Positions 1 to 64,000 of a stretch of DNA of 64,000 nucleotides are shown one piece after another (positions within the stretch are counted from its first letter, which is position 1; each line of letters starts with the position of its first letter). The stretch comes from Pseudomonadota bacterium. Lineage in GTDB: Bacteria > Pseudomonadota > Gammaproteobacteria > JBCCGL01. The notes below the pieces were generated by a model. That model did not search any database and was not told where the DNA came from. It saw nothing but the letters and a program-made list of their open reading frames with translations. Where the stretch lies: assembly GCA_039029275.1 (NCBI GenBank), contig JBCCGL010000011.1, forward strand, positions 44,676 to 108,675, given 5' to 3'. Made by a program: the position numbers and the translations under genes.

Positions 1-990
1 GGCACGATTATCAAACGCAAAACACCGCACATCTACGTCGCGAACTGGTTTTACGGTGCCTTCATCGTCACCGTTGCGGTACTGCATCTGGTCAATAGCG
101 CAGGCCTGCCCGCAAGCTTTTGGAAATCCTACCCCGCCTACGCAGGTGCGGTGGATGCCATGGTGCAGTGGTGGTACGGCCACAACGCGGTTGGCTTTTT
201 TCTGACCGCCGGTTTTCTCGGGATTATGTATTACTTCGTCCCAAAACAAGCTGAGGCACCGGTGTATTCGTATCGCTTGTCTATCGTGCACTTTTGGGCG
301 CTGGTCTCGACCTACATGTGGGCCGGTCCGCACCATCTTCACTACACCGCGCTACCGGACTGGGCGCAGTCTCTCGGTATGGTGTTTTCGCTGATCCTGC
401 TGGCGCCTTCGTGGGGCGGAATGATCAACGGCATCATGACCCTCTCGGGCGCGTGGCACAAACTGCGTACTGATCCGATTCTCCGCTTCATGATTGTGTC
501 GCTGTCGTTTTATGGCATGGCGACTTTCGAAGGCCCGATGATGTCGATCAAAACCGTCAACGCGCTTTCGCACTACACCGACTGGACCGTGGGCCACGTG
601 CACGCGGGCGCAATGGGATGGGTTGCGATGATCAGCATCGGTGCGATTTACGGCTTGATTCCAAAATTGATCGGCAAAGAACAAATGTACTCGATCAAAT
701 TGATCGAAGTTCACTTCTGGGTTTCCACGATTGGGATTGTCCTCTACATCGCCGCGATGTGGATCGCCGGCGTTGCGCAGGGACTGATGTGGCGCGCGAT
801 CAATGAAGACGGAACGCTCACCTATAGTTTTGTCGAGTCACTCGAGGTCACCTTTCCTTTCTACGTCGTTCGCCTCGCGGGTGGTGCTTTGTTTTTAAGC
901 GGCATGCTGGTGATGGCGTGGAACATTTTCAAAACAATCTCCGATAGCCCCGTCACCCGCGCAAATACCGCGATGGAGACAGCACAATGA
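1..990 (+). CDS. ccoN: cbb3-type cytochrome c oxidase subunit I (5' truncated by window edge)
   Basis: Frame is open from base 1 ([20 protein letters not shown]). Heme-copper oxidase motifs [19 protein letters not shown] and [10 protein letters not shown]; followed by ccoOQP. Confidence 0.97.
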
Positions 991-1595
991 ACCACTCCGT
1001 CGTCGAAAAAAATATTGGTCTGATGATCGTACTGATCATTGTTGTGATCAGTTTTGGTGGGCTGGTTGAGATTGTCCCGCTGATGTTTCTTAAAGATACG
1101 ACCGAGCCCGTAAGCGGACTCAAGCCCTACCCGGCGCTGCAGCTCGCGGGTCGTGACATCTACGTGCGCGAAGGTTGTTACAACTGCCACTCGCAGATGA
1201 TCCGTCCGTTCCGCGCCGAGACCGAACGTTACGGTCACTACTCCGTTGCCGGTGAGTTCGTTTACGACCGCCCGTTTCAGTGGGGTTCAAAACGCACCGG
1301 TCCGGATCTCGCGCGCGTCGGTGGTCGTTACAGCGATGAATGGCACCGCGTTCATTTGCTCAATCCGCGCAGCGTTGTCCCGGAGTCCAACATGCCGGCC
1401 TATCCGTGGTTAAAAGATGAGCTTGTAGACGGTGAAGAGATCGCGACGCACATGCGCACGCTGAAACGGCTCGGACATCCCTACACCGAGGAAGAGATTG
1501 CCGCAGCACCGCAAGACGTAGCTGACAAAACCGAGTTGGAAGCGTTGATCGCATACCTGCAAAACCTCGGCACCATCATCAAAACACGCCAGTAA
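987..1595 (+). CDS. ccoO: cbb3-type cytochrome c oxidase subunit II (monoheme)
   Basis: [34 protein letters not shown]; ATGA overlap with ccoN. Confidence 0.97.
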
Positions 1596-1610
1596 ATTGA
1601 GGAAAAACAG

Positions 1611-1793
1611 ATGGAAATTAACGAACTTCGCGCCCTGCTAACGCTGTTGACCTTCCTCGCCTTTGTCGGCGTGTGGGTGTGGGCATGGTCTTCGCGCCGC
1701 AAGAACGAATTTGATCAAACGGCCAATCAGCTCTTCAGCAAAGAAGAAGACGAAATGCATCGCCGCTCGGCGTTGGAGATTGATGATGAGTGA
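1611..1793 (+). CDS. ccoQ: cbb3 oxidase small subunit CcoQ
   Basis: 60 aa, single TM helix then WAWSSRRKNEFDQTANQLF; lies between ccoO and ccoP. Confidence 0.9.
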   Translation: MEINELRALLTLLTFLAFVGVWVWAWSSRRKNEFDQTANQLFSKEEDEMHRRSALEIDDE

Positions 1794-2673
1794 TTTCTGG
1801 AGCGGTTGGATTATTGTTCTAACCGTCGTCAATATCGTCGCGTGTTTTTGGATCATCTGGTGGACGCAACGCCCACGCGCCGACGACACCGCAGCGGGTG
1901 AAAGTACCGGGCATTACTGGGACGGAGACCTGACCGAGTACAACAATCCGATGCCGCGTTGGTGGTTGTGGATGTTTTACATCACGCTTTTTTTTGGAAT
2001 CGCGTATCTCGTTCTGTTTCCCGGCATGGGGCACTTCAAAGGCACACTGGGATGGACGCAGACGTCGCAGTATGAGAACGAAGTAGAGGCGGCCGACGAA
2101 AAATTCGGCCCACTGTTTGCGCAGTTCTCCAATACTGATATCCCGGCACTCGCCAAAAACCCCGAAGCCGTAGAAATAGGCCGAGGATTGTTTCTGAACT
2201 ACTGCTCGACCTGCCACGGTTCAGACGCCAAAGGTGCGCGTGGATTCCCCGATCTGACCGACAACGACTGGCTTTACGGCGGCACTCCGGACGCGATCAA
2301 AACCAGCATTGCCAACGGTCGAAGCGGCGTGATGCCGTCATTCGACGCGGTACTGGGTGAGCGAGGCGTTAAAGAGATGGCTGAATATGTACTAAGCCTT
2401 TCCGGTCGCAGCAAATATCCCGATATGGTGCGCGAAGGGCAAAAGAAATTTGCCATGTGCATGGGCTGCCACGGTGCAGACGGCACCGGCAACCAGGCCT
2501 TGGGCGCGCCTAACTTAACCGACGATGTCTGGTTGTACGGCAGCTTCCCAATTTCAGTGCAATCCGTCATTCGTAACGGACGCAACGGTCAAATGCCACC
2601 GCATAAAAACTTTCTGGGTGACGACAAGGTGCATTTACTCAGTACCTACATCTACAGCCTTAGCAACGATTAA
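1786..2673 (+). CDS. ccoP: cbb3-type cytochrome c oxidase subunit III (diheme)
   Basis: MSDFWSGWI, TGHYWDGDLTEYNNPMPRWW, two CxxCH motifs (CSTCH, CMGCH). Start is ATG 1783 or 1786, not 1663. Confidence 0.96.
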   Translation: MSDFWSGWIIVLTVVNIVACFWIIWWTQRPRADDTAAGESTGHYWDGDLTEYNNPMPRWWLWMFYITLFFGIAYLVLFPGMGHFKGTLGWTQTSQYENEVEAADEKFGPLFAQFSNTDIPALAKNPEAVEIGRGLFLNYCSTCHGSDAKGARGFPDLTDNDWLYGGTPDAIKTSIANGRSGVMPSFDAVLGERGVKEMAEYVLSLSGRSKYPDMVREGQKKFAMCMGCHGADGTGNQALGAPNLTDDVWLYGSFPISVQSVIRNGRNGQMPPHKNFLGDDKVHLLSTYIYSLSND

Positions 2674-2710
2674 TTTTGGATAGGGCGATTGAAAATACAA
2701 GCCAAGCGGA

Positions 2711-2998
2711 ATGATTAATCAACAGTTCCTGAGTAGCTTTAATTTGAGGCGTGTGCTGATCGCTATTTTGTGGCCGTCATTCATCAGCGCCGGCATTGCC
2801 CTGACCGCATTTTACGTGTGGGTTGACCCGCTGATGATCGCGAACGTGTTCGGTTTGCCGATTACCGAGCGCATTGACATGTACTCGATCAGCTTTTTGT
2901 TCCTCTGGGGTCAGGCTATTCTGGCGAGTATTTTTTGTCTGATATTTGTTGCACCTACTCATCATCTGAATCCCAACAAACGGGATTTTGATGACTAG
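2711..2998 (+). CDS. small two-TM membrane protein in cco cluster
   Basis: 95 aa, ILWPSFISAG...VDPL motif, two hydrophobic segments; its end overlaps the ccoG start. Confidence 0.75.
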   Translation: MINQQFLSSFNLRRVLIAILWPSFISAGIALTAFYVWVDPLMIANVFGLPITERIDMYSISFLFLWGQAILASIFCLIFVAPTHHLNPNKRDFDD

Positions 2999-4382
2999 CG
3001 CGCAGCCAATCGAGCTTTATCGCAAGCGCGAAAAAATTTATCCACGCGCGGTTAGCGGTATTTTTGCGCGTTTTCGCATCACCGGTGTTCTGGTGTTGCT
3101 CGGCATATTTTACGGCTTGCCCTGGTTGCCGTGGCCAATGTTCGCCGACCAGCAACGTCAGGCGGTTCTGTTCGATTTGCCCAACAGAAAATTCTACTTA
3201 TTTGAGTGGGTTTTTTGGCCGCAAGACTTTCTATTTCTTTCCGGGCTTTTGATTCTTTGTGCGCTCGCACTGTTTTTTTTCACCGCGCTGGCCGGGCGTT
3301 TATGGTGCGGCTACGCCTGCCCACAAACCGTCTGGACCGAAGTATTCATGTGGATCGAAAACTGGATCGAAGGTACGCGCATTCAGCAAATAAAACGTGA
3401 CAAAGCCCCGATGAGCAGCGAAAAGTTTTGGCGCAAAAGTGCGAAACACGCGGTCTGGCTGATTTTATCCCTTCACACCGGATACACATTTGTAGGCTAT
3501 TTCACACCGCTGGATGTGCTCACGCACGAAACGTTGACCGCGACGCTCGGACCTTGGGAATTGTTCTGGATTTTGTTTTATGGGTTTGCCACATACGGCA
3601 ACGCCGGTTGGATGAGGGAACAAGTCTGCCTGTATATGTGCCCATACGCGCGATTTCAAAGCGCAATGTTCGACGCCGAAACGCTCATCATTTCATACGA
3701 TGAGGCGCGTGGCGAACCGCGCAAACGCGGGCGGAATGCCAACGATGACCCACCCGGCGACTGTGTGAACTGTCAGCTTTGTGTGCAGGTATGCCCGACA
3801 GGAATTGATATACGCGACGGATTGCAATACGAGTGCATTGGCTGCGCAGCGTGTATCGATGCGTGCGATGAGGTGATGGAAAAAGTTGACAAGCCGAAAG
3901 GATTAATTCGCTACACAACTGAAAGCGTACTTCAGGGCAAGCCAAGTCGCATAATGCGCCCAAGAATATATGTGTATACCGTATTGTTGGTGGTATTAGT
4001 GAGTGTCCTCGGGTTTGGTCTGGCAAACCGAATTCCATTGGAGCTCGACATTATTCGTGATCGCAACGCATTGTTTCGGGAAGCGTCTAACGGGTATCTG
4101 GAAAATGTTTACACCGTGCGCGTGATGAATATGGAAGAGCGCGATCACACCTACACGCTGAACGTTGACGGCGAACTCGATTTTTTTATAAACGGCAAAA
4201 ACACATCAATCGACATTCAGGTTCCAGCGGGAGAAGTCGCCTCTCGCGCCATCAGTTTGCAGGTCGACCCCTACACTTTGACGCGCTCCAATTACGAAAT
4301 TTTCATTTCGATTACATCCCAATCCAACGCTGAATTGACACGACGCGAACCCGCACGCTTTCTGGGTCCCGATGATTTTTAA
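2991..4382 (+). CDS. ccoG: cytochrome c oxidase accessory protein CcoG (4Fe-4S, FixG)
   Basis: GRLWCGYACPQTVWT, CLYMCPYARFQ, CVNCQLCVQVCPTGIDIR, CIGCAACIDAC. Confidence 0.96.
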   Translation: MTSAQPIELYRKREKIYPRAVSGIFARFRITGVLVLLGIFYGLPWLPWPMFADQQRQAVLFDLPNRKFYLFEWVFWPQDFLFLSGLLILCALALFFFTALAGRLWCGYACPQTVWTEVFMWIENWIEGTRIQQIKRDKAPMSSEKFWRKSAKHAVWLILSLHTGYTFVGYFTPLDVLTHETLTATLGPWELFWILFYGFATYGNAGWMREQVCLYMCPYARFQSAMFDAETLIISYDEARGEPRKRGRNANDDPPGDCVNCQLCVQVCPTGIDIRDGLQYECIGCAACIDACDEVMEKVDKPKGLIRYTTESVLQGKPSRIMRPRIYVYTVLLVVLVSVLGFGLANRIPLELDIIRDRNALFREASNGYLENVYTVRVMNMEERDHTYTLNVDGELDFFINGKNTSIDIQVPAGEVASRAISLQVDPYTLTRSNYEIFISITSQSNAELTRREPARFLGPDDF

Positions 4383-4397
4383 ATCAGGAAAATCAAA

Positions 4398-4604
4398 ATG
4401 CACTCGCTAGACAACAGAGACACAACGCCCTGGTACAAACAATTCTGGCCGTGGGCAATCATAGCGATCCCTGCGACCACCGTCGTCGCCTGCATCATTA
4501 TGATAACGCTGGCGATCAAGACCGACGACGGATTGGTTTCAGGCGATTATTATCGCGAAGGTTTAACGATAAACGAACGCTTAAAACCCGCGGACTCGCA
4601 GTGA
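4398..4604 (+). CDS. ccoH: short FixH/CcoH-family protein
   Basis: PWYKQFWPWAIIAIP...DDGLVSGDYYREG matches the FixH N-terminus; only 68 aa. Confidence 0.75.
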   Translation: MHSLDNRDTTPWYKQFWPWAIIAIPATTVVACIIMITLAIKTDDGLVSGDYYREGLTINERLKPADSQ

Positions 4605-5281
4605 TCGATACGACGCAATTCGCATCACTTCTGTTTTCCGCTTTTCTCATTGGTCTGTTAGGCGCAGGGCACTGCGCGACGATGTGTGGGGGGCTTGTAT
4701 CGGCATTCACATTAAGCGGTGCCAACCGACGGCCACTCTCGTGGTTTATTAATTACAACGTCGGTCGAATTTTCAGTTACATGGTAGCGGGCGGCGTGGC
4801 CGGTGCGCTCGGGTCTGCGTCGCTGCATTTATTCGAAATCGAGACCGCACGCAGTCTTGCACGCGCACTGGTTGCGTTCACGCTGATCGCCGTAGGACTG
4901 TACCTCTGCGGCTGGCCACAGCTATTGGCACCAATTGAAAAACTGGGTTACCGAATGTGGTCAAAAATTTCCCCGCGAGTTACGCATTTGTTGCGCGTGC
5001 GCAGCGGCATCGATGCACTGAGGTTTGGCCTTGTATGGGGCTGGTTACCGTGCGGTCTAGTGTATTCGGCTGTACTGTCTGCAACCACGACGGGCGACGC
5101 ATTAATGGGTGCGCAAGTGATGTTGTTTTTTGGGCTCGGCACCCTCCCGGCGCTGTTGTCACTTGGATTGCTTGCGAATCAGATTCGCTCGCTCGCGCGT
5201 AATCCCGTGTTCAGACGGATCAGCGGGTCAACCCTGTCGTTGCTGGGCGTTTACACTCTGCTGGCGGGAGCGCACCATTGA
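4601..5281 (+). CDS. DsbD_2 / TauE-SafE-like membrane protein of cco maturation clusters
   Basis: GLLGAGHCATMCGG, YNVGRIFSY, WGWLPCGLVYS, FGLGTLPAL; GTG start at 4601 overlaps the ccoH stop. Confidence 0.88.
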   Translation: MIDTTQFASLLFSAFLIGLLGAGHCATMCGGLVSAFTLSGANRRPLSWFINYNVGRIFSYMVAGGVAGALGSASLHLFEIETARSLARALVAFTLIAVGLYLCGWPQLLAPIEKLGYRMWSKISPRVTHLLRVRSGIDALRFGLVWGWLPCGLVYSAVLSATTTGDALMGAQVMLFFGLGTLPALLSLGLLANQIRSLARNPVFRRISGSTLSLLGVYTLLAGAHH

Positions 5282-7761
5282 GTAGCGCAGCGACTACGGC
5301 AAGCATCGAGCACGCGGCTTCGTCGCATTCAACTTGTTATCACTGCGGATTACCCGTGCCTTCGGGCGTTGAAATCACAACGACAATTTTTGATCAACCG
5401 CGCCCCATGTGCTGCGCGGGTTGTCGCGCAGTTGCCGAAACGATTATCGCCAGCGGCCACAGTGATTTCTATCGACATCGAACCGAGCTTTCGCGTACCG
5501 CGAATACGCTTGTGCCCGAATTTCTCGTCGACAATCGCGTGTTTGACAACCCGTCGCTGCAACGTCGCTTCGTCGATGAACTGGATGACAGTATCGTTGA
5601 AACCATGCTGAGTATCGACGGAATCACGTGCTCTGCGTGCGGGTGGTTGATTGAACAACAGCTGTCAAAAATGCCCGGCGTCAGCTTCGCTTCACTAAAC
5701 TTTGCAACGCATCTATTGCACGTTAAATGGCACAAGTATCAGTCAAAGCTGTCGACAATCATCGACCAGCTTGCATCGATTGGTTTTGACGCAGTCCCGT
5801 TTCAAGCGAACGAACAAGCAGCGAGGTTACAAAAGCAATACGCCGTATCGTTGCGGAGGCTGGTTGTGGCCGGAATTTTTGGCATGCAGGCGATGATGCT
5901 GGCAGTCGCCATGTATCTCGCTGACGGTGCGATGGACGCGCGTTACGAAACGCTGTTCAGATGGACAAGCCTCGCACTCTGCATTCCGATACTGCTCTAC
6001 TCTGCAGCGCCCTTTTTTCGCGCTGCTGCGAACCAGATAGCGGCGCGTTATCCGGGCATGGACACGCCGGTGAGTGTGGGTATTGGACTCGCGTTCAGTG
6101 CCAGCGTATGGCACACGTGGCAGGGCTCGGGTGACGTTTATTTTGACTCGGTTGCGATGTTTACGTTTCTGCTGTTGCTCGCTCGGCACATTGAGCTTGT
6201 CACGCGTCGCAAATCTCAGACCGGCCTGCTCAACCCCACCGGATCTGTACCCGAGGTTGCCAGCCGCCGGGAAGACACCGATGCGGGCGGCTCATCGTGG
6301 CAGAGCGTGCCTGTATTTGAACTGTGCGTGGGGGATCACGTTCGAGTACTGCGCGGGCAAGCTGTTCCATGCGACGGTGTCCTCATCAACGCGTCCACTT
6401 GCGTGGATGAAGCCTTACTGACGGGCGAATCGAATCCCGTCGTGCGTAGCGGCGGAGAGACCCTGCTTGCCGGCTCAGTCATCGTCGGAGAAACGGCGCA
6501 AATTAAGGTCAGCGCCGAATTAAAGGATAGCTATCTGTCCCAGTTACAACGACTGCTGGCACGCGCGCAAAATGAAAAACCGCCAGCCGTACAACTCGCG
6601 GATCGCGTTGCCGGCAAATTTGTTTTTGCCGTCTTGTTGATCGGTGCGGCCGTGGCGCTGTACTGGTTGCATAGTGGTTCAAACGATTGGCTGGCAATCT
6701 GCATCGCGACTTTAATCGTCACGTGCCCTTGTGCGCTTTCACTGGCGACACCAACGGTCATGGCCGCTGCCAATGGCGCTTTATCCAATAGCGGCGTTCT
6801 GCCGACGCGCAGTCGAACAGTCGAAACTCTGGCGCGGGCGACTCATGTGGTGTTTGACAAAACAGGAACCTTGACCAGCAATGAGCTGCAACTCGAGCAC
6901 ATCGAACTTTTCAATAATTGCTCGCGCGACGAAGCGCTCAACGTTGCCGCCGCGCTTGAGCAACACGCATTGCATCCCGTCGCTCGCACCCTGCAATCGT
7001 TAGCATGCAAGCAGATTGCCGCGACAAATATTGCGGTTAAAAACACCGGGGTGCGCGGCGAGATTCACGGCGAAACCTGGTGCGTCGGGTCACCTGATTT
7101 TGTCGCCAGTAACGCCGGGTTGTCGTGGGTTCCGGGCTCGTCCAATTCACTGTCTGAACTGGGCACAACCAAGGTCCTGCTGGCGCGCAGCGGAGTTGTT
7201 GTTGCCCGTTTTTATTTTTCGCAAAAACTGCGTCAAGGCAGCGAAGCACTGATCGCTGCGCTTGTGCATAGTGGAAAACAAGTTTCCATTCTTTCGGGAG
7301 ACTGCGCCGAGGCGGTTGCGCCTGTTGCTGCAGAGCTTAAGATTAAATCGTGGCAGTCAAATTTAGCACCGCGAGACAAGCAGTCCGAGATCACCTTGCT
7401 GCAATCGCATGGTGCCGTGGTCGCGATGATCGGAGACGGATCTAACGATTCACTGTCGTTGGCAGCCGCCGATGTGTCGATTGCGGTCGGATCCGGAACC
7501 GACATTGTGCGCATCAGTGCTGATGCGATCTTGACCGGCGATTCATTAAAAAACGTCATTCTCGCATTTTCCCTGTCTGATCAAGCGAGATGCATCATTC
7601 GCCAAAACATCGCCTGGGCGATTGCATACAACACGCTCGCGCTACCGCTGGCAGCCGCCGGCTTTGTCGCCCCATGGATGGCAGCCATTGGAATGTCCTT
7701 GAGTTCGTTACTTGTGGTGGTGAATTCCACACGCTTGCTCAGAGTAAATCGCTGGAGTTAA
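5278..7761 (+). CDS. ccoI: P1B-type copper ATPase CcoI/FixI
   Basis: CYHCG and CCAGC N-terminal motifs, CSAC metal-binding domain, TGES, CPC, DKTGTLT, GDGSND. Confidence 0.93.
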   Translation: MSSAATTASIEHAASSHSTCYHCGLPVPSGVEITTTIFDQPRPMCCAGCRAVAETIIASGHSDFYRHRTELSRTANTLVPEFLVDNRVFDNPSLQRRFVDELDDSIVETMLSIDGITCSACGWLIEQQLSKMPGVSFASLNFATHLLHVKWHKYQSKLSTIIDQLASIGFDAVPFQANEQAARLQKQYAVSLRRLVVAGIFGMQAMMLAVAMYLADGAMDARYETLFRWTSLALCIPILLYSAAPFFRAAANQIAARYPGMDTPVSVGIGLAFSASVWHTWQGSGDVYFDSVAMFTFLLLLARHIELVTRRKSQTGLLNPTGSVPEVASRREDTDAGGSSWQSVPVFELCVGDHVRVLRGQAVPCDGVLINASTCVDEALLTGESNPVVRSGGETLLAGSVIVGETAQIKVSAELKDSYLSQLQRLLARAQNEKPPAVQLADRVAGKFVFAVLLIGAAVALYWLHSGSNDWLAICIATLIVTCPCALSLATPTVMAAANGALSNSGVLPTRSRTVETLARATHVVFDKTGTLTSNELQLEHIELFNNCSRDEALNVAAALEQHALHPVARTLQSLACKQIAATNIAVKNTGVRGEIHGETWCVGSPDFVASNAGLSWVPGSSNSLSELGTTKVLLARSGVVVARFYFSQKLRQGSEALIAALVHSGKQVSILSGDCAEAVAPVAAELKIKSWQSNLAPRDKQSEITLLQSHGAVVAMIGDGSNDSLSLAAADVSIAVGSGTDIVRISADAILTGDSLKNVILAFSLSDQARCIIRQNIAWAIAYNTLALPLAAAGFVAPWMAAIGMSLSSLLVVVNSTRLLRVNRWS

Positions 7762-7764
7762 GTC

Positions 7765-7947
7765 ATGGATATTCTTTTCTTTCTTATCCCCATCGCCGTT
7801 TTACTTGCATGTGTGATCGTTGGGGTATTTTTTTGGGCGGTAAGGAGCGGACAGTTTGAGGATCTTGAGGGACCGGCGTATCGTATTTTGCGCGACGACG
7901 ATTCAAACTCGCTCAACCGGCGGATCGAGCAGGAAAGGCAGGATTAA
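7765..7947 (+). CDS. ccoS: cbb3 oxidase maturation protein CcoS
   Basis: MDILFFLIP...FWAVRSGQFEDLEGPAYRILRDDD. Confidence 0.93.
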   Translation: MDILFFLIPIAVLLACVIVGVFFWAVRSGQFEDLEGPAYRILRDDDSNSLNRRIEQERQD

Positions 7948-8906
7948 CTGCCCCGTTTGGCGCTACTTTCGTACAGGTCCATGCCATCGGGTATTTGATC
8001 GTATTGTTTAAACTTGTCCAGCACCCATTCGCGAAACAAATCGTGGTGACGGTGCATGGTGCGGTTTCGTGGGGAGATCAGGTACACATTCTGTGGTGTC
8101 TGAACCACCGTATTGGCCACGCGCACCAGACGACCTTCCTGCAGATAACCGCCAGCCAAATGCTGCCAACCCAGCGCCACGCCTTGCCCGACGAGGGCCG
8201 CGTGAATCGCCGAGTGGTGGTCCGAGAAAACCACGTCTGGACTGCTCGTAGCGTCTATCCCTGTGGCCTCGAACCATTCGGACCATCCCATGCGCGATCG
8301 CTTTGGCTCGGTGGCGTAAAGTAAATTTGCCTGCTGCAGGGTTTCCAGTTCCATACATTCAGGGTGTGCTTTGACATAATCGGGGGACGCCAGCGCGTAG
8401 ACGCGCTCACGCGCCAGCATCCAGCTCTCCACATCGCTCCATTCACCCATTCCGATCCAGGTGCTGAAATCGCACGTGGATAACTCAAACGAATTCAGAT
8501 CACCGTGGTTTTCGGTGATTTCAAACAACACGCTCAGGTTTGCATCCTTGAACTCGGCGATATTCGGCACCAGCCACATCGAGACAAAGCTGGACGAAAA
8601 ATTGACCCGGATTTTCTGGCTGTCGCTACTGGGAATAATCTGCCGCACTGCCTGATCGACGCTGGTCAATGCTGTGCGCACCTGTGCAGCCAGGGCTTCC
8701 CCTTCGCTGGTTAGCGATAACCCTCGGTGTTGTCTGAAAAACAGTTTTACCCCCAGATTTTGTTCAATCTGACGGATTGATTTGCTAACCGCTGGCTGGG
8801 AAATACACAGCTCATCAGCAGCATTGGTGAAATTCAGATGTCTGGCAACGGCCTCGACGACGTAGAGACTGTTAAGTGACGGGAGAATTCGGCGCAGGTT
8901 TCGCAT
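7944..8906 (-). CDS. LysR-family transcriptional regulator (GcvA-like)
   Basis: LPSLNSLYVVEAVARHLNFTNAADELCISQPAVSKSIRQIE HTH; divergent from the 9004 operon. Confidence 0.93.
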   Translation of the reverse strand: MRNLRRILPSLNSLYVVEAVARHLNFTNAADELCISQPAVSKSIRQIEQNLGVKLFFRQHRGLSLTSEGEALAAQVRTALTSVDQAVRQIIPSSDSQKIRVNFSSSFVSMWLVPNIAEFKDANLSVLFEITENHGDLNSFELSTCDFSTWIGMGEWSDVESWMLARERVYALASPDYVKAHPECMELETLQQANLLYATEPKRSRMGWSEWFEATGIDATSSPDVVFSDHHSAIHAALVGQGVALGWQHLAGGYLQEGRLVRVANTVVQTPQNVYLISPRNRTMHRHHDLFREWVLDKFKQYDQIPDGMDLYESSAKRGS

Positions 8907-8921
8907 AACTTTAAATTATGC
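8903..8921. promoter_or_regulatory. LysR-type recognition site GCATAA-N7-TTATGC
   Basis: Perfect 6 bp inverted repeat containing T-N11-A. It overlaps the LysR start codon and is centred ~65 bp upstream of the start site inferred from an extended -10 (TGgTAGAGT, 8963-8971). Confidence 0.7.
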
Positions 8922-9003
8922 CCGATGGAACTTTTTTTGGGGAGCAAAAACGCGCTCAGAGTTGGTAGAGTAAGGAGATAAAACTAATTCCCGGAGCAAA
9001 TAA

Positions 9004-11433
9004 ATGAAATCACACGCCAAAGTCGTTGTAGTGGGCGGTGGATGCGTGGGCGCATCGATCCTTTACGGTTTAACCAATCATGGCTGCAGTGATGTCGTGA
9101 TGTTGGAGCGCACACAATTGACGTCCGGGTCGACATGGCACGCGGCGGGCCTTTTGGTGACATTTGCCCGCTCGTTCAATCTCTCGAAAATGGCGATGGA
9201 AAGTATCAACATCTACAAGGAAGTTGAAGAAAAACTGGGGACCTCAGTGGGGCTGCGTCAGGTCGGTCAGTTGCGCGTCGCCAACACCGAAAAGCGTTGG
9301 GATGAATTTCAAAGCTACATCTCAATCGCCGAAGCGGCCGGAATACCGTGTCGTTTGTTGACACCGCAAGAAGTGGCTGAAGCGCACCCGCTGCTGGCGC
9401 AAAACGAAAACATTCGTGGCGGCATCCTGCATGACAAAGATGGCTATGTGAATCCATCAGACATCACCATGGGTCTGGCCAAACTCGCCCGCGAACAGGG
9501 CGCGGTTATTTACCAGGATACCGAGGCCACAGCATACGAACACCAGGCAGACGGCCTCTGGAAAGTCACCACTAACCAGGGTGATATCACCTGTGAGCAT
9601 CTGGTCTTTGCAACAGGTAACTACACCCGCGAAAACGCACGCCGAGTTGGCCTGGATTTGCCCTGCATTCCGATCGTGCACCAATACTGGACAACCGAGC
9701 CTGTCCCTGAGCTGCTGCGACGTCGCAAGGAAGGTCTGCCGGAATTTCCAATCCTGCGTGACGAGGACTACGGTGCCTACCTGCGCGAGGATGTTGGCGG
9801 GTTCCAGTTTGGCCCGTACGAATTCGAAAAAGACCTCAAGCTGTTCGCCGAAGACCGAGTACCCCCCGATTTTGGTGCGGACCTGCTGCCGGAAGATTTT
9901 GAGGCAGTATCCACCCAGTGGGAACGCGCAATCGAACGCGTACCTGCACTGGGCGAAGTGGGCATCAAGGCCAATACGCGCGGCCCCTTCCAGATGACGC
10001 CAGACGAACTGCCACTTTGTGGTCCTGCGCCAAAGCGTCAAAACCTGTGGCTGGCTGAAGGCGTGCCTGGCGGCATATTCTGGGGAGGCACTTTGGGTGA
10101 GCGCCTGGCCCGTTGGATCATTAATGGTGATCCAGGCATTGATATGTCTGAAATTGATCCTCGCCGCTTTGGCGACTTTGCCTCCAAACGCTGGACCATG
10201 GATGTCGTGCGCGAAACCTGGGGCAACCATATGCACGCGCATGTGCCCGGTGAGGATTTTCCCTCGGCTCGCCCAATGAAAACAGCGCCCTCTTACGATT
10301 TACTCACCGCGCACGGCGCCGTCTGGACCTCGCTCAATGGCTACGAATTCCCCCGCTGGTTTGCCCCGTCACCGGAACAGGCGATTCCAGAGCACAGTTT
10401 TCGCCGCACGGAGCATATGGAGTACGTTCAGCAGGAAGTGAAAACCACGCGTGAAGAAGCCGGTTTTATCGAAATGTCGCCGATGACCAAATTTACCGTG
10501 CGCGGTCCCGGGGCCGCCGCGTGGCTCGACGGCATTATGGCCAACAAGCTGCCCAAAGTGGGTCACATGACTCTAGCGCTGGCTCTCAACCCACGCGGGG
10601 GAATGGAAGGTGAGTACACCGTTGTGCGTTACGCAGAAAATGACTTTTATCTGGTCAGCACTCCGACCGGTCAGGTGCATAACTGGGATTATTTATCGCA
10701 TCGCTTACCCGCCGATGGCTCTGTAGAAATGCAGGATATCTCAGAACAATTCGGCGTGATTGCATTGGCCGGACCTAAGGCACGCGAGATACTCCAGCCA
10801 TTGACCGATAATGACCTTTCCAACGAGGCTTTCCCCTGGCTCTCGGCACAAATGGGTGAAGTGGGTTACGCCAAGGGTGTTCACCTGCTGCGTGTCAGCT
10901 ATACCGGTGAGCTCGGTTGGGAACTGCACCACCCGATTGGGTATAACCGCCATTTGGTCGATCAGCTTCTCAAGGCGGGCGTCAAGCCGTTTGGCCTTGA
11001 AGCGCTTGAGTCCATGCGACTGGAAAAATCCTACCGCGCGATCAACCGCGAAATCTGCAAGGATCTGACTCCATTCGAAGTGAGTCTGGATCGGTTCGTC
11101 GTGCTCGAAGGCCGCGAATTTATCGGACGTGATGCACTTGTCAAGCAAAAGGAAGAAGAGGATTACCGCGTACTGGTCACCCTGAAACTGCCCTCGTGTG
11201 ATACCTCAGTTATCGCCGATGAAAGCGTCTTTAAAGACGGCGAGTTAATCGGTCGCGTGACTTCAGGGGGGTTCTCGTACCACTGCGACCACGATATTGC
11301 CATGGCGCTGGTGCCACAGGAATTCGCAGCCGATGGCACCCGAATGCAGGTAAAAATCCATAACGAACTTCGCGACGCTGAGGTTGTGGATGTTTGCCTC
11401 TACGATCCAAGCAGTGCGCGTGCACGCGTCTGA
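9004..11433 (+). CDS. GcvT-family FAD/folate-dependent oxidoreductase (dimethylglycine/sarcosine dehydrogenase-like)
   Basis: GGGCVG Rossmann motif, LTSGSTWHAAG, C-terminal GcvT domain (RVSYTGELGWELH, ESMRLEKSY). Confidence 0.92.
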   Translation: MKSHAKVVVVGGGCVGASILYGLTNHGCSDVVMLERTQLTSGSTWHAAGLLVTFARSFNLSKMAMESINIYKEVEEKLGTSVGLRQVGQLRVANTEKRWDEFQSYISIAEAAGIPCRLLTPQEVAEAHPLLAQNENIRGGILHDKDGYVNPSDITMGLAKLAREQGAVIYQDTEATAYEHQADGLWKVTTNQGDITCEHLVFATGNYTRENARRVGLDLPCIPIVHQYWTTEPVPELLRRRKEGLPEFPILRDEDYGAYLREDVGGFQFGPYEFEKDLKLFAEDRVPPDFGADLLPEDFEAVSTQWERAIERVPALGEVGIKANTRGPFQMTPDELPLCGPAPKRQNLWLAEGVPGGIFWGGTLGERLARWIINGDPGIDMSEIDPRRFGDFASKRWTMDVVRETWGNHMHAHVPGEDFPSARPMKTAPSYDLLTAHGAVWTSLNGYEFPRWFAPSPEQAIPEHSFRRTEHMEYVQQEVKTTREEAGFIEMSPMTKFTVRGPGAAAWLDGIMANKLPKVGHMTLALALNPRGGMEGEYTVVRYAENDFYLVSTPTGQVHNWDYLSHRLPADGSVEMQDISEQFGVIALAGPKAREILQPLTDNDLSNEAFPWLSAQMGEVGYAKGVHLLRVSYTGELGWELHHPIGYNRHLVDQLLKAGVKPFGLEALESMRLEKSYRAINREICKDLTPFEVSLDRFVVLEGREFIGRDALVKQKEEEDYRVLVTLKLPSCDTSVIADESVFKDGELIGRVTSGGFSYHCDHDIAMALVPQEFAADGTRMQVKIHNELRDAEVVDVCLYDPSSARARV

Positions 11434-11450
11434 TCGGGAGAAAATAAAAA

Positions 11451-12965
11451 ATGACAGTAAAGGCACGCGGCGAACGCAGCGGCCGCTCGGCTCGGGTAAA
11501 GGCTCGCATCAACCCGCCTCCAGTCTATCTGCCGACGCTGAACCGCAAGATCGGGCCGATTGAGCTGCTTGATTCCGAGGGCGTCGAAAAAATCCATACC
11601 GCCGCGATGACCATCCTTGAAACAACGGGGATCGAGTTTCGTGACCCGGTCGCTCTGGCCGATTGGAAAAAAGCCGGTGCAGATGTACAGGATCAACGAG
11701 TGCGCATCGGGCGCGATATGTTGATGGAGCTGATTTCGAGCGTTCCGTCAACGTATCGCATGCATGCGCGCAACCCGGAGCACACAATTGATGTGGGCGG
11801 GCGCAACTCGATCTTCGCCAACGCCTATGGAACGCCTTTCGTTTACGGATTGGATGGGGTCCGACGACCTTCCATGCTCGATGATGCGCACAACTTTTTC
11901 AAGCTCGCGCAGACGAGTCAGGCTATGCACGTTCCGGGTATTCTGCCGGTTGAACCGCAGGATGTCCCGGTACCCCAACGCCACCTGGATCTGGTCTCCT
12001 CGGCACTGACATTGACCGATAAACCCATCATGGGGTCTGTGCTGTCTGAGACCGCGGCGCGCGACACCGTGGAAATGGTGCGCATTGTTTTCGGGGAGGA
12101 CTTCGTCGATCAAAACGTCGTGCTGACCTCTTTGCTCAACTGCAATACGCCGCTGGTGTGGGATGAAACAATGTTGGAAAGCCTGCGTGTCTACGCGGCC
12201 GCCAATCAGCCCTGTCTGCTTTCACCGTTTGTATTGGCAGGTGCCAGCACACCCGCCAGCCCGTTCGGCGGTGTGGCGCTGTTGATTGCTGAATCACTGG
12301 CGGGTATGGCGTACAGCCAGATTATTCGTCGCGGATGCCCGATGGTGATGGGTGTAGCGATTATGGGCGTATCGATGAAGACCGGCGCACCAATGATGGG
12401 GTCACCCGAGCCCGGTCTGATGAATCTGCTGGTTGGCCAGATGGCGCGATTTTACCAGGTGCCATGGCGTTCCTGTACCATGTGGAGTGGTTCCAAATCA
12501 CCCGACTTGCAGGCGGGATTTGATAGCGCAAATACGATGTGGCCGGTACTGCTGGGTGGGTGTAACTTTCTGGTTCACACCGCCGGCTTTCTTGAAGGTG
12601 CGCTGGGAATCAGCTACTCGAAATGGGTCCATGATGCTTACCAGTTGGAGGCTTACCATCGTTTTTTCTCCGGGCTAAAAGAAGAAAATATAAGTGACCT
12701 GCTGAGTGACATCGCCGAGATTGGGCCCGGCGGGCACTTCCTCGGCACCGATCACACCCGCGAGAATCCGCTGCAGGTTAATCCCCTGCAAAATAACGAC
12801 AGCTTTGAGCAGTGGTATGACGAGGGCGCCAGGAACGCGGACGAGGTTGGACGCGAAGAGGCTAAGCGTATGCTGAGCGCGTATGTTAAGCCGCCAATGC
12901 CCGACGGTCAGGCCGGCGCACTGGCAGAATTCGTCGCCAAGAAACGCGTCGAATACATCAACTAG
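11451..12965 (+). CDS. MttB-superfamily (trimethylamine/quaternary amine) methyltransferase, non-pyrrolysine
   Basis: NCNTPLVWD, PFVLAGASTP, GSKSPDLQAGFDSA, HTAGFLEG, IGPGGHFLG; no in-frame amber codon. Confidence 0.9.
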   Translation: MTVKARGERSGRSARVKARINPPPVYLPTLNRKIGPIELLDSEGVEKIHTAAMTILETTGIEFRDPVALADWKKAGADVQDQRVRIGRDMLMELISSVPSTYRMHARNPEHTIDVGGRNSIFANAYGTPFVYGLDGVRRPSMLDDAHNFFKLAQTSQAMHVPGILPVEPQDVPVPQRHLDLVSSALTLTDKPIMGSVLSETAARDTVEMVRIVFGEDFVDQNVVLTSLLNCNTPLVWDETMLESLRVYAAANQPCLLSPFVLAGASTPASPFGGVALLIAESLAGMAYSQIIRRGCPMVMGVAIMGVSMKTGAPMMGSPEPGLMNLLVGQMARFYQVPWRSCTMWSGSKSPDLQAGFDSANTMWPVLLGGCNFLVHTAGFLEGALGISYSKWVHDAYQLEAYHRFFSGLKEENISDLLSDIAEIGPGGHFLGTDHTRENPLQVNPLQNNDSFEQWYDEGARNADEVGREEAKRMLSAYVKPPMPDGQAGALAEFVAKKRVEYIN

Positions 12966-12999
12966 GCAACAATTTGGCGCATGTAACCGGAGGGGGCCG

Positions 13000-14010
13000 A
13001 TGACTAACGTGACGACAAAAACAATCTCGCTCGCAGACGTACGGGCATTGGCCAAGCGCGTGCTTGTATCAGGCGGAATGGACGAACGCGGTAGCGATGT
13101 TATCGCTGACCTCGTGACAATGTGCGAGCGCGACGGGCCGCGCAGTCATGGATTGGCGATGCTGCCGCGCTATGTGCAGAGCTTTGAGTCGGGCTACGCC
13201 AATGGTGCTGCTCGCCCGAGTGTCGAAAAGATCGCCCCGGGCGTGCTGCGCGGCGATGGCGACAACGGGTATTTCCAGATTGCCTCTGACGTAGCTCGTC
13301 CAAAATTAATCGAACTGGCGCGCGAAAATGGCATTGCCGGCTTTACCTGTGCCAACACACATCATTTGTCAGGCCTGCGTTTCGAAACTGAAGCGCTGGC
13401 CAATGAAGGATTGGTCGCCATGTGCGTTGTCAACTCACTCGCACTGATTGTGCCTCACGGCGGCAACCGACCCGTTTTCGGCACCAACCCGATGTCGTTT
13501 GCCTGCCCGCGCGAAGGCGATGAACCGATCGTTTGGGACCAATCGTCATCAGTCGTGGCATTGATGGATATAAAACTGGCCGCCGCTGAAGGCCATGATC
13601 TTGATGTGCCGGGAGGGCTGGATCGCGCGGGCAATATCACCACCGATGCTGCCGAGATCAGCCAAACCCTGAGCCTGCTGCCTTTTGCGGAGCACAAAGG
13701 AACCTGTATTGCCATGATGGTTGAAATCATGGGGGCCGCGTTGGCGGGCGGCACACCCTCGATTAAAACCGAGGAAAAAGAGTCCTTTGGCTCACTTAAT
13801 GTTAAGCCCGGTGTGACCACCATCGCGATTGATCCGCACAAGTGGGGCAACCCCGGATTTCTCAAGCAGATCGGGCAAATGGTCGAGGATATGTGTGCTG
13901 CACCCGGCGTGCGCGTACCGGGAGACGGTCGCTTGCAACGTCGCGCCACAGCAAAGACGGACGGCATTGTGGCAAGCGCAGAACTCCTGGCGCAACTGGG
14001 CTACGAATAA
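13000..14010 (+). CDS. Ldh_2-family reductase, DpkA-like (Pyr2C/Pip2C reductase clade)
   Basis: ERDGPRSHG, THHL, VVNSLALIVPHGGNRPVFGTNP and LLPFAEHKG closely parallel Pseudomonas DpkA as recalled; ATG 13000 follows a GGAGG RBS. Confidence 0.82.
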   Translation: MTNVTTKTISLADVRALAKRVLVSGGMDERGSDVIADLVTMCERDGPRSHGLAMLPRYVQSFESGYANGAARPSVEKIAPGVLRGDGDNGYFQIASDVARPKLIELARENGIAGFTCANTHHLSGLRFETEALANEGLVAMCVVNSLALIVPHGGNRPVFGTNPMSFACPREGDEPIVWDQSSSVVALMDIKLAAAEGHDLDVPGGLDRAGNITTDAAEISQTLSLLPFAEHKGTCIAMMVEIMGAALAGGTPSIKTEEKESFGSLNVKPGVTTIAIDPHKWGNPGFLKQIGQMVEDMCAAPGVRVPGDGRLQRRATAKTDGIVASAELLAQLGYE

Positions 14011-14022
14011 GGTCAACTACCT

Positions 14023-15264
14023 GTGAAGCGAGTCGTTGTCGTTGGCGGTGGCGTCGTCGGTATATCCTGCGCGTTGTCCTTACAGGCCGATGGCCACCAC
14101 GTCACTGTGTTGGAACCAGGACCAATTGGTGAGGGTGCCAGCTGGGCTTCCTGCGGCTGCATCGCCGTGGGTGAAATCGTGCCCTTGTCGCAGCCCGGCA
14201 TGTTGGCGAAAGTCCCGGGCTGGTTAATCGATCCCGACGCGCCCTTGTCTCTGCGCCCGGCCACTGCACTGTCGCTGCTGCCATGGTTTGCACGCTTCAC
14301 TGCCAATGCGCGTCCGTCGCGTATGCGCGCGATTGCGAAAGACTTGTCTGCGCTCACGTTCTGTGCAACTGCAGATTTCAAGACACAGATTGCCGACGTT
14401 GGATGCTCCGAGTTGTTGGTTGAACGTCCCGTGCTCAAGTTATTTGACGACGAATCCGACCGCGACACCATGGGAGCTGCGTTTGGACTGGCGCGTGAAA
14501 TGGGTTGTACGATTGATGAAGTTTCGGGTCAGGAGGCGCATGAAATAGATCCCGCGATTGCAGCTGATTTTAAATACGCAGCGGTGCTACGCGACTGGAG
14601 CTACGTGACCGATCCAAAGTATCTGGTTGAAGCGCTGGTTGATGCGTTTGCCCGACGGGGAGGCACGGTGCAGCCATCGGCTGCAACCGGTTTTGATCGT
14701 GAGGGCAACAAAATAGTCGGCGTGCGTCTTGAACAGGGCAGCGTGGTAGAAGCAGACGAAGTCGTTCTTGCGGCAGGCACTCATTCCAAGGCACTGGCCA
14801 GGAGTTTGGGTTTGACATTGCATTTGGAAGGCTTAATCGGTTACTCCACAGCTTTACGCAACGCGGGTGTTGATTTGCAGCACACTGTTTTCTATCCAAA
14901 AGGCGGCTTTGGGATTACGCCTTACGATGGTGCGCTTGCTGTCGCAGGTACAATTGAATTTGCCGGCGCCAATGCTGCACCCAGATGGCGGCGGGCCGAG
15001 GTACTGGTAAAACAGGCGCACCGTGTATTGCCGGGTCTGCGAGATGATCAGGCTGAGCGTCGCATGGGAAGGCGGCCCTTCACGCCTGATACGCGGCCGA
15101 TCATAGGGCGCACTAAAAAGCTGGCAAACCTCACGCTGGCTACCGGTCATGGCCAGCTTGGATTAACGTTGGGTGCCACAACGGGCGGTCTTGTCGCAGA
15201 CGTCGTTACAGGTCGCAAACCCCGTCTGGATATTGCGGCCTACAGCCCTGACCGGTTTTCCTGA
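14023..15264 (+). CDS. FAD-dependent D-amino acid dehydrogenase/oxidase (DadA/HypO-like)
   Basis: GGGVVG, GASWASCG, MGRRPFTPDTRPIIG, TGHGQLGLTLG. Confidence 0.88.
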   Translation: MKRVVVVGGGVVGISCALSLQADGHHVTVLEPGPIGEGASWASCGCIAVGEIVPLSQPGMLAKVPGWLIDPDAPLSLRPATALSLLPWFARFTANARPSRMRAIAKDLSALTFCATADFKTQIADVGCSELLVERPVLKLFDDESDRDTMGAAFGLAREMGCTIDEVSGQEAHEIDPAIAADFKYAAVLRDWSYVTDPKYLVEALVDAFARRGGTVQPSAATGFDREGNKIVGVRLEQGSVVEADEVVLAAGTHSKALARSLGLTLHLEGLIGYSTALRNAGVDLQHTVFYPKGGFGITPYDGALAVAGTIEFAGANAAPRWRRAEVLVKQAHRVLPGLRDDQAERRMGRRPFTPDTRPIIGRTKKLANLTLATGHGQLGLTLGATTGGLVADVVTGRKPRLDIAAYSPDRFS

Positions 15265-15351
15265 ATATCGCCGCAGTGCGATAAAGTGAGCGGTTGATTT
15301 GTATTGCCGTCTCTGATGTTTTTGACCTGACTACGTTTAGAAAAGTAAAAG

Positions 15352-16455
15352 ATGAAAATAAAAGAAATCCATATCTACCAGCACGATCTGCCGGTGAAAA
15401 ATGGCCCCTATACGATGGCCAGTTGCACGGTGCACGCGCTTGACAGCACGCTGATCAAGCTTGTCGCTGAGGATGGCACCGAGGGCTGGGGGGAAACCTG
15501 TCCGGTCGGCCCAACCTACGCTGAATCTCACGCGCAGGGCGCGCGCGCCGCGCTTCATCTGCTGGCCGAGGGTCTGATCGGTGCCGATATTTGGCCACTG
15601 AGCCTGCAACGCAAAGCGAACAGTCTGCTTAATGGGCATAACTATGCAAAAGCGGCCGTGGATATCGCCGCACACGATCTCATGGGAAAACACTTTGGGA
15701 TGAATGTCGCTGATCTGCTAGGTGGAGCAGTCACGAATCGAGTTCCGTCGTACTACGCAACGGGTGTTGGTGCACCCGACGATATCGCGCGTCTGGCCGG
15801 CGAAAAGCGCGACGAAGGTTATCCGCGCTTACAGGTTAAAGTTGGCGGGCGACCGGTTGAAATTGATATCGAAACCATTCGAAAAGTGTGGGAAGTGATC
15901 GGGGGCTGGGGAATGCGCATGGCCGTCGATGGCAATCGAGGCTGGACCACGCGCGATGCGCTGCGAGTGAGTCGCGAATGCCCGGATATACCCTTTATCA
16001 TGGAACAGCCGTGCAACACCTACCAGGATCTTGAGAAGATACGACCGCAAGTCGGTCACGGTATATACATGGATGAGAACAGCGTCGATTTAAATACGGT
16101 GATATCAGCCGCGGGCACAGGGCTGGTGGATGGTTTTGGCATGAAAGTGACGCGTATTGGCGGCTTACAGAATATGCGCGCGTTTCGCGATATTTGCGAG
16201 GCGCGTAACTTGCCTCATACCTGCGACGATAGTTGGGGCGGCGACGTAATTGCTGCGGCGTGCACTCAGATCGGATCTACCATGCGTCCTGATCTCTGCG
16301 AAGGCGTATGGCTGGCTGCGCCGTATATCGAAGGACACTACGACTCTCAAAACGGTATCAGTATCAACGGCGGTCATATCCAACGACCGACCGGTCCTGG
16401 TCTGGGCGTAACGCCTGATGAAGCTATGTTCGGCGAACCTATTGCCAGCTTCTGA
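15352..16455 (+). CDS. hpbD: 4-hydroxyproline betaine 2-epimerase / proline betaine racemase (enolase superfamily)
   Basis: [59 protein letters not shown] and [10 protein letters not shown] match Pelagibaca HpbD (as recalled) along nearly the full length. Confidence 0.88.
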
Positions 16456-16612
16456 TCATAAACACTACTCGCCAATTAGGTCGCGAGTATTCAGCGTTTA
16501 ACAACCCAATGCAGCGAATCCTGTGAGAACAAACAACGGCGGACTATTTTCAGGAACACAAGAATTAAAATTGGCAGAGAAAATTTCGCGATAGCGAGGC
16601 TGCTGCGAGAAT

Positions 16613-16634
16613 CACCCCGACAGACGCCGGGGTG
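16613..16634. terminator. possible terminator hairpin between convergent hpbD and BCCT
   Basis: CACCCCG/CGGGGTG 7 bp stem, 8 nt loop; weak U tract. Confidence 0.3.
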
Positions 16635-16657
16635 TTGTGAGATTTCGTTACGTGTTT

Positions 16658-18223
<1,566 letters not shown>

Positions 18224-18443
18224 ACCACTCCTCCGGTTAGTTGTGTTGTCCCCCGAGCATTACACATTGTTGCGCTTACAACAACGTGTGATTTCAGCGT
18301 CTCGTCTTAGGCACGCGGTGACCGGATGACTGTATGCACCTTAAAAACCTGGAGTTAAAAATGATAAAGAATTTGATGGATTGACCGATTCTCTAGGAGA
18401 GGGAACAACGCTCATCTAATGCGGCGATAGTGAAAATATCAAG

Positions 18444-20753
18444 ATGAATGTCAAAACAAAGCTACTTATCACACTGAGCCTGTTGGCGATTGTGCCGATG
18501 CTCGTAACGGTTAGCGTGAGCGCCTGGGTTTCCGGGGATTCTGCAACCCGATTATTGGTTCGACAGACAGAGCAACAGCTTGCGCAGATACGCGACACAC
18601 AAAGACAAAACGTCAACAACTATCTAAATCAGATAGAACTTCTGCTCAAAAGTTATTCCCAAAGCAAAATGGCAATCGAGCTGTTAGATGAATTGGGTTA
18701 CAACGCGGAGGAATACGTTGATGAAAATCAGGATGTACCAATTGAAGAAACGCGGCAGACGCTGATTACCTATTACGAAGCAAATCCTTTGCTTGGCGAA
18801 TTTTCAGCCAGCGAACACGTGGCATCCCTCGAAGATTTTTCTGCTGTCATGCAGTACCGTTACATTGCGTTGAACGAAAACCCGGCACAAGAGCGGGAGA
18901 AGCTCATCAATCCCGGTGATTACTCATCGTATTCTGAGACCCATCGACGCTTTCAACAGGAAAATATCGATTACATGGCGTCGAATGGAATTGAGGATAT
19001 TTATATCATCGATTTTGAAGGAACGATTGTTTACTCAGTGCGCAAGAAAGCTGACTTTGGCACGTCGCTTTTGGACGGACCCTTCGCCAATAGCCGACTC
19101 GGTGAGCTATTCACGCAACTCGAATCGAAGGAATACAAGGGTGAGTTTCCGCTAAATTCAGACTTTTTTAGTTACCAGCCCTCGGGCGACACACAAACAC
19201 TGTTTATCGGCGCCCTGATAACCGACAGAACCGTGCCCTTAGGGATAGTTATCTTCCAACTGACGTCCCATGCCATCGACAACATCCTGACCAATCACGG
19301 TGATTGGCATTCAGCAGGTTTGGGCGAGACCGGACAAACCTATCTGGTGGGGCGAGACAAGACAGTTCGCAGCATCGATCGCAGATTCGTAGAAGCGCCC
19401 GAAGATTACCTTGAAAACCTGCAGCAAACGGGCGTAAGCGAGCAGTCGATCGAGGCGATTCGCAAACATCGCCATCCCATCAATATACAGGTGGTCGATA
19501 CGAAATCAGTTGATCTGGCACTGCAGGGAGAGTCCGGGTTTGCGCAGTTGCAGTCCAATTCCAGCGGCACAACTCTGTCCGCCTACGCACCTCTGGGGCA
19601 CGCGCGATTCGACTGGGCGATATTAGCTGAAATGGCGCAGACCGAAGCAAACGCACCCGCTGTCGAGTTAACCCAGCGAATACTGACCATAACTGCCGCC
19701 GCAGCAACTGCAGTCACTTTGATCGCCGTTCTGGCGGGAGGCCTATTTTCATCGCGATTGGTTCGCCCGATTGATCAGCTAACACGTGAGATTGACTACA
19801 TCGAATCGAACTCAGATCTCACAGTTAACCTGAGCGGTCATCCGTCTGACGTCACCATCGATATCGTGACATCGATGAATAAGATGCTGCGAAAACTTCA
19901 CGATATTATCAGTACGGTAGCGAAGGGAAGCGCGGAACTGTCTGGCGCGGCTGAGAATATTAATCGCATAAGCGAACAAACCTGCAAGGACATTCAAAAG
20001 CAAACCATCGAAACCAACAATATTACAGAGTCGATTGGCAAAATGATCGAGTCGATCCAGCAAAGCGATCAGGACGCTGGCGAAGCGAAAGTCGCAGCGA
20101 CTACTGCCGCAAGTCGAGCACACAGTGGTCGAGGAACAGTTGAGGCGACCACAAGCTCAGTTGGAAAATTCAACGACGAGATCACCAGCGCGTCTGAAGT
20201 GATCGGTCAGTTGGCTAAAAGTAGCACCGAGGTCAGCTCGGTTCTCGGTGTCATCAACACCATTGCAGAACAAACCAACCTTTTGGCTCTGAATGCGGCA
20301 ATCGAGGCGGCGCGAGCCGGCGACAAAGGGCGCGGATTCTCTGTCGTGGCTGACGAGGTGCGAGTACTGGCAAGCCGCACGCAAGAGTCGACCGAAGAAG
20401 TCCGAAAAATTGTCGACACCTTGCAGAAACACGCACAGGACGCGGTGGACACAATGGAAAATGGTCTTTCGCAAGGTCGCAATTGCGTCGATCGCGCTCA
20501 AGAAACCTCAAATGCGTTAACTGAAATCGCTGCATCGATTGAAAAACTTGCAGCATCAAATGACCGCGTTGCCAAAATCGCAAATGATCAGTTGCATAGT
20601 TCCAACCAGATTACCGAGCGACTCTCAGTTATCGGGCATATTTCAACGACGACCAACCGAAGTGCTCAAGACGTGCGACAAGCGAGCGAGGACATTAACC
20701 GTTTATCAACAGATCTGGATAAAGCGATTTCGGTATTCACATTATCCGCCTAG
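18444..20753 (+). CDS. methyl-accepting chemotaxis protein with large periplasmic Cache-like domain
   Basis: Two TM helices, HAMP region, signalling domain [34 protein letters not shown]. Confidence 0.93.
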
Positions 20754-20832
20754 CGCATTTTTATTAATCGTTGCTCACGCAGTCAGCAAAATCGTATCAA
20801 CACCTCGCATGGATGAACACGACGCATAGCGC

Positions 20833-20888
20833 AAGACACAAAGTGCAGCCCGCGCTATAGTGAAATCGTTTTCTAATTGACGATTTCA
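20833..20888 (+). promoter_or_regulatory. putative sigma70 promoter plus 9 bp palindromic operator upstream of amine oxidase
   Basis: AAGACA-17-TATAGT (20833-20861), then TGAAATCGT-N10-ACGATTTCA (20861-20888). Confidence 0.5.
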
Positions 20889-20896
20889 TCATCCAT

Positions 20897-22795
20897 ATGA
20901 ATTTCGATACTGGTACGCACGATCACCCTCTCGATCCGCTTACGCCTGGCGAACTGAAAAAAGTTGTCGATTTGATTCGACAATCCGATATTGGTCGTGA
21001 CTCTATCCTTTTCGAACAGATCCGATTAATCGAACCCGATAAGCATAACGTCCGCACTTTTAACCCAGGCGATCCGATTTCACGCTCGGCGCTCGCTGTG
21101 TTTCAGAACCGTGACAACGGCAATGTGTTCGAGGCACGAGTGTGTCTCGAGAATCAGACAATTAAAGCGAGCAGCATACCGGACGTACAAATTCCGATAA
21201 CACTTGAAGAGTGCGACGAGCTATCTTCCTTGGTCAAAGCAGATGACGCCTTCCTGCAGGCCCTGGCAGCAAGAGGTATCGATGATACAAACAAGGTTGT
21301 GGTGGAGGCGCTGAGCATGGCCAACTTCGCCGATCCTGAGGAAGAACAATTTCGCCTGGCGCGCGCGCATTGTTTCTACATCGAAGCACCCGATGACAAT
21401 CCACACGCGCGGCCGATTGAGGGTTTGGTGCCAGTTGTCGATCTCGGCGCAATGCGCGTATTACGGATCGAGGATTACGGGTCGAAACCGATTCCTTCTG
21501 ATCGCGGCGAATATCGCGCGAGCAAATTGGGGCACGTAGATCCGCCCACGGCGCGACTGGACATTACCCAAGCTGACGGTCCCGGATTCACAGTCAACGG
21601 CCATCATGTCAATTGGCAAAACTGGGATTTTCGGGTCGGATTTACCCCGCGCGAAGGTCTTGTCCTGCACACCTTGTCGATCAGTGATGATGGCGATTTG
21701 CGGCCGGTTGTGCATCGCGCGTCCTTAAGCGAGTTGGTTGTGCCTTACGCCGAAACGCACGGCGACCACTACCTCAATCATTCCTTTGACCTTGGCGAAG
21801 GCGTGTTTGGCAACGCGGTGAATTCACTCACGCTTGGCTGCGATTGCGTCGGCGAAATTTACTATTTTGATGTAAACCTTACCGATGCATTCGGTAACAT
21901 AAAGCATCTGCCCAACGCTATCTGCATGCACGAAGAAGACTACGGTGTATTGTGGAAGCATACAGATACACAAAACAACACGACCGAAGTGCGCCGGTCG
22001 CGTCGACTGGTTGTATCGTCGTTTTTTACAATTGGGAACTACGACTACGGCATCTTCTGGTATTTGTACCTGGACGGCACAATTGAGTTTGAGGCCAAGC
22101 TTACGGGCATGCTCTACACCCGCGCGTTGGAAAACGGCGAGAGCGCGAAATACGGCGTACAGGTCGCGCCAAACCTGTGCGGCATGATTCACGAGCACTA
22201 CTTCAATATTCGACTCGATATGTGTGTCGACGGCGATAACAACAGCGTGGTTGAAGTTGAGGCCAAGCGGGTTCCCACAGGCCCAGACAACCCACACGGC
22301 AATGCCCACGGGATACGCGAAACGATTCTTGACAGCGAACTAAACTCCGGCCGAGACACAAACGCCGCGGACGCGCGCTACTGGAAAGTGATTAATCGCG
22401 CTAAGGTCAATTCACTTGGATGGCCGTCCGGTTACAAGCTGATGCCCGGTAATAACGTCAAGCCCATGCACCAACCCGGCTCACCTTTTATGCGCCGCGC
22501 AGGGTTTGTTGCGCACGACGTATGGGTCACCGCCTTTGATGAAAAAGAACTGCATGCACCGGGCGACTACCTCAATCAGAACGAAGGTGGCGGGCTTTCT
22601 GAGTGGGTAAAGGCGGATCGCCCGATTGTTGATACCGACATCGTCCTTTGGCACACGGTTGGCGTTATGCACGTTCCGCGTCCAGAGGATTTTCCAGTTA
22701 TGCCTGTTGAATACACTGGATTCATGTTAAAGCCGGTTGGCTTCTTCGAGCGCAACCCTGCCTTGAATCTTGCGCCGCCGGGATGTGATAAATAA
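20897..22795 (+). CDS. copper-containing primary amine oxidase (TPQ)
   Basis: TIGNYDYG (TPQ consensus NYD), copper ligands HEH and WHTVG...HVPRPEDFPVMP; no signal peptide. Confidence 0.94.
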   Translation: MNFDTGTHDHPLDPLTPGELKKVVDLIRQSDIGRDSILFEQIRLIEPDKHNVRTFNPGDPISRSALAVFQNRDNGNVFEARVCLENQTIKASSIPDVQIPITLEECDELSSLVKADDAFLQALAARGIDDTNKVVVEALSMANFADPEEEQFRLARAHCFYIEAPDDNPHARPIEGLVPVVDLGAMRVLRIEDYGSKPIPSDRGEYRASKLGHVDPPTARLDITQADGPGFTVNGHHVNWQNWDFRVGFTPREGLVLHTLSISDDGDLRPVVHRASLSELVVPYAETHGDHYLNHSFDLGEGVFGNAVNSLTLGCDCVGEIYYFDVNLTDAFGNIKHLPNAICMHEEDYGVLWKHTDTQNNTTEVRRSRRLVVSSFFTIGNYDYGIFWYLYLDGTIEFEAKLTGMLYTRALENGESAKYGVQVAPNLCGMIHEHYFNIRLDMCVDGDNNSVVEVEAKRVPTGPDNPHGNAHGIRETILDSELNSGRDTNAADARYWKVINRAKVNSLGWPSGYKLMPGNNVKPMHQPGSPFMRRAGFVAHDVWVTAFDEKELHAPGDYLNQNEGGGLSEWVKADRPIVDTDIVLWHTVGVMHVPRPEDFPVMPVEYTGFMLKPVGFFERNPALNLAPPGCDK

Positions 22796-22805
22796 ATCCG
22801 ACTTG

Positions 22806-23387
22806 TCACGGCGAGATTCCGCCAAATAAACTCTGCACGGCGTGATCGCCCGCCTGTTTGGGATTCATTTGACCGGAGTGAATAGACCACCAGCCCACGT
22901 ACGTCACGCTATCGATCAACATGACGATCCAGTCTGTCGATAAACTTTCGTTGATTGATTTTTCAATTTTCGCGCGTTCCACGATTTGGGCGAGTTCGTC
23001 AAGTTGCCGATAGTAAATTTTGATCGCTTCATCGTTTTCTGAGGCAATTACCCACAGCAACATCAGAAAGTGAAATCGATCTGCCACTGGCATAATCGCG
23101 CGGATACCTTCGGTGATTACTTCAACCGCCGGCCTTTCAGGAACGTTCAACGATTTAAGAACAGCCTCTGATGCCTTCATAGACTCCGCAGCAAGCTCAA
23201 GCACCAGTTCATCGCGTGACTCGAAATGACGATACAGTGTCGCCCGCCCCACACCGGCGTGCGCCGCAATGTCACTCATTGACGCACGAGGATTTTCCAA
23301 CAGCAACTCGATTGCCGCGTTCAGCAATGCATCTCGAGAACGGTGAGCACGCGGATCACTGACATTGATACTTTTTTTACGAGACAT
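22806..23387 (-). CDS. TetR/AcrR-family regulator
   Basis: ASMSDIAAHAGVGRATLYRHFESRDEL; probable ATG at 23387. Confidence 0.92.
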   Translation of the reverse strand: MSRKKSINVSDPRAHRSRDALLNAAIELLLENPRASMSDIAAHAGVGRATLYRHFESRDELVLELAAESMKASEAVLKSLNVPERPAVEVITEGIRAIMPVADRFHFLMLLWVIASENDEAIKIYYRQLDELAQIVERAKIEKSINESLSTDWIVMLIDSVTYVGWWSIHSGQMNPKQAGDHAVQSLFGGISP

Positions 23388-23414
23388 AGTTGACCCACAG
23401 TTGTTTTGCATCTA

Positions 23415-23432
23415 TGATACACGTATGTCTTA
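23415..23432. promoter_or_regulatory. imperfect palindrome, candidate TetR operator
   Basis: TGATACA-N4-TGTCTTA in the 66 bp divergent intergenic region. Confidence 0.3.
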
Positions 23433-23453
23433 TATAGATCATTAATAATTCCA

Positions 23454-23747
23454 ATGCACAAAGCACAATTTTTAGCTAATCAGTGCTTTCAGTGGCTGAT
23501 CAAGAATAAAGGCAGAGCAATAGGTTCTTTGATCGTTATTGCTATTTCCACCGCCATGAACTGGTACTGGCTATGGGGCCTGCTACTCCTTTTGTGGGCG
23601 GTGAATGATTTTATTACATCGCAAACGTGGCTCTCTGAAACTATCTCCAAACGATCTAATCCCATTTTGTTTCACATCATCGTACTGATGTGGGCTGCCT
23701 TTGGCGTTTACTTCATCTTTTTCATCGATACGTATGAATACTACTAG
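23454..23747 (+). CDS. small Trp-rich membrane protein
   Basis: 97 aa, NWYWLWGLLLLLWA...NPILFHIIVLMW; 9 bp upstream of the Rieske gene. Confidence 0.7.
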   Translation: MHKAQFLANQCFQWLIKNKGRAIGSLIVIAISTAMNWYWLWGLLLLLWAVNDFITSQTWLSETISKRSNPILFHIIVLMWAAFGVYFIFFIDTYEYY

Positions 23748-23756
23748 GAGAAACTA

Positions 23757-24914
23757 TTGGACATGTTAACGGACAACTATCGAATCACCGCATCTGCGTC
23801 GCTTGAAAATGCAATCTCCCTTCCGTTTTCGGTTTACCGGGATCAAGACGTGTACACGCAGGAAATGGAGCGAATTTTTCGCAATGACTGGGTCTTTGTG
23901 TGCTTCGAACAGGAAATTCCTGATGTCGGAAACTACTTCGCTCTCGAACTCGCCGGCGAATCGATTGCGATTATACGAGGCAATGACGGCCACATTCGTG
24001 CTCTTTCAAACAATTGCCGCCACCGCGGAACGCCATTGTTAGATGAAGGGTTTGGTTCAATCGAAAAGTTAATAGTTTGTCCTTATCACGCATGGGCGTA
24101 TGACGATAAAGGCGCGCTCAAAGGGGCGCCGTTTAGCGGCACCGTAAAGATCGAAAAGGAGGAACACTGCTTGCCCGAGTTTTTGCTGGGCATTCATTTG
24201 GGCATGGTGTTTGTACACCTCGGCGATGCGGTGACACCGCTTGAGTCGCGCCTGTCCGGCTTGGCCGAGTTTGCCGCCGTGTTTCAACCTGAGCGATTTG
24301 ATTCCGCAAGCGAGAGCACCCGCGAAATCTGGCAGGCAAACTGGAAACTGGCGATGGAAAACGCAATGGAGAGTTATCACCTGTTCAAGGTGCACACAAA
24401 AACACTGGAAACGGTTACGCCGACGAAACAGTCGTACTACGTTGCCGGCAGCGCAGAGTGGACGCTAACTGGGGGTAAGATGATTGACAACAGCAGTGCA
24501 TTTTCCAAATGGTTTCGCGGCGATTATCCGGAAGCTTACGAGCACTACCTGCTGGTCAGCCTGCCGCCGAACTTTGTCGGTATCATGACGTATGATTCAT
24601 TCGGCTGGCTTAGCGTTAATCCGACAAGCTTCGATCAATGTGAGATTCGCGCCGGTGCCATTTTCTCAGGTGGGCACGGAGTCGAAGACAGCACCGCAAA
24701 AGAATTTACCCAGGCGTTTTTTGAAGAAGATAAATGGATTTGCGAACGCGTCCAGCGCGGAATGCGCTCGCAAAACGGTAGCGGTGGAAAACTGGTCGAG
24801 ATGGAGCGCGTGGTTGTCGACTTTCATCAGTACCTCGCATCGAGATTATTTGGTGAAGTCGGAGATGGCTTTTTCGAAAACCCTGATGACACTGTTTTCA
24901 AAAACTATAACTAG
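23757..24914 (+). CDS. Rieske non-heme iron oxygenase alpha subunit
   Basis: Rieske CRH...CPYH, mononuclear Fe motif ENAMESYHLFKVH, distal Asp in EEDKWICE; AGGAG RBS before TTG. Confidence 0.92.
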   Translation: MDMLTDNYRITASASLENAISLPFSVYRDQDVYTQEMERIFRNDWVFVCFEQEIPDVGNYFALELAGESIAIIRGNDGHIRALSNNCRHRGTPLLDEGFGSIEKLIVCPYHAWAYDDKGALKGAPFSGTVKIEKEEHCLPEFLLGIHLGMVFVHLGDAVTPLESRLSGLAEFAAVFQPERFDSASESTREIWQANWKLAMENAMESYHLFKVHTKTLETVTPTKQSYYVAGSAEWTLTGGKMIDNSSAFSKWFRGDYPEAYEHYLLVSLPPNFVGIMTYDSFGWLSVNPTSFDQCEIRAGAIFSGGHGVEDSTAKEFTQAFFEEDKWICERVQRGMRSQNGSGGKLVEMERVVVDFHQYLASRLFGEVGDGFFENPDDTVFKNYN

Positions 24915-25053
24915 AACCAATCCCAGACATTGAGTCACGGCTCTCGAACTAGACCCGGACCTTGTACAGATCACAGTTCGAGCGCAGCAAACGCGCATTT
25001 TTAGGCCGTCGGCAAGGCAGCACAAACAAGAAAGATTATTTTTCAAAAACCCG

Positions 25054-25443
25054 TCAGTGACAGAACCACACACCTCGATTGGGCAATACAAAATCAACCT
25101 GCTCAGACGAACGAATCTTCTCCAGTGATTGCGTGCTGCCTGGCTTCATGCTGATCACAAACCAGCCGTCGAAAAGCGTTTCGCGAACATCTGTTACTGC
25201 GGACTGCGAAGACAAAAATCCACGCCCATCCGACTCGTCGCCGACTATCGATACAACGTATTCGGGCTCGCCGCGTTCATTGTGAAATCCTGCGACTTCG
25301 AGCTTTCGCAATTCGGCTTCGGCGTAGGCGTTAAACCAATAGGTCGCCGATTTGCCGATAGCTTGAAAGGCGCCTAAATACCCGAGTAAAAAGAACAGCC
25401 CGGCGACCAACGGAATCAAAACCGGGTAGGATTTCACGGTCAT
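25054..25443 (-). CDS. hypothetical membrane-anchored protein
   Basis: ATG at 25443 overlaps the DMT stop; N-terminal TM helix; ends ...GVWFCH. Confidence 0.7.
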   Translation of the reverse strand: MTVKSYPVLIPLVAGLFFLLGYLGAFQAIGKSATYWFNAYAEAELRKLEVAGFHNERGEPEYVVSIVGDESDGRGFLSSQSAVTDVRETLFDGWFVISMKPGSTQSLEKIRSSEQVDFVLPNRGVWFCH

Positions 25444-26339
25444 TATGCTTGCTGCGACAACTTGCGTTCGCGGTAAAAAACGAACATACCGGATGAGACG
25501 ATAATCGCGACTCCCAACCATGTAAGCGAGTCGGGAAAATCACCAAAAAACACCAGCCCGAGCGCCGTTGCACTGATAATTTCGATATATTGGAATGGCG
25601 CCAGAACCGCCACGGGAGCGCGTTGAAACGCATTCACAACAAGCAAATGACAAACCGTTGCAATTAGCCCCAGCAGTATCAATAAACCAAACTCGGTCAA
25701 ATTTGGCCACGTAACCCGCAGCACGTCGATTTGTGTGTGCTCACCTATCAATAGCGCTATCGTCATGATAACAAAACCAAAAATACCGGCGTAGAACTGC
25801 ATGGTTGCCGGATCCTCGCGTTGCGACACCCGGCGGGTCAACAAGATATAAATAGCAAACGCAAGTGCGGTACCCAGCGGTAATGCGGCTGGCCACCCGA
25901 ATTGCTCAAAGTTGGGACGAATAACGAGCAGTGCTCCAATAAATCCAAATGCTATAGCCAACAACCTGCGCCAACCAACGCCCTCTTTTAAAAACACGGC
26001 TGCGAGTAAAGTGACCAATAATGGCTCGACAAAAAAGATCGCAATTGCATCGGCAATCGGTAAATGTTTAAGCGCCATAAAAAACAACAGAGTTGCCAGC
26101 GCAATCATTCCACCCCGCGCCACGTGCACCCAAACACCGGAGGCGAACGGCGCCCCTTTCAAGCCGATTACCAGCGGAAACATGAACAATGTTTGAAACA
26201 AAAACCGGCTCCATGTAACCTGACCTGCCGCAATCGAGTCCGACATCCATTTGGCGATTGCGTCGATGCCCGGAATCACCAACATCGCCACCGCCATCAT
26301 GATCATGGCGCTCTGGATTTGGTTGTCGTCTTGTTTCAC
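25443..26339 (-). CDS. DMT/EamA-family transporter
   Basis: About 10 TM helices in two EamA repeats (AIFFVEPLLVT, LAPFQYIEII). Confidence 0.92.
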   Translation of the reverse strand: MKQDDNQIQSAMIMMAVAMLVIPGIDAIAKWMSDSIAAGQVTWSRFLFQTLFMFPLVIGLKGAPFASGVWVHVARGGMIALATLLFFMALKHLPIADAIAIFFVEPLLVTLLAAVFLKEGVGWRRLLAIAFGFIGALLVIRPNFEQFGWPAALPLGTALAFAIYILLTRRVSQREDPATMQFYAGIFGFVIMTIALLIGEHTQIDVLRVTWPNLTEFGLLILLGLIATVCHLLVVNAFQRAPVAVLAPFQYIEIISATALGLVFFGDFPDSLTWLGVAIIVSSGMFVFYRERKLSQQA

Positions 26340-26466
26340 GCGGTGCGCCTCTTAAACACTTTAACGACGCAGTATTTGCAAGTTGTAAAACAGCGCATAT
26401 ACGGGTGTTTATACATATTGGATAACCGAACAGAACCTGCTTTTTAACGCAGCGTATACGAGGCAG

Positions 26467-27747
26467 TTAGATTTTCTGAGGCGCACTTGGCGTCGGCTCG
26501 CGAGTTTTGCCGTCCATCACCCTTTTCTTGGTGCCTTCGGTTTGATAGCGATTAAATTCATCGTCCATGCTGGAGGCAAGCTCCGCTATACGCAGCCTCG
26601 ATGTCTCAGGCGCGAGTTGCCCGGCCTCTCGCAAACCTTTATGCCGCGACCACACAGAGTATTTTTTATTGACCTGATGCGGTTGATACAGGTTCATCTC
26701 CTCGATACCAATGGTGCTTTCGATCGTGAGGTATCCGGATTGCTCTGCTTCACTCATCAGCCGCGCGCCTGCAGCCGTACGCGCAATCACCGCGTTGGTG
26801 CCCGGATCCTTTTCCTGCCCTTCGCGCTCCGGCCCGCCGCCAGGCCAGTTGTCTGAGGCCGCAACGTCGGCCGCTTCACCGATTCCATCGGGACAGACCT
26901 TGCAGCGAAACGGTAAAGACCACTGGGTTTCGTCCTCGCCCCAAAGATCAATGTAGTTTTTTTCGATTTTGCGCCCATCATGGGTTTCAACATGCACGGG
27001 GCCCGGGCAACCATGCCCACGGTAGCGCATGAATTTGAGCTGTTCCCAGCTGACACTGATCGAGTTGAGAAAACGCTGCGTCGCGGGCGGTGGCGAGAAT
27101 CCACCACATACCGGCGCGAGCCAGTATTTGACCAGCCGATCAACGCGCTCGTCGTGGCGGGCCAAATTTCGGAGTGTGGCGATGTCGCACGGCTTGCCGA
27201 TGTACGCGAAGGGCTGGTTGCGATCCAGCGCACTGTGCACGTCGATCAACGATGCCGTGGGTCCGTAGCGTGAACCGGCTCCCTGCATCACGTCGTCAAC
27301 ATTTTCGCTGATATGCGCTTCACCAAAACTCGGGTATTTCGTTGATGCTCGTGCGTGCAAGATAAAATCCACCTTTTTCTCTGCGATCAAGTATAAGGCC
27401 AGTGCACTTAGCACCCCGCCAGTGGATGCTTTAAAGCGCACCTCAGGGTTGCTCGCATAAGCCATCACGATATTCTGATATTCGCCCCAGACCGGATCGT
27501 GAACCGTGTTTTCGTCGTGCAGATTTGTTGGCAAGCCTTCGACCCGCGTGCCGGGGCACACGTCATAAATCAGGTCAACGACCTCATGATCGAGATCGCG
27601 CAGCACCACAGGTCGCTGAGAACCCAACTCTGTGACTTTCATCTGGATTCGTGACTCGCCGGCAATGCTCTGGCAAACGCCGCAGCCGATGCACAGGCCG
27701 CACTCGGAAATACGATTAAATCGCTGGGTGGGAGAAAGATCGGACAC
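26467..27747 (-). CDS. FrhB/FdhB-family Fe-S flavoprotein (coenzyme F420 hydrogenase beta-like)
   Basis: CIGCGVCQS and CPG N-terminal Fe-S motifs, STGGVLSAL, GKPCDI, CGG, FRCKVCPD; probable GTG start at 27747. Confidence 0.85.
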   Translation of the reverse strand: MSDLSPTQRFNRISECGLCIGCGVCQSIAGESRIQMKVTELGSQRPVVLRDLDHEVVDLIYDVCPGTRVEGLPTNLHDENTVHDPVWGEYQNIVMAYASNPEVRFKASTGGVLSALALYLIAEKKVDFILHARASTKYPSFGEAHISENVDDVMQGAGSRYGPTASLIDVHSALDRNQPFAYIGKPCDIATLRNLARHDERVDRLVKYWLAPVCGGFSPPPATQRFLNSISVSWEQLKFMRYRGHGCPGPVHVETHDGRKIEKNYIDLWGEDETQWSLPFRCKVCPDGIGEAADVAASDNWPGGGPEREGQEKDPGTNAVIARTAAGARLMSEAEQSGYLTIESTIGIEEMNLYQPHQVNKKYSVWSRHKGLREAGQLAPETSRLRIAELASSMDDEFNRYQTEGTKKRVMDGKTREPTPSAPQKI

Positions 27748-27875
27748 GCTGTTCCACTCACCTGTTTTTGAGGTGACGTTAGAGCAAAGATGGGCTCGCA
27801 ACAAGCACTTTTTTGCCTGTGCACACACCCCGTCAAGCGTTACTATTCGGACTTCACTCAGCGAACTGTAGCAAC

Positions 27876-28256
27876 GTGAAACCGTGTATCTACATTTGTG
27901 AAACCTGCCGTTTCAGCAAAGAACAAGACCTTGACGAGGATGGCCGAAAAGGTGGGCAAGTTTTGTATGAAAAGATTCAGGCGCTATCAGCAAATGGCGC
28001 GATCAGCGGTGAGCATGAAATTCGCACTATTCGCTGCCTCATGGGTTGTGACAATCACTGCAACATCCATTTGCGCGCGCCCGGAAAGATGGCCTACGTG
28101 ATGGGCCGGTTTGAACCGACGGAAGAAAGCGCAGAAGCGATTGGCGAATACTTTGAAAAATACATCCAGTCAGAGACCGGACAAGTGCCTTACAAAACAT
28201 GGCCGCAGGGGGTAAAGGGGCATTTTATTGCGAGAGTGCCACCCTTGGATGAGTAA
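27876..28256 (+). CDS. DUF1636-family Cys-rich protein
   Basis: ICETC...CLMGCDNHC...PGKMAYVMGRF...WPQGVKGHFIARVPP; probable GTG start at 27876. Confidence 0.85.
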   Translation: MKPCIYICETCRFSKEQDLDEDGRKGGQVLYEKIQALSANGAISGEHEIRTIRCLMGCDNHCNIHLRAPGKMAYVMGRFEPTEESAEAIGEYFEKYIQSETGQVPYKTWPQGVKGHFIARVPPLDE

Positions 28257-28297
28257 GCATCGAATCGTAATGGTGACGCCTTCTGCGACTACTGGCT

Positions 28298-28339
28298 GTA
28301 CGAACGCTGGGGGTGAGCGGTTCCAAATAGCGTTCGTAC
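28298..28339. repeat. 11 bp perfect inverted repeat between convergent genes
   Basis: GTACGAACGCT (28298-28308) and AGCGTTCGTAC (28329-28339). Confidence 0.6.
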
Positions 28340-28463
28340 TGACAACTGCATGTACTCTGTAGATGCGGCAACGCGCAACAGCATGATCAAGCGCAAATTT
28401 TGCTAAATTTTTCTAACGCGTCGCTATTTGAGCGACGGCGAGTTTAACCAGCGAAGCTCAGCG

Positions 28464-30146
28464 TCACTCAGAATTACAATTCGGCACCGATTTTCCATCA
28501 AACACACTCCCGGCTTCCTGACACCCCGTTCGACTCCGCCATCTATCAAACCCGGAATATTCGCCCGGTGTAATTAAAAACGGTTTTTCGTTACCAGCGC
28601 TTGAGTATTGATTGTTATGCGCAATAAAGCTTCCCGGTGCAGTTAACTGATCCCAGAAGCGTTCTTCCATTGCGTAGTGAATTAACAACTGCCTTGAATT
28701 CGTATTGGTGACAGTGAGATTTTCAAAGACATAGTTTTCGTTGTTAATGACTTCACCGTCCACTTTCCTGTCGCGCTGCAACCCGGACAAATCAATTTGC
28801 GCCAGTGCGTTACCGAAGGTCGTCACGTTGCGCAGCGTCACTCCTCGCGATGCGGCGAGTTTTACGCCGTTACTCCCGTTGTTGCACACCGTGCTGTTTT
28901 CAAGCGTAATCGGACCGATATTCGCCTCGATGAAAATACCGTCTTCAAGATTGTTGCAACTGTGCAAATTGTCAATGCGCACGTTGTTGTTGCCCATATC
29001 CAGCCAGAATCCGCGCGACCAGTTATTCATCGCCGTGTGATTCACGATGTCGCTGTCGATCAAATAAAGAAATTTTTGCCCGGGCGCCCAGTGGGTCAAT
29101 CCCCCTGCGTAACCGCGCCGGTTATTTCCATTTGTTACGCTGCCGCTGAGGAGCAGGCGCTCGGAACGCCCTCCGGTAATTCCGTCCGCGCCGTTTTCAT
29201 TTGCAACGACATTGCGAACGACAACGTCTTTGGTATCCCATAAATACAATCCAAACCAGTTGTTCTCATAAAGCTCTACGTCCTCAACAAGAACGTTGCG
29301 CTGCTCGACAATACCAAGCGCCGCATTGGAGACAGACGCTGCAGGCTGCTCGCCACGCATCACGCACGAATTCGAACTATTTCGCGGTTTCGTCTGGCAC
29401 GCCGCGACCGGCGACCCCGACGCGGAACGGACAAATGTGACACCTCTTAGCGTAAAGTCATTCCACCCTTGCAGGCGCAAGAGAATATCGCGCACGCCAA
29501 TTTCTATATCGGCGTTATTGGGATCGAAACCGGTTGGTGGATGGATAATTACGGTGCCTTTAAAAATTCCGAACGTTTTTTCTTGTTCGTAAACGTCCTC
29601 TAACAAGAGTTTTTGTTCGTAACGCTCCCCATTAATCCAAATGTTTTCCCGCCGCCGGCCGATTTCGGTAAAGTTGCTTTCGTTGATTTCAGAACGCCAG
29701 CCCGCGTGTATCGGTCGCGCGCGCCAACCCTGCCACTGCTCAAACAGTTCGTGCTGATAAATGCCTGCACGCTTGCTTGGTGTCCATTTGACGTCAACGA
29801 TGTCAGCACCGGTCACAATCGCCATTCCCGGCTCGACTGCCTCGATCACCAGCGGCAAGCCAGATTGAGACGCATCAAAGTGTCGCCACAAGCCTTCTCG
29901 ATAGATTCCCGGGTGCAAGAAAATATGGCTACCGCGCCCGGCTTTTCTATTTTTTGTAGCGCGGTCGACCGCTGCGGCCAGCGTTTTTAGCGGCGCGGAT
30001 TCGGCCGCGGAATTTGCATCGTCGCTGTTTGCATTCGCAGGATTCACGTGGATATGAGCAAGCGACTGCGCTGTGGCCTGCGCAGCAAAACCAAGCCAAA
30101 GCGCAAACAGGAAAAAAAGAGATTGATTTCGATGCATAAGCCGCAT
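28464..30146 (-). CDS. secreted right-handed parallel beta-helix protein
   Basis: Sec signal (..GFAAQATA-Q), PLKTLAAAV and LHPGIYRE N-terminal motifs, Asn-ladder repeats (NxxxGI). Confidence 0.85.
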   Translation of the reverse strand: MRLMHRNQSLFFLFALWLGFAAQATAQSLAHIHVNPANANSDDANSAAESAPLKTLAAAVDRATKNRKAGRGSHIFLHPGIYREGLWRHFDASQSGLPLVIEAVEPGMAIVTGADIVDVKWTPSKRAGIYQHELFEQWQGWRARPIHAGWRSEINESNFTEIGRRRENIWINGERYEQKLLLEDVYEQEKTFGIFKGTVIIHPPTGFDPNNADIEIGVRDILLRLQGWNDFTLRGVTFVRSASGSPVAACQTKPRNSSNSCVMRGEQPAASVSNAALGIVEQRNVLVEDVELYENNWFGLYLWDTKDVVVRNVVANENGADGITGGRSERLLLSGSVTNGNNRRGYAGGLTHWAPGQKFLYLIDSDIVNHTAMNNWSRGFWLDMGNNNVRIDNLHSCNNLEDGIFIEANIGPITLENSTVCNNGSNGVKLAASRGVTLRNVTTFGNALAQIDLSGLQRDRKVDGEVINNENYVFENLTVTNTNSRQLLIHYAMEERFWDQLTAPGSFIAHNNQYSSAGNEKPFLITPGEYSGFDRWRSRTGCQEAGSVFDGKSVPNCNSE

Positions 30147-30441
30147 TGAACCGCGATGCTACCGAGATGTATATCGATCAGGTAGGATTTCGTCTTAATA
30201 ACGTTTGTTCAAGGTGACTGGTAAGAACCTGTTTCTCCAGCTGATCTAACCACCGTAGACCCTCTAATTCTATCTGCAAACGCGCGCGGTACGCCCACAA
30301 ACCTAAACAAACATGAAAACTATGGGATTGTTTAACGAAGTCCTCATTTGTCCAGTTTTGTTATTTTTCACCATGTTTCTGCACAGGCGCTCTGGTATAA
30401 CGGGCTAAGCCACATAGATCGTGGCGTATCAGAGCTGTACG

Positions 30442-33400
30442 ATGAATCAGTCTACGCGATGGAAGTTCATGGGGATTGGCGCAACGGCGCACCGCACATT
30501 ATTGAGTGCACTGGTGTTGAGCTTGTTCGGCTTATTGCACGCTTGTGGAGGCAGCGGCGGCGACGGAAGTGATGAGCCATCTGGAGATGCAGCCGACGAC
30601 TCGCCTTCTCTCGTTATCAACGTCAGTTCACTTGCCGTGCGACAAGGCAACACCGGTGTCGCAGTAGTTCAACTCGAAAATGCACCTGAGGATTTCGGGC
30701 AACTGACTATTGAAGCCGATCTTGACGCCACCGGCGTCAGCATCGCCGTGGACGACTGCTCTCCCGTCAGCGATGTTTGTCAGGAATTGCAAGTCACCCC
30801 GGATAGCTCAGCGGTTCCCGCAATTTACGACATTCAAATTACGGCGTCAGCGAACGACTCGGAGGTTTTGACTCTCCAGAACAATGCGGGCGAGTTGTCG
30901 CTATTGGTTTTACCCGCGGTCGGCACTGCACCGGCTTTGGCGGTCGCCACAGGTGATCACTCGATGGCCCTGTTGTCCGATGGAAAACTGCTTGCGTGGG
31001 GTAAAAACTCGCAAGGCCAAACCGGCAGTGATCCAGCAATTTTCCCGAGTATCATCGCTCCCACTGAAGTGGAATTACCCACGGCAGAGCGGGTAACGGA
31101 GTTTGAAGTAGGCGACGCTCACTCAGTGGTGTTGTTGGAGGATGGCAGTGTGCTCAATTGGGGCGGCAACGAATTCAGCCAACTGGGTCGCCCCTCGAGC
31201 CAATCACTCGCCGCAGCCGACCTCGCACGCACCCCGACGCCAGAATTTGTGAATTCACTTAGCGCAGTCGAGTCTATCGCGGCAGGTAACAATCACACCT
31301 TGGCCTTACTCGAGACCGGCGCAATTGTCGCCTGGGGTGATAACCAGTTTGGACAACTGGGCAATGGGTCGACAGATTCAAGTTCGGACCCTGTTCAGGT
31401 ATCAAGTATCAATTCTGTAGTCGCCATCTTCGCAGGCGGCAATCACTCCATGGCGATTCTTGAAGACGGTACCCTCTGGACCTGGGGAGCGAACGAATTT
31501 GGGCAACTGGGTACCGGTGATACTGAAGACAGCGCTACGCCTCGTCCGGTAACCCAGCTTAGCAACGTCGTGGAGGCGGCGGCTGGCCGCACATTTAGCG
31601 CGGCGCTACTCCAAAATGGCGAAGTTTGGGTGTGGGGATTTAATACGAGCGGATTGTTGGGCGTGCAAGGCATTGATCGCAGCATAACGCCAATTCGGAT
31701 AGACGCTATTCAAAATGCCATCGCGATTACCGCTGGAGACGCGCACGCAATGGCTTTGATCGACGACGGTACAGTCATGGCCTGGGGCGATAATTCGTTC
31801 GGTCAATTGGGAATCGAAACGCAATCACCCGCGGTGGGGCCAATTCAAGTTGACGGTTTGGCGGACGTGCGCTCGATCTCCGCGGGGGCCAATCGTTCAA
31901 TGGCTTTGCGCGCCAACTGCGCCAGTGGCGGATCAGTCCTGGCGTGGGGATCGAACTCGTCCGGCGATCTTGGAATTGCGGCGATTGAGTCCAGCGTTAC
32001 CCCTGTTCCTGTCTTTGGGATCGCCGAAACGGGCGAATGCGCCGATGTCTCCCTGCTTATCGCCAAGCTTGGCAATGGCGCGGGTACTGTGACCAGCAAC
32101 GACAACAACATAAATTGCGGCGCAGATTGCGCAGCCGCGTACGAGCGTGAATCGGTGGTGGAACTGTCTGCCAGCGCGGATCGGTCATCGCGGTTCGTTG
32201 CCTGGGGGCTGGATTGCACCGCAGCCAATCCTGACAATCCCGATCAGTCGATTGTCACCATGGACAGCGCCAAGGTATGTACCGCCGAATTCGAGCAACA
32301 GACGTCGCCGCCGACTGCCGTTTTTTCCTTCACCCCTGACTCACCTCGCGCCGGAGAAACCGTGGTATTTGACGCCACAGAAAGCTCCGACAGCAACGGT
32401 ACCGTGGAAACCCACGAATGGGACTTTGATTATGATGGCATTAACTTTGTCCCCGACTCGATCCTTACAGGCGAGACTGTCAGCACCAGTTTTCCGGCCG
32501 GAGATTTTGTCGTCGCGCTGCGCGTGACTGACAACGACGGCCTCAGCACGATTACCGTTAGCGACATCGGTGTTCAGCCATTGGCCATACCCGTAGCACG
32601 GTTTGTATTGTCGCCCAGTTCGCCAAAGGTCGGCGAGCTCGTGCAGTTTGACGCAAACGACAGTGATGATGCCGATGGCGAGGTTGTCGCCTATGAATGG
32701 GACTTCACCTACGTCGGCGACGATGGCTTTTTACCTGAGCCTGACGCTGTCGGTCCCAACGTGTCGCTGTCCTATCAATCCGCTGGAACGCTCACCGTGG
32801 CGCTGAGAGTCACCGATGATGACGATCTTCAGTCAACGCTCTACACACAGACGTTTACCGTCAATGCGCTCGTCCCACCGACTGCCACATTTACATTAAA
32901 TCCGACCAACCCAAGAGACGGCGATACTGTTAGCTTTGATGCATCGCAAAGCGCAGACAGCGATGGCGTAATTCAAAGGTACGCATGGGACTTTGAGTTT
33001 GACAACGAAGACTTTATCGCTGACGTGGAAGGCCCTGATGCCACCACGCCAACCTACACCTTCTCTGGACCCGGTCAGTTCCTGGTTGCGCTCGAAGTAA
33101 CAGACGATGACAATCAAACAACCCGCACAACGCGCTCGATAACGGTTGATCCCTTACTCCCACCGACTGCAAATTTCACCCATGCGGATTCAGTCAAGGT
33201 TGGTACCGATGTGACGTTCGATGGCTCCTCCAGTGCAGACAACGACGGCGGAACTATCGTGAGTTGGGAGTGGGATTTCAATTATAACAATCAGGTTTTC
33301 AACCCCACCGGTTCGGGCGAGGTTGCGACCAGCAGCTATGCCGATGTGGGTGACTATACCGTCGCGCTGCGCGTAACTGACAACGACGGCCTGGTATCAC

Positions 33401-33987
33401 CGATTGTGACAAGCGTGATCACCGTCAATCCACTGGTAGCACCCGACGCGGCATTTTCGGTGAGTACAGCAACCCCGCTGCTGGGAGAGTTGGTTACCTT
33501 CGATGGCAACGAAAGCAGCGATAGCGACGGAGTCGTTGTCACCTACGAGTGGGACTTCACGTTTAATTTTGAGGTATTTGAAGTCGATCAAATCAGCACA
33601 TCGCCAACGATCGACTTTGCCTATCAGTTCGGTGGAAACTACATCGCCGGGTTGCGCGTGATTGACGACGATGGCCTGGTTTCCGACGAAGTGTTTATCC
33701 AACTGACGGTTGATGCGCCACCGACGGCGGGTTTTGATCTGCCCCCGCAAAACCCGGTACAGAATAGCCGTGTGACTTTCACCAGTACCAGTACCGACGA
33801 TGGCAACATCGTCGTCTACGCCTGGGACTTTGACGGCGACGGTGTTGCGGATTCCTTCGAGCCTCAGGACACCTTTATCTACACAGTGCCGGGTACTTAT
33901 TCCGTGAGCCTAACGGTCACCGATGATCGCGATCAGACCGATACGCTGGTGCAGACGATTACCGTTGATCCCGGTACGTTTTTTTAG
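30442..33987 (+). CDS. lipoprotein with 7 RCC1 repeats, a bacterial (InlB-B-like) repeat and 6 PKD domains
   Basis: Lipobox LHA-C followed by GGSGG; seven H-S/T...WG.N..GQLG repeats; six WDF...VTD.DG PKD units. Start is 30442 or 30469. Confidence 0.88.
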   Translation: MNQSTRWKFMGIGATAHRTLLSALVLSLFGLLHACGGSGGDGSDEPSGDAADDSPSLVINVSSLAVRQGNTGVAVVQLENAPEDFGQLTIEADLDATGVSIAVDDCSPVSDVCQELQVTPDSSAVPAIYDIQITASANDSEVLTLQNNAGELSLLVLPAVGTAPALAVATGDHSMALLSDGKLLAWGKNSQGQTGSDPAIFPSIIAPTEVELPTAERVTEFEVGDAHSVVLLEDGSVLNWGGNEFSQLGRPSSQSLAAADLARTPTPEFVNSLSAVESIAAGNNHTLALLETGAIVAWGDNQFGQLGNGSTDSSSDPVQVSSINSVVAIFAGGNHSMAILEDGTLWTWGANEFGQLGTGDTEDSATPRPVTQLSNVVEAAAGRTFSAALLQNGEVWVWGFNTSGLLGVQGIDRSITPIRIDAIQNAIAITAGDAHAMALIDDGTVMAWGDNSFGQLGIETQSPAVGPIQVDGLADVRSISAGANRSMALRANCASGGSVLAWGSNSSGDLGIAAIESSVTPVPVFGIAETGECADVSLLIAKLGNGAGTVTSNDNNINCGADCAAAYERESVVELSASADRSSRFVAWGLDCTAANPDNPDQSIVTMDSAKVCTAEFEQQTSPPTAVFSFTPDSPRAGETVVFDATESSDSNGTVETHEWDFDYDGINFVPDSILTGETVSTSFPAGDFVVALRVTDNDGLSTITVSDIGVQPLAIPVARFVLSPSSPKVGELVQFDANDSDDADGEVVAYEWDFTYVGDDGFLPEPDAVGPNVSLSYQSAGTLTVALRVTDDDDLQSTLYTQTFTVNALVPPTATFTLNPTNPRDGDTVSFDASQSADSDGVIQRYAWDFEFDNEDFIADVEGPDATTPTYTFSGPGQFLVALEVTDDDNQTTRTTRSITVDPLLPPTANFTHADSVKVGTDVTFDGSSSADNDGGTIVSWEWDFNYNNQVFNPTGSGEVATSSYADVGDYTVALRVTDNDGLVSPIVTSVITVNPLVAPDAAFSVSTATPLLGELVTFDGNESSDSDGVVVTYEWDFTFNFEVFEVDQISTSPTIDFAYQFGGNYIAGLRVIDDDGLVSDEVFIQLTVDAPPTAGFDLPPQNPVQNSRVTFTSTSTDDGNIVVYAWDFDGDGVADSFEPQDTFIYTVPGTYSVSLTVTDDRDQTDTLVQTITVDPGTFF

Positions 33988-34033
33988 CGGCAAGTCACAG
34001 GAAATCAGCGGAAAGAAACACGCCAACGCCCGT

Positions 34034-34489
34034 TCATTGGCTGCGCGAAACCCGTGCGATTGCTCGATCCAGATGATTGGCAAAGGCCTGCTTCTCTCGC
34101 TGACCGAACGGCGCAGGACCGCCTATTTGTGCGCCGGTGCTGCGCATATCCTCCATAAAATCGCGCATATTCAAGCGCGCCTTGATCGTATCGGCCGTGT
34201 GCAGTTCCCCGCGCGGGCTGAGCGCCGTCGCACCGCGATCGATAACATCCGACGCCAACGGTATATCCGAGGTAATCACAAGATCGCCTTTGCGTACCTC
34301 TGAGGTGATTTTATCGTCCGCAACGTCGAAGCCGTGCTCGACCTGCAGCATGCGAACGTTGCTGAGCTTAGGCAGCGGGAGCGCGCGATTGGCGACGAAG
34401 ATTAGTGGCACACCGGTGCGGCGCGCAGCCTTGAATAAAATTTCGCGAATCACGACCGGACAGGCGTCCGCGTCTACCCAGATTTGCAT
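34034..34489 (-). CDS. YaiI/YqxD (UPF0178) family protein
   Basis: [12 protein letters not shown]...GFDVADDKI...[11 protein letters not shown]. Confidence 0.92.
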
Positions 34490-34549
34490 GCAGATAAGAA
34501 GATCGAAGGGCTGGCCGGAGTGAGCACCCGGCCAGCTAAACACCAAACT

Positions 34550-35821
34550 CTATGCAGCAGCGGCCAAAGCCTGTTCAATATCTTCGATGATGTCCTCGAC
34601 ATTCTCGATGCCAATCGACAGGCGGACAAGATCACGCGAAACACCCGAAGAAGCGAGTTCTTCATCCGATAACTGGCGATGTGTGGTCGAAGCCGGATGA
34701 CAGGCCAGCGATTTCGCATCGCCGATGTTCACCAGTCGCGTGACCAGCTGAAGCGCATCGATAAATTTGGCGCCCGCCTCGGCACCGCCTTTGATGCCAA
34801 AGCTCATCACCCCGGAACCGCGTCCACCGCAGTATTTGTCGAGCAGTGCTTTATGCGGGCTGTCGTCGAGTGCGGCGTAGCGCACCCACTCGACCTGCGA
34901 GTGTCCTTGCAGGTGTTTGGCCACGGCAAGCGTGTTGTCGCAGATTCGATCCATTCGCAGCGGCAGTGTTTCCAGTCCTTGCAACGTGAGAAACGCGTTC
35001 ATCGGCGAGATTGCAGCACCCGTGTTGCGCAATGGCACGACCCGAGCGCGCAGGATGTACGGCGGGAGTCCGGTCTCGGTGTACACGACCCCGTGATAGG
35101 ACACATCTGGCTCATTGAGGCGATTGAATCGGGTCTTGTTGGCGGTCCAGTCAAAGTTGTTCGAGTCCACGATCATGCCGCCGATGATCGTTCCGTGACC
35201 ACCGATGTACTTGGTCAGCGAGTGCATCACGATATCGCAACCGTGCTCGATTGGTCGACACAGGTACGGCGACGGCACTGTGTTATCGACGATCACTGGC
35301 ACTCCGTGCGCGTGCGCGATGTCAGAAATTTTTTCCAGATCGACGACATTGCCCGCAGGGTTGCCAATCGATTCACAAAATACCGCCTTGGTGCGCGAGT
35401 CGATCAGTGACGCGATCGAATCGAGGTCTTCGTGATTGGCGAAGCGGGTCTCAATGCCAAACTGCGGCATGGTGTGCGCGAGCAGATTGTACGTACCGCC
35501 ATAAAGAGAGGTCAGGCTTACGATATTGTCGCCGGCCTCGGCAATAGTCTGGATCGAATAAGTGGTTGCGGCTTGCCCGGACGCGAGCGCAAGACCTGCA
35601 ACTCCACCCTCCATGTCCGCCACGCGTTGCTCGAGCACATCGTGCGTCGGGTTCATAATGCGCGTGTAAATATTGCCGAGGACTTTCAGGTCAAACAGAT
35701 CAGCACCGTGTTGGGTATCGTCAAACGCGTAGGCGGTCGTTTGGTAGATGGGCACTGCCACCGAGTTGGTGGTCGGGTCTGGTTTATAACCGGAGTGAAC
35801 CGCTTTGGTTTCTATTCTCAT
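34550..35821 (-). CDS. metY: O-acetylhomoserine aminocarboxypropyltransferase (sulfhydrylase)
   Basis: AVPIYQTTAYAF, GNIYTRIMNPT, PLP Lys in HSLTKYIGGHG, NIGDAKSLACHPASTTHRQL; GAGG RBS. Confidence 0.92.
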   Translation of the reverse strand: MRIETKAVHSGYKPDPTTNSVAVPIYQTTAYAFDDTQHGADLFDLKVLGNIYTRIMNPTHDVLEQRVADMEGGVAGLALASGQAATTYSIQTIAEAGDNIVSLTSLYGGTYNLLAHTMPQFGIETRFANHEDLDSIASLIDSRTKAVFCESIGNPAGNVVDLEKISDIAHAHGVPVIVDNTVPSPYLCRPIEHGCDIVMHSLTKYIGGHGTIIGGMIVDSNNFDWTANKTRFNRLNEPDVSYHGVVYTETGLPPYILRARVVPLRNTGAAISPMNAFLTLQGLETLPLRMDRICDNTLAVAKHLQGHSQVEWVRYAALDDSPHKALLDKYCGGRGSGVMSFGIKGGAEAGAKFIDALQLVTRLVNIGDAKSLACHPASTTHRQLSDEELASSGVSRDLVRLSIGIENVEDIIEDIEQALAAAA

Positions 35822-35845
35822 TGCAAACATCCTCTTTTGACTCGT

Positions 35846-35899
35846 AAAGGCGTAGCGAACTACACCAGGCGAGTGTATACGCCCGCAACACGAGGGCGC
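35846..35899 (-). promoter_or_regulatory. structured leader with competing helices upstream of metY
   Basis: GGUGUAG-UUCG-CUACGCC-UUU hairpin plus alternative pairings with an upstream GGGCGUA segment. Confidence 0.4.
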
Positions 35900-35912
35900 A
35901 ACGTAAGGAATT

Positions 35913-37052
35913 TCAGACAGTTGTGAGGATGCTGATTGGGAATGCGACAAAAAACGTACTGCTTGTGCCGACTTCAGATTCCACCCAGATGCGCGCATCG
36001 TGGCGTTCGGCAATCCGCTTACACACGGCCAACCCGATACCGGTGCCGGGAAACTCGCTTTGTGAATGCAGTCGTTGGAATATCTCGAAAATCCTTGTGT
36101 GGTACTCCGGCTTTACACCAATACCGTTGTCGCGAATCGATACGATGTGTTCGTCGTCGGTTGAGTGGCAGGCGATTGCTATCTCAGGTGGCGCGCTACC
36201 GCGATACTTGATGGCATTGCCGATCAGATTTTGAAATAACTGAGAAAGTTGAGCGGGATCACCCTGGATTTGAGGCAGCGCCTCTATATTTACGTTTGCT
36301 GCGGATTCCTGAATTGAACCTTGCAAAACCTGCACAGCGTCGTTGACCGACTCGGCCAAATCCAGTTGAGTCAATGCTGATTTTCGAGAGTCAACTCGGG
36401 CGTATTCAAGCAGATCGTCGATCAACAGGCCCATGCGATTGGCACTTGCGTCGATCATTGAAATCCACTCTTGCGCTTCATTGTCGAGTTGATCGTGATG
36501 ATTCTTGAGCAACATACCGATCAGTGTGCTGATGTGGCGCAGCGGCGTTTGCAAATCATGCGAGGCAACATAAGCAAACTGCTGCAGTTCGAGGTTGCTT
36601 TGCGCCAGCGCGGCGTTGGACTCCTTGAGCTTCTCATTAAGTTCCTGCACAGCGTTTTGCCAGTATTTTTGCCGTGTGATATCGCGACAAATCAGCGAAC
36701 ACGATTTTATCTCTCCGGATTCAGACAATGTCGGCCATAACGACAGCGATACGTCAATCGGCTCCCCGGTTTTTGACATGCGCCTAGTTTCAAAATTCTC
36801 GATTTTTTGACCGAGCCGGAGCATGGCGCGAAACTCGTCCGACTCCGAGTGCAAGTCCGGGGGTACAAACATCGACATGTTGAGGCCGATGACCTCGTCT
36901 GCTCCAAAACCGAACAGAGATTCCGCACCCAAATTCCAGCTAAGAATTTCCCCATAGAGCGTTGTGCTGATAATTGCCTCGCCGGAGGACTGAACGATTG
37001 CTGCGAGGTGAGCATCGTGATGAGGGAGATCTTTATTTTGTAGCACGGACAC
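35913..37052 (-). CDS. cytoplasmic PAS-domain sensor histidine kinase
   Basis: PAS (ILSWNLGAESLFG, RRMSKTGEPIDV), H-box QQFAYVASHDLQTPL, G-boxes DNGIG and GTGIGLAVC. Confidence 0.93.
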   Translation of the reverse strand: MSVLQNKDLPHHDAHLAAIVQSSGEAIISTTLYGEILSWNLGAESLFGFGADEVIGLNMSMFVPPDLHSESDEFRAMLRLGQKIENFETRRMSKTGEPIDVSLSLWPTLSESGEIKSCSLICRDITRQKYWQNAVQELNEKLKESNAALAQSNLELQQFAYVASHDLQTPLRHISTLIGMLLKNHHDQLDNEAQEWISMIDASANRMGLLIDDLLEYARVDSRKSALTQLDLAESVNDAVQVLQGSIQESAANVNIEALPQIQGDPAQLSQLFQNLIGNAIKYRGSAPPEIAIACHSTDDEHIVSIRDNGIGVKPEYHTRIFEIFQRLHSQSEFPGTGIGLAVCKRIAERHDARIWVESEVGTSSTFFVAFPISILTTV

Positions 37053-37145
37053 GCAGGCTCAGCCTAACACCAGAAACAACCTCTGAGTGTAGTAGGCACT
37101 CTCGAATCCGGGCGTTTAATAACCCGCTAAGCGAACCAGCGCGAC

Positions 37146-38096
<951 letters not shown>

Positions 38097-38161
38097 TCAC
38101 CGAACAAAACGAGCCAGCCTGGAGTGACTATTCGTTTTACTTCGCAACTGCGTTAGACTGA

Positions 38162-38179
38162 ATTTGAATGGATTCAAAT
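38162..38179. promoter_or_regulatory. perfect palindrome ATTTGAAT-GG-ATTCAAAT, CRP/FNR-family-like spacing
   Basis: Core TTGAA-N4-TTCAA versus the FNR consensus TTGAT-N4-ATCAA; lies in a divergent intergenic region. Confidence 0.45.
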
Positions 38180-38259
38180 CAAATAGAACAAGACCCGCCA
38201 GACGGCTGAATTTACTCCGGGGCTCAAATGGTGGTCATTAGAAAAGGTTGAGGGTGTCA

Positions 38260-38850
38260 ATGCGAGCGGACGAGGTGTTTCAAAAAACCGCAAGCGGTCA
38301 ATACGAGGTGAACGAAAAGTCCGCCGGGCTTTCGATGCGCGAGCGCCGTGTGCTAATTCTGCTTAACGGACAGCGTACGCTAGGGCAGGTACAGCAAATG
38401 TCGCTGGTCGAGACTATCGAAGCAGTGATCGACAAGCTTCTCGACCTGGACTTGATCGAACCGCTGCGCGCGAATTCACGCCGCACGCCAACATCAAATG
38501 TGTCTTTGGCCGAACCCGCAACCAAAACGGCACCCCAGCGCGCGGTCGAACCTCCAATTCAAACGCCCCGTCAAGCTAATGCGCCGACACCTGTCGATGT
38601 GCCCGTCGCGTCATCCGGCCCGATAACCGCGCAAGCGCAGACCTTTATGCGCAACAGCCTGCTTCGGTTTGCCAACCGTGTGCGGGTATCCAAGCTTGTC
38701 AGCAGCATTGACAGCGCAGCTAACTCAGCAGAATTAAAACCCTTGATCAAACCTTGGTATGACGCAATCGCTGAGTCTCCAACCGGCATCTATGAAGTCG
38801 ACGATCTCAAGGCATCGTTGCTCGAAATGCTGTTGGCCGAAGAGGTCTGA
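38260..38850 (+). CDS. hypothetical protein with winged-helix-like N-terminal domain
   Basis: FQKTASGQYEV...LSMRERRVLILLNGQRT; Pro/Ala-rich linker; helical C-terminal domain. Confidence 0.75.
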   Translation: MRADEVFQKTASGQYEVNEKSAGLSMRERRVLILLNGQRTLGQVQQMSLVETIEAVIDKLLDLDLIEPLRANSRRTPTSNVSLAEPATKTAPQRAVEPPIQTPRQANAPTPVDVPVASSGPITAQAQTFMRNSLLRFANRVRVSKLVSSIDSAANSAELKPLIKPWYDAIAESPTGIYEVDDLKASLLEMLLAEEV

Positions 38851-38869
38851 GCGACTGCTGCGCCCTCAG

Positions 38870-40195
38870 TCAGAGAGCCTTGAAACTCGCATCTAAACCA
38901 TCGGCAATCGTATCAACATCGTCCATCGAAAGGCACAGCGGGGGCACGAAACGCAACACGCTTTTATGCGGGCCCGATTTACTCAGTATCAGATCGTTGT
39001 CGCGCGCCAGTTCAAACACGCGCGCGACGGTATCGGGGTCTGGCTCCCGGGTTTCTCGGTCTTTAACCAGTTCGATGGCAAGCATCAGGCCCTTGCCGCG
39101 CACGTCACCAATTACCGGGTAGCGGGTTTTTAACTCGCGCAGGCGTTCGAGCAGCGCGGCTCCAACTTTTTTTGCATTGGCGGGCAATTGTTCGTCGCGC
39201 ATCACCTTGAGGACCGCGCGACCGGCGGCGCACGCGGTTGGGCTCGCACCGTAGGTGTGAAAGCAAAACTTACCCGCCATCGACTCTGCCACATCGCGCC
39301 TGGCGACGACCGCGCCAATCGGAAAACCATTGCCAATGCCCTTGGCCATGACAATGATGTCCGGCACCACGTCGTGCTGCATAAATGACCAGTAGGTCTC
39401 ACCCGTGCGTCCAGCGCCGCTTTGAACTTCATCAATCACACACACGCCGCCAGCCGCACGTACGCGTTCAAACGCGCCTTTAATATAACCCTGCGGCATT
39501 TCCACAATGCCACCGTAGCCTTGCACAGGCTCGATGATCATTCCCGCCAGATGCCCGCTGGTGCCGGCCGTCACGGTGCGGTCGAGATCATCAAGATACG
39601 CCTCGACATTGTCGCCGTGAGCGCCCCGATAAATATTGGGGTCAGGCGTGAACACGACACCCCCTAACTGCGGAACGTTGTGGCGAAAGTTCGCGATACC
39701 CGTCAACGCCATCGCACCAAACGTTGCGCCGTGATACGCACTTTGCAACGCGATGAAATCCGTGTTTCCCGTGTAAGCGCGAGACATTAACAAAGCGAGG
39801 TCGATTGCCTCGGTGCCCGAGTTGGTAAAGTGCACCGTCCAGTCGTGGCCTTGCGGCAATGTTGCGGTCAGTTCTTCTGCGTAGTGCGCGGGTACGGGGT
39901 GGTAGAACATGGTGGTGCAGTGCTGCAACGTGTGCGCCTGCTCGGCTACAGCGGCAGCGACGACCGGGTGCGAGTGCCCGACCGATACGCACACGTTCAT
40001 CCCCAGAAGATCGATAAACCTGCGCCCGTCGACGCCCCATAAATACTGCCCTTCACCACGTTGGAAAATCTGCGGTGTTTGATAGGGCACGAACGCGCGC
40101 TGCGATGCCGCGTAGTATTTTTCGCGTCGGTCGACGATGGCATCTTCGTTCCAGTCAATCGACAAATCTGATGAATGCTGTGTTGCTGTAACCAT
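38870..40195 (-). CDS. class III PLP aminotransferase (AGXT2-like)
   Basis: GEGQYLW, FTNSGTEA, YHGAT, EPVQGYGG, DEVQSGAGRTG, MAKGIGNG; probable ATG at 40195. Confidence 0.92.
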   Translation of the reverse strand: MVTATQHSSDLSIDWNEDAIVDRREKYYAASQRAFVPYQTPQIFQRGEGQYLWGVDGRRFIDLLGMNVCVSVGHSHPVVAAAVAEQAHTLQHCTTMFYHPVPAHYAEELTATLPQGHDWTVHFTNSGTEAIDLALLMSRAYTGNTDFIALQSAYHGATFGAMALTGIANFRHNVPQLGGVVFTPDPNIYRGAHGDNVEAYLDDLDRTVTAGTSGHLAGMIIEPVQGYGGIVEMPQGYIKGAFERVRAAGGVCVIDEVQSGAGRTGETYWSFMQHDVVPDIIVMAKGIGNGFPIGAVVARRDVAESMAGKFCFHTYGASPTACAAGRAVLKVMRDEQLPANAKKVGAALLERLRELKTRYPVIGDVRGKGLMLAIELVKDRETREPDPDTVARVFELARDNDLILSKSGPHKSVLRFVPPLCLSMDDVDTIADGLDASFKAL

Positions 40196-40273
40196 AGTGT
40201 TTACCCGCAATAGTGGTTTACCAAGTGCACCTTGTTCCAATTCCGCAGTTGCGAAAATGAAGAAAATTCGTTT

Positions 40274-42670
40274 TTAGGATTTCATTCGCGTGTTTTCCGG
40301 ATCGTACGGCGCTAGCTTCAGCACATTTGCCGCAACGCGCTGCCCTGTTATTTCTACGCACAGTGGTTCGGTCAACGAATCGAACGGCTCGCGCAAATAA
40401 GCGAGCGCCAGCGACTGCTGCACACGGGCACCGTAGGCACCGGATGTGACCACGCCAACGCAACGACTCTCCGCGAAGACGGGATGTCCGCCGAATGCGT
40501 CTGCATTAATCGCGTCGGTATCGAGCGCGAGCAACACCATCTCCCAACCCTTTTTGACAAAACTATCCGGTTCGGATTTAACAAAACGCCCGGCTCCCGC
40601 TTCGAGCGGCGAGCGCTCGGTTGTGAAGTCCATTCCCCAGGCGCGATAACCTTTTTCAAGCCGCATCGCGTTTGCCGCGAAGGCGCCGTAGTAACCGAGG
40701 TTAAATTCAGCTCCCGCAATTTGTAAGGCATCGAATATTTCACCGAGTTTTTCCATATTGGCGTGCAACTCCCAACCGCTTTCGCCAATGTAAGAAACAC
40801 GCAAAGCCCGAATTTCGCATCGGGCAATCGTCAATTTTTGTGCGCATAACCAGGGGAATTGCGCGATCGACAGATCTGAATCGGTCAGTGGCTGCAATAA
40901 TGACGGCGCTTTGGGGCCCATCACACCAATAATCCCGATTGCTTGCGTGCAATTTGTGATCTCTACATCAAAGCGATTTGCGTGATCGCGCAGCAGCGTT
41001 TCGTCGCGGCGTTCCGCTGCCGCTGCGCTGGTCAGATAAAAGTGCGAGTCAGAAAAACGCGTCACCGTGAATTCGGCATAGACGCCACCACTTTTCGTCA
41101 AAAAGTGAGTCAGGCCAATCTGGCCGTCTTTTTTGGGTGCTGAGTTGGCACCGAGTGAATCGACAAAACTGACACTGTCGGGTCCTGTTACATCAAACTT
41201 GGAAAACGGCGACAAGTCAGCCAGCGCAACCGATTCAGAAACGTGGCGACATTCATTCGCGACTGCATCGAACCAGTTTGCGCGACCGAAGCTGTAGGAC
41301 TGTTCGCGATCGCGCTCACAGGTGTAAAAATAGTTTGGCCGCTCCCATCCGTAGGCGCACCCCATCACTGCGCCTGCATCGAGCATGCGCTGATGCAGTG
41401 CACTTGTTCGGGCGGGACGACCGGCATCGCGTTCCTCAAACGGAAAGTGCACACCAAATTGCTTGCCGAAGGTTTCGACCGCTTTGGTGACACGATAATT
41501 GCGGTCTGCGTAGTCACCAAAACGCCTTGGATCCACCGCGAGTTCGTCCATCGGTGGTTCGCCATCAACCATCCACTGCGCGAGAAAACACCCTGCGCCG
41601 CCGCCCTCCATCACGCCCATTGACGAGCCGGTCAAAAGCCAGGCATTGGGTAAGCCGTACGCTGGGCCGATTAGAGGATTGGCGTCGGGTGTAAATGTAA
41701 TCGGGCCATTGACCACGGATTTTATGCCGCCGTCGGCCAACGCCGGAATGCGTGCCATTGCCTTTTCGACGATGTGCTCGATGCGATCCATCTCCGGTGG
41801 CAATAATTCCATTCCGAATTCGGGCGGCACCGCGTCAACTGACCAGGGCGTGCCCTGCGTCTCGTACGGCCCCAAAATCAGACCGTCGCGCTCTTGCCGC
41901 ACATACCAGGACTCTTCCGGATCGCGGATAATCGGCAGTTCCCTGTCGAGATCGCGCACCGCATCGATGCCTTCGGTAACCAGATATTGGTGCAGCATCG
42001 GTACAACCGGCAAATCAACGCCCATCATGTCGCCAATCTCGCGACACCATGTGCCCGCCGCGTTCACGATGGTGTTTGCTTCGATAACACCCTGGCGCGT
42101 AACCAGGCGCCAATGATTTTGCGCGGTACGTTCAATTTTCTCGACAGGGTTATTGCGAACGATTTGTGCGCCGCGCGACTTAGCAGCTGCCGCCATCGCG
42201 TGGGTCGCCTGACTCGGGTCGACGTGGCCATCGAGCGGCTCGTAGATCCCACCGATCAGACCATCGCCTTTTTCGGCTAGCGGGTGAAAGTCGTACAGTT
42301 CATCCGCGTCAAATACCGTGAAGTCGTAGCCGGTAAACTTGCCCAGCCCTTTGACGTGGCGAAACTCGGCCATGCGCTCGGCGCTGCGCGTTATCCGCAT
42401 CGCTCCGCAGGCGTGAAAGCTAACTGGCATTCCAGTCTCTTTCGGCAGAACATTTTTGTACAGATCGACGCTGTGTGCGCGCAAAAACTGTATCGTCGCG
42501 TTGTGCGCAAAATGGGTGCACAAGCCCGCCGCGTGCCACGTTGACCCCGCTGTCAGTTCGTTTTTTTCCAGCAAAACGACGTCGGTCTTACCGAGCTTGG
42601 TCAGATGATAGGCAAGCGAAACGCCCATCACGCCGCCGCCGATAATGACTATTTCTGCATGCGATTTCAT
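40274..42670 (-). CDS. second GcvT-family dimethylglycine dehydrogenase-like protein
   Basis: GGGVMG, LTAGSTWHAAG, PITFTPDANPLIG, RVSYIGESGWELH, MRLEKGYRAWG. Confidence 0.92.
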   Translation of the reverse strand: MKSHAEIVIIGGGVMGVSLAYHLTKLGKTDVVLLEKNELTAGSTWHAAGLCTHFAHNATIQFLRAHSVDLYKNVLPKETGMPVSFHACGAMRITRSAERMAEFRHVKGLGKFTGYDFTVFDADELYDFHPLAEKGDGLIGGIYEPLDGHVDPSQATHAMAAAAKSRGAQIVRNNPVEKIERTAQNHWRLVTRQGVIEANTIVNAAGTWCREIGDMMGVDLPVVPMLHQYLVTEGIDAVRDLDRELPIIRDPEESWYVRQERDGLILGPYETQGTPWSVDAVPPEFGMELLPPEMDRIEHIVEKAMARIPALADGGIKSVVNGPITFTPDANPLIGPAYGLPNAWLLTGSSMGVMEGGGAGCFLAQWMVDGEPPMDELAVDPRRFGDYADRNYRVTKAVETFGKQFGVHFPFEERDAGRPARTSALHQRMLDAGAVMGCAYGWERPNYFYTCERDREQSYSFGRANWFDAVANECRHVSESVALADLSPFSKFDVTGPDSVSFVDSLGANSAPKKDGQIGLTHFLTKSGGVYAEFTVTRFSDSHFYLTSAAAAERRDETLLRDHANRFDVEITNCTQAIGIIGVMGPKAPSLLQPLTDSDLSIAQFPWLCAQKLTIARCEIRALRVSYIGESGWELHANMEKLGEIFDALQIAGAEFNLGYYGAFAANAMRLEKGYRAWGMDFTTERSPLEAGAGRFVKSEPDSFVKKGWEMVLLALDTDAINADAFGGHPVFAESRCVGVVTSGAYGARVQQSLALAYLREPFDSLTEPLCVEITGQRVAANVLKLAPYDPENTRMKS

Positions 42671-42698
42671 CTGACTGATCGTTCACCTCACCGCCGGC

Positions 42699-42769
42699 AC
42701 TCTACTTTGCAAGCGCGATGATGTTAAGACCACCTCAGCGACAATCGAAAAAACTAATACACAGAATTA
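42699..42769 (-). promoter_or_regulatory. putative sigma70 promoter and upstream CTAAT-N7-ATTAG palindrome
   Basis: Minus strand TTAACA-17-TAGAGT (42727-42699); palindrome at 42753-42769. Confidence 0.4.
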
Positions 42770-42909
42770 GCACTGCGATATCGAGTGAAAAAAGTTTAGG
42801 AATGTCAGGGAGGTCGCGAGCGCAGTGCCAACGCCGAGTAAGCGCGCGAGTTTAATTTGAATAAATGAACCAAGCTGACGCAGGTTTTAACGCCGCAATC
42901 GCGTCGAAG

Positions 42910-44553
42910 CTAGTGATTCGAGGTGTTCTTTTCAAAGCCGGATGTAATCGGATACCGCCGATCTCTTCCAAAAGCCCGCTTTGTCACTCGGACACCGGGC
43001 GGTGCCTGCCGACGTTTGTACTCGTTTCGCACCACCATCTGCACCACGCGCACAACCGTCGCGCGGTCAAACCCATCATTGACAATATCATCCACCGACC
43101 AATCTTCTTCAATGTAACGCTGCAGTATGATATCGAGTTCATCGTACGGCGGGAGACTGTCTTGATCGACTTGATCGGGTGCAAGCTCCGCCGAAGGCGG
43201 ACGATCGATTACGCGCTGCGGGATGATTTCTTTTCCGGCCTGTTGATTGCAAAACTCGGCCAGTCTATACACCAGCGTTTTCGGCACATCTTTTAACGGT
43301 GCGAATCCACCGGCCATGTCGCCGTAAAGTGTTGCGTAGCCCACCGCCATTTCGCTTTTGTTGCCAGTCGTCAGCACGATTCGGCGTTTTTTGTTCGAGA
43401 TCGCCATTAGCAACACACCGCGACATCGCGCCTGAATGTTTTCTTCTGTCGTGTCGCGCGGCAGTCCTGCGAACTCGTCGGCAAGCGCGTCAACAAACGA
43501 GTTGTAAGCGGACTTAATCGGGATAACGCTGTATTCGACGCCCAAGGTTTGCGCCTGTTGCGCAGCGTCGTCGCGACTCATCTGCGAGGTGTAATCGAAT
43601 GGCATCATGACCGCTTGAACCCGCTCCGCGCCCAGGGCATCAGACGCGATGGCAAGCGTGAGCGCCGAGTCTATGCCACCGGAAAGACCAATAACCGCAC
43701 CCGCAAAACCATTTTTGTTGACGTAGTCGCGCGTTCCGCAAACCAGCGCGTTGTAGATGGTGCGCAACTCCTTTGGAAGCGGCGCGGCGTCCCCCGCGGC
43801 ATTCGATAAACTGCCGTCATTCGCTACGTCAACAGCGGCCATTGCCGACTCAAACTGCGGCATTCGCCAAACCACCTCGCCGGATTTATCCACGATCATC
43901 GAGTAACCGTCGAACACGACTTCGTCCTGCCCGCCGACTTGATTCACGTAAACCACCGGAACGTTGTTTTCGTTGATGCGCGCGCGCACCTGCAGGTCAC
44001 GCTGCTGCTGATTGTGCAGATCAAAGGGCGATGCGTTTAATGACACAAGCACTTGCGCTCCCGCGCCACAGGCGGCTTTAGCCACATCCGAAAACCAGAC
44101 GTCTTCGCAAATCGTGATGCCGACGTTGACACCATTTATCGCAACCACAAGTGGTTGCTCGCTGCGCGTGAAATGCCGTTTCTCGTCGAATACCCCGTAG
44201 TTGGGCAACTCGCGTTTGCGATAAACATGGCGTTGCCCCTGGTGTAACACTACCGCCGAGTTAAAAATATCATCGCCTTCGCGCAGCGGTGTACCGATGA
44301 TGACTGCGGTATCACGCAACGCGGATTCAATCGTGGCAAGCGCGTTTTCGATTCGAGGATACAAACCCGACCGCAATAACAAATCTTCCGGTGGATAGCC
44401 GCTGAGCCCCAGTTCGGTGAACACCACACAATCCGCATTGTGCGTCTCGCGGGCGCGTGTGGTCTCATCGATAATCAGTTGTGCATTGGCCTCAATATCA
44501 CCCACCGTTGGGTTGATTTGCGCAAGCGCGATGCGAAGTACAGCGTTGGTCAT
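42910..44553 (-). CDS. nadE: glutamine-dependent NAD+ synthetase
   Basis: Nitrilase-domain triad (TELG, RKRELPNY, ICED) plus GLSGGIDS, TGNKSE, PPSAEL. Confidence 0.95.
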   Translation of the reverse strand: MTNAVLRIALAQINPTVGDIEANAQLIIDETTRARETHNADCVVFTELGLSGYPPEDLLLRSGLYPRIENALATIESALRDTAVIIGTPLREGDDIFNSAVVLHQGQRHVYRKRELPNYGVFDEKRHFTRSEQPLVVAINGVNVGITICEDVWFSDVAKAACGAGAQVLVSLNASPFDLHNQQQRDLQVRARINENNVPVVYVNQVGGQDEVVFDGYSMIVDKSGEVVWRMPQFESAMAAVDVANDGSLSNAAGDAAPLPKELRTIYNALVCGTRDYVNKNGFAGAVIGLSGGIDSALTLAIASDALGAERVQAVMMPFDYTSQMSRDDAAQQAQTLGVEYSVIPIKSAYNSFVDALADEFAGLPRDTTEENIQARCRGVLLMAISNKKRRIVLTTGNKSEMAVGYATLYGDMAGGFAPLKDVPKTLVYRLAEFCNQQAGKEIIPQRVIDRPPSAELAPDQVDQDSLPPYDELDIILQRYIEEDWSVDDIVNDGFDRATVVRVVQMVVRNEYKRRQAPPGVRVTKRAFGRDRRYPITSGFEKNTSNH

Positions 44554-44852
44554 GTGTATCTTGAATGCAGTGTCGCCCGAAGGGCCCGTAAATAATGTTT
44601 TGGAGGCATCTTACGCAAGGCAAAATCGGGCCGGAAAGCGCCGCTTACGCACAGTAACTGTGCATTACGCGCCCGATTCTAACCCCGAAATACGCGTGTA
44701 GACAGCTATTTAGCAGCATCAATGATTGGGCGGATGAATCAAAAAAACGTAAAGTGTATATGAAATAACACCGCTATTTACGGCTATTATTGCGCTCGAT
44801 GACCCGGAAAACGCACTTGAACAAACCGCCACGAAGAAAAGCCGTTTAACGC

Positions 44853-46469
44853 ATGTTTCAGCGTATTTATTCAAGCAACTGGCTCGATTACCTGTCGCAT
44901 TCATCCAGCGAGCGCACGGACGAAAACTGGACGTCGCTGCGCCTGCTGAATCTATACCGGGTATTTTTGTGCTTAGTGCTGGTGGCAACCCTGATCGTTG
45001 TCGGGACCGAAGACACGGTTCTCGGTCAGCGAGACGCCGGACTGTTCACTCTCAGCACACTGGTCTACACCGCATTCAGTCTTCTCTTCATCGGTTTTTT
45101 ACACTGGAAATGGCCGAGGTTTGAAACGCAGCTCTATTGTCAGGTGTACGCCGACATCATCGCCATCATTCTTTTGATGCATGCAAGTGGTGGGGTGAGC
45201 AGCGGTCTGGGCATGTTGTTAGTGGTCACAATAGCCGTCAGCGGGCTGATTATTGTCGATCGCTTTGCGCTGTTATTTGCAGCAATTGCATCGCTCGCGG
45301 TTCTGGCTGAACAACTCTACACCCAGCTGACGTACCACAACGCACAAACCGCCTACGTGCAAGCGGGCATCCTTGGCGCGACGCTATTTGTGACCGCTTT
45401 GGCCGCTATGGTACTGGCGAGACGAAACCAGGAAACCGAAGCGATTGCACTGCAGCGCAAGGCGGATCTTGAAAATCTGGCCGAGCTCAACGAGGAGATT
45501 ATCCAGCAAATTGAATCCGGATTACTGTTCGTCAGCGCCTCGTGGCAAATCCGGGTGGCTAACGGTAGCGCGCGGCAACTTCTGAATATTCCAACAAGCG
45601 TGCCTAACCCCAACCTCTGGATGACATCGAAACCTTTAGCAACGGCGCTCAAGGACTGGCTCGAATCGCCTTCACTGGAGCAGGAACCTGTCATCGATCG
45701 TAAACTCGGCATTGAAATCCAGCCCCACTTTTTACCGATGGGCGAAATGGGGACGTTGATTCGTATTGAAGACAACTCAGAGCTAAAACAACAACTGCAG
45801 CAGTTGAAGCTGGCCTCGCTCGGGCGATTGACTGCCAGTATCGCGCACGAAATTCGAAACCCGCTGGGTGCCATCAGTCATGCCGCGCAGCTATTGGAAG
45901 AATCAACATCAATGGACGAGTCTGATCGACGTTTGACACACATAATGATCGAACAGTCAAAACGAATGAACGCGATAATCGAAGATGTCTTGCAGCTTTC
46001 ACGACGCCACAAGGTTGAACCTGACCAAATCACCTTAATCGAGCATTTAAAAAAATTCGCCGCACATTTTTGCGTGCAAAACAAACTTGAAGCCGATTCG
46101 ATCCGACTTACCGTTCCCGCTGAATTACGCGTATTCATTGACCCAAACCACTTGCATCAAGTGTTGTGGAATTTGTGTAGCAACAGCGCAAACCACGGCG
46201 GTCGCGAAAGTATTGTGATCGATCTTGCCGCAGATTTTATCGGCCGCGAAGCGAATCCTTACCTTGAAATTCGCGACAACGGCAAGGGGATCCGTCCCGA
46301 ATTACACGAAGAAATTTTCGAGCCGTTTTACACGTCAAGTCATGAAGGAACCGGCCTGGGCTTGTACATTGCGCGCGAGTTGTGCGAGCTTAATAACGCT
46401 CGTCTCGACCTACAGCCAAGTGACAGTGGCACCTGCTTTCGCATAACATTCAACCCATTGCCGGTTTAA
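44853..46469 (+). CDS. pilS: sensor kinase PilS
   Basis: LRLLNLYR, six TM helices, LASLGRLTASIAHEIRNPLGAISHAAQLL. Confidence 0.92.
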   Translation: MFQRIYSSNWLDYLSHSSSERTDENWTSLRLLNLYRVFLCLVLVATLIVVGTEDTVLGQRDAGLFTLSTLVYTAFSLLFIGFLHWKWPRFETQLYCQVYADIIAIILLMHASGGVSSGLGMLLVVTIAVSGLIIVDRFALLFAAIASLAVLAEQLYTQLTYHNAQTAYVQAGILGATLFVTALAAMVLARRNQETEAIALQRKADLENLAELNEEIIQQIESGLLFVSASWQIRVANGSARQLLNIPTSVPNPNLWMTSKPLATALKDWLESPSLEQEPVIDRKLGIEIQPHFLPMGEMGTLIRIEDNSELKQQLQQLKLASLGRLTASIAHEIRNPLGAISHAAQLLEESTSMDESDRRLTHIMIEQSKRMNAIIEDVLQLSRRHKVEPDQITLIEHLKKFAAHFCVQNKLEADSIRLTVPAELRVFIDPNHLHQVLWNLCSNSANHGGRESIVIDLAADFIGREANPYLEIRDNGKGIRPELHEEIFEPFYTSSHEGTGLGLYIARELCELNNARLDLQPSDSGTCFRITFNPLPV

Positions 46470-46482
46470 ATTCGTAAATTCT

Positions 46483-47844
46483 ATGTACACAGCGCTGATC
46501 GTCGACGACGAGCCGGATATTCGCGAGTTGCTCGAGATGACCCTGAACCGCATGGGCATCGATACGCATTCGGCGGGTAACATCAATGAAGCACACGAAC
46601 TGTTGCGCAATTATCAGTTCGACGTGTGCCTGACCGACATGCGCCTGCCTGATGGCAACGGTATTGATCTGGTCGAATATATTCAGAAACTCAAGCGCCC
46701 GCTGCCAACTGCAGTCATAACCGCACATGGCAACATGGAAGCTGCTATTCGTGCCTTGAAGGCTGGCGCTTTCGATTTTATTTCGAAACCCGTTGATTTG
46801 AAGTCGCTGCGCGACCTCGTTGATCACGCAGTGCGCGTCGATAAAACTGTCGCCGATCCGGTTGCATCGGAAACGCTGTCCGGCGATGCGACAGGTAGTG
46901 AGACTCAGCTAGTTGGTAACTCTGCGGTCATGAAGTCACTCAAAGCCACGATGAACAAATTATCGAGAAGTCAGGCGCCAGTGTGGATTCGGGGCGAATC
47001 TGGAACCGGGAAAGAACTGGTTGCAAAAATCATTCATGAGCTCGGCCCGCGCAAAGACGCGCCTTTTGTTCCAGTGAACTGCGGCGCGATTCCATCCGAG
47101 CTGATGGAAAGCGAATTCTTCGGTCATCAACGTGGCAGCTTCACCGGCGCAACCAGTGACAAGGTTGGGCTTTTTCAAAGCGCCGAAGGCGGGACCTTGT
47201 TTCTCGACGAGGTAGCCGATTTACCGCTGGCGATGCAGGTTAAGCTGCTGCGCGCAATTCAGGAAAAAGCGGTGCGGCCAATTGGCAGTAACAGCGAAAT
47301 CCTACTTAATGTGCGCATTTTATCGGCCTCGCACAAAAATCTGGCGCGTGAAGTGGAAGCCAGTCGATTCCGGCAAGATTTGTACTACCGTCTCAACGTG
47401 ATCGAACTCGCGGTACCAAGTCTGCGCGAACGCGCCGATGACATTCCACAACTCGTGAGCACTTTGCTCGCACGAATGAGTCAACCCGAACAAGCGCCGA
47501 CTGTCGCATCCGACGCCCTGAACGCTTTGTGCGAATACGAATACCCCGGGAATGTGCGCGAGCTTGAAAATATTCTCGAGCGCGCGATGGCGCTGTGCGA
47601 GAACAATGTCATCGCTTCGACAGATTTGGGCCTGAGAAAGTCGCCTGCACCCGTCGCAGCAGACGCGCAAGCCGAAGGCACGTCGAGTTCATCGCTAACC
47701 TCGATGGCGTCACTGGTAGAGCGCGAACGCAACGCGCTTATCGAGGCACTTGAAAAAACGCGCTGGAACAAAAAGGCCGCTGCGAAACTGCTTGGTATTA
47801 CCTACCGGCAGTTGCGATACAAGGTGGAAAAGCTGGATTTGTAA
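46483..47844 (+). CDS. pilR: sigma54-dependent response regulator PilR
   Basis: REC domain, GESGTGKE, GSFTGA (GAFTGA-like), C-terminal Fis HTH. Confidence 0.93.
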   Translation: MYTALIVDDEPDIRELLEMTLNRMGIDTHSAGNINEAHELLRNYQFDVCLTDMRLPDGNGIDLVEYIQKLKRPLPTAVITAHGNMEAAIRALKAGAFDFISKPVDLKSLRDLVDHAVRVDKTVADPVASETLSGDATGSETQLVGNSAVMKSLKATMNKLSRSQAPVWIRGESGTGKELVAKIIHELGPRKDAPFVPVNCGAIPSELMESEFFGHQRGSFTGATSDKVGLFQSAEGGTLFLDEVADLPLAMQVKLLRAIQEKAVRPIGSNSEILLNVRILSASHKNLAREVEASRFRQDLYYRLNVIELAVPSLRERADDIPQLVSTLLARMSQPEQAPTVASDALNALCEYEYPGNVRELENILERAMALCENNVIASTDLGLRKSPAPVAADAQAEGTSSSSLTSMASLVERERNALIEALEKTRWNKKAAAKLLGITYRQLRYKVEKLDL

Positions 47845-47905
47845 GAAATACTGTGGCACCGATCAAAACCTGCCGAGACCTTGTACTCAATTGCCACTCT
47901 CGATA

Positions 47906-47932
47906 GTCACAAAGTGACATATCTGTCACTTT
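47906..47932. promoter_or_regulatory. candidate PilR upstream activation sequence
   Basis: AAAGTGACA-TATC-TGTCACTTT 9 bp inverted repeat plus overlapping GTCAC-AAA-GTGAC, ~100 bp upstream of the -24 box, with an AT-rich spacer. Confidence 0.55.
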
Positions 47933-48026
47933 TCTTAAAGCCAGAGCATAGAATACACTCTTTTATCTTTATTTATCTTATTGTTTTTAATAACTATTTT
48001 TCATTTATACGATTAAAATTCAGCGT

Positions 48027-48042
48027 TGGTATCTGTTTTGCA
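48027..48042 (+). promoter_or_regulatory. sigma54 (-24/-12) promoter of pilA
   Basis: TGGTATCTGTTTTGCA: GG-N10-GC with TTGCA. Confidence 0.7.
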
Positions 48043-48132
48043 TTCAGCTTTTTAGGCTGAGCACAGACAACGATTTAAGGCGAAAGCCGATTTATTGATC
48101 CACTCATATATGTAACCGTACGGAGATTTACC

Positions 48133-48564
48133 ATGAAGAAAGTCCAACAAGGCTTTACCCTTATCGAACTGATGATCGTGATCGCGATTATCGGTATCTT
48201 GGCAGCGATCGCTGTGCCGCAGTATCAAACCTATACACAGCGCGCGCAATTCACTGAAGTAGTGCAAGCCGTGAACCCGGTTAAAAGTGCTATTGAGATT
48301 TGCATGCAAACAAGAGGCACGAATACGGGTGACGCGTCTGAGTGCGACACCGCAGCTGAGGCAGGTTTTGACGTCGTTGCTGCTGCCTCTGGTTCTAACG
48401 TAGCCAGCGTAGGGGTTACCGCAACCACCGGTGCAATCACTGGAACCGCAGTAGCAGGCATCGGCGGTGACACATTTATTTTAACCCCAACGGTTACAGC
48501 GGGCACCACGACCATTACCGAGTGGGTTGAATCAGGCACATGCCGAGCGAACGGAACCTGCTGA
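48133..48564 (+). CDS. pilA: type IVa major pilin
   Basis: [31 protein letters not shown] prepilin site with Glu5. Confidence 0.95.
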
Positions 48565-48587
48565 TTATTTTCATGGCAGACTGAGTT

Positions 48588-48620
48588 AACGGAAGCTCCG
48601 TAAGGAGCTTCCGTTTCTCT
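48588..48620 (+). terminator. intrinsic terminator / stabilising hairpin after pilA
   Basis: AACGGAAGCTCC-GTAA-GGAGCTTCCGTT 12 bp stem, GNRA loop, short pyrimidine tail. Confidence 0.75.
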
Positions 48621-48639
48621 GCTCCAAACACCTCAACAA

Positions 48640-50349
48640 ATGGCGACGTCTACATCAAAGTCTTCACTTAGCGGTCTTCCGCGCCGCTTGGTCAGGGACG
48701 AGCTGATTACCGAAGAACACGCAATCGAAGCCGTTGCCACCGCACAGGAGACGAAAGAACGATTTGTCTCTGTCGTGATTAAAAATTATGGCGTTGCGGC
48801 AAATGATTTAGCCAACGCTGCCGGTCAGGAATTTGGCCTTCCGGTTTTTGATCTGGATGTTTTCGATGTCGATAACATTCCAGGTGAACAACTGAATGAA
48901 GAGCTGATATCCAAGCACCACGCGCTGCCGATCTCCAGGAAAGGGTCGAAGCTGTACGTCGGCATTTCTGACCCGACCAATATGGTTGCGCTGGACGAAT
49001 TCAAATTCCGCACTGGCCTATCGACCGAACCAGTTCTGGTCGAAGACGACAAACTCGAAATCACAATTCAACGCGCGCTCACTGAGCAAACAACTGACCT
49101 GGGCGAAGGCCTGGATGAAGACCTCGATAATCTGGATATTTCCAGTGACGACGGTCCCCCACAAGACGATGAAAGCTCGGATATTGACGATACTCCGGTT
49201 GTCAGGTTCGTTAACAAAGTTCTACTCGACGGGATTAATCGTGGTGCTTCCGATATCCACGTCGAGCCGTACGAAAAAACGTTCCGAATTCGATACCGAA
49301 TCGACGGGATTTTAGAATCGGTGGCGAATCCGCCTTTAAACATGGCATCGCGAATTACCTCTCGCCTGAAGGTGATGTCGCGCATGGATATTTCCGAGCG
49401 CCGTGTCCCGCAGGACGGCCGCATTAAAATGAAAATATCGGCCAAGCGCGCGATCGATTTTCGCGTCAATACCTGCCCCACGCTGTTTGGCGAAAAAATT
49501 GTTCTTCGGATTCTTGACCCGACGAGCGCACAGCTTGGTATCGAGATGCTTGGCTACGAAGACGACCAGAAAGAGCTGTATCTAAAAGCACTCGCAAACC
49601 CATACGGAATGATTCTTGTCACCGGGCCTACAGGTAGCGGAAAAACTGTCTCGTTGTACACCGGCTTGAATATTCTAAATGAACCACTCGTAAACATATC
49701 AACTGCCGAAGACCCAGCAGAAATTAATTTGCCCGGCATAAATCAGGTTAACGTAAACCAGAAAGTCGGTCTAACGTTTGCTGAAGCGCTTAAGTCGTTT
49801 TTACGCCAGGATCCCGATGTCATTATGGTGGGTGAGATTCGCGACCTCGAAACCGCCAGCATCGCGATTAAAGCTGCACAAACCGGCCACCTCGTGCTGT
49901 CAACGTTGCATACTAATGACGCGCCACAAACGCTGACGCGACTTGTGAACATGGGCGTACCGCCATTCAACATCGCAACGTCCGTCACGCTTATTATTGC
50001 GCAGCGACTGGGCCGTCGATTATGTGAAAGTTGCAAAGAACCCGAAGATTTGCCAACAGAAACCCTGGTCCAGGAAGGATTTAGGGAAGACGAACTCGCG
50101 AGCCTCAAAATATACAAGCCGGTTGGTTGTAGTCAATGCAACAACGGCTACAAGGGTCGTGTTGGAATTTATCAGGTTATGCCTGTCACCGAGGAAATCG
50201 GTCGAATTATTATGTCGGGCGGTAACTCTCTCGAAATCGCAGACCAGGCTGAACGCGACGGAGTCGACGACCTGCGTGTATCTGCACTGAAAAAAGTTAG
50301 AGCGGGAATTCTTAGTCTTGAAGAGGCTAACCGCATCACCAGGGATTAA
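48640..50349 (+). CDS. pilB: type IV pilus assembly ATPase
   Basis: GASDIHVEP, GPTGSGKT, LRQDPDVIMVGEIRD, tetra-Cys zinc motif. Confidence 0.96.
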   Translation: MATSTSKSSLSGLPRRLVRDELITEEHAIEAVATAQETKERFVSVVIKNYGVAANDLANAAGQEFGLPVFDLDVFDVDNIPGEQLNEELISKHHALPISRKGSKLYVGISDPTNMVALDEFKFRTGLSTEPVLVEDDKLEITIQRALTEQTTDLGEGLDEDLDNLDISSDDGPPQDDESSDIDDTPVVRFVNKVLLDGINRGASDIHVEPYEKTFRIRYRIDGILESVANPPLNMASRITSRLKVMSRMDISERRVPQDGRIKMKISAKRAIDFRVNTCPTLFGEKIVLRILDPTSAQLGIEMLGYEDDQKELYLKALANPYGMILVTGPTGSGKTVSLYTGLNILNEPLVNISTAEDPAEINLPGINQVNVNQKVGLTFAEALKSFLRQDPDVIMVGEIRDLETASIAIKAAQTGHLVLSTLHTNDAPQTLTRLVNMGVPPFNIATSVTLIIAQRLGRRLCESCKEPEDLPTETLVQEGFREDELASLKIYKPVGCSQCNNGYKGRVGIYQVMPVTEEIGRIIMSGGNSLEIADQAERDGVDDLRVSALKKVRAGILSLEEANRITRD

Positions 50350-50351
50350 TC

Positions 50352-51596
50352 ATGGCTACTGCTGCAATTTCTAGTAACGATAAACGTAAAGCAAAAAAAT
50401 TCTCTTACGAATGGGAGGGCAAAGACGCCAAAGGCGGGCGCGTCAGTGGCATGATCGATGCGCCAAACCAGGACATGGTTAAGGCACAACTACGGCGGCA
50501 AGGTGTTATTCCGACAAAAGTACGCAAGAAAACGCAATCGCGGTTCGGCGGCGGCAGCAACAAGATCACCCCCGCTGATATCGCCATTTTTGCGCGCCAG
50601 CTAACCACAATGATGAGTGCAGGCGTTCCCCTGGTGCAGGCATTTGAAATCGTCGGCAACGGCTTGGACAACAAAGCCATGCGCTCGCTCGTACTTGATG
50701 TGAAAGCGGATGTCGAATCGGGCAGCGGTTTGGCAGTTGCAATGGCAAAACACCCGAACGAATTCGACAATCTGTTTTGCAGTCTGGTTGCCGCAGGTGA
50801 GCAATCCGGTACGTTGGAAAACCTGCTGAATGAAATCGCGACGTACAAGGAAAAAACAGAAGCACTGAAGGCCAAGATTAAAAAAGCGATGTTCTACCCT
50901 GCCGCTGTTTTGGTCGTCGCTTTTATTGTCACTGCAATTCTGCTGATTTTTGTGGTTCCGCAGTTCGAAAGCCTGTTTAAAGGCATGGGATCCGATCTCC
51001 CCGCATTTACGCAGTTTGTCGTTAACCTGTCTGAAATGTTCCAGCAGTGGTGGTACATCATATTTGGTGGTGTCGCGGGCGCATTTATTTTGTTTGTGCA
51101 AATGCGCAAGAGATCGAAAGCCTTTGCGGCGATGATCGACAGAGTTTCGCTAAAGCTTCCGGTGATCGGCGATATTTTAACCAAAGCCGCTACTGCTCGA
51201 TTTGCCCGCACCTTGTCGACAATGTCTTCTGCTGGGGTTCCGTTGGTTGAGGCGATGGATTCGGTAGCCAGCACCGCTGGCAACACCGTGTTTTATAACG
51301 CGATAATGCGGATCAAAGACGAGGCATCGACCGGTCAGCGACTTCAGGTATCCCTTCGCCAGTCCGGGCTGTTTTCCAGCATGGTTGTGCAAATGGTGGC
51401 AATCGGTGAGGAATCCGGCGCGCTTGATGAAATGCTGGCCAAGGTAGCGGACTACTACGAACAGGAAGTAGACAATGCAGTTGATAGCCTGACCAGCTTG
51501 ATGGAACCGGCGATCATGTCTTTCCTGGGTGTAGTGGTCGGTGGACTCGTAATCGCAATGTATCTACCCATATTCAAAATGGGCGATGCGTTCTAG
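50352..51596 (+). CDS. pilC: type IV pilus platform protein
   Basis: RQLTTMMSAGVPL, GEQSGTLE, AMFYPAAV, GEESGALDEML. Confidence 0.96.
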   Translation: MATAAISSNDKRKAKKFSYEWEGKDAKGGRVSGMIDAPNQDMVKAQLRRQGVIPTKVRKKTQSRFGGGSNKITPADIAIFARQLTTMMSAGVPLVQAFEIVGNGLDNKAMRSLVLDVKADVESGSGLAVAMAKHPNEFDNLFCSLVAAGEQSGTLENLLNEIATYKEKTEALKAKIKKAMFYPAAVLVVAFIVTAILLIFVVPQFESLFKGMGSDLPAFTQFVVNLSEMFQQWWYIIFGGVAGAFILFVQMRKRSKAFAAMIDRVSLKLPVIGDILTKAATARFARTLSTMSSAGVPLVEAMDSVASTAGNTVFYNAIMRIKDEASTGQRLQVSLRQSGLFSSMVVQMVAIGEESGALDEMLAKVADYYEQEVDNAVDSLTSLMEPAIMSFLGVVVGGLVIAMYLPIFKMGDAF

Positions 51597-51722
51597 GTCC
51601 ACACTGATACCCGCAACAATCAATATTGAGTTGGCGAAATATTTTTTCGCCAAATAATCCAAACCATCTTATCTTCACGCTAATATCATTAGTTAGTCTT
51701 TTGGTTTCGGAACTCACACCTT

Positions 51723-52595
51723 GTGGAATTCATTGACCTACTCAGTCGAGAACCCTGGTTATTTTTAAGTCTCTGCACATTTGTAGGACTGCTGGTTGGC
51801 AGTTTTCTCAATGTAGTCATTCACAGACTTCCACTAATGCTGGAGCGCCAATGGCAGCGCGACTGTAAAGAGTTGCTTTCGCAGTCAACAGAAGAACCAG
51901 ACGACAGCAAATTCAACCTTATCACTCCGCGCTCCCGGTGCCCGCAATGTCAGGTGATGGTGTCCGCGGGCGACAATATTCCTGTAATAAGCTGGATATG
52001 GTTACGCGGAAAGTGCCGACACTGCGACACACGGATATCGATCCAGTACCCGCTTTTCGAAATTATGTGCGCCGCAATGACATTCGCAGTTGCGTTCAAT
52101 TTTTCGGTGTCATTTGAAGCGATCTGGGCAATTGCATTCACCTGGGCACTCATTGCACTCAGCGGCATTGATCTCAATACAAAATTATTACCCGATGACA
52201 TCACCTTACCGCTGATTTGGCTCGGCTTAGCCTGCAATATGTTTGGATTGATTACCGATCTGCATTCAGCTGTTTTAGGTGCGATGGCCGGCTACCTGAT
52301 TTTGTGGTTGGTGTATCAGGCATTTCGAATAACAACCGGAAAAGAAGGAATGGGTTACGGGGACTTTAAACTGCTTGCCGCTATCGGCGCCTGGCTCGGT
52401 TGGCAACACTTGCCGATGGTTATTTTGCTCTCCTCCCTGATAGGTGCGATCGTTGGAATCACGCTGATCATTGTAATGGGTCGTGATAGAAACATCCCCA
52501 TTCCGTTTGGCCCGTATCTCGCCGGCGCCGGGTGGGTCAGCCTTATCTGGGGACATCAAATTAGCGAGTTTTACCAAGGCATCATTGGTGCATGA
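51723..52595 (+). CDS. pilD: prepilin peptidase / N-methyltransferase
   Basis: GSFLNVVIHRLP, two CxxC pairs, GMGYGDFKL, IPFGPYLA. Confidence 0.96.
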   Translation: MEFIDLLSREPWLFLSLCTFVGLLVGSFLNVVIHRLPLMLERQWQRDCKELLSQSTEEPDDSKFNLITPRSRCPQCQVMVSAGDNIPVISWIWLRGKCRHCDTRISIQYPLFEIMCAAMTFAVAFNFSVSFEAIWAIAFTWALIALSGIDLNTKLLPDDITLPLIWLGLACNMFGLITDLHSAVLGAMAGYLILWLVYQAFRITTGKEGMGYGDFKLLAAIGAWLGWQHLPMVILLSSLIGAIVGITLIIVMGRDRNIPIPFGPYLAGAGWVSLIWGHQISEFYQGIIGA

Positions 52596-53204
52596 ATGTA
52601 CACAGTCGGATTAACAGGCGGGATTGCCAGTGGCAAATCGACGGTTTGTGGCTTTTTCGTTGCGTTGGGCGTTCCCGTTATCGACGCAGATGAGGCCGCC
52701 CGTATCGTAGTCAAAACCGGTAGCAGTGGCCTTGACGATGTGGTTAAAGCGTTCGGTGAAGATATGCTGCAGGATAACGGCACATTGAACAGGGCACGGC
52801 TGCGTGATGTCATTTTCGCAGACAGAAATGCGAAAGAAACACTTGAATCAATTCTGCATCCTCGCATTCGCGACTGGATGGACGAACAAGTGTCCTCGCT
52901 TGAAAGTGTCCACGCATATTGCATTCGAGCCGTTCCGCTGCTGATCGAAACACAGCAACACAGGAACGTCGACAGGGTTTTGGTTGTCGATTGCGATGAA
53001 GACACGCAGCTTGACCGAATCGTGTCTCGCGATCAGATCACCAAAGAAGCAGCACAAAAAATTTTGGCAGCACAAGTGAACAGGCAAACGCGATTACAAC
53101 ACGCAGATGATGTCATAGAAAACAGCGGTTCAATTCCCTCAATCAAAATACAAGTTGCCAGGCTGCATTCGCAATACACCGAACTCGCCAACGCGCATGG
53201 CTAG
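52596..53204 (+). CDS. coaE: dephospho-CoA kinase
   Basis: GLTGGIASGKST, ESILHPRI. Confidence 0.96.
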   Translation: MYTVGLTGGIASGKSTVCGFFVALGVPVIDADEAARIVVKTGSSGLDDVVKAFGEDMLQDNGTLNRARLRDVIFADRNAKETLESILHPRIRDWMDEQVSSLESVHAYCIRAVPLLIETQQHRNVDRVLVVDCDEDTQLDRIVSRDQITKEAAQKILAAQVNRQTRLQHADDVIENSGSIPSIKIQVARLHSQYTELANAHG

Positions 53205-53292
53205 TCGCATCTAAAAGATTTGTGTATTCTTGTGTTCGTAATCCAAAAACAGTCCACTGAAAGTCTCGCCCACCCACACTACAAAAATTAAG

Positions 53293-54054
53293 ATGGCTAC
53301 TTTCGAACAACCACTCAATGAAAGAATTCGTGCGTTTTCGCGGCTGGAACAGCTCAATTCGCGAATTCGGCTTCACTCACAAGCAAGCAGCCAATACAGC
53401 TGGAACTCACACGTCGCTGTGCTGTTAATACTTGATATGTACGAACTGACGTCACGTATCGACCTCAAAAGCGAAGTAATGAAGGAGCTTGAGCGACAAG
53501 CGCAAGTACTGCAACAGTTTGCGGGTTCAAACCAAATCGACTCAAATCAGTTGTCTGATATTCTCGAAAAACAGCGCGCGTATATTCAACAGCTTCACGA
53601 GCAGCAGGGACAACTCACACAACACATCAAAACGAGCGAATTCCTGAATAATGTGCGTCAACGCTGCGCTGCCAGTGGCAGCGCATGTTCGTACGATTTA
53701 CCGATTTATCATCACTGGCTTAATCAATCACATCAGGCCATTCAAAACGATATCCAACAGTGGATGCAGCCGTTTGAAACTACGCTGAATGCAATTGACT
53801 TAATCCTCTGCACTATTCGCGAAAGTACCGGGTTTGAGTCATTGACTGCTGAGGATGGTTTTTTCCAACAAGCCCTCAGCAGCGTTCGTGCACCACAGCT
53901 GATTCGTGTAAAAACAACCGACAATACTTACCCGGAAATTTCCGGCAGCAAACATCGCATGTCGATTCGATTTTTTGAGTTTGCATCGGTCGATGCAAGA
54001 CCCAGTCAATCAACGGGACGTGTTAACTTCGAAATGGCGTTGTGCACAATTTAA
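53293..54054 (+). CDS. zapD: cell division protein ZapD
   Basis: FEQPLNERIRAFSRLE, YPEISGSKHRMSIRF; follows coaE. Confidence 0.92.
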   Translation: MATFEQPLNERIRAFSRLEQLNSRIRLHSQASSQYSWNSHVAVLLILDMYELTSRIDLKSEVMKELERQAQVLQQFAGSNQIDSNQLSDILEKQRAYIQQLHEQQGQLTQHIKTSEFLNNVRQRCAASGSACSYDLPIYHHWLNQSHQAIQNDIQQWMQPFETTLNAIDLILCTIRESTGFESLTAEDGFFQQALSSVRAPQLIRVKTTDNTYPEISGSKHRMSIRFFEFASVDARPSQSTGRVNFEMALCTI

Positions 54055-54076
54055 TCGTGCGATCGAGGATCGAAAA

Positions 54077-55294
54077 CTAACTTCGATATTCTGCGTTGAT
54101 TCGCACGTAGTCGTACGATAGGTCAGTTGTCCAGATAGTCCATTCAACGTCACCCCTTCCGAGATCAACAAACACTGTTATCTCGTCGCGCGACATGACG
54201 GCTTGGCCGCGCTCTTCGGTGTAGTCGCTCGCAGGTTCTCCCGAGACAATGATATCAACTTCGTCTATTCGCATAGAGACGCTGCTAATGTCAAATGCGT
54301 TCAAGCCGGAGCGCCCAACGGCCGCCAGCAGTCTGCCCAGGTTTGGGTCACTGGCAAAAAATGCGGTTTTGATCAAAGGGGAGTGTGCGATGGTATAGGC
54401 TACCTGTCGGCACTCGTTTGCGTCGATGCCCCCGCGCACGGATACTTCGATGAATTTTGTAGCACCTTCCCCGTCGCGAATAATTGCCTGCGCCAGCGTT
54501 TTGCACGCGCGCTCGATTAGCACGGTAAATTCTGGCCACTGCGGATGATCGTCGCTTAGTTCATCGCCGCCCGCAGAGCCAGTCGCGAGCAACACGCACG
54601 CATCGTTGGTCGATGTATCACCATCAACAGTAATACTGTTAAATGATCGGGCGTTAGAGCGTTCAAGCAGGCGCTGCAAACTTTTCGCCTCGACACGTGC
54701 ATCGGTCGCGATGAACGCCAGCATCGTCGCCATATTGGGACAAATCATTCCAGATCCCTTGCTTATCCCGGTGACCGTAATTCGCGCTCCGGCCAGTGAC
54801 ATTTGTTCACTGAAACCCTTCGCGACTGTGTCAGTCGTCATTATTGCAGCGGCTGCGTCAGACCAGTTATCACGACCTAACCCGTCCACTAATGATTCGA
54901 TCCCCGAATGCATCACATCCATATCGAGCTGTTGATTGATAACACCCGTCGAAAATGGCAAAACCTGTTGCGAAGTTTGACCGAAATGCTCCGCGATACA
55001 CGTGCATGTATTTAACGCATTCTCGAGCCCTTGCTTGCCGGTTCCAGCATTCGCGTTGCCGGCGTTAATCAAAAGAAATCGAGGACTGGACTGTGCGATA
55101 TGCTCGCGGGCAATTATCACCGGAGCTGCACAAAATGCGTTTTGCGTGAATACAGCCGCAGCTTGGGTACCCGCCTCGCAAGCGATCAATGCCATATCGC
55201 TGTTACCGTTGGATTTCAGCCCCGCTGTGCAAGCCGCAAGAGCGACACCCTGAACGGGGTGCAGTTTTTCAGGCTCGGTTAAATTGACAGCCAT
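54077..55294 (-). CDS. argJ: bifunctional ornithine acetyltransferase
   Basis: NAGNANAGTG, KGSGMICPNMATML, VDGDTSTND, DGEGATK. Confidence 0.96.
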   Translation of the reverse strand: MAVNLTEPEKLHPVQGVALAACTAGLKSNGNSDMALIACEAGTQAAAVFTQNAFCAAPVIIAREHIAQSSPRFLLINAGNANAGTGKQGLENALNTCTCIAEHFGQTSQQVLPFSTGVINQQLDMDVMHSGIESLVDGLGRDNWSDAAAAIMTTDTVAKGFSEQMSLAGARITVTGISKGSGMICPNMATMLAFIATDARVEAKSLQRLLERSNARSFNSITVDGDTSTNDACVLLATGSAGGDELSDDHPQWPEFTVLIERACKTLAQAIIRDGEGATKFIEVSVRGGIDANECRQVAYTIAHSPLIKTAFFASDPNLGRLLAAVGRSGLNAFDISSVSMRIDEVDIIVSGEPASDYTEERGQAVMSRDEITVFVDLGRGDVEWTIWTTDLSYDYVRINAEYRS

Positions 55295-55303
55295 CGTGAA
55301 GCG

Positions 55304-58042
55304 CTAAGTCAGCTTGCCGTGGCAGTGCTTGTATTTTTTACCGGATCCGCACCAACAAGGCTCGTTGCGTCCAACCTTTTTTTGCTCGCGCACGAATGGC
55401 GCCTGTTGCGGAGCTTGCTGTGCGTTTTGTGGATTGCCTTGTGCTGGCGACTGCGTATCGGCCAGTGGATTAGCAGCCGCTGCGTGTTTGAATTCCATTG
55501 CCTGCTCTGCTTGCGCACGCTCCTGCTGTTGTCGCATCAGCTCCTGAATCTGTTCGGGACTCAGAACTTCGACGCGCGACAGCACTCGAACAACGTCCAG
55601 CTTGATCTGATCGAGCAGATTGGAAAACATCTCAAACGCTTCGCGTTTGTACTCTTGCTTGGGATTTTTTTGCGCGAACGAGCGCAAACCGACACTCTGG
55701 CGCAAGTAATCCATGCTCGCAAGGTGTTCCTTCCAATGGTAGTCGAGCCTGCGCAGCATCACTTCCTTTTCGTGCAAACGCATATTCTGCTCACCGGCGA
55801 GCTGTGATTTTTTGTCATGTGACTCTTCGAGAACAACCAAGGCTTTTTCGCGCAAGCCCTCTTCGTCCAACTCGTCGTCATCGTCCAGCCATTTTTGCAA
55901 ATCGAGTTTAGTGCCGAGTTCCTGTTGCAGACTTGTCTCTGCACCGGCGACGTCCCAGCTCTCGTCGAGCGAACCCGGTGCGATATGCTGGCTAATTAAA
56001 CTATTGACCACGTCGTAACGCATACCCTTTACAGCGTCGCTGACTTCTTCAGAACCCAGCAATTCATTTCGCTGCTCGTAAATGACTTTGCGCTGGTCAT
56101 TGGCCACGTCGTCGTACTCAAGCAGGTGTTTTCGCAGATCAAAATTGTGCGCCTCAACTTTGCGTTGCGCGTTTTCGATGGCTTTGGTCACCCATGGGTG
56201 TTCGATAGCCTCGCCCTCCTCCATGCCAAGTTTTTGCATCAACGACGACACACGATCAGATGCAAAAATACGCATTAGGTTGTCCTGCAGGGACAGATAA
56301 AACCGTGACGATCCTGGGTCACCTTGACGCCCCGAGCGACCGCGCAATTGGTTATCAATTCGGCGCGATTCATGGCGTTCAGTCCCAATGATGTGGAGAC
56401 CGCCGGCATCGAGTACTTTTTGGTGCCGCTCTCGCCATTGCGACCGCGCCTGGTCTATTTTCTCTTGATCGGAATCACTCAGCGCGCTGATTTCAACGTC
56501 CAGGTTTCCGCCAAGCACGATATCCGTTCCGCGGCCCGCCATGTTCGTCGCGATCGTAACTGCACCAGGCAAACCCGCCTGACTGACGATTTGCGCCTCA
56601 CGCTCGTGCTGCTTGGCGTTTAACACTTCGTGTTCAATTTTGTGTTTTTTGAGTTGCGCTGAAAGCAGCTCAGAAGTTTCAATCGACGCCGTGCCAACCA
56701 GCGCTGGCTGCCCGCGTTCAACGCAATCAATAATGTCCTCGGTGATTGCGTCAAATTTTTCCTGAGTTGTCAGGTAGACCAGATCGGACTCGTCCTTGCG
56801 CACCATGTCGCGGTGCGTTGGAATGACAATGACTTCCAGTCCGTAAATCTGCTGGAATTCGAACGCTTCGGTGTCGGCCGTGCCGGTCATGCCGGCGAGC
56901 TTTTCGTAGAGTCGAAAATAGTTCTGAAAAGTGATCGAGGCGATCGTTTGGTTTTCTTTTTGGATTGTGACACCTTCTTTCGCCTCGATGGCCTGGTGTA
57001 GTCCTTCAGACCATCGCCGCCCCGGCATCGTTCTACCGGTGAATTCGTCGACAATCACGATTTGATCGTTACTGACAATGTAATCCACATCGCGTTGAAA
57101 AATAGCGTGAGCGCGCAGTGCGGCATTAAGGTGATGGAGTAAACCAATGTGAGTTGGATCGTAAAGACTGTCGTGTTCTTCCAGAATCCCAACTTCGACC
57201 ATCAGTTCTTCGACGTGATCGTGACCACTCTCTGTCAGCAGTACCTGTTTGGACTTTTCATCCAGCGAGTAGTCGCCTGGTCCGTCCTCATCTTGCTGCG
57301 CGACCAGTTTGGGTACCAGTTTGTTAATGCTGACGTAAACGTCGCTGCTGTCGCTTGCCGGTCCGGAAATGATCAGAGGTGTACGCGCCTCGTCGATCAG
57401 GATTGAGTCGACCTCATCAACGATCGCAAAATTGAGTCCGCGCTGAACTTTCGCTTCGAGTTCGTGCGCCATATTGTCACGCAGGTAGTCAAAGCCGAAT
57501 TCGTTGTTAGTGCCGTAAGTGATATCGGCGGCGTAGGCCTCCCGCCGCTGGTCAGTATCTAACCCACCGACAATGACACCCACCGACAGACCAAGAAATG
57601 TATAAAGCCGCCCCATCCATTCGGAATCGCGTTTGGCGAGATAGTCATTGACCGTAACAACGTGAACGCCTTTTCCGCTTAGCGCGTTGAGGTAAACAGC
57701 GAGGGTTGCAACAAGCGTTTTCCCCTCCCCTGTGCGCATCTCGGCGATCTTGCCCTGATGAAGCACCATTCCGCCGACAAACTGCACGTCAAAATGGCGC
57801 ATCTCGAGGACTCGTTTGCCTGCCTCTCGAACGACAGCGAAGGCTTCGGGCAAAATATCGTCCAGCGACTTTCCATCGGAGATCGCCTGCTTGAGTTTTT
57901 CGGTGCGCGCTTTAAGGTCATCATCACTCAACGCCTCGATTTCGCCTTCCATCGCATTGATGGCGGCCACCTGTTTATTGAGCTGCTTGACGATGCGGTC
58001 GTTGCGACTGCCAAAAACGGACTTGAAAACTTTGCTGATCAT
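55304..58042 (-). CDS. secA: preprotein translocase ATPase SecA
   Basis: [28 protein letters not shown]-terminal SEC-C motif [14 protein letters not shown]. Confidence 0.98.
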
Positions 58043-58191
58043 TCTAATTTAGGATTGTTACAGGCTAAAGAAGATGCGCGCCCGCAGAACTCCACGAAAA
58101 ACGAGTAATGGTACTTTCTGTGGTGGCTCAGCGCTATTGTTAGATGGAGGCAAGCGCCAAAAATTCAAGCGCCCAACGCCGGGAACTCAAT

Positions 58192-59103
58192 CTAACGCTG
58201 GATGAATTTCGCAGGATTGATTTGACGACCACCCTTTAGCACCTCGAAGTGAACGTGCGGCCCAGTTGAGCGACCGGTAGAGCCCATCAAAGCTATGGTT
58301 TGACCCTTTTTAACTGCTTGGCCTTCTGCGACAAGCAATTCTGCGTTATGCGCATACCGTGTGGCGTAATCATCACCATGGCTGATTTCCAGCATGTACC
58401 CATACGCGCCTTGTTTGCCCGCATAGGTAACAACGCCGCCCGCAACGGCAATCACCTGGGTGCCCTCGCGACCGGCAAAATCGACCCCCTTATGGAACTG
58501 TTGTTTGCCGGTGAATGGACTGGTACGCATCCCGTACCCTGAGGAAAGCCATCCTTTTTTTATTGGACGCCCCGATGGTAAGACTTCAGCTGCGAGATTG
58601 CGGTTCATCACGAGGTGCTCCAGCACACTGAGCTGATGCTCGCGACTCGCAATTTGCTCAGCAAGACTGGCAATCACTTCATCTAAACCGGTAATTTCAA
58701 GCTCTTGGCTAATGTCCTGATTCTCAGGGCCGCCCAAAGCGGGTACCGTGTCAAAATTAAACTCGCCGCTGTCCAGATCGGCCATGTGGACTAATTTTTG
58801 GCCGAGCGCGTCGAGGCGGGTAATGTGGCCTTGCAACTGACCCAGTCGGCGCGTCAACGCGTCAATCTCGGCGCGTGTTTCCCGCTGAACCAAATCGAGC
58901 GCCTCGCGCTGAGTATCCAGCTCGGTACCGAGTGACGTAATATAGTTCGGCGCAGAGACACTATTTCCGTACCAGAAACCGGCGTAAGTAAGCCCCGCCG
59001 ATATCGAAAGCGCGAGCACACCCAGAACGGCAAATTGAAAGCGCGTGCTGATCTGGAGCCGACGCGGCTTTCCTTTAGAATTTGATAGTAGAATGATGTT
59101 CAT
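58192..59103 (-). CDS. M23-family metallopeptidase
   Basis: FHKGVD, YAH, STGPHVHFEV; conserved position next to secA. Confidence 0.92.
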   Translation of the reverse strand: MNIILLSNSKGKPRRLQISTRFQFAVLGVLALSISAGLTYAGFWYGNSVSAPNYITSLGTELDTQREALDLVQRETRAEIDALTRRLGQLQGHITRLDALGQKLVHMADLDSGEFNFDTVPALGGPENQDISQELEITGLDEVIASLAEQIASREHQLSVLEHLVMNRNLAAEVLPSGRPIKKGWLSSGYGMRTSPFTGKQQFHKGVDFAGREGTQVIAVAGGVVTYAGKQGAYGYMLEISHGDDYATRYAHNAELLVAEGQAVKKGQTIALMGSTGRSTGPHVHFEVLKGGRQINPAKFIQR

Positions 59104-59198
59104 AAGGTATGCGAAATCGCACGCACAATCCTTGCCATATTAATCGAATTTAAAATTCATTGGTAGCCTTTTGAATCAAAGGCTTAGGCTGAAACCTT

Positions 59199-59621
59199 AT
59201 GAAACAGCTAAATAATTTCATCTCGCCTGACATTCTCCAGCGTCTCGATCAAAACACGCGCTTGGCTCGCATCGTGTCAAATGCACTTCCAGCGGAGCTT
59301 GATGGTCGTGTTTATTGTATCGGTATGCACAAAAAAACCCTTAATTTATGCACAGATAGCCCCGCAACTTCGACCCGTTTACGCTTTTTCATGCAAACGA
59401 TTATAGATACGTGTAAAGAGCTGGGGGAATTGAATGTGGAGAACATTCGAATCACGACTGACTCTGACTTGGCATCAGCGAGACAAATACCTGCGCGAAA
59501 GACCTCAAAACCTGTGCCGTCCGAGAACGTTGGGGCAATGTTTGAGGCGACCGCTGAATCCGTTGATGATCCGAGACTGAAAAGTGCGTTGGAAAGGCTG
59601 GCAAAAGTCAGTAAAAGTTGA
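59199..59621 (+). CDS. DciA / DUF721-family protein
   Basis: Position between lpxC and M23/secA; LCTDSPATSTRLRF motif; C-terminal DPRLKSALERLA. Confidence 0.75.
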   Translation: MKQLNNFISPDILQRLDQNTRLARIVSNALPAELDGRVYCIGMHKKTLNLCTDSPATSTRLRFFMQTIIDTCKELGELNVENIRITTDSDLASARQIPARKTSKPVPSENVGAMFEATAESVDDPRLKSALERLAKVSKS

Positions 59622-59676
59622 CGAAACAGGTTTAGTTGAATAGCGCTCGCCGCGCGAAGCGCAGGACTAAACGAGT

Positions 59677-60591
59677 CTACGCAATTGCTTCAATCGGTTG
59701 CACGTAGGAAATCGGCGCATCCTTTGAGTTTTCAAATGTCACCTGTTCCCAAGCCGACTCGTCTTCCAACAATGCCCGAAGCAACTGGTTATTCAACGCA
59801 TGGCCGGATTTAAACCCGGAAAAAGCACCGATCAGTGTGTGTCCCAGCAAGTAAAGATCACCAATCGCATCGAGAATCTTATGTTTGACAAACTCGTCGC
59901 TGTAGCGGAGGCCGTCCTCGTTTAAAACGCGATAGTCATCAACCACGATCGCGTTATCGAGGCTCCCGCCAAGCGCCAGATCGCGTCGTCGGAGTGCTTC
60001 GATATCCCGCATGAAACCGAAAGTACGTGCGCGACTGATTTCTTTTACGAACGAAGTCGTCGAGAAATCAATCTCAGCCTGCTGACTCATGGTTTTGAAC
60101 ATTGGATGGTCGAATTCAATCGTAAAACTGACCTTGAACCCATTAAATGGATCAAATCGCACCCACTTGTCACCGTCTTCGGTCAGGATCGGCTTCTTGA
60201 TTCGAATAAATTTTTTAGGCGCATCTTGTTCTTCGATTCCGGCAGATTGCACCAAAAAGACAAACGGCCCAGAACTACCGTCCATGATTGGCACTTCATC
60301 GGCACTCAGATCGACATAGGCGTTGTCGACACCCAATCCAGCAAGCGCGGCCATCAAGTGTTCGACAGTTGAGATGCGAACGCCGTTTTTGCCGAGCGAA
60401 GTTGCGAGCTCGGTATTTTCTACGTTGAGTGGATGACTCGGAATGACTACGGGATCATCAAAATCGACACGGCGAAATACGATGCCTGCATCGATATCTG
60501 CAGGGTGCAGTGTCAAATAGACTTTTTTACCGGTGTGAAGACCGACGCCCGTTGCCCGGATTGTATTTTTTAATGTCCTTTGGCGGATCAT
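59677..60591 (-). CDS. lpxC: UDP-3-O-acyl-GlcNAc deacetylase
   Basis: [34 protein letters not shown]; ATG at 60591. Confidence 0.97.
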
Positions 60592-60732
60592 CGGAATTGC
60601 TCGGTCGCTCGATTTTAACGGGTGCAAGGCGCACCATGCTGACTGGTGCGCGATTCTACAATACCAACAACGGCTTAACCAGTTTGGTAACAGTGCTGTA
60701 ACAAACACAGCGGCACACAAGTGCCGCTGGTT

Positions 60733-61875
60733 TCAGTCTGCCTGCCGACGCAAAAATGCCGGAATGTCCAGATACTCGAGGTCGCCATTCGTACCGTCTC
60801 GGGTGGGCGCGGGCTCCGAGTTCGTAACATTGTTACGAATCACGGTGGGCCGATCGAGACTCTCGTAGTCTACCTTCCCGTCGCCTCGCGTGTAGACCGC
60901 CTTAACCGGTTGAGGCGTCAACTGACCAAGACCGGTCGCCACGACAGTCACGCGCATTTCGCCTTCGAGCTCTGGATCAATAACAGTCCCAACGACAACT
61001 GTGGCGTCTTCGGAAGCAAATTCCTTCACTGCGTTGCCGACCTCTTCGAACTCGCCGATAGCCATGTCCATGCCAGCGGTTACGTTAACCAAAATACCCC
61101 GAGCGCCTGCCAAATTTACGTTTTCGAGGAGCGGACTCGATACTGCCGACTCGGCCGCTTCGCGTGCGCGCTCTTCGCCTACCGCGACACCTGTCCCCAT
61201 CATCGCCATGCCCATCTCAGACATCACGGTTCGCACGTCGGCAAAGTCGACGTTGATCAAACCCGGGCAAGTAATTAATTCAGCAATTCCCTGAACCGCA
61301 CCACGCAAAATGTCGTTGGCAGCACTGAAGGCTTCGATCAGGGGAACATTTTTACCGAGCTCGGAGAGCAGTTTCTCGTTTGGGATTGTGATCAGCGAAT
61401 CGACGTGTTGACTCAGCTCGCGAAGGCCCGCTTCGGCAATCTGCATGCGCTTTGCGCCCTCAAAAGGAAACGGCTTGGTCACAACTGCAACTGTCAGAAC
61501 GCCCATGTCGCGCGCGATTTGCGCTACGACCGGTACCGCGCCCGTGCCGGTTCCGCCCCCCATTCCGGCGGTGATGAACAACATGTCGGTGCCTTCGATG
61601 CACTCTTGTATGCGTTCACGATCTTCAAGCGCCGCCTGGCGTCCAATTTCGGGATTTGCCCCGGCGCCAAGCCCCTTGGTGATGTTTCCACCGAGCTGGA
61701 TCGATACCTTCGACGGGATGCTTTTCAATGCCTGCGAATCGGTATTCGCGCAGATGAAGTCAACTCCATCGATGCTTGAGCGCATCATGTGACCCACTGC
61801 ATTGCCACCGCCGCCGCCGACACCGATCAGCTTGATTACCGCGTTTTGCGGTTTGCCTTCCATTAGTTCAAACAT
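60733..61875 (-). CDS. ftsZ: cell division protein FtsZ
   Basis: [23 protein letters not shown]-terminal [12 protein letters not shown]. Confidence 0.98.
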
Positions 61876-61939
61876 ACGTCGTCTCCTCTTTTACATTCTC
61901 ACTTCGATTTATAAAACATGCGTAAACTCCAACAACCCG

Positions 61940-63175
61940 CTAAAAGTTGGATTGAAACCATTCCTTCATCCTGCGAAATATTCCCACTTCCCGTGCGGCA
62001 TCGCTGCCACCAAACGCTCCACTGGATTCGTTTTTGACGCCAAACAGCAACAGCCCCACGCCGGTGGCGTGAATAGGATTGCGCACCACATCTGCGAGAC
62101 CGCTGACATACTGCGGCGCTCCAAGACGCACCGGCATGTGAAAGACTTCTTCAGCAAGTTCAACGACACCTTCCATCTTTGAACTGCCGCCAGTCAGTAC
62201 AACACCCGCGGCGCATATTTCTTCAAACCCGCTGCGGCGCAATTCCGCCTGCACCAAACCCAGTAGTTCTTCGTATCGCGGCTCGACGACCTCGGCTAAG
62301 GTTTGCCTCGCGAGTCTGCGTGGCGGTCTGTCTCCGACGCCAGACACTTCGATCGTGTCGTCGGGATTGGCCAATTGTCGCAATGCGCACGCATATTTGA
62401 TTTTGATTTCTTCTGCGTGCGGTGTCGGCGTGCGCAAAGCAACTGCAATGTCATTGGTAACCTGGTCGCCCGCTATGGGAATAACCGCCGTATGGCGGAT
62501 TGCGCCCTCAGTAAAAATCGCTATATCTGTCGTGCCTCCGCCAATATCGACCAGACAAATGCCAAGTTCCTTTTCGTCTTCGGTCAAAACCGAATGGCTG
62601 GATGCGATTTGTTCAAGAATGATGTCGTCCACTTCCAACCCGCACCGCCGCACACACTTGATAATATTCTGCGCGGCGCTCACTGCACCGGTGACCAAAT
62701 GCACCTTGGCTTCGAGTCGCACACCCGACATACCAATGGGCTCGCGCACACCTTCCTGTTGATCGATCACATACTCCTGCGGCAGAACGTGCAAAATTCG
62801 CTGATCGGCCGGAATCGCAACTGCTTTGGCTGCGTCGATTACCCGCTCAATATCAGTTTGCGCAACTTCTCGATCACGAATGGCAACAATGCCGTGCGAG
62901 TTAAGACTGCGGATGTGGCTTCCCGCGATTCCGGCAAACACCGAGTTAATTTGACAACCCGCCATCAACTCCGCCTCTTCAACCGCGCGCTGAATCGACT
63001 GCACCGTTGATTCAATATTCACCACCACACCTTTCTTCATGCCGCGCGCGGGGTGACTGCCTATGCCGATAATCTCGATCTCGTTGCTCTCGTTGACCTC
63101 ACCGACAATTGCCACCACTTTTGAGGTGCCAATATCAAGGCCGACGATCATTCGGTTGTCTCCATTTTTAGCCAT
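61940..63175 (-). CDS. ftsA: cell division protein FtsA
   Basis: GLDIGTSKV, VDIGGGTTDIA, VVLTGGSS. Confidence 0.98.
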   Translation of the reverse strand: MAKNGDNRMIVGLDIGTSKVVAIVGEVNESNEIEIIGIGSHPARGMKKGVVVNIESTVQSIQRAVEEAELMAGCQINSVFAGIAGSHIRSLNSHGIVAIRDREVAQTDIERVIDAAKAVAIPADQRILHVLPQEYVIDQQEGVREPIGMSGVRLEAKVHLVTGAVSAAQNIIKCVRRCGLEVDDIILEQIASSHSVLTEDEKELGICLVDIGGGTTDIAIFTEGAIRHTAVIPIAGDQVTNDIAVALRTPTPHAEEIKIKYACALRQLANPDDTIEVSGVGDRPPRRLARQTLAEVVEPRYEELLGLVQAELRRSGFEEICAAGVVLTGGSSKMEGVVELAEEVFHMPVRLGAPQYVSGLADVVRNPIHATGVGLLLFGVKNESSGAFGGSDAAREVGIFRRMKEWFQSNF

Positions 63176-63177
63176 GG

Positions 63178-63996
63178 CTAACTCTCCGATCCCGTTAGTT
63201 GGCCGGTTGCAAAACCGTTTGGGTACCGCATGTCAACGTATGCGATTGCTTCAATTTGAGGGGCAATGTAACGTGAGTAGACCGAAACAAATCGAGCCAG
63301 TCGTTGGTCAAACCAGCCTTTACCGAGGCGAATCGAAAGACCATTGTCGAGCAGCAGTGTGACCGCGTGGCGATGATCACTGTGAATGCCATGCAGCTTT
63401 ACGCCGATAGCGCTTAACGCTTCTCGCGCCTGCACGAATCGCTGCCAGATTGCCTGCGGTTTTTCCGATTCGCTCTGCAAAAACGGCAGGCTGGAAAAAT
63501 GCTGACGCCAGGCAACGCGTGTTCTCTTCTCAGCATTAAGCTGCGGCGGTTCGATCACATCGCCTTCACGAGTAAACAGATTGTCTGAATTCCAGCGTGC
63601 TACCGGCGAATGTTCAATTAGATTTACAACGATCGCGTCGGGCCAAATGCGCTGCACGCTTGCGCGCTCTACCCACTCCAGATCGTTCAGTTCGTTTTGC
63701 AGCGCGCTCGCATCGAGACTGAAAAATCCGAAGCGCGAGTAAGCCGCAACCCGCTCTTGTACCGCAGCTTTATCGACATACTGAAAGCTACCTTCGACTT
63801 TGACCGAATCAATCGGAAAATGGTGGGGCGATTGTAAATACGCGTGCACGCGCCAAACGCAAAACGCAATCCCCGCCAGCATCAACACGACAAGTGCACG
63901 ATAAAGCGTGCGCCGCATGAGTTGCACAAACTCGCTTGGCGCATTTGGTTCCGCTGGACGTCGAGTAGCCCTGATGCTGGCGCCGCTCACACTCAT
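63178..63996 (-). CDS. ftsQ: cell division protein FtsQ
   Basis: TM helix, POTRA (WVERASVQRIWPD), DMRYPNGFA; directly upstream of ftsA. Confidence 0.93.
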   Translation of the reverse strand: MSVSGASIRATRRPAEPNAPSEFVQLMRRTLYRALVVLMLAGIAFCVWRVHAYLQSPHHFPIDSVKVEGSFQYVDKAAVQERVAAYSRFGFFSLDASALQNELNDLEWVERASVQRIWPDAIVVNLIEHSPVARWNSDNLFTREGDVIEPPQLNAEKRTRVAWRQHFSSLPFLQSESEKPQAIWQRFVQAREALSAIGVKLHGIHSDHRHAVTLLLDNGLSIRLGKGWFDQRLARFVSVYSRYIAPQIEAIAYVDMRYPNGFATGQLTGSES

Positions 63997-64000
63997 GCTT

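Follow-up and report, generated by a model that had tools for sequence, protein, structure and literature searches.

Organisation of the locus

The window, i.e., the whole analysed stretch of 64,000 nucleotides of DNA from a marine-type gammaproteobacterium, contains an operon of five genes encoding a flavoprotein resembling dimethylglycine dehydrogenase (DMGDH-like), an MttB-family protein, a DpkA-like Ldh_2 protein, a DadA-like protein and HpbD (Table 1). Gene models were derived from open reading frames, Pfam and NCBIfam profiles, and gene calls made independently on a Logan contig of identical sequence. The original prediction of five co-directional genes with gaps of 12–87 bp and a divergent LysR gene agrees with the measured gaps (17, 34, 12, and 87 nt) and with a LysR gene on the opposite strand, separated from the operon by a 97 nt spacer. 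A longer open reading frame for Ldh_2, beginning at 12883, overlaps the MttB gene and has an unlikely start. The BCCT gene thought to follow immediately downstream is indeed present but is convergent with the operon, ends 202 nt from HpbD, and is a neighbour outside the operon transcript. The ccoG, fixH, ccoI, and ccoS genes upstream of the operon form an unrelated flank.

Table 1. Genes and candidate control elements of the operon and its immediate surroundings (positions in the window).
Feature	Position	Strand	Evidence or remark
LysR regulator gene	7944-8906	-	HTH_1 + LysR_substrate (Pfam)
Candidate LysR box	8903-8921		contains T-N11-A; overlaps LysR start codon
DMGDH-like gene (809 aa)	9004-11433	+	DAO + FAO_M + GCV_T + GCV_T_C (Pfam)
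MttB gene (504 aa)	11451-12965	+	PF06253, 556.8 bits; no internal stop
Ldh_2 (DpkA-like) gene (336 aa)	13000-14010	+	PF02615, 267 bits; start from independent gene call
DadA-like gene (DAO family)	14023-15264	+	DAO, 174 bits (Pfam)
HpbD gene (MR_MLE)	15352-16455	+	
GC-rich hairpin between convergent HpbD and BCCT genes	16613-16634		possible bidirectional terminator
BCCT gene	16658-18223	-	BCCT, 546 bits (Pfam)

The best NCBIfam matches of the regulator, both below their cut-offs, are GcvA (229.6 bits) and a choline-sulfate regulator (206 bits). A divergent LysR gene occupies the equivalent position at 11 of the 12 related loci, with an identity of 66% in Shimia thalassica alone and of 26–37% in the others. 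Following the T-N11-A rule for LysR regulators, the inverted repeat GCATAACTT-T-AAATTATGC is a candidate LysR box. The hairpin downstream of HpbD (folding energies -21.2 and -19.5 kcal/mol) is a possible bidirectional terminator, although its statistics are weak (z -0.8 and -1.5). The BCCT protein scores 465 bits against the NCBIfam glycine-betaine BCCT model, under the cut-off of 650; BCCT genes also occur inside three related clusters (L012, L059, and L098), and the carrier is a probable uptake system.

Predicted functions of the encoded enzymes

The protein that had been identified as HpbD is 69.5% identical to HpbD of Paracoccus denitrificans (4e8g; 594.9 bits) and 65.1% identical to that of Pelagibaca bermudensis (2pmq; 560.6 bits), and in a tree of 80 orthologues both characterised enzymes nest in its clade. 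All active-site residues, taken from the list of catalytic, metal-binding and substrate residues in PMC3950512, are kept: the catalytic lysines K164 and K266 (here K163 and K265), the metal ligands D194, E219, and D242 (D193, E218, and D241), and the substrate residues, with D293 at D292 and the cage tryptophan at W320. The operon enzyme is a true orthologue of characterised HpbD, with predicted racemase/epimerase activity. For the sister activity, cis-3-hydroxy-L-proline dehydratase, the NCBIfam model gives only 246 bits, under its cut-off of 500.

The MttB protein matches PF06253 over profile positions 2–498 of 500 in an open frame without an amber codon and is, by its sequence, a non-pyrrolysine (“W-type”) member of the MttB superfamily; we propose that it acts as a betaine:corrinoid methyltransferase. 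Among solved structures, 4yyc gives a score of 427 bits and MtgB (2qne/9yce) one of 307 bits. In the alignment it retains the MtgB substrate residues Y97 (Y126), R312 (R340), and H348 (H376), the latter two being the binders of the acid group of the substrate. The aromatic pair that holds glycine betaine in MtgB is incomplete, since Y126 is kept but F356 is replaced by Ala384, a replacement that is not diagnostic because most proteobacterial paralogues carry Gly or Ala there. The orthogroup is distinct (64–87% identity) and forms a single branch with a second HpbD-adjacent MttB clade (100% SH-aLRT), separate from both the 4yyc-type clade and MtgB of D. hafniense. The operon MttB departs from glycine betaine-specific MtgB in Ala384 and in this separate position.

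The DMGDH-like protein aligns with rat dimethylglycine dehydrogenase over residues 2–797 (522 bits) with four colinear Pfam domains; within its clade it is 78–85% identical and its gene adjoins MttB at all clade loci. It is proposed to be an FAD/tetrahydrofolate-dependent N-methylproline (tertiary amine) dehydrogenase yielding 5,10-methylene-THF. Among proteins of solved structure, the Ldh_2 protein is closest to DpkA (1wtj/2cwf/2cwh; 218.8 bits, the next match being 119.6 bits), which suggests a DpkA-like delta1-pyrroline-2-carboxylate (or piperideine-2-carboxylate) reductase. Malate, ureidoglycolate, and sulfolactate dehydrogenase were rejected for this protein, all the NCBIfam equivalogs remaining under their cut-offs. 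With the NCBIfam model of the D-amino acid dehydrogenase subfamily the DadA-like protein reaches 202.9 bits, under the cut-off of 383, and its only relatives of solved structure are glycine oxidases, all of them distant (at most 87 bits); we propose an FAD-dependent D-proline dehydrogenase.

These enzymes might serve a cyclic betaine other than proline betaine by the same mechanism, i.e., trans-4-hydroxyproline betaine (betonicine/turicine) or pipecolate betaine (homostachydrine), with epimerisation by HpbD and processing of D-hydroxyproline or D-pipecolate by the DadA-like and DpkA-like enzymes. HpbD of some species prefers hydroxyproline betaine (kcat/Km of rsHpbD 4300 for tHyp-B vs. 170 for L-Pro-B; PMC3950512). 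Furthermore, DpkA is bifunctional, acting on both Pyr2C and Pip2C, and the DpkA-like LhpD of hydroxyproline clusters reduces hydroxylated pyrroline carboxylates. However, two enzymes of the Hyp-B route, Pyr4H2C deaminase and ketoglutarate-semialdehyde dehydrogenase, are missing from the operon; their families occur instead with the other MttB clade linked to HpbD and with the C7 cluster of this genome. For pipecolate betaine, we know of no report of HpbD activity. Such a substrate seems unlikely.

Conservation of the gene cluster and its genomic background

The neighbourhood search suggested at the outset, for co-occurrence of MttB, GcvT and HpbD, returned an MttB-family gene within 10 kb at 59 of the 80 closest HpbD loci and a Rieske gene at 15. 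DMGDH-like and MttB genes are adjacent at all 12 related loci. Where MttB is at least 78% identical (n = 10), Ldh_2 follows in 9 loci and the D-amino acid dehydrogenase (DAD) in 6, and Ldh_2 keeps a fixed order and short gaps beside the DMGDH-like/MttB pair. The MttB clade has LysR, DMGDH-like, MttB, and Ldh_2 genes as its conserved unit, to which DAD is usually added. Ruegeria arenilitoris, Shimia thalassica, and Leisingera are among the carriers that can be cultured. HpbD lies on the same strand as this module in L012, L040, and L098 and divergently in L016, L019, and L023; the linkage of the MttB module and HpbD outlasts rearrangement.

When loci were found via MttB instead of HpbD, only one of six had HpbD within 10 kb. 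Ruegeria sp. KLH11 possesses the DMGDH-like/MttB/Ldh_2 core, but its whole genome contains no orthologue of HpbD; consequently, HpbD is dispensable for the core, and the substrate of the core need not be a substrate of HpbD. HpbD is an accessory to the module that joins it in some genomes only, which makes the substrate assignment weaker than originally assumed. Adjacency of MttB and HpbD is in itself no proof that MttB acts on proline betaine, since in Rhodobacter sphaeroides an MttB gene lies directly beside hpbD while the Rieske enzymes are induced by proline betaine; in P. denitrificans these enzymes are essential for its use (PMC3950512).

The reading of the operon as a pathway for a proline-type betaine has no explanation for the imine reductase being a core member even where the racemase is missing. 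Ldh_2 and DAD as core members without a racemase would be accounted for if the substrate were an acyclic betaine of an alpha-amino acid, or else an N-alpha-trimethyl diamino acid: after two demethylations, the DadA-like enzyme or Ldh_2, acting as an N-methyl-amino-acid dehydrogenase, would oxidise the N-methyl amino acid and free methylamine, and 2-oxo acids arising from derivatives of ornithine or lysine would cyclise, yielding Pyr2C or Pip2C for reduction by Ldh_2. DpkA is reported to be also an N-methyl-L-amino-acid dehydrogenase/imine reductase. On the other hand, HpbD stands in line in the operon and at no fewer than six other loci, the linked transporters (BCCT and OpuAC) are typical of small betaines, and acyclic betaines of this kind are rare in nature. 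We consider this explanation very improbable.

The occurrence of the core without HpbD would also fit a mosaic operon, in which the DMGDH-like/MttB pair, as paralogues of DMGDH and MtgB, converts glycine betaine to sarcosine while Ldh_2, DAD, and HpbD form a separate imino-acid module sharing the LysR promoter. The activities known best in the two families are those of MtgB and DMGDH, three of the four glycine-betaine contact residues of MtgB are retained, and the regulator is GcvA-like. Against this stand the lost F356 and the constancy with which Ldh_2 accompanies the pair. Moreover, the MttB clade is rare, occurring in only 2 of 201 Roseobacteraceae genomes, a family in which MtgB-type use of glycine betaine is widespread, and it can therefore not be a general glycine-betaine MtgB. 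Glycine betaine catabolism in this genome would be fitted by a separate 4yyc-type MttB/DMGDH-like pair at C12 and by an HpbA/DgcA-like flavoprotein gene beside soxBDAG (C8:253636-255693). A mosaic is improbable.

The only congener has no such operon, and the closest relatives of the operon are found in Alphaproteobacteria; the operon looks, therefore, as if it was horizontally acquired from that class. At related loci elsewhere it is never found beside cco genes, and the earlier rationale that an oxygen-independent route suits a microaerobic, cbb3-encoding host is not supported. The genome itself encodes 16 MttB paralogues and at least 8 MttB-GcvT pairs from different clades, so that a single substrate for all proteobacterial pairs, as once suggested, is not tenable. 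A complete set of corrinoid protein, methyl-THF transferase, and activase genes exists in one copy, in trans to the operon, at C5:78162-83414 (B12-binding plus B12-binding_2, DUF1638, Pterin_bind, and the linker, middle, and C-terminal domains of RACo), adjoined by formate-THF ligase. By analogy with MtgBCD of Ruegeria pomeroyi it probably serves all the MttB paralogues. CbiC and PutA are both encoded in the genome.

Neither the Rieske enzyme HpbB/Stc2 with its reductase nor the OYE-type HpbA/StcD was found in the operon with Pfam and NCBIfam profiles. Profile and sequence searches of the genome for an hpbABC/stc-type demethylase yielded no Stc2 or GbcA orthologue; the best protein with the GbcA model scores 297 bits (cut-off 670) and 214 bits to Stc2 (3vca), and lies in an unrelated gene context. 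The genome nevertheless encodes some 15 Rieske oxygenases belonging to the GbcA/CntA/Stc2 superfamily, one of them in the window (23757-24914), and any of these, or the flavoprotein beside soxBDAG, could be a proline betaine or N-methylproline enzyme.

Proposed pathway and comparison with known systems

On balance, we favour a role of the operon in breaking down a cyclic imino-acid betaine without an oxygenase. Proline betaine (stachydrine) is the most likely candidate; all the enzymatic steps are inferred from gene context, as are substrate and stereochemistry. The betaine would enter through the neighbouring BCCT carrier and HpbD would interconvert its L and D forms. MttB would transfer one N-methyl group to the Co(I) form of a corrinoid protein encoded elsewhere, leaving N-methylproline; an MtgD-like pterin-binding methyltransferase would unload the MtgC-like corrinoid protein onto tetrahydrofolate, and a RamA/RACo-like activase together with DUF1638 would maintain that protein in its active state. 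The second N-methyl group would then be oxidised by the DMGDH-like flavoprotein, with tetrahydrofolate as acceptor, to leave proline. This order, with MttB taking the first methyl group and the DMGDH-like enzyme the second so that the Rieske enzyme and HpbA are bypassed, was already predicted and is consistent with the adjacency of the pair in every orthogroup member examined. Given that the pair has conserved DadA-like and DpkA-like neighbours, the product is probably D-proline, which the DadA-like enzyme would oxidise to delta1-pyrroline-2-carboxylate; the DpkA-like enzyme would reduce this to L-proline, to be degraded by PutA. The divergent LysR would induce the operon.

Apparently, the module is a plug-in that moves horizontally and takes advantage of a host already specialised in corrinoid-dependent demethylation. 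We offer only tentatively the more specific idea that the cobalamin-dependent MttB/DMGDH-like pair is specific for the D-enantiomer of proline betaine or homostachydrine, with D-proline or D-pipecolate as obligatory intermediates re-inverted by the DadA-like and DpkA-like enzymes, and that the plug-in, having no corrinoid genes of its own, needs the MtgC, MtgD, and RamA of its host. If true, and considering also the second HpbD-adjacent MttB clade, which is far commoner, this would mean that the catabolism of proline-type betaines in marine and rhizosphere Proteobacteria begins predominantly with B12-dependent demethylation and not with Rieske oxygenation.

The operon shares with the Hpb pathway of P. 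bermudensis, P. denitrificans as well as R. sphaeroides (PMC3950512) an HpbD orthologue (65–70% identity), a LysR-type regulator, a nearby betaine transporter, and, as proposed, two successive N-demethylations to proline. It differs in having MttB and a DMGDH-like enzyme instead of the Rieske HpbB/C and the OYE-type HpbA, and in adding a D-amino-acid dehydrogenase and a Pyr2C reductase, which imply a route via D-proline; such a route was considered but rejected for P. denitrificans, which is unable to grow on D-proline (Kumar et al., 2014; PMC3950512).

The aerobic MtgBCD/split methionine synthase system of R. pomeroyi DSS-3 likewise combines a pfam06253 enzyme with a separately encoded corrinoid protein, pterin-binding methyltransferase, RamA-like activase, and DUF1638, and likewise has one corrinoid protein for several MttB paralogues, followed by a folate-linked second demethylation (PMC12478193). 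It provides the precedent for shared MtgC, MtgD, and RamA serving MttB-family enzymes aerobically. The idea that additional MttB paralogues of aerobic Proteobacteria use a shared MtgC for other methylated compounds has already been published (PMC12478193). Unlike MtgB of R. pomeroyi, the operon MttB falls in another clade, which is rare, and is accompanied by linked HpbD, DpkA-like, and DadA-like genes; its predicted substrate is a proline-type betaine, not glycine betaine.

The likeness to MtpB/MtqC/MtqA of Eubacterium limosum is one of described function: an MttB-superfamily enzyme is reported to convert proline betaine to N-methylproline via a corrinoid protein and tetrahydrofolate (Picking et al., 2019). 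N-methylproline is the end product in this anaerobic acetogen, and HpbD, a DMGDH-like enzyme, and a D-to-L module do not form part of the system. In the D-lysine/D-proline metabolism of Pseudomonas (PMC3958920), as proposed here, an FAD enzyme (a D-amino-acid oxidase/dehydrogenase) makes a cyclic imine out of a D-imino or D-amino acid and an Ldh_2-family NADPH reductase, DpkA, makes the L-imino acid, whereas in the operon the corresponding pair (219 bits to DpkA) is embedded among betaine demethylation genes. The operon is most likely a variant of known systems, in which a B12-type methyltransferase and a folate-linked flavoenzyme would replace the oxygenase route for a proline-type betaine.

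Gene content, flanks and origin of the operon

The predicted layout of five co-directional genes with a divergent LysR gene holds in the ORF listing, with Pfam and NCBIfam, and in gene calls made independently on an identical public contig (Table). The intergenic gaps within the operon are 17, 34, 12 and 87 nt; a longer ORF for the Ldh_2 protein, starting at 12883, overlaps the MttB gene and is unlikely to represent the true start. The BCCT gene is indeed the downstream neighbour, although it lies on the minus strand and is convergent with the operon. The 97-nt spacer between the LysR gene and the operon contains an inverted repeat, GCATAACTT-T-AAATTATGC, that matches the T-N11-A rule for LysR regulators and is a candidate site. 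Promoter and terminator scans gave counts no higher than shuffled expectation, folding of the spacer between the genes for the DadA-like enzyme (DAD) and HpbD revealed no significant hairpin, and an Rfam search of the window found neither a riboswitch nor any other RNA family.

Table. Features of the operon in the window and of related genes on other contigs (C-numbers) of the host assembly.
Feature	Location	Strand	Remarks
LysR regulator	7944-8906	-	divergent from operon
DAO+FAO_M+GCV_T+GCV_T_C flavoprotein (DMGDH-like), 809 aa	9004-11433	+	Pfam
MttB-family protein, 504 aa	11451-12965	+	PF06253, 556.8 bits; without internal stop
Ldh_2 protein, 336 aa	13000-14010	+	ORF listing, Pfam, independent gene call
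DadA-like FAD enzyme, 413 aa	14023-15264	+	
Enolase-superfamily protein (HpbD), 367 aa	15352-16455	+	
BCCT	16658-18223	-	convergent
Example MttB loci	C12:69372-70865; C9:220099-221592; C1:272416-273906		
Corrinoid cluster	C5:78162-83414		B12-binding + B12-binding_2 corrinoid protein (gene at C5:78162-78866), DUF1638, Pterin_bind methyltransferase, GFA protein, RACo/RamA-type activase

Adjoining the BCCT gene is a 769-aa chemoreceptor (18444-20753) with a weak dCache_1 match. It was considered as an McpX-like quaternary-amine sensor but rejected, since solved relatives were found for the signalling domain only and none for the ligand-binding region. A chemoreceptor likewise flanks HpbD in a Cohaesibacter locus (L098). 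Positions 20897-24914 hold a copper amine oxidase, a divergent TetR and a Rieske/Ring_hydroxyl_A oxygenase (142 bits, GbcA model), which may constitute another amine-catabolic unit 4-8 kb off the operon. A 1188-aa protein at 30421-33987, in which RCC1-like repeats precede multiple PKD domains, has no relation to the operon finding.

No close relative of the host, a gammaproteobacterium, has been sequenced: no database protein exceeds 70% identity to its CcoG, and the named matches come from Arenicellales, Thiogranum and Chromatiales MAGs. The products of the operon share 79-87% identity with proteins of Alphaproteobacteria (Ruegeria, Cohaesibacter, Shimia and a Hyphomicrobiales MAG). In the only genome of the same genus, neither a W-type MttB (i.e., of the window's MttB clade; best match 45%) nor HpbD (best 34%) was found. 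A search for the empty site in that genome was uninformative: its synteny with the host is gone beyond ccoI, and CcoI is only ca. 47% identical. Base composition was tried as a transfer signal and gave no clear or decisive one (GC 55.7-57.6% for the operon vs. 52.8% for the genome; GC3 inside the genome's range). Two further copies of W-type clusters are carried by Ruegeria megaplasmids (L116), and others are bordered by IS/transposase genes (L112 14248-15483, L113 3343-5692 and 16276-21521; Leisingera genome, ENA assembly), which fits mobility of the module. The simplest reading is that the operon was acquired horizontally by a lineage in which corrinoid-dependent demethylation was already a speciality, in which case its adjacency to cbb3 accessory genes would be incidental. 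The upstream ccoG, fixH, ccoI and ccoS genes are an unrelated flank, and the original argument that an oxygen-independent route suits a microaerobic, cbb3-encoding host is not supported.

HpbD and the associated MttB clades

The assignment of the last operon gene as HpbD was borne out. Its product shares 69.5% identity with the HpbD of P. denitrificans (594.9 bits) and 65.1% with that of P. bermudensis (560.6 bits). In a tree of the 80 closest orthologues both characterised enzymes nest among them, and the catalytic, metal-binding and betaine-binding residues listed in PMC3950512 are all conserved. Judged by its sequence, it is a bona fide HpbD. The DMGDH-like flavoprotein is colinear with rat dimethylglycine dehydrogenase (522 bits). 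The best solved relative of the Ldh_2 protein, far ahead of the next, is the delta1-pyrroline/piperideine-2-carboxylate reductase DpkA (218.8 vs. 119.6 bits); that the operon instead serves an acyclic or diamino-acid betaine, Ldh_2 being an N-methyl-amino-acid dehydrogenase, seems to us very improbable. The FAD enzyme is DadA-like according to NCBIfam, and no close solved relative of it was found.

Of the glycine-betaine contacts known from MtgB, the window MttB conserves Tyr, Arg and His, while F356 is replaced by Ala. This replacement was rejected as a specificity marker: Gly or Ala occupies the position in most proteobacterial paralogues, and it is therefore not diagnostic. The orthogroup is well bounded (members 64-87% identical, next relatives at most 55%), and the sole annotation of all its members is “trimethylamine methyltransferase family protein.” W-type sequences, those of a second HpbD-adjacent clade (A-type) and one host paralogue form a single branch (SH-aLRT 100%). 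In this tree, which includes 4yyc, a solved MttB-family structure, and D. hafniense MtgB, the W-type/A-type branch stands apart from the 4yyc-type clade and from that MtgB.

Gene neighbourhoods were compared for the 80 closest HpbD loci (73-84% identity) from species-representative genomes, a sample skewed, like the other locus samples, to Roseobacteraceae. Neighbours were counted by tblastn, which replaced ORF-based clustering because the latter dropped real genes through spurious antisense ORFs in high-GC loci. An MttB-family gene lies within 10 kb of HpbD in 59 loci, a Rieske gene of the locus-associated type in 15 and an HpbA-like gene in six; 46 loci have MttB only, two Rieske only, 13 both and 19 neither. 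The predicted combination of MttB, GcvT and HpbD does recur: W-type MttB (at least 80% identical to that of the window) is present in 6 of the 80 loci, always with a DMGDH-like gene (78-85% identical) and in five cases with Ldh_2 and DAD. A-type MttB (ca. 42% identical to the window MttB) is found in 53, mostly directly upstream of HpbD, and these loci continue with two SDR genes, an FAD oxidoreductase, an aldehyde dehydrogenase and a DHDPS-family gene. This arrangement, with MttB directly upstream of the hpbD orthologue and the same five genes following, also occurs on plasmid d of a Cereibacter sphaeroides strain derived from R. sphaeroides 2.4.1 (L115, NZ_CP015215.1, 11932-19866). HpbD of R. 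sphaeroides 2.4.1 (rsHpbD, RSP_4007) has been characterised (PMC3950512); the word “methyltransferase” is absent from the text of that 2014 paper, and the MttB beside hpbD is not discussed. A module variant without methyltransferase occurs in Ruegeria sp. R13_0 (L011, 14858-18350), where a DMGDH-like gene (80%) abuts Ldh_2 near HpbD with no MttB between.

When W-type loci were gathered via MttB, the conserved unit consisted of LysR, DMGDH-like, MttB and Ldh_2 genes, usually with DAD, and of six loci a single one (Cohaesibacter) had HpbD within 10 kb. At the genome level HpbD is present in four of five testable W-type carriers, Ruegeria sp. KLH11 having none. Among 201 sampled Roseobacteraceae genomes two have W-type MttB and 11 have HpbD; the two are among the 11, but one of them had been chosen as the centre of the sample. 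From these counts, HpbD is enriched with the W-type module yet accessory to it. The DpkA-like reductase is a core member also where the racemase is absent. Remoter MttB members (64-70% identity) have kept the DMGDH-like/GcvT neighbour and gained other transporters, and HpbD and Ldh_2 are absent.

Corrinoid machinery of the host and the proposed route

The host assembly (4.44 Mb, 20 contigs) contains 16 PF06253 genes and ca. 14 DMGDH-like genes, with at least eight MttB genes adjoining a DMGDH-like gene; 12 MttB genes are present in the congener. Its only small corrinoid protein is encoded in the C5 cluster, immediately downstream of a formate-THF ligase gene, and both PutA and CbiC, a marker of B12 synthesis, are encoded in the genome. 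The host lineage would seem to be specialised in catabolising methylated amines. Genetic work on aerobic demethylation of glycine betaine by Ruegeria pomeroyi established the same part list as that of the C5 cluster; its authors also noted as many as seven MttB paralogues in a genome and suggested one shared corrinoid protein (PMC12478193).

Two other host clusters resemble parts of these loci. The first (C1:271378-277640) comprises LysR, a divergent MttB, a DMGDH-like gene and an enolase-superfamily gene, 45% identical to HpbD and scoring 257 bits against the cis-3-hydroxy-L-proline dehydratase model (cut-off 500); the cluster probably handles another betaine by a related pathway. The second (C7:173253-181233) resembles the common A-type HpbD loci without HpbD, and holds MttB (49% to A-type), two SDR genes, an FAD oxidoreductase, an aldehyde dehydrogenase (57%), a DHDPS-family gene and LysR. 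Pyrrolysine was considered for the MttB paralogue C14:86504-87991 and rejected, as its in-frame TAG, which is codon 29 when the longest frame is read, is far from the Pyl position and probably reflects a wrong start call or a defect.

The host may alternatively attack proline betaine with an oxygenase, given its many Rieske paralogues, one of them inside the window (23757-24914). Against the GbcA model no host protein reached the cut-off; the best, C16:63892-65100 (297 of 670 bits), scores only 214 bits to Stc2 and is surrounded by unrelated genes. An HpbA/DgcA-like flavoprotein gene on C8 adjoins soxBDAG, a position that fits glycine-betaine catabolism. The operon might also be a composite, with one module for glycine betaine and another for imino acids, but the rarity of the W-type clade, the fixed linkage of Ldh_2 and the separate glycine-betaine-type set in the host genome make this quite improbable.

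In the route that we propose, the betaine would enter via the BCCT carrier and HpbD would equilibrate L- and D-proline betaine. MttB would methylate the shared corrinoid protein, leaving N-methylproline, and the pterin-binding enzyme would hand the methyl group to THF; the DMGDH-like enzyme would convert the remaining N-methyl group to methylene-THF and yield proline. The DadA-like and DpkA-like enzymes would take D-proline via delta1-pyrroline-2-carboxylate to L-proline, and PutA would finish the breakdown. We infer every enzymatic step, and consider this general mechanism with a proline-type betaine on balance probable. Another cyclic betaine, hydroxyproline betaine or homostachydrine, seems unlikely as the substrate.

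Relation to characterised betaine pathways

Proline betaine and hydroxyproline betaine are abundant osmolytes of plants, algae and invertebrates, and to our knowledge the sole characterised aerobic route for their catabolism begins with an O2-dependent Rieske demethylase. MtpB reportedly demethylates proline betaine in an anaerobe. MtgBCD functions aerobically in roseobacters (PMC12478193). The parts and principles, i.e., MtpB, MtgBCD and characterised HpbD and DpkA, are already known; in the literature searched, neither an oxygenase-free Hpb-type pathway combining them nor the frequent pairing of HpbD and MttB genes, or any other HpbD-MttB link, was described.

If the HpbD-linked MttB clades use proline or hydroxyproline betaine, two large uncharacterised MttB branches would gain substrates, marine and rhizosphere heterotrophs would need cobalamin for more than glycine betaine, and cyclic betaines would pass their methyl groups straight to folate as methyl- and methylene-THF. 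The cluster offers a clean test case, with a bona fide HpbD by sequence, culturable carriers (Ruegeria, Shimia, Leisingera) and a simple assay per step, and since an A-type MttB lies beside hpbD in the model R. sphaeroides 2.4.1, a direct genetic test is in easy reach.

Strict D-specificity of the route is, in our view, doubtful. The pairing of an FAD enzyme with DpkA is established for D-proline and D-lysine (PMC3958920). Kumar et al. weighed a “D route” for P. denitrificans and dismissed it because the organism did not grow on D-proline (PMC3950512); the window operon encodes exactly the two enzymes that such a route would need.

What the first reader, a model, noticed from the sequence alone, without database searches (positions are those of the whole stretch)
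11451..12965. Non-pyrrolysine MttB with no cognate corrinoid protein, activator or methyl-THF transferase in the window
Seen: an intact 504 aa ORF with no amber codon, and no B12-binding (DxHxxG) protein, RamA-like activator or MtqA-like gene in these 64 kb. Established: characterised MttB enzymes work in three-component systems with a corrinoid protein. Inference: the partner is encoded elsewhere (for example a split MetH B12 domain), or the enzyme uses a different methyl acceptor or couples directly to the adjacent GcvT folate-binding domain.
Basis: partly seen in the sequence, partly recalled or inferred. Interest (0 to 1): 0.55.

Follow-up and report, generated by a model that had tools for sequence, protein, structure and literature searches.

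The report
MttB module using shared corrinoid core
This pyrrolysine-free MttB methyltransferase is not an orphan: its vitamin-B12 carrier protein, methyl-folate transferase and reactivating enzyme lie on another contig, where they also appear to be the cell's split methionine synthase, an arrangement published for marine bacteria in 2025.

Summary
The ORF at 11451-12965 is an intact 504-aa full-length MttB-family protein. The pyrrolysine position is a TGG Trp codon. No B12-binding, RamA/RACo or methyl-THF transferase gene lies in the window or on its 187-kb contig.

The "orphan" reading does not hold. Contig C5 carries the genome's only methyltransferase-type corrinoid protein (cap + B12 domain, GDIHDIG). 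Next to it are DUF1638, a pterin-binding methyltransferase and a RACo/RamA-like activator, with formate-THF ligase upstream and CobN about 6 kb downstream.

The genome has no MetH reactivation domain and no second cap or pterin domain, but it has four stand-alone homocysteine methyltransferases and 16 MttB paralogs. This matches the MtgBCD(E)/split-MetH system shown genetically in Ruegeria pomeroyi and Phaeobacter inhibens.

In a 201-genome class sample, all 12 genomes with MttB also had an MtgC-like protein. Only 1 of 189 genomes without MttB had one.

The MttB lies in an operon-like cluster: LysR, DMGDH-like demethylase, MttB, DpkA-like reductase, D-amino-acid dehydrogenase, HpbD, BCCT transporter. 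This points to proline-betaine-type catabolism. The adjacent GcvT domain most likely removes the second methyl group and is not the MttB acceptor.

Verdict: a new member (distinct orthogroup, invariant Trp345, probably horizontally acquired) of a known kind.

The parts
7944..8906 (-). Divergently transcribed LysR-family (GcvA-like) regulator, candidate operon regulator
   Evidence: HTH_1 + LysR_substrate. Best NCBIfam hit is GcvA, 229.6 bits, below the cut-off of 288. A LysR-type gene, mostly only 26-30% identical, sits divergently upstream in most ortholog loci.
9004..11433 (+). DMGDH-like flavoprotein (DAO-FAO_M-GCV_T-GCV_T_C, 809 aa); inferred second, oxidative, THF-dependent N-demethylase
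   Evidence: Pfam architecture. 522 bits to rat dimethylglycine dehydrogenase 4PAB/4P9S. Lies directly upstream of MttB at 76-85% identity in every ortholog locus with DNA there. The gap to MttB is 17 nt.
11451..12965 (+). Non-pyrrolysine MttB-superfamily methyltransferase (504 aa); inferred substrate:corrinoid methyltransferase (MT1) for a carboxylated quaternary amine
   Evidence: PF06253 full length, 556.8 bits. 426 bits to 4YYC and 307 bits to D. hafniense MtgB 2QNE/9YCE. MtgB residues Y97/R312/H348 are conserved as Y126/R340/H376, and F356 is replaced by A384.
12483..12485 (+). TGG codon (Trp345) at the position of the pyrrolysine UAG codon of true MttB
   Evidence: Alignment to 7XCL, where X334 aligns to W345. 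Codon read. Trp is invariant in 95 of 95 orthogroup members, variable in 25 more distant homologs, and absent from the other 15 paralogs of this genome.
13001..14010 (+). Ldh_2-family DpkA-like reductase (inferred delta1-pyrroline-2-carboxylate / delta1-piperideine-2-carboxylate reductase)
   Evidence: PF02615, 267 bits. Best solved relative is DpkA, 1WTJ/2CWF, 218.8 bits. The likely start is the ATG at 13001, preceded by GGAGGGGG; the longer ORF from 12883 overlaps MttB. Conserved downstream of MttB in most ortholog loci.
14023..15264 (+). FAD-dependent D-amino-acid-dehydrogenase-like oxidoreductase (inferred D-proline/D-pipecolate dehydrogenase)
   Evidence: PF01266, 174 bits. NF001933 D-amino acid dehydrogenase subfamily, 202.9 bits, below cut-off. 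Conserved in most ortholog loci.
15352..16455 (+). HpbD ortholog (enolase superfamily; 4-hydroxyproline betaine 2-epimerase / proline betaine racemase)
   Evidence: 594.9 bits to P. denitrificans 4E8G/4IZG/4J1O and 560.6 bits to P. bermudensis 2PMQ/4H2H. The function of those proteins is given in PMC3950512. Found within 8 kb of MttB at 71-86% identity in 11 of the 57 ortholog loci.
16658..18223 (-). BCCT-family betaine/choline/carnitine transporter, convergent with the operon
   Evidence: PF02028, 546 bits. TIGR00842, 438 bits, above cut-off.

Best explanation
The MttB gene encodes the substrate-specific first methyltransferase (MT1) of a modular cobalamin-dependent demethylase whose other parts lie on another contig. 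It removes one N-methyl group from a carboxylated quaternary amine and transfers it to Co(I) of the genome's only methyltransferase-type corrinoid protein (MtgC-like, G000:C5:78162-78866). The substrate is most likely proline betaine or a close cyclic analogue such as pipecolate betaine, possibly as the D-form made by the co-encoded HpbD. The neighbouring pterin-binding protein (MtgD-like) then passes the methyl group to tetrahydrofolate, or a stand-alone homocysteine methyltransferase (MtgE-like) passes it to homocysteine. A RACo/RamA-like ATP-dependent reductase, together with DUF1638, restores Co(I) after oxidation. The same MtgC/MtgD/RACo core appears to be the cell's split methionine synthase, and it would have to serve all 16 MttB paralogs. 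The adjacent DMGDH-like flavoprotein then removes the second methyl group oxidatively as 5,10-methylene-THF. The D-amino-acid dehydrogenase and the DpkA-like reductase convert the resulting D-imino acid to the L-form through the cyclic imine. Shown here: gene content, domain architectures, conserved residues, synteny and co-occurrence. Inferred: the MttB-MtgC interaction, the substrate and the stereochemical route.
For: Partner set: one 234-aa cap+B12 protein with a GDIHDIG motif, then DUF1638, Pterin_bind, GFA and a 675-aa RACo protein, with FTHFS upstream and CobN about 6 kb downstream. The corrinoid protein's best solved relatives are methyltransferase corrinoid proteins, including MttC in 7XCN, and MetH B12 domains. 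It is unique: there is only one PF02607 hit, one RACo and one non-FolP pterin domain. The other small B12 protein is an acyl-CoA mutase subunit. No PF02965 MetH reactivation domain was found, only a 359-aa core-MetE-like frame, and there are four stand-alone PF02574 proteins. The genome has 16 PF06253 paralogs. Published precedent: mtgC and mtgD knockouts of R. pomeroyi are methionine auxotrophs and cannot grow on glycine betaine even with methionine, and multiple pfam06253 ORFs per genome are noted (PMC12478193). The split MetH with RamA-like and DUF1638 proteins in P. inhibens is described in PMC5764234, and shared MtgC and MtgD in bioRxiv 10.64898/2025.12.19.695462. Co-occurrence: in 201 genomes from about 200 families of the class, the 12 with PF06253 are the same 12 that have a stand-alone MtgC-like protein of at least 43% identity; only 1 of 189 without MttB has one. 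Synteny: none of the 57 ortholog loci has MtgC, MtgD or RACo within 8 kb, so the dispersed arrangement is the rule for this orthogroup. Substrate clues: the HpbD ortholog, the DpkA-like reductase, the BCCT transporter, and conservation of the MtgB carboxylate-binding R and H and of the Tyr with loss of the glycine-betaine-specific Phe.
Against: No experiment or expression data links this MttB to MtgC, and no RNA run holds this DNA. The published genetics concern glycine betaine and a different MttB paralog, and paralogs here are only 20-45% identical to this one. HpbD is adjacent in only 11 of 57 ortholog loci, so the proline-betaine assignment rests on a minority of contexts plus the DpkA/DAO pair. 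The genome is a 94% complete MAG in 20 contigs, so a second corrinoid protein in unassembled DNA cannot be ruled out. Genomes sampled for co-occurrence are related, so the association is not a formal statistical test.
Confidence: 0.8

Rival explanations
1. Corrinoid-independent coupling: MttB hands the methyl group directly to tetrahydrofolate bound on the GCV_T domain of the adjacent flavoprotein, perhaps in a complex. No B12 carrier would then be needed.
For: The DMGDH-like gene lies immediately upstream of MttB (17-nt gap) in every ortholog locus with DNA there. In this genome 9-10 of 16 MttB paralogs adjoin a DMGDH-like paralog. One database protein (P0123, 1322 aa) is a DAO-FAO_M-GCV_T-MTTB fusion.
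Against: All characterised MttB-superfamily enzymes methylate Co(I) corrinoids (PMC13080624, PMC8604678). The neighbour has the full DAO+FAO_M+GCV_T architecture of oxidative demethylases that trap formaldehyde as methylene-THF, which explains the linkage as consecutive steps. The fusion is a single-member cluster whose domain order mirrors the adjacent genes, so read-through or a miscalled gene is likely. MttB presence tracks MtgC presence 12 of 12 in the class sample.
Confidence: 0.03
2. MttB uses another carrier: free cobalamin, or a corrinoid protein missing from the assembly, rather than the C5 MtgC-like protein.
For: MttB-family enzymes methylate free cob(I)alamin in vitro (PMC13080624). 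The MAG is 94% complete.
Against: Only one cap-bearing corrinoid protein was found. In R. pomeroyi the single MtgC is required for betaine demethylation. Several sampled genomes place an MttB gene within about 0.05-10 kb of MtgC (coordinates).
Confidence: 0.07
3. The partner model is right but the substrate is not a proline-type betaine. The enzyme acts on another carboxylated quaternary amine, and the HpbD neighbour in this genome is incidental.
For: HpbD is within 8 kb in only 11 of 57 ortholog loci. No solved or characterised ortholog exists: the best is 4YYC, an unpublished structure labelled only as a putative trimethylamine methyltransferase. No comparison with E. limosum MtpB could be made.
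Against: The conserved core DMGDH-like-MttB-DpkA-like-DAO fits a cyclic imino-acid betaine, because D-to-L inversion through a cyclic imine is what DpkA-type reductases do. The glycine-betaine-specific Phe356 is replaced by Ala. The orthogroup has its own invariant Trp at the Pyl site.
Confidence: 0.3

Closest known systems
MtgBCD(E) modular cobalamin-dependent glycine betaine demethylase / split methionine synthase of Ruegeria pomeroyi DSS-3 and Phaeobacter inhibens (PMC12478193; PMC5764234; bioRxiv 10.64898/2025.12.19.695462)
   Same: A stand-alone cap+B12 corrinoid protein, a pterin-binding methyltransferase, a RamA-like activator and DUF1638 are all present. No MetH reactivation domain was found. 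There are stand-alone homocysteine methyltransferases and several dispersed pfam06253 genes that are not next to the corrinoid gene.
   Different: This MttB is a different paralog, only 42% identical to the genome's best-scoring MtgB-like copy. It sits in a proline-betaine-type operon rather than a glycine betaine context. The host appears to be a gammaproteobacterial MAG with 16 paralogs, against 'up to seven' in the paper. Here MtgC, DUF1638, MtgD and the activator are clustered, whereas they are scattered in R. pomeroyi. No genetics exist for this organism.
D. hafniense MtgB (2QNE/9YCE) and E. limosum MtpB, MtcB, MtyB, MthB: non-Pyl MttB-superfamily quaternary amine:corrinoid methyltransferases of anaerobes (PMC13080624, PMC8604678)
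   Same: Same fold family (307 bits to MtgB). The carboxylate-binding Arg and His and one cation-pi Tyr are conserved. No pyrrolysine.
   Different: The anaerobe enzymes are usually encoded beside their corrinoid protein and MT2. This one is not. F356 of MtgB is Ala here, and the Pyl-equivalent residue is an orthogroup-invariant Trp rather than Leu.
Hpb pathway for (hydroxy)proline betaine in Paracoccus denitrificans, Rhodobacter sphaeroides and Pelagibaca bermudensis (PMC3950512)
   Same: An HpbD ortholog at about 595 bits, a LysR regulator, a betaine transporter, two successive N-demethylations and a D-amino-acid dehydrogenase step.
   Different: In the published pathway the first demethylation is by the Rieske oxygenase HpbB/C and the second by HpbA. 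Here these positions are held by MttB and a DMGDH-like flavoprotein. The only Rieske oxygenase in the window matches the Rieske-type ring-hydroxylating dioxygenase chain 3VCA (taken from memory to be stachydrine demethylase Stc2) at just 80 bits. A DpkA-like reductase replaces the Pyr4H2C deaminase and KGSA dehydrogenase branch.
Pyrrolysine-containing MttB / MttC / RamA of Methanosarcina (7XCL/7XCN)
   Same: Same Pfam family and the same logic: MT1, corrinoid protein and an ATP-dependent reductive activator.
   Different: Only 82 bits of similarity. Pyl334 is replaced by Trp. The score is below the TIGR02369 cut-off. The downstream acceptor is predicted to be THF or homocysteine rather than coenzyme M.

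Membership tests
MttB superfamily (PF06253) | Full-length match to the MTTB profile above the gathering score | tested here: met
   556.8 bits against a cut-off of 25; residues 9-501 on profile positions 2-498 of 500.
Pyrrolysine-type trimethylamine methyltransferase MttB (TIGR02369) | In-frame UAG (pyrrolysine) at the active-site position, and a score above the equivalog cut-off | tested here: not met
   Pyl334 of 7XCL aligns to Trp345, codon TGG. 218.5 bits against a cut-off of 525.
Glycine betaine-specific MtgB (D. hafniense type) | Binding motif Y97, R312, H348, F356 (PMC13080624) | tested here: not met
   Y126, R340 and H376 are conserved, but the F356 equivalent is Ala384. The carboxylate-binding half is kept and the glycine-betaine-specific aromatic pair is not.
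MtgBCD(E) / split-MetH modular system | Stand-alone corrinoid protein with B12 cap, B12-binding domain and the DxHxxG His-on motif | tested here: met
   L007:10163-10867 (G000:C5:78162-78866), 234 aa, PF02607 + PF02310, GDIHDIG. It is the only PF02607 hit in the genome.
MtgBCD(E) / split-MetH modular system | Separate pterin-binding methyl-THF:corrinoid methyltransferase (MtgD) | tested here: met
   A 319-aa PF00809 protein about 1 kb downstream of the corrinoid gene. It is the only pterin-binding hit besides a FolP-strength one.
MtgBCD(E) / split-MetH modular system | RamA-like (RACo/DUF4445) activator and DUF1638 protein | tested here: met
   A 675-aa protein with RACo linker, middle and C-terminal domains, and a DUF1638 protein, in the same cluster. 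The RACo gene is single-copy.
MtgBCD(E) / split-MetH modular system | No canonical MetH; stand-alone homocysteine-binding module (MtgE) | tested here: met
   No PF02965 hit. Four stand-alone PF02574 frames of 310-415 aa. Only a core-MetE-like 359-aa frame. Caveat: the genome is 94% complete.
MtgBCD(E) / split-MetH modular system | Demonstrated dependence of the MttB reaction on MtgC and MtgD (genetics or biochemistry) | not testable with these tools
   Only co-occurrence (12 of 12 against 1 of 189) and published precedent for another paralog.
Hpb (hydroxy)proline betaine pathway | HpbD betaine epimerase/racemase ortholog | tested here: met
   594.9 bits to 4E8G and 560.6 bits to 4H2H over the full length.
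Hpb (hydroxy)proline betaine pathway | Rieske-type HpbB/C first demethylase and HpbA second demethylase | tested here: not met
   Neither lies in the cluster. The window's only Rieske oxygenase (23757-24914) scores 105 bits to CntA and 80 bits to the Rieske-type ring-hydroxylating dioxygenase chain 3VCA. The whole genome was not searched for HpbA or HpbBC.

The most novel reading that the evidence does not exclude
The Trp345 MttB orthogroup, with its fixed DMGDH-like, DpkA-like and D-amino-acid-dehydrogenase partners, is an undescribed B12-dependent route for proline-betaine (or pipecolate-betaine) catabolism in aerobic marine Proteobacteria, in which the first demethylation needs no oxygenase. 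It replaces Rieske HpbBC and HpbA and runs through the D-enantiomer. It moves horizontally as an operon without its own corrinoid protein and can work only in hosts that already have the highly conserved MtgC/MtgD/RamA core, which is also their methionine synthase.
Probability: 0.45. Interest if true: 0.5.

Novelty: new member of a known kind. Interest (0 to 1): 0.33.

Why it matters
If this MttB uses the shared MtgC core, one small corrinoid protein links methionine synthesis to 16 different methyl-donor modules in a single marine bacterium. That widens the known B12 dependence of osmolyte turnover beyond glycine betaine. The orthogroup gives a concrete candidate for cobalamin-dependent proline-betaine-type demethylation in aerobes, with a diagnostic Trp at the pyrrolysine site. 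It also shows why MttB genes that appear to lack a partner should not be read as corrinoid-independent. The apparent transfer of the operon between proteobacterial classes suggests that substrate modules can be exchanged because the corrinoid core is so conserved.

Tried and rejected
- No RNA holder was listed for this DNA. The only holder is the marine metagenome the MAG probably came from. Expression and co-regulation were therefore not tested, and read laying was not used.
- Rfam found no cobalamin riboswitch or other RNA family in the window or in the MtgC locus.
- Promoter and terminator consensus scans were at chance level.
- Family- and order-level genome searches returned only 2 genomes, so the class level was used instead.
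- The search for fused forms found two singleton proteins. One is a RACo-fragment+MTTB-fragment chimera, and the other a DMGDH-like+MTTB read-through. Neither was treated as real evidence.
- The in-frame TAG reported in paralog C14:86504 lies about 29 residues into the extended frame, upstream of the conserved domain, so it is not a pyrrolysine site.
- The small B12 protein at C5:233753 was rejected as a methyl carrier. It has no cap domain and adjoins a methylmalonyl-CoA-mutase-family gene.
- The window's Rieske oxygenase was rejected as an HpbB/Stc2 ortholog.
- No literature was found for PDB 4YYC.
- No structure prediction was run, because close solved homologs exist and model coordinates cannot be measured with these tools.
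- Comparison with E. limosum MtpB was not possible because no sequence was available.
Full report
**1. The observation**

The ORF at 11451-12965 (+) is intact at 504 aa and is a full-length member of the MttB family (PF06253, 556.8 bits, profile positions 2-498 of 500). It falls well below the cut-off of the pyrrolysine-type equivalog TIGR02369 (218.5 against 525 bits). In the alignment to the solved trimethylamine methyltransferase 7XCL, pyrrolysine 334 (printed as X) aligns to residue 345. That codon is TGG (Trp), and the only TAG is the natural stop codon.

Whole-genome profile searches place no hit on the window's contig (C11, 187 kb) for any of these:
- a B12-binding domain;
- a B12 cap;
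- a RACo/RamA-like activator;
- a pterin-binding domain.

The only URO-D family hit in the genome is a HemE-strength match on C1. Pfam scans of 40 window ORFs agree.

**2. The partners lie elsewhere in the genome**

Contig C5 (G000:C5:78162-83351, read as L007) carries a compact cluster:
- a 234-aa protein with a B12 cap and a B12-binding domain, carrying the His-on motif GDIHDIG;
- a DUF1638 protein;
- a 319-aa pterin-binding methyltransferase;
- a GFA-family protein;
- a 675-aa RACo-type reductive activator.

Formate-THF ligase lies just upstream, and CobN lies about 6 kb downstream. The corrinoid protein's best solved relatives are methyltransferase corrinoid proteins (1Y80; MttC in 7XCN; 4JGI) and MetH B12 domains.

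This protein is the only cap-bearing corrinoid protein in the genome. The activator is single-copy. The pterin-binding protein is the only one apart from a FolP-strength hit. A second small B12 protein on C5 has no cap and adjoins a methylmalonyl-CoA-mutase-family gene, so it is a mutase subunit.

For methionine synthesis, no MetH reactivation domain was found, and there is only a short core-MetE-like frame. Four stand-alone homocysteine S-methyltransferase frames are present. The assembly is a 94% complete MAG, so absences carry that caveat.

**3. This is a published architecture**

Three papers describe the same arrangement.
- Price et al. 2018 (PMC5764234) showed by fitness genetics that Phaeobacter inhibens makes methionine with a MetH split into three proteins: homocysteine-binding, pterin-binding and cap+B12. 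A RamA-like protein and a DUF1638 protein are also needed.
- Mausz et al. 2025 (PMC12478193) showed in Ruegeria pomeroyi that the corrinoid protein (MtgC) and the pterin-binding protein (MtgD) are required for two things: methionine synthesis, and growth on glycine betaine through pfam06253 MtgB proteins encoded elsewhere. They also noted up to seven pfam06253 ORFs per genome and suggested that other methylated compounds use the same core.
- A 2025 preprint (10.64898/2025.12.19.695462) states the same sharing for P. inhibens.

The genome studied here fits this pattern feature by feature and has 16 pfam06253 paralogs.

**4. Independent support gathered here**

*Co-occurrence.* I sampled 201 genomes, about one per family of the class. 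PF06253 occurs in 12 of them. Those same 12 have a stand-alone MtgC-like protein (43-100% identity, frames of 237-290 aa). Only one of the 189 genomes without MttB has such a protein. Four further weak hits fall inside frames of about 860 aa and look like fused MetH-type proteins. In several sampled genomes an MttB gene lies about 0.05-10 kb from MtgC, for example G101, G024, G152, G079 and G191. Related genomes are not independent, so this is an association and not a formal test.

*Synteny.* For this particular orthogroup, 57 loci from other genomes at 77-85% identity show no MtgC, MtgD or RACo within 8 kb. Separation from the corrinoid core is therefore the normal state.

**5. What this MttB probably does**

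The gene sits in a same-strand, short-gap cluster (gaps of 17, 35, 12 and 87 nt):
- a divergent LysR regulator;
- a DMGDH-like flavoprotein (DAO-FAO_M-GCV_T; 522 bits to rat dimethylglycine dehydrogenase);
- MttB;
- an Ldh_2-family protein whose best solved relative is the Pyr2C/Pip2C reductase DpkA, with a likely true start at 13001;
- a D-amino-acid-dehydrogenase-like flavoprotein;
- a clear ortholog of HpbD, the (hydroxy)proline betaine epimerase/racemase (595 and 561 bits to 4E8G and 4H2H; function in PMC3950512);
- a convergent BCCT betaine transporter.

Across the 57 ortholog loci, the DMGDH-like gene is directly upstream in every locus with DNA there. The DpkA-like and DAO genes follow in most loci. 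HpbD is nearby in 11.

Mapping the experimentally defined glycine-betaine site of D. hafniense MtgB (PMC13080624) onto this protein gives:
- Y97 = Y126, conserved;
- R312 = R340, conserved;
- H348 = H376, conserved;
- F356 = A384, not conserved.

The carboxylate-binding half is therefore kept and the glycine-betaine-specific aromatic is not.

The residue at the pyrrolysine position, Trp345, is invariant in 95 of 95 orthogroup members. It is variable in 25 more distant homologs and absent from the other 15 paralogs of this genome.

My reading, which is an inference, is this pathway:
1. The betaine is taken up.
2. HpbD racemises it.
3. MttB removes the first methyl group onto MtgC.
4. The DMGDH-like enzyme removes the second as methylene-THF.
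5. The D-imino acid is oxidised to the cyclic imine.
6. The DpkA-like enzyme reduces the imine to the L-form.

A proline or pipecolate betaine fits better than hydroxyproline betaine, because no Pyr4H2C deaminase or KGSA dehydrogenase is in the cluster. The scan's earlier first-reader notes e1-5222908 and e1-5222910 propose the same operon reading. I checked the gene identities and synteny myself.

**6. The adjacent GcvT domain**

The linkage between MttB and the DMGDH-like gene is real and recurrent. In this genome 9-10 of the 16 paralogs adjoin a DMGDH-like paralog. The simplest explanation is two consecutive demethylations: quaternary to tertiary amine by MttB, then tertiary to secondary amine by the flavoprotein. 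This matches glycine betaine to dimethylglycine to sarcosine.

A search for longer homologs found only two singleton fused gene calls. One joins a RACo fragment to an MTTB fragment. The other is a read-through of a DMGDH-like gene into MttB. Neither is good evidence for a physical complex. I put corrinoid-independent coupling at about 3%.

**7. The host and the origin of the operon**

The same-genus relative G001 matches, in length and coordinates, record OZ255836.1, titled as a Gammaproteobacteria MAG.
- SecA from the window is 76% identical to G001's, so the contig belongs to this lineage.
- G001 has no ortholog of this MttB; its best hit is 45% identical.
- Synteny with G001 ends just after ccoI, upstream of the operon.
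- By contrast, the operon proteins are 72-86% identical to those of Rhodobacteraceae and Hyphomicrobiales genomes.
- The next gammaproteobacterial MttB hits are 44-50% identical.

This suggests that the operon was acquired horizontally from marine Alphaproteobacteria. MtgC itself is 83-87% identical to database proteins whose few source names include both gammaproteobacterial and alphaproteobacterial MAGs. That conservation would allow an imported MT1 module to use the resident core. Both points are inferences.

**8. Verdict**

The more exotic arms are not.
- The arrangement is already known for glycine betaine in roseobacters.
- What may be new is the orthogroup itself (Trp at the Pyl site and a conserved DMGDH-like/DpkA-like/DAO context), its likely proline-betaine-type substrate, and its presence as an apparently imported module in a gammaproteobacterial MAG with 16 paralogs.
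- Interest is modest. The decisive tests are mtgC and MttB knockouts in a cultured carrier, and in-vitro methylation of cob(I)alamin or MtgC with candidate betaines.

Noticed in passing
G000:C1:271378-277640 (L089:5355-11647): A second cluster of LysR, MttB, a DMGDH-like gene and an HpbD-like enolase-superfamily gene (45% identical to the window's HpbD; 378 bits to 4E8G). It has no DpkA-like or DAO genes, and may handle a different cyclic betaine.
   Followed up: partly
whole genome G000: There are 16 PF06253 paralogs, only 20-45% identical to the window's copy, and 9-10 adjoin a DMGDH-like paralog. Six of them (C4:183132, C4:300251, C14:86504, C17:45819, C9:207223, C17:40624) lack the carboxylate-binding Arg and His and form a low-scoring subgroup of about 313-397 bits. 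They may act on non-carboxylated methyl donors.
   Followed up: partly
window 7944-18223 compared with G001: The operon was not found in the same-genus genome G001, whose best MttB hit is 45% identical, and synteny ends after ccoI. Yet the operon proteins are 72-86% identical to Rhodobacteraceae and Hyphomicrobiales proteins, while SecA is only 76% identical to the congener's. Horizontal acquisition from Alphaproteobacteria is likely.
   Followed up: partly
window 40274-42670 (-) and 38870-40240 (-): A second DMGDH-like flavoprotein (DAO-FAO_M-GCV_T, 798 aa) lies next to a class-III aminotransferase, with no MttB beside it.
   Followed up: no
window 18444-24914: Just beyond the BCCT transporter lie a methyl-accepting chemotaxis protein, a copper amine oxidase, a TetR regulator and a Rieske/Ring_hydroxyl_A oxygenase. 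The oxygenase is weakly similar to carnitine monooxygenase CntA (105 bits) and to the Rieske-type dioxygenase chain 3VCA (80 bits). This may be another amine-catabolic island.
   Followed up: partly
P0122 and P0123 (database proteins): Two singleton fused gene calls: a RACo C-terminal fragment joined to an MTTB fragment (895 aa), and DAO-FAO_M-GCV_T joined to a full MTTB (1322 aa). They are probably merged adjacent genes, but they show these genes as neighbours in other genomes.
   Followed up: partly
G000:C5:68000-93030 (L007): MtgC, DUF1638, MtgD, a GFA-family protein and the RACo activator are clustered, with formate-THF ligase upstream and CobN about 6 kb downstream. This is more compact than the scattered layout described for R. 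pomeroyi, and resembles the S. meliloti co-localisation mentioned in PMC12478193.
   Followed up: partly
window 30421-33987 (+) and 37146-38048 (-): A 1188-aa RCC1-repeat/PKD-domain protein and a 300-aa collagen-triple-helix-repeat protein. Both are unusual surface or secreted repeat proteins unrelated to the finding.
   Followed up: no
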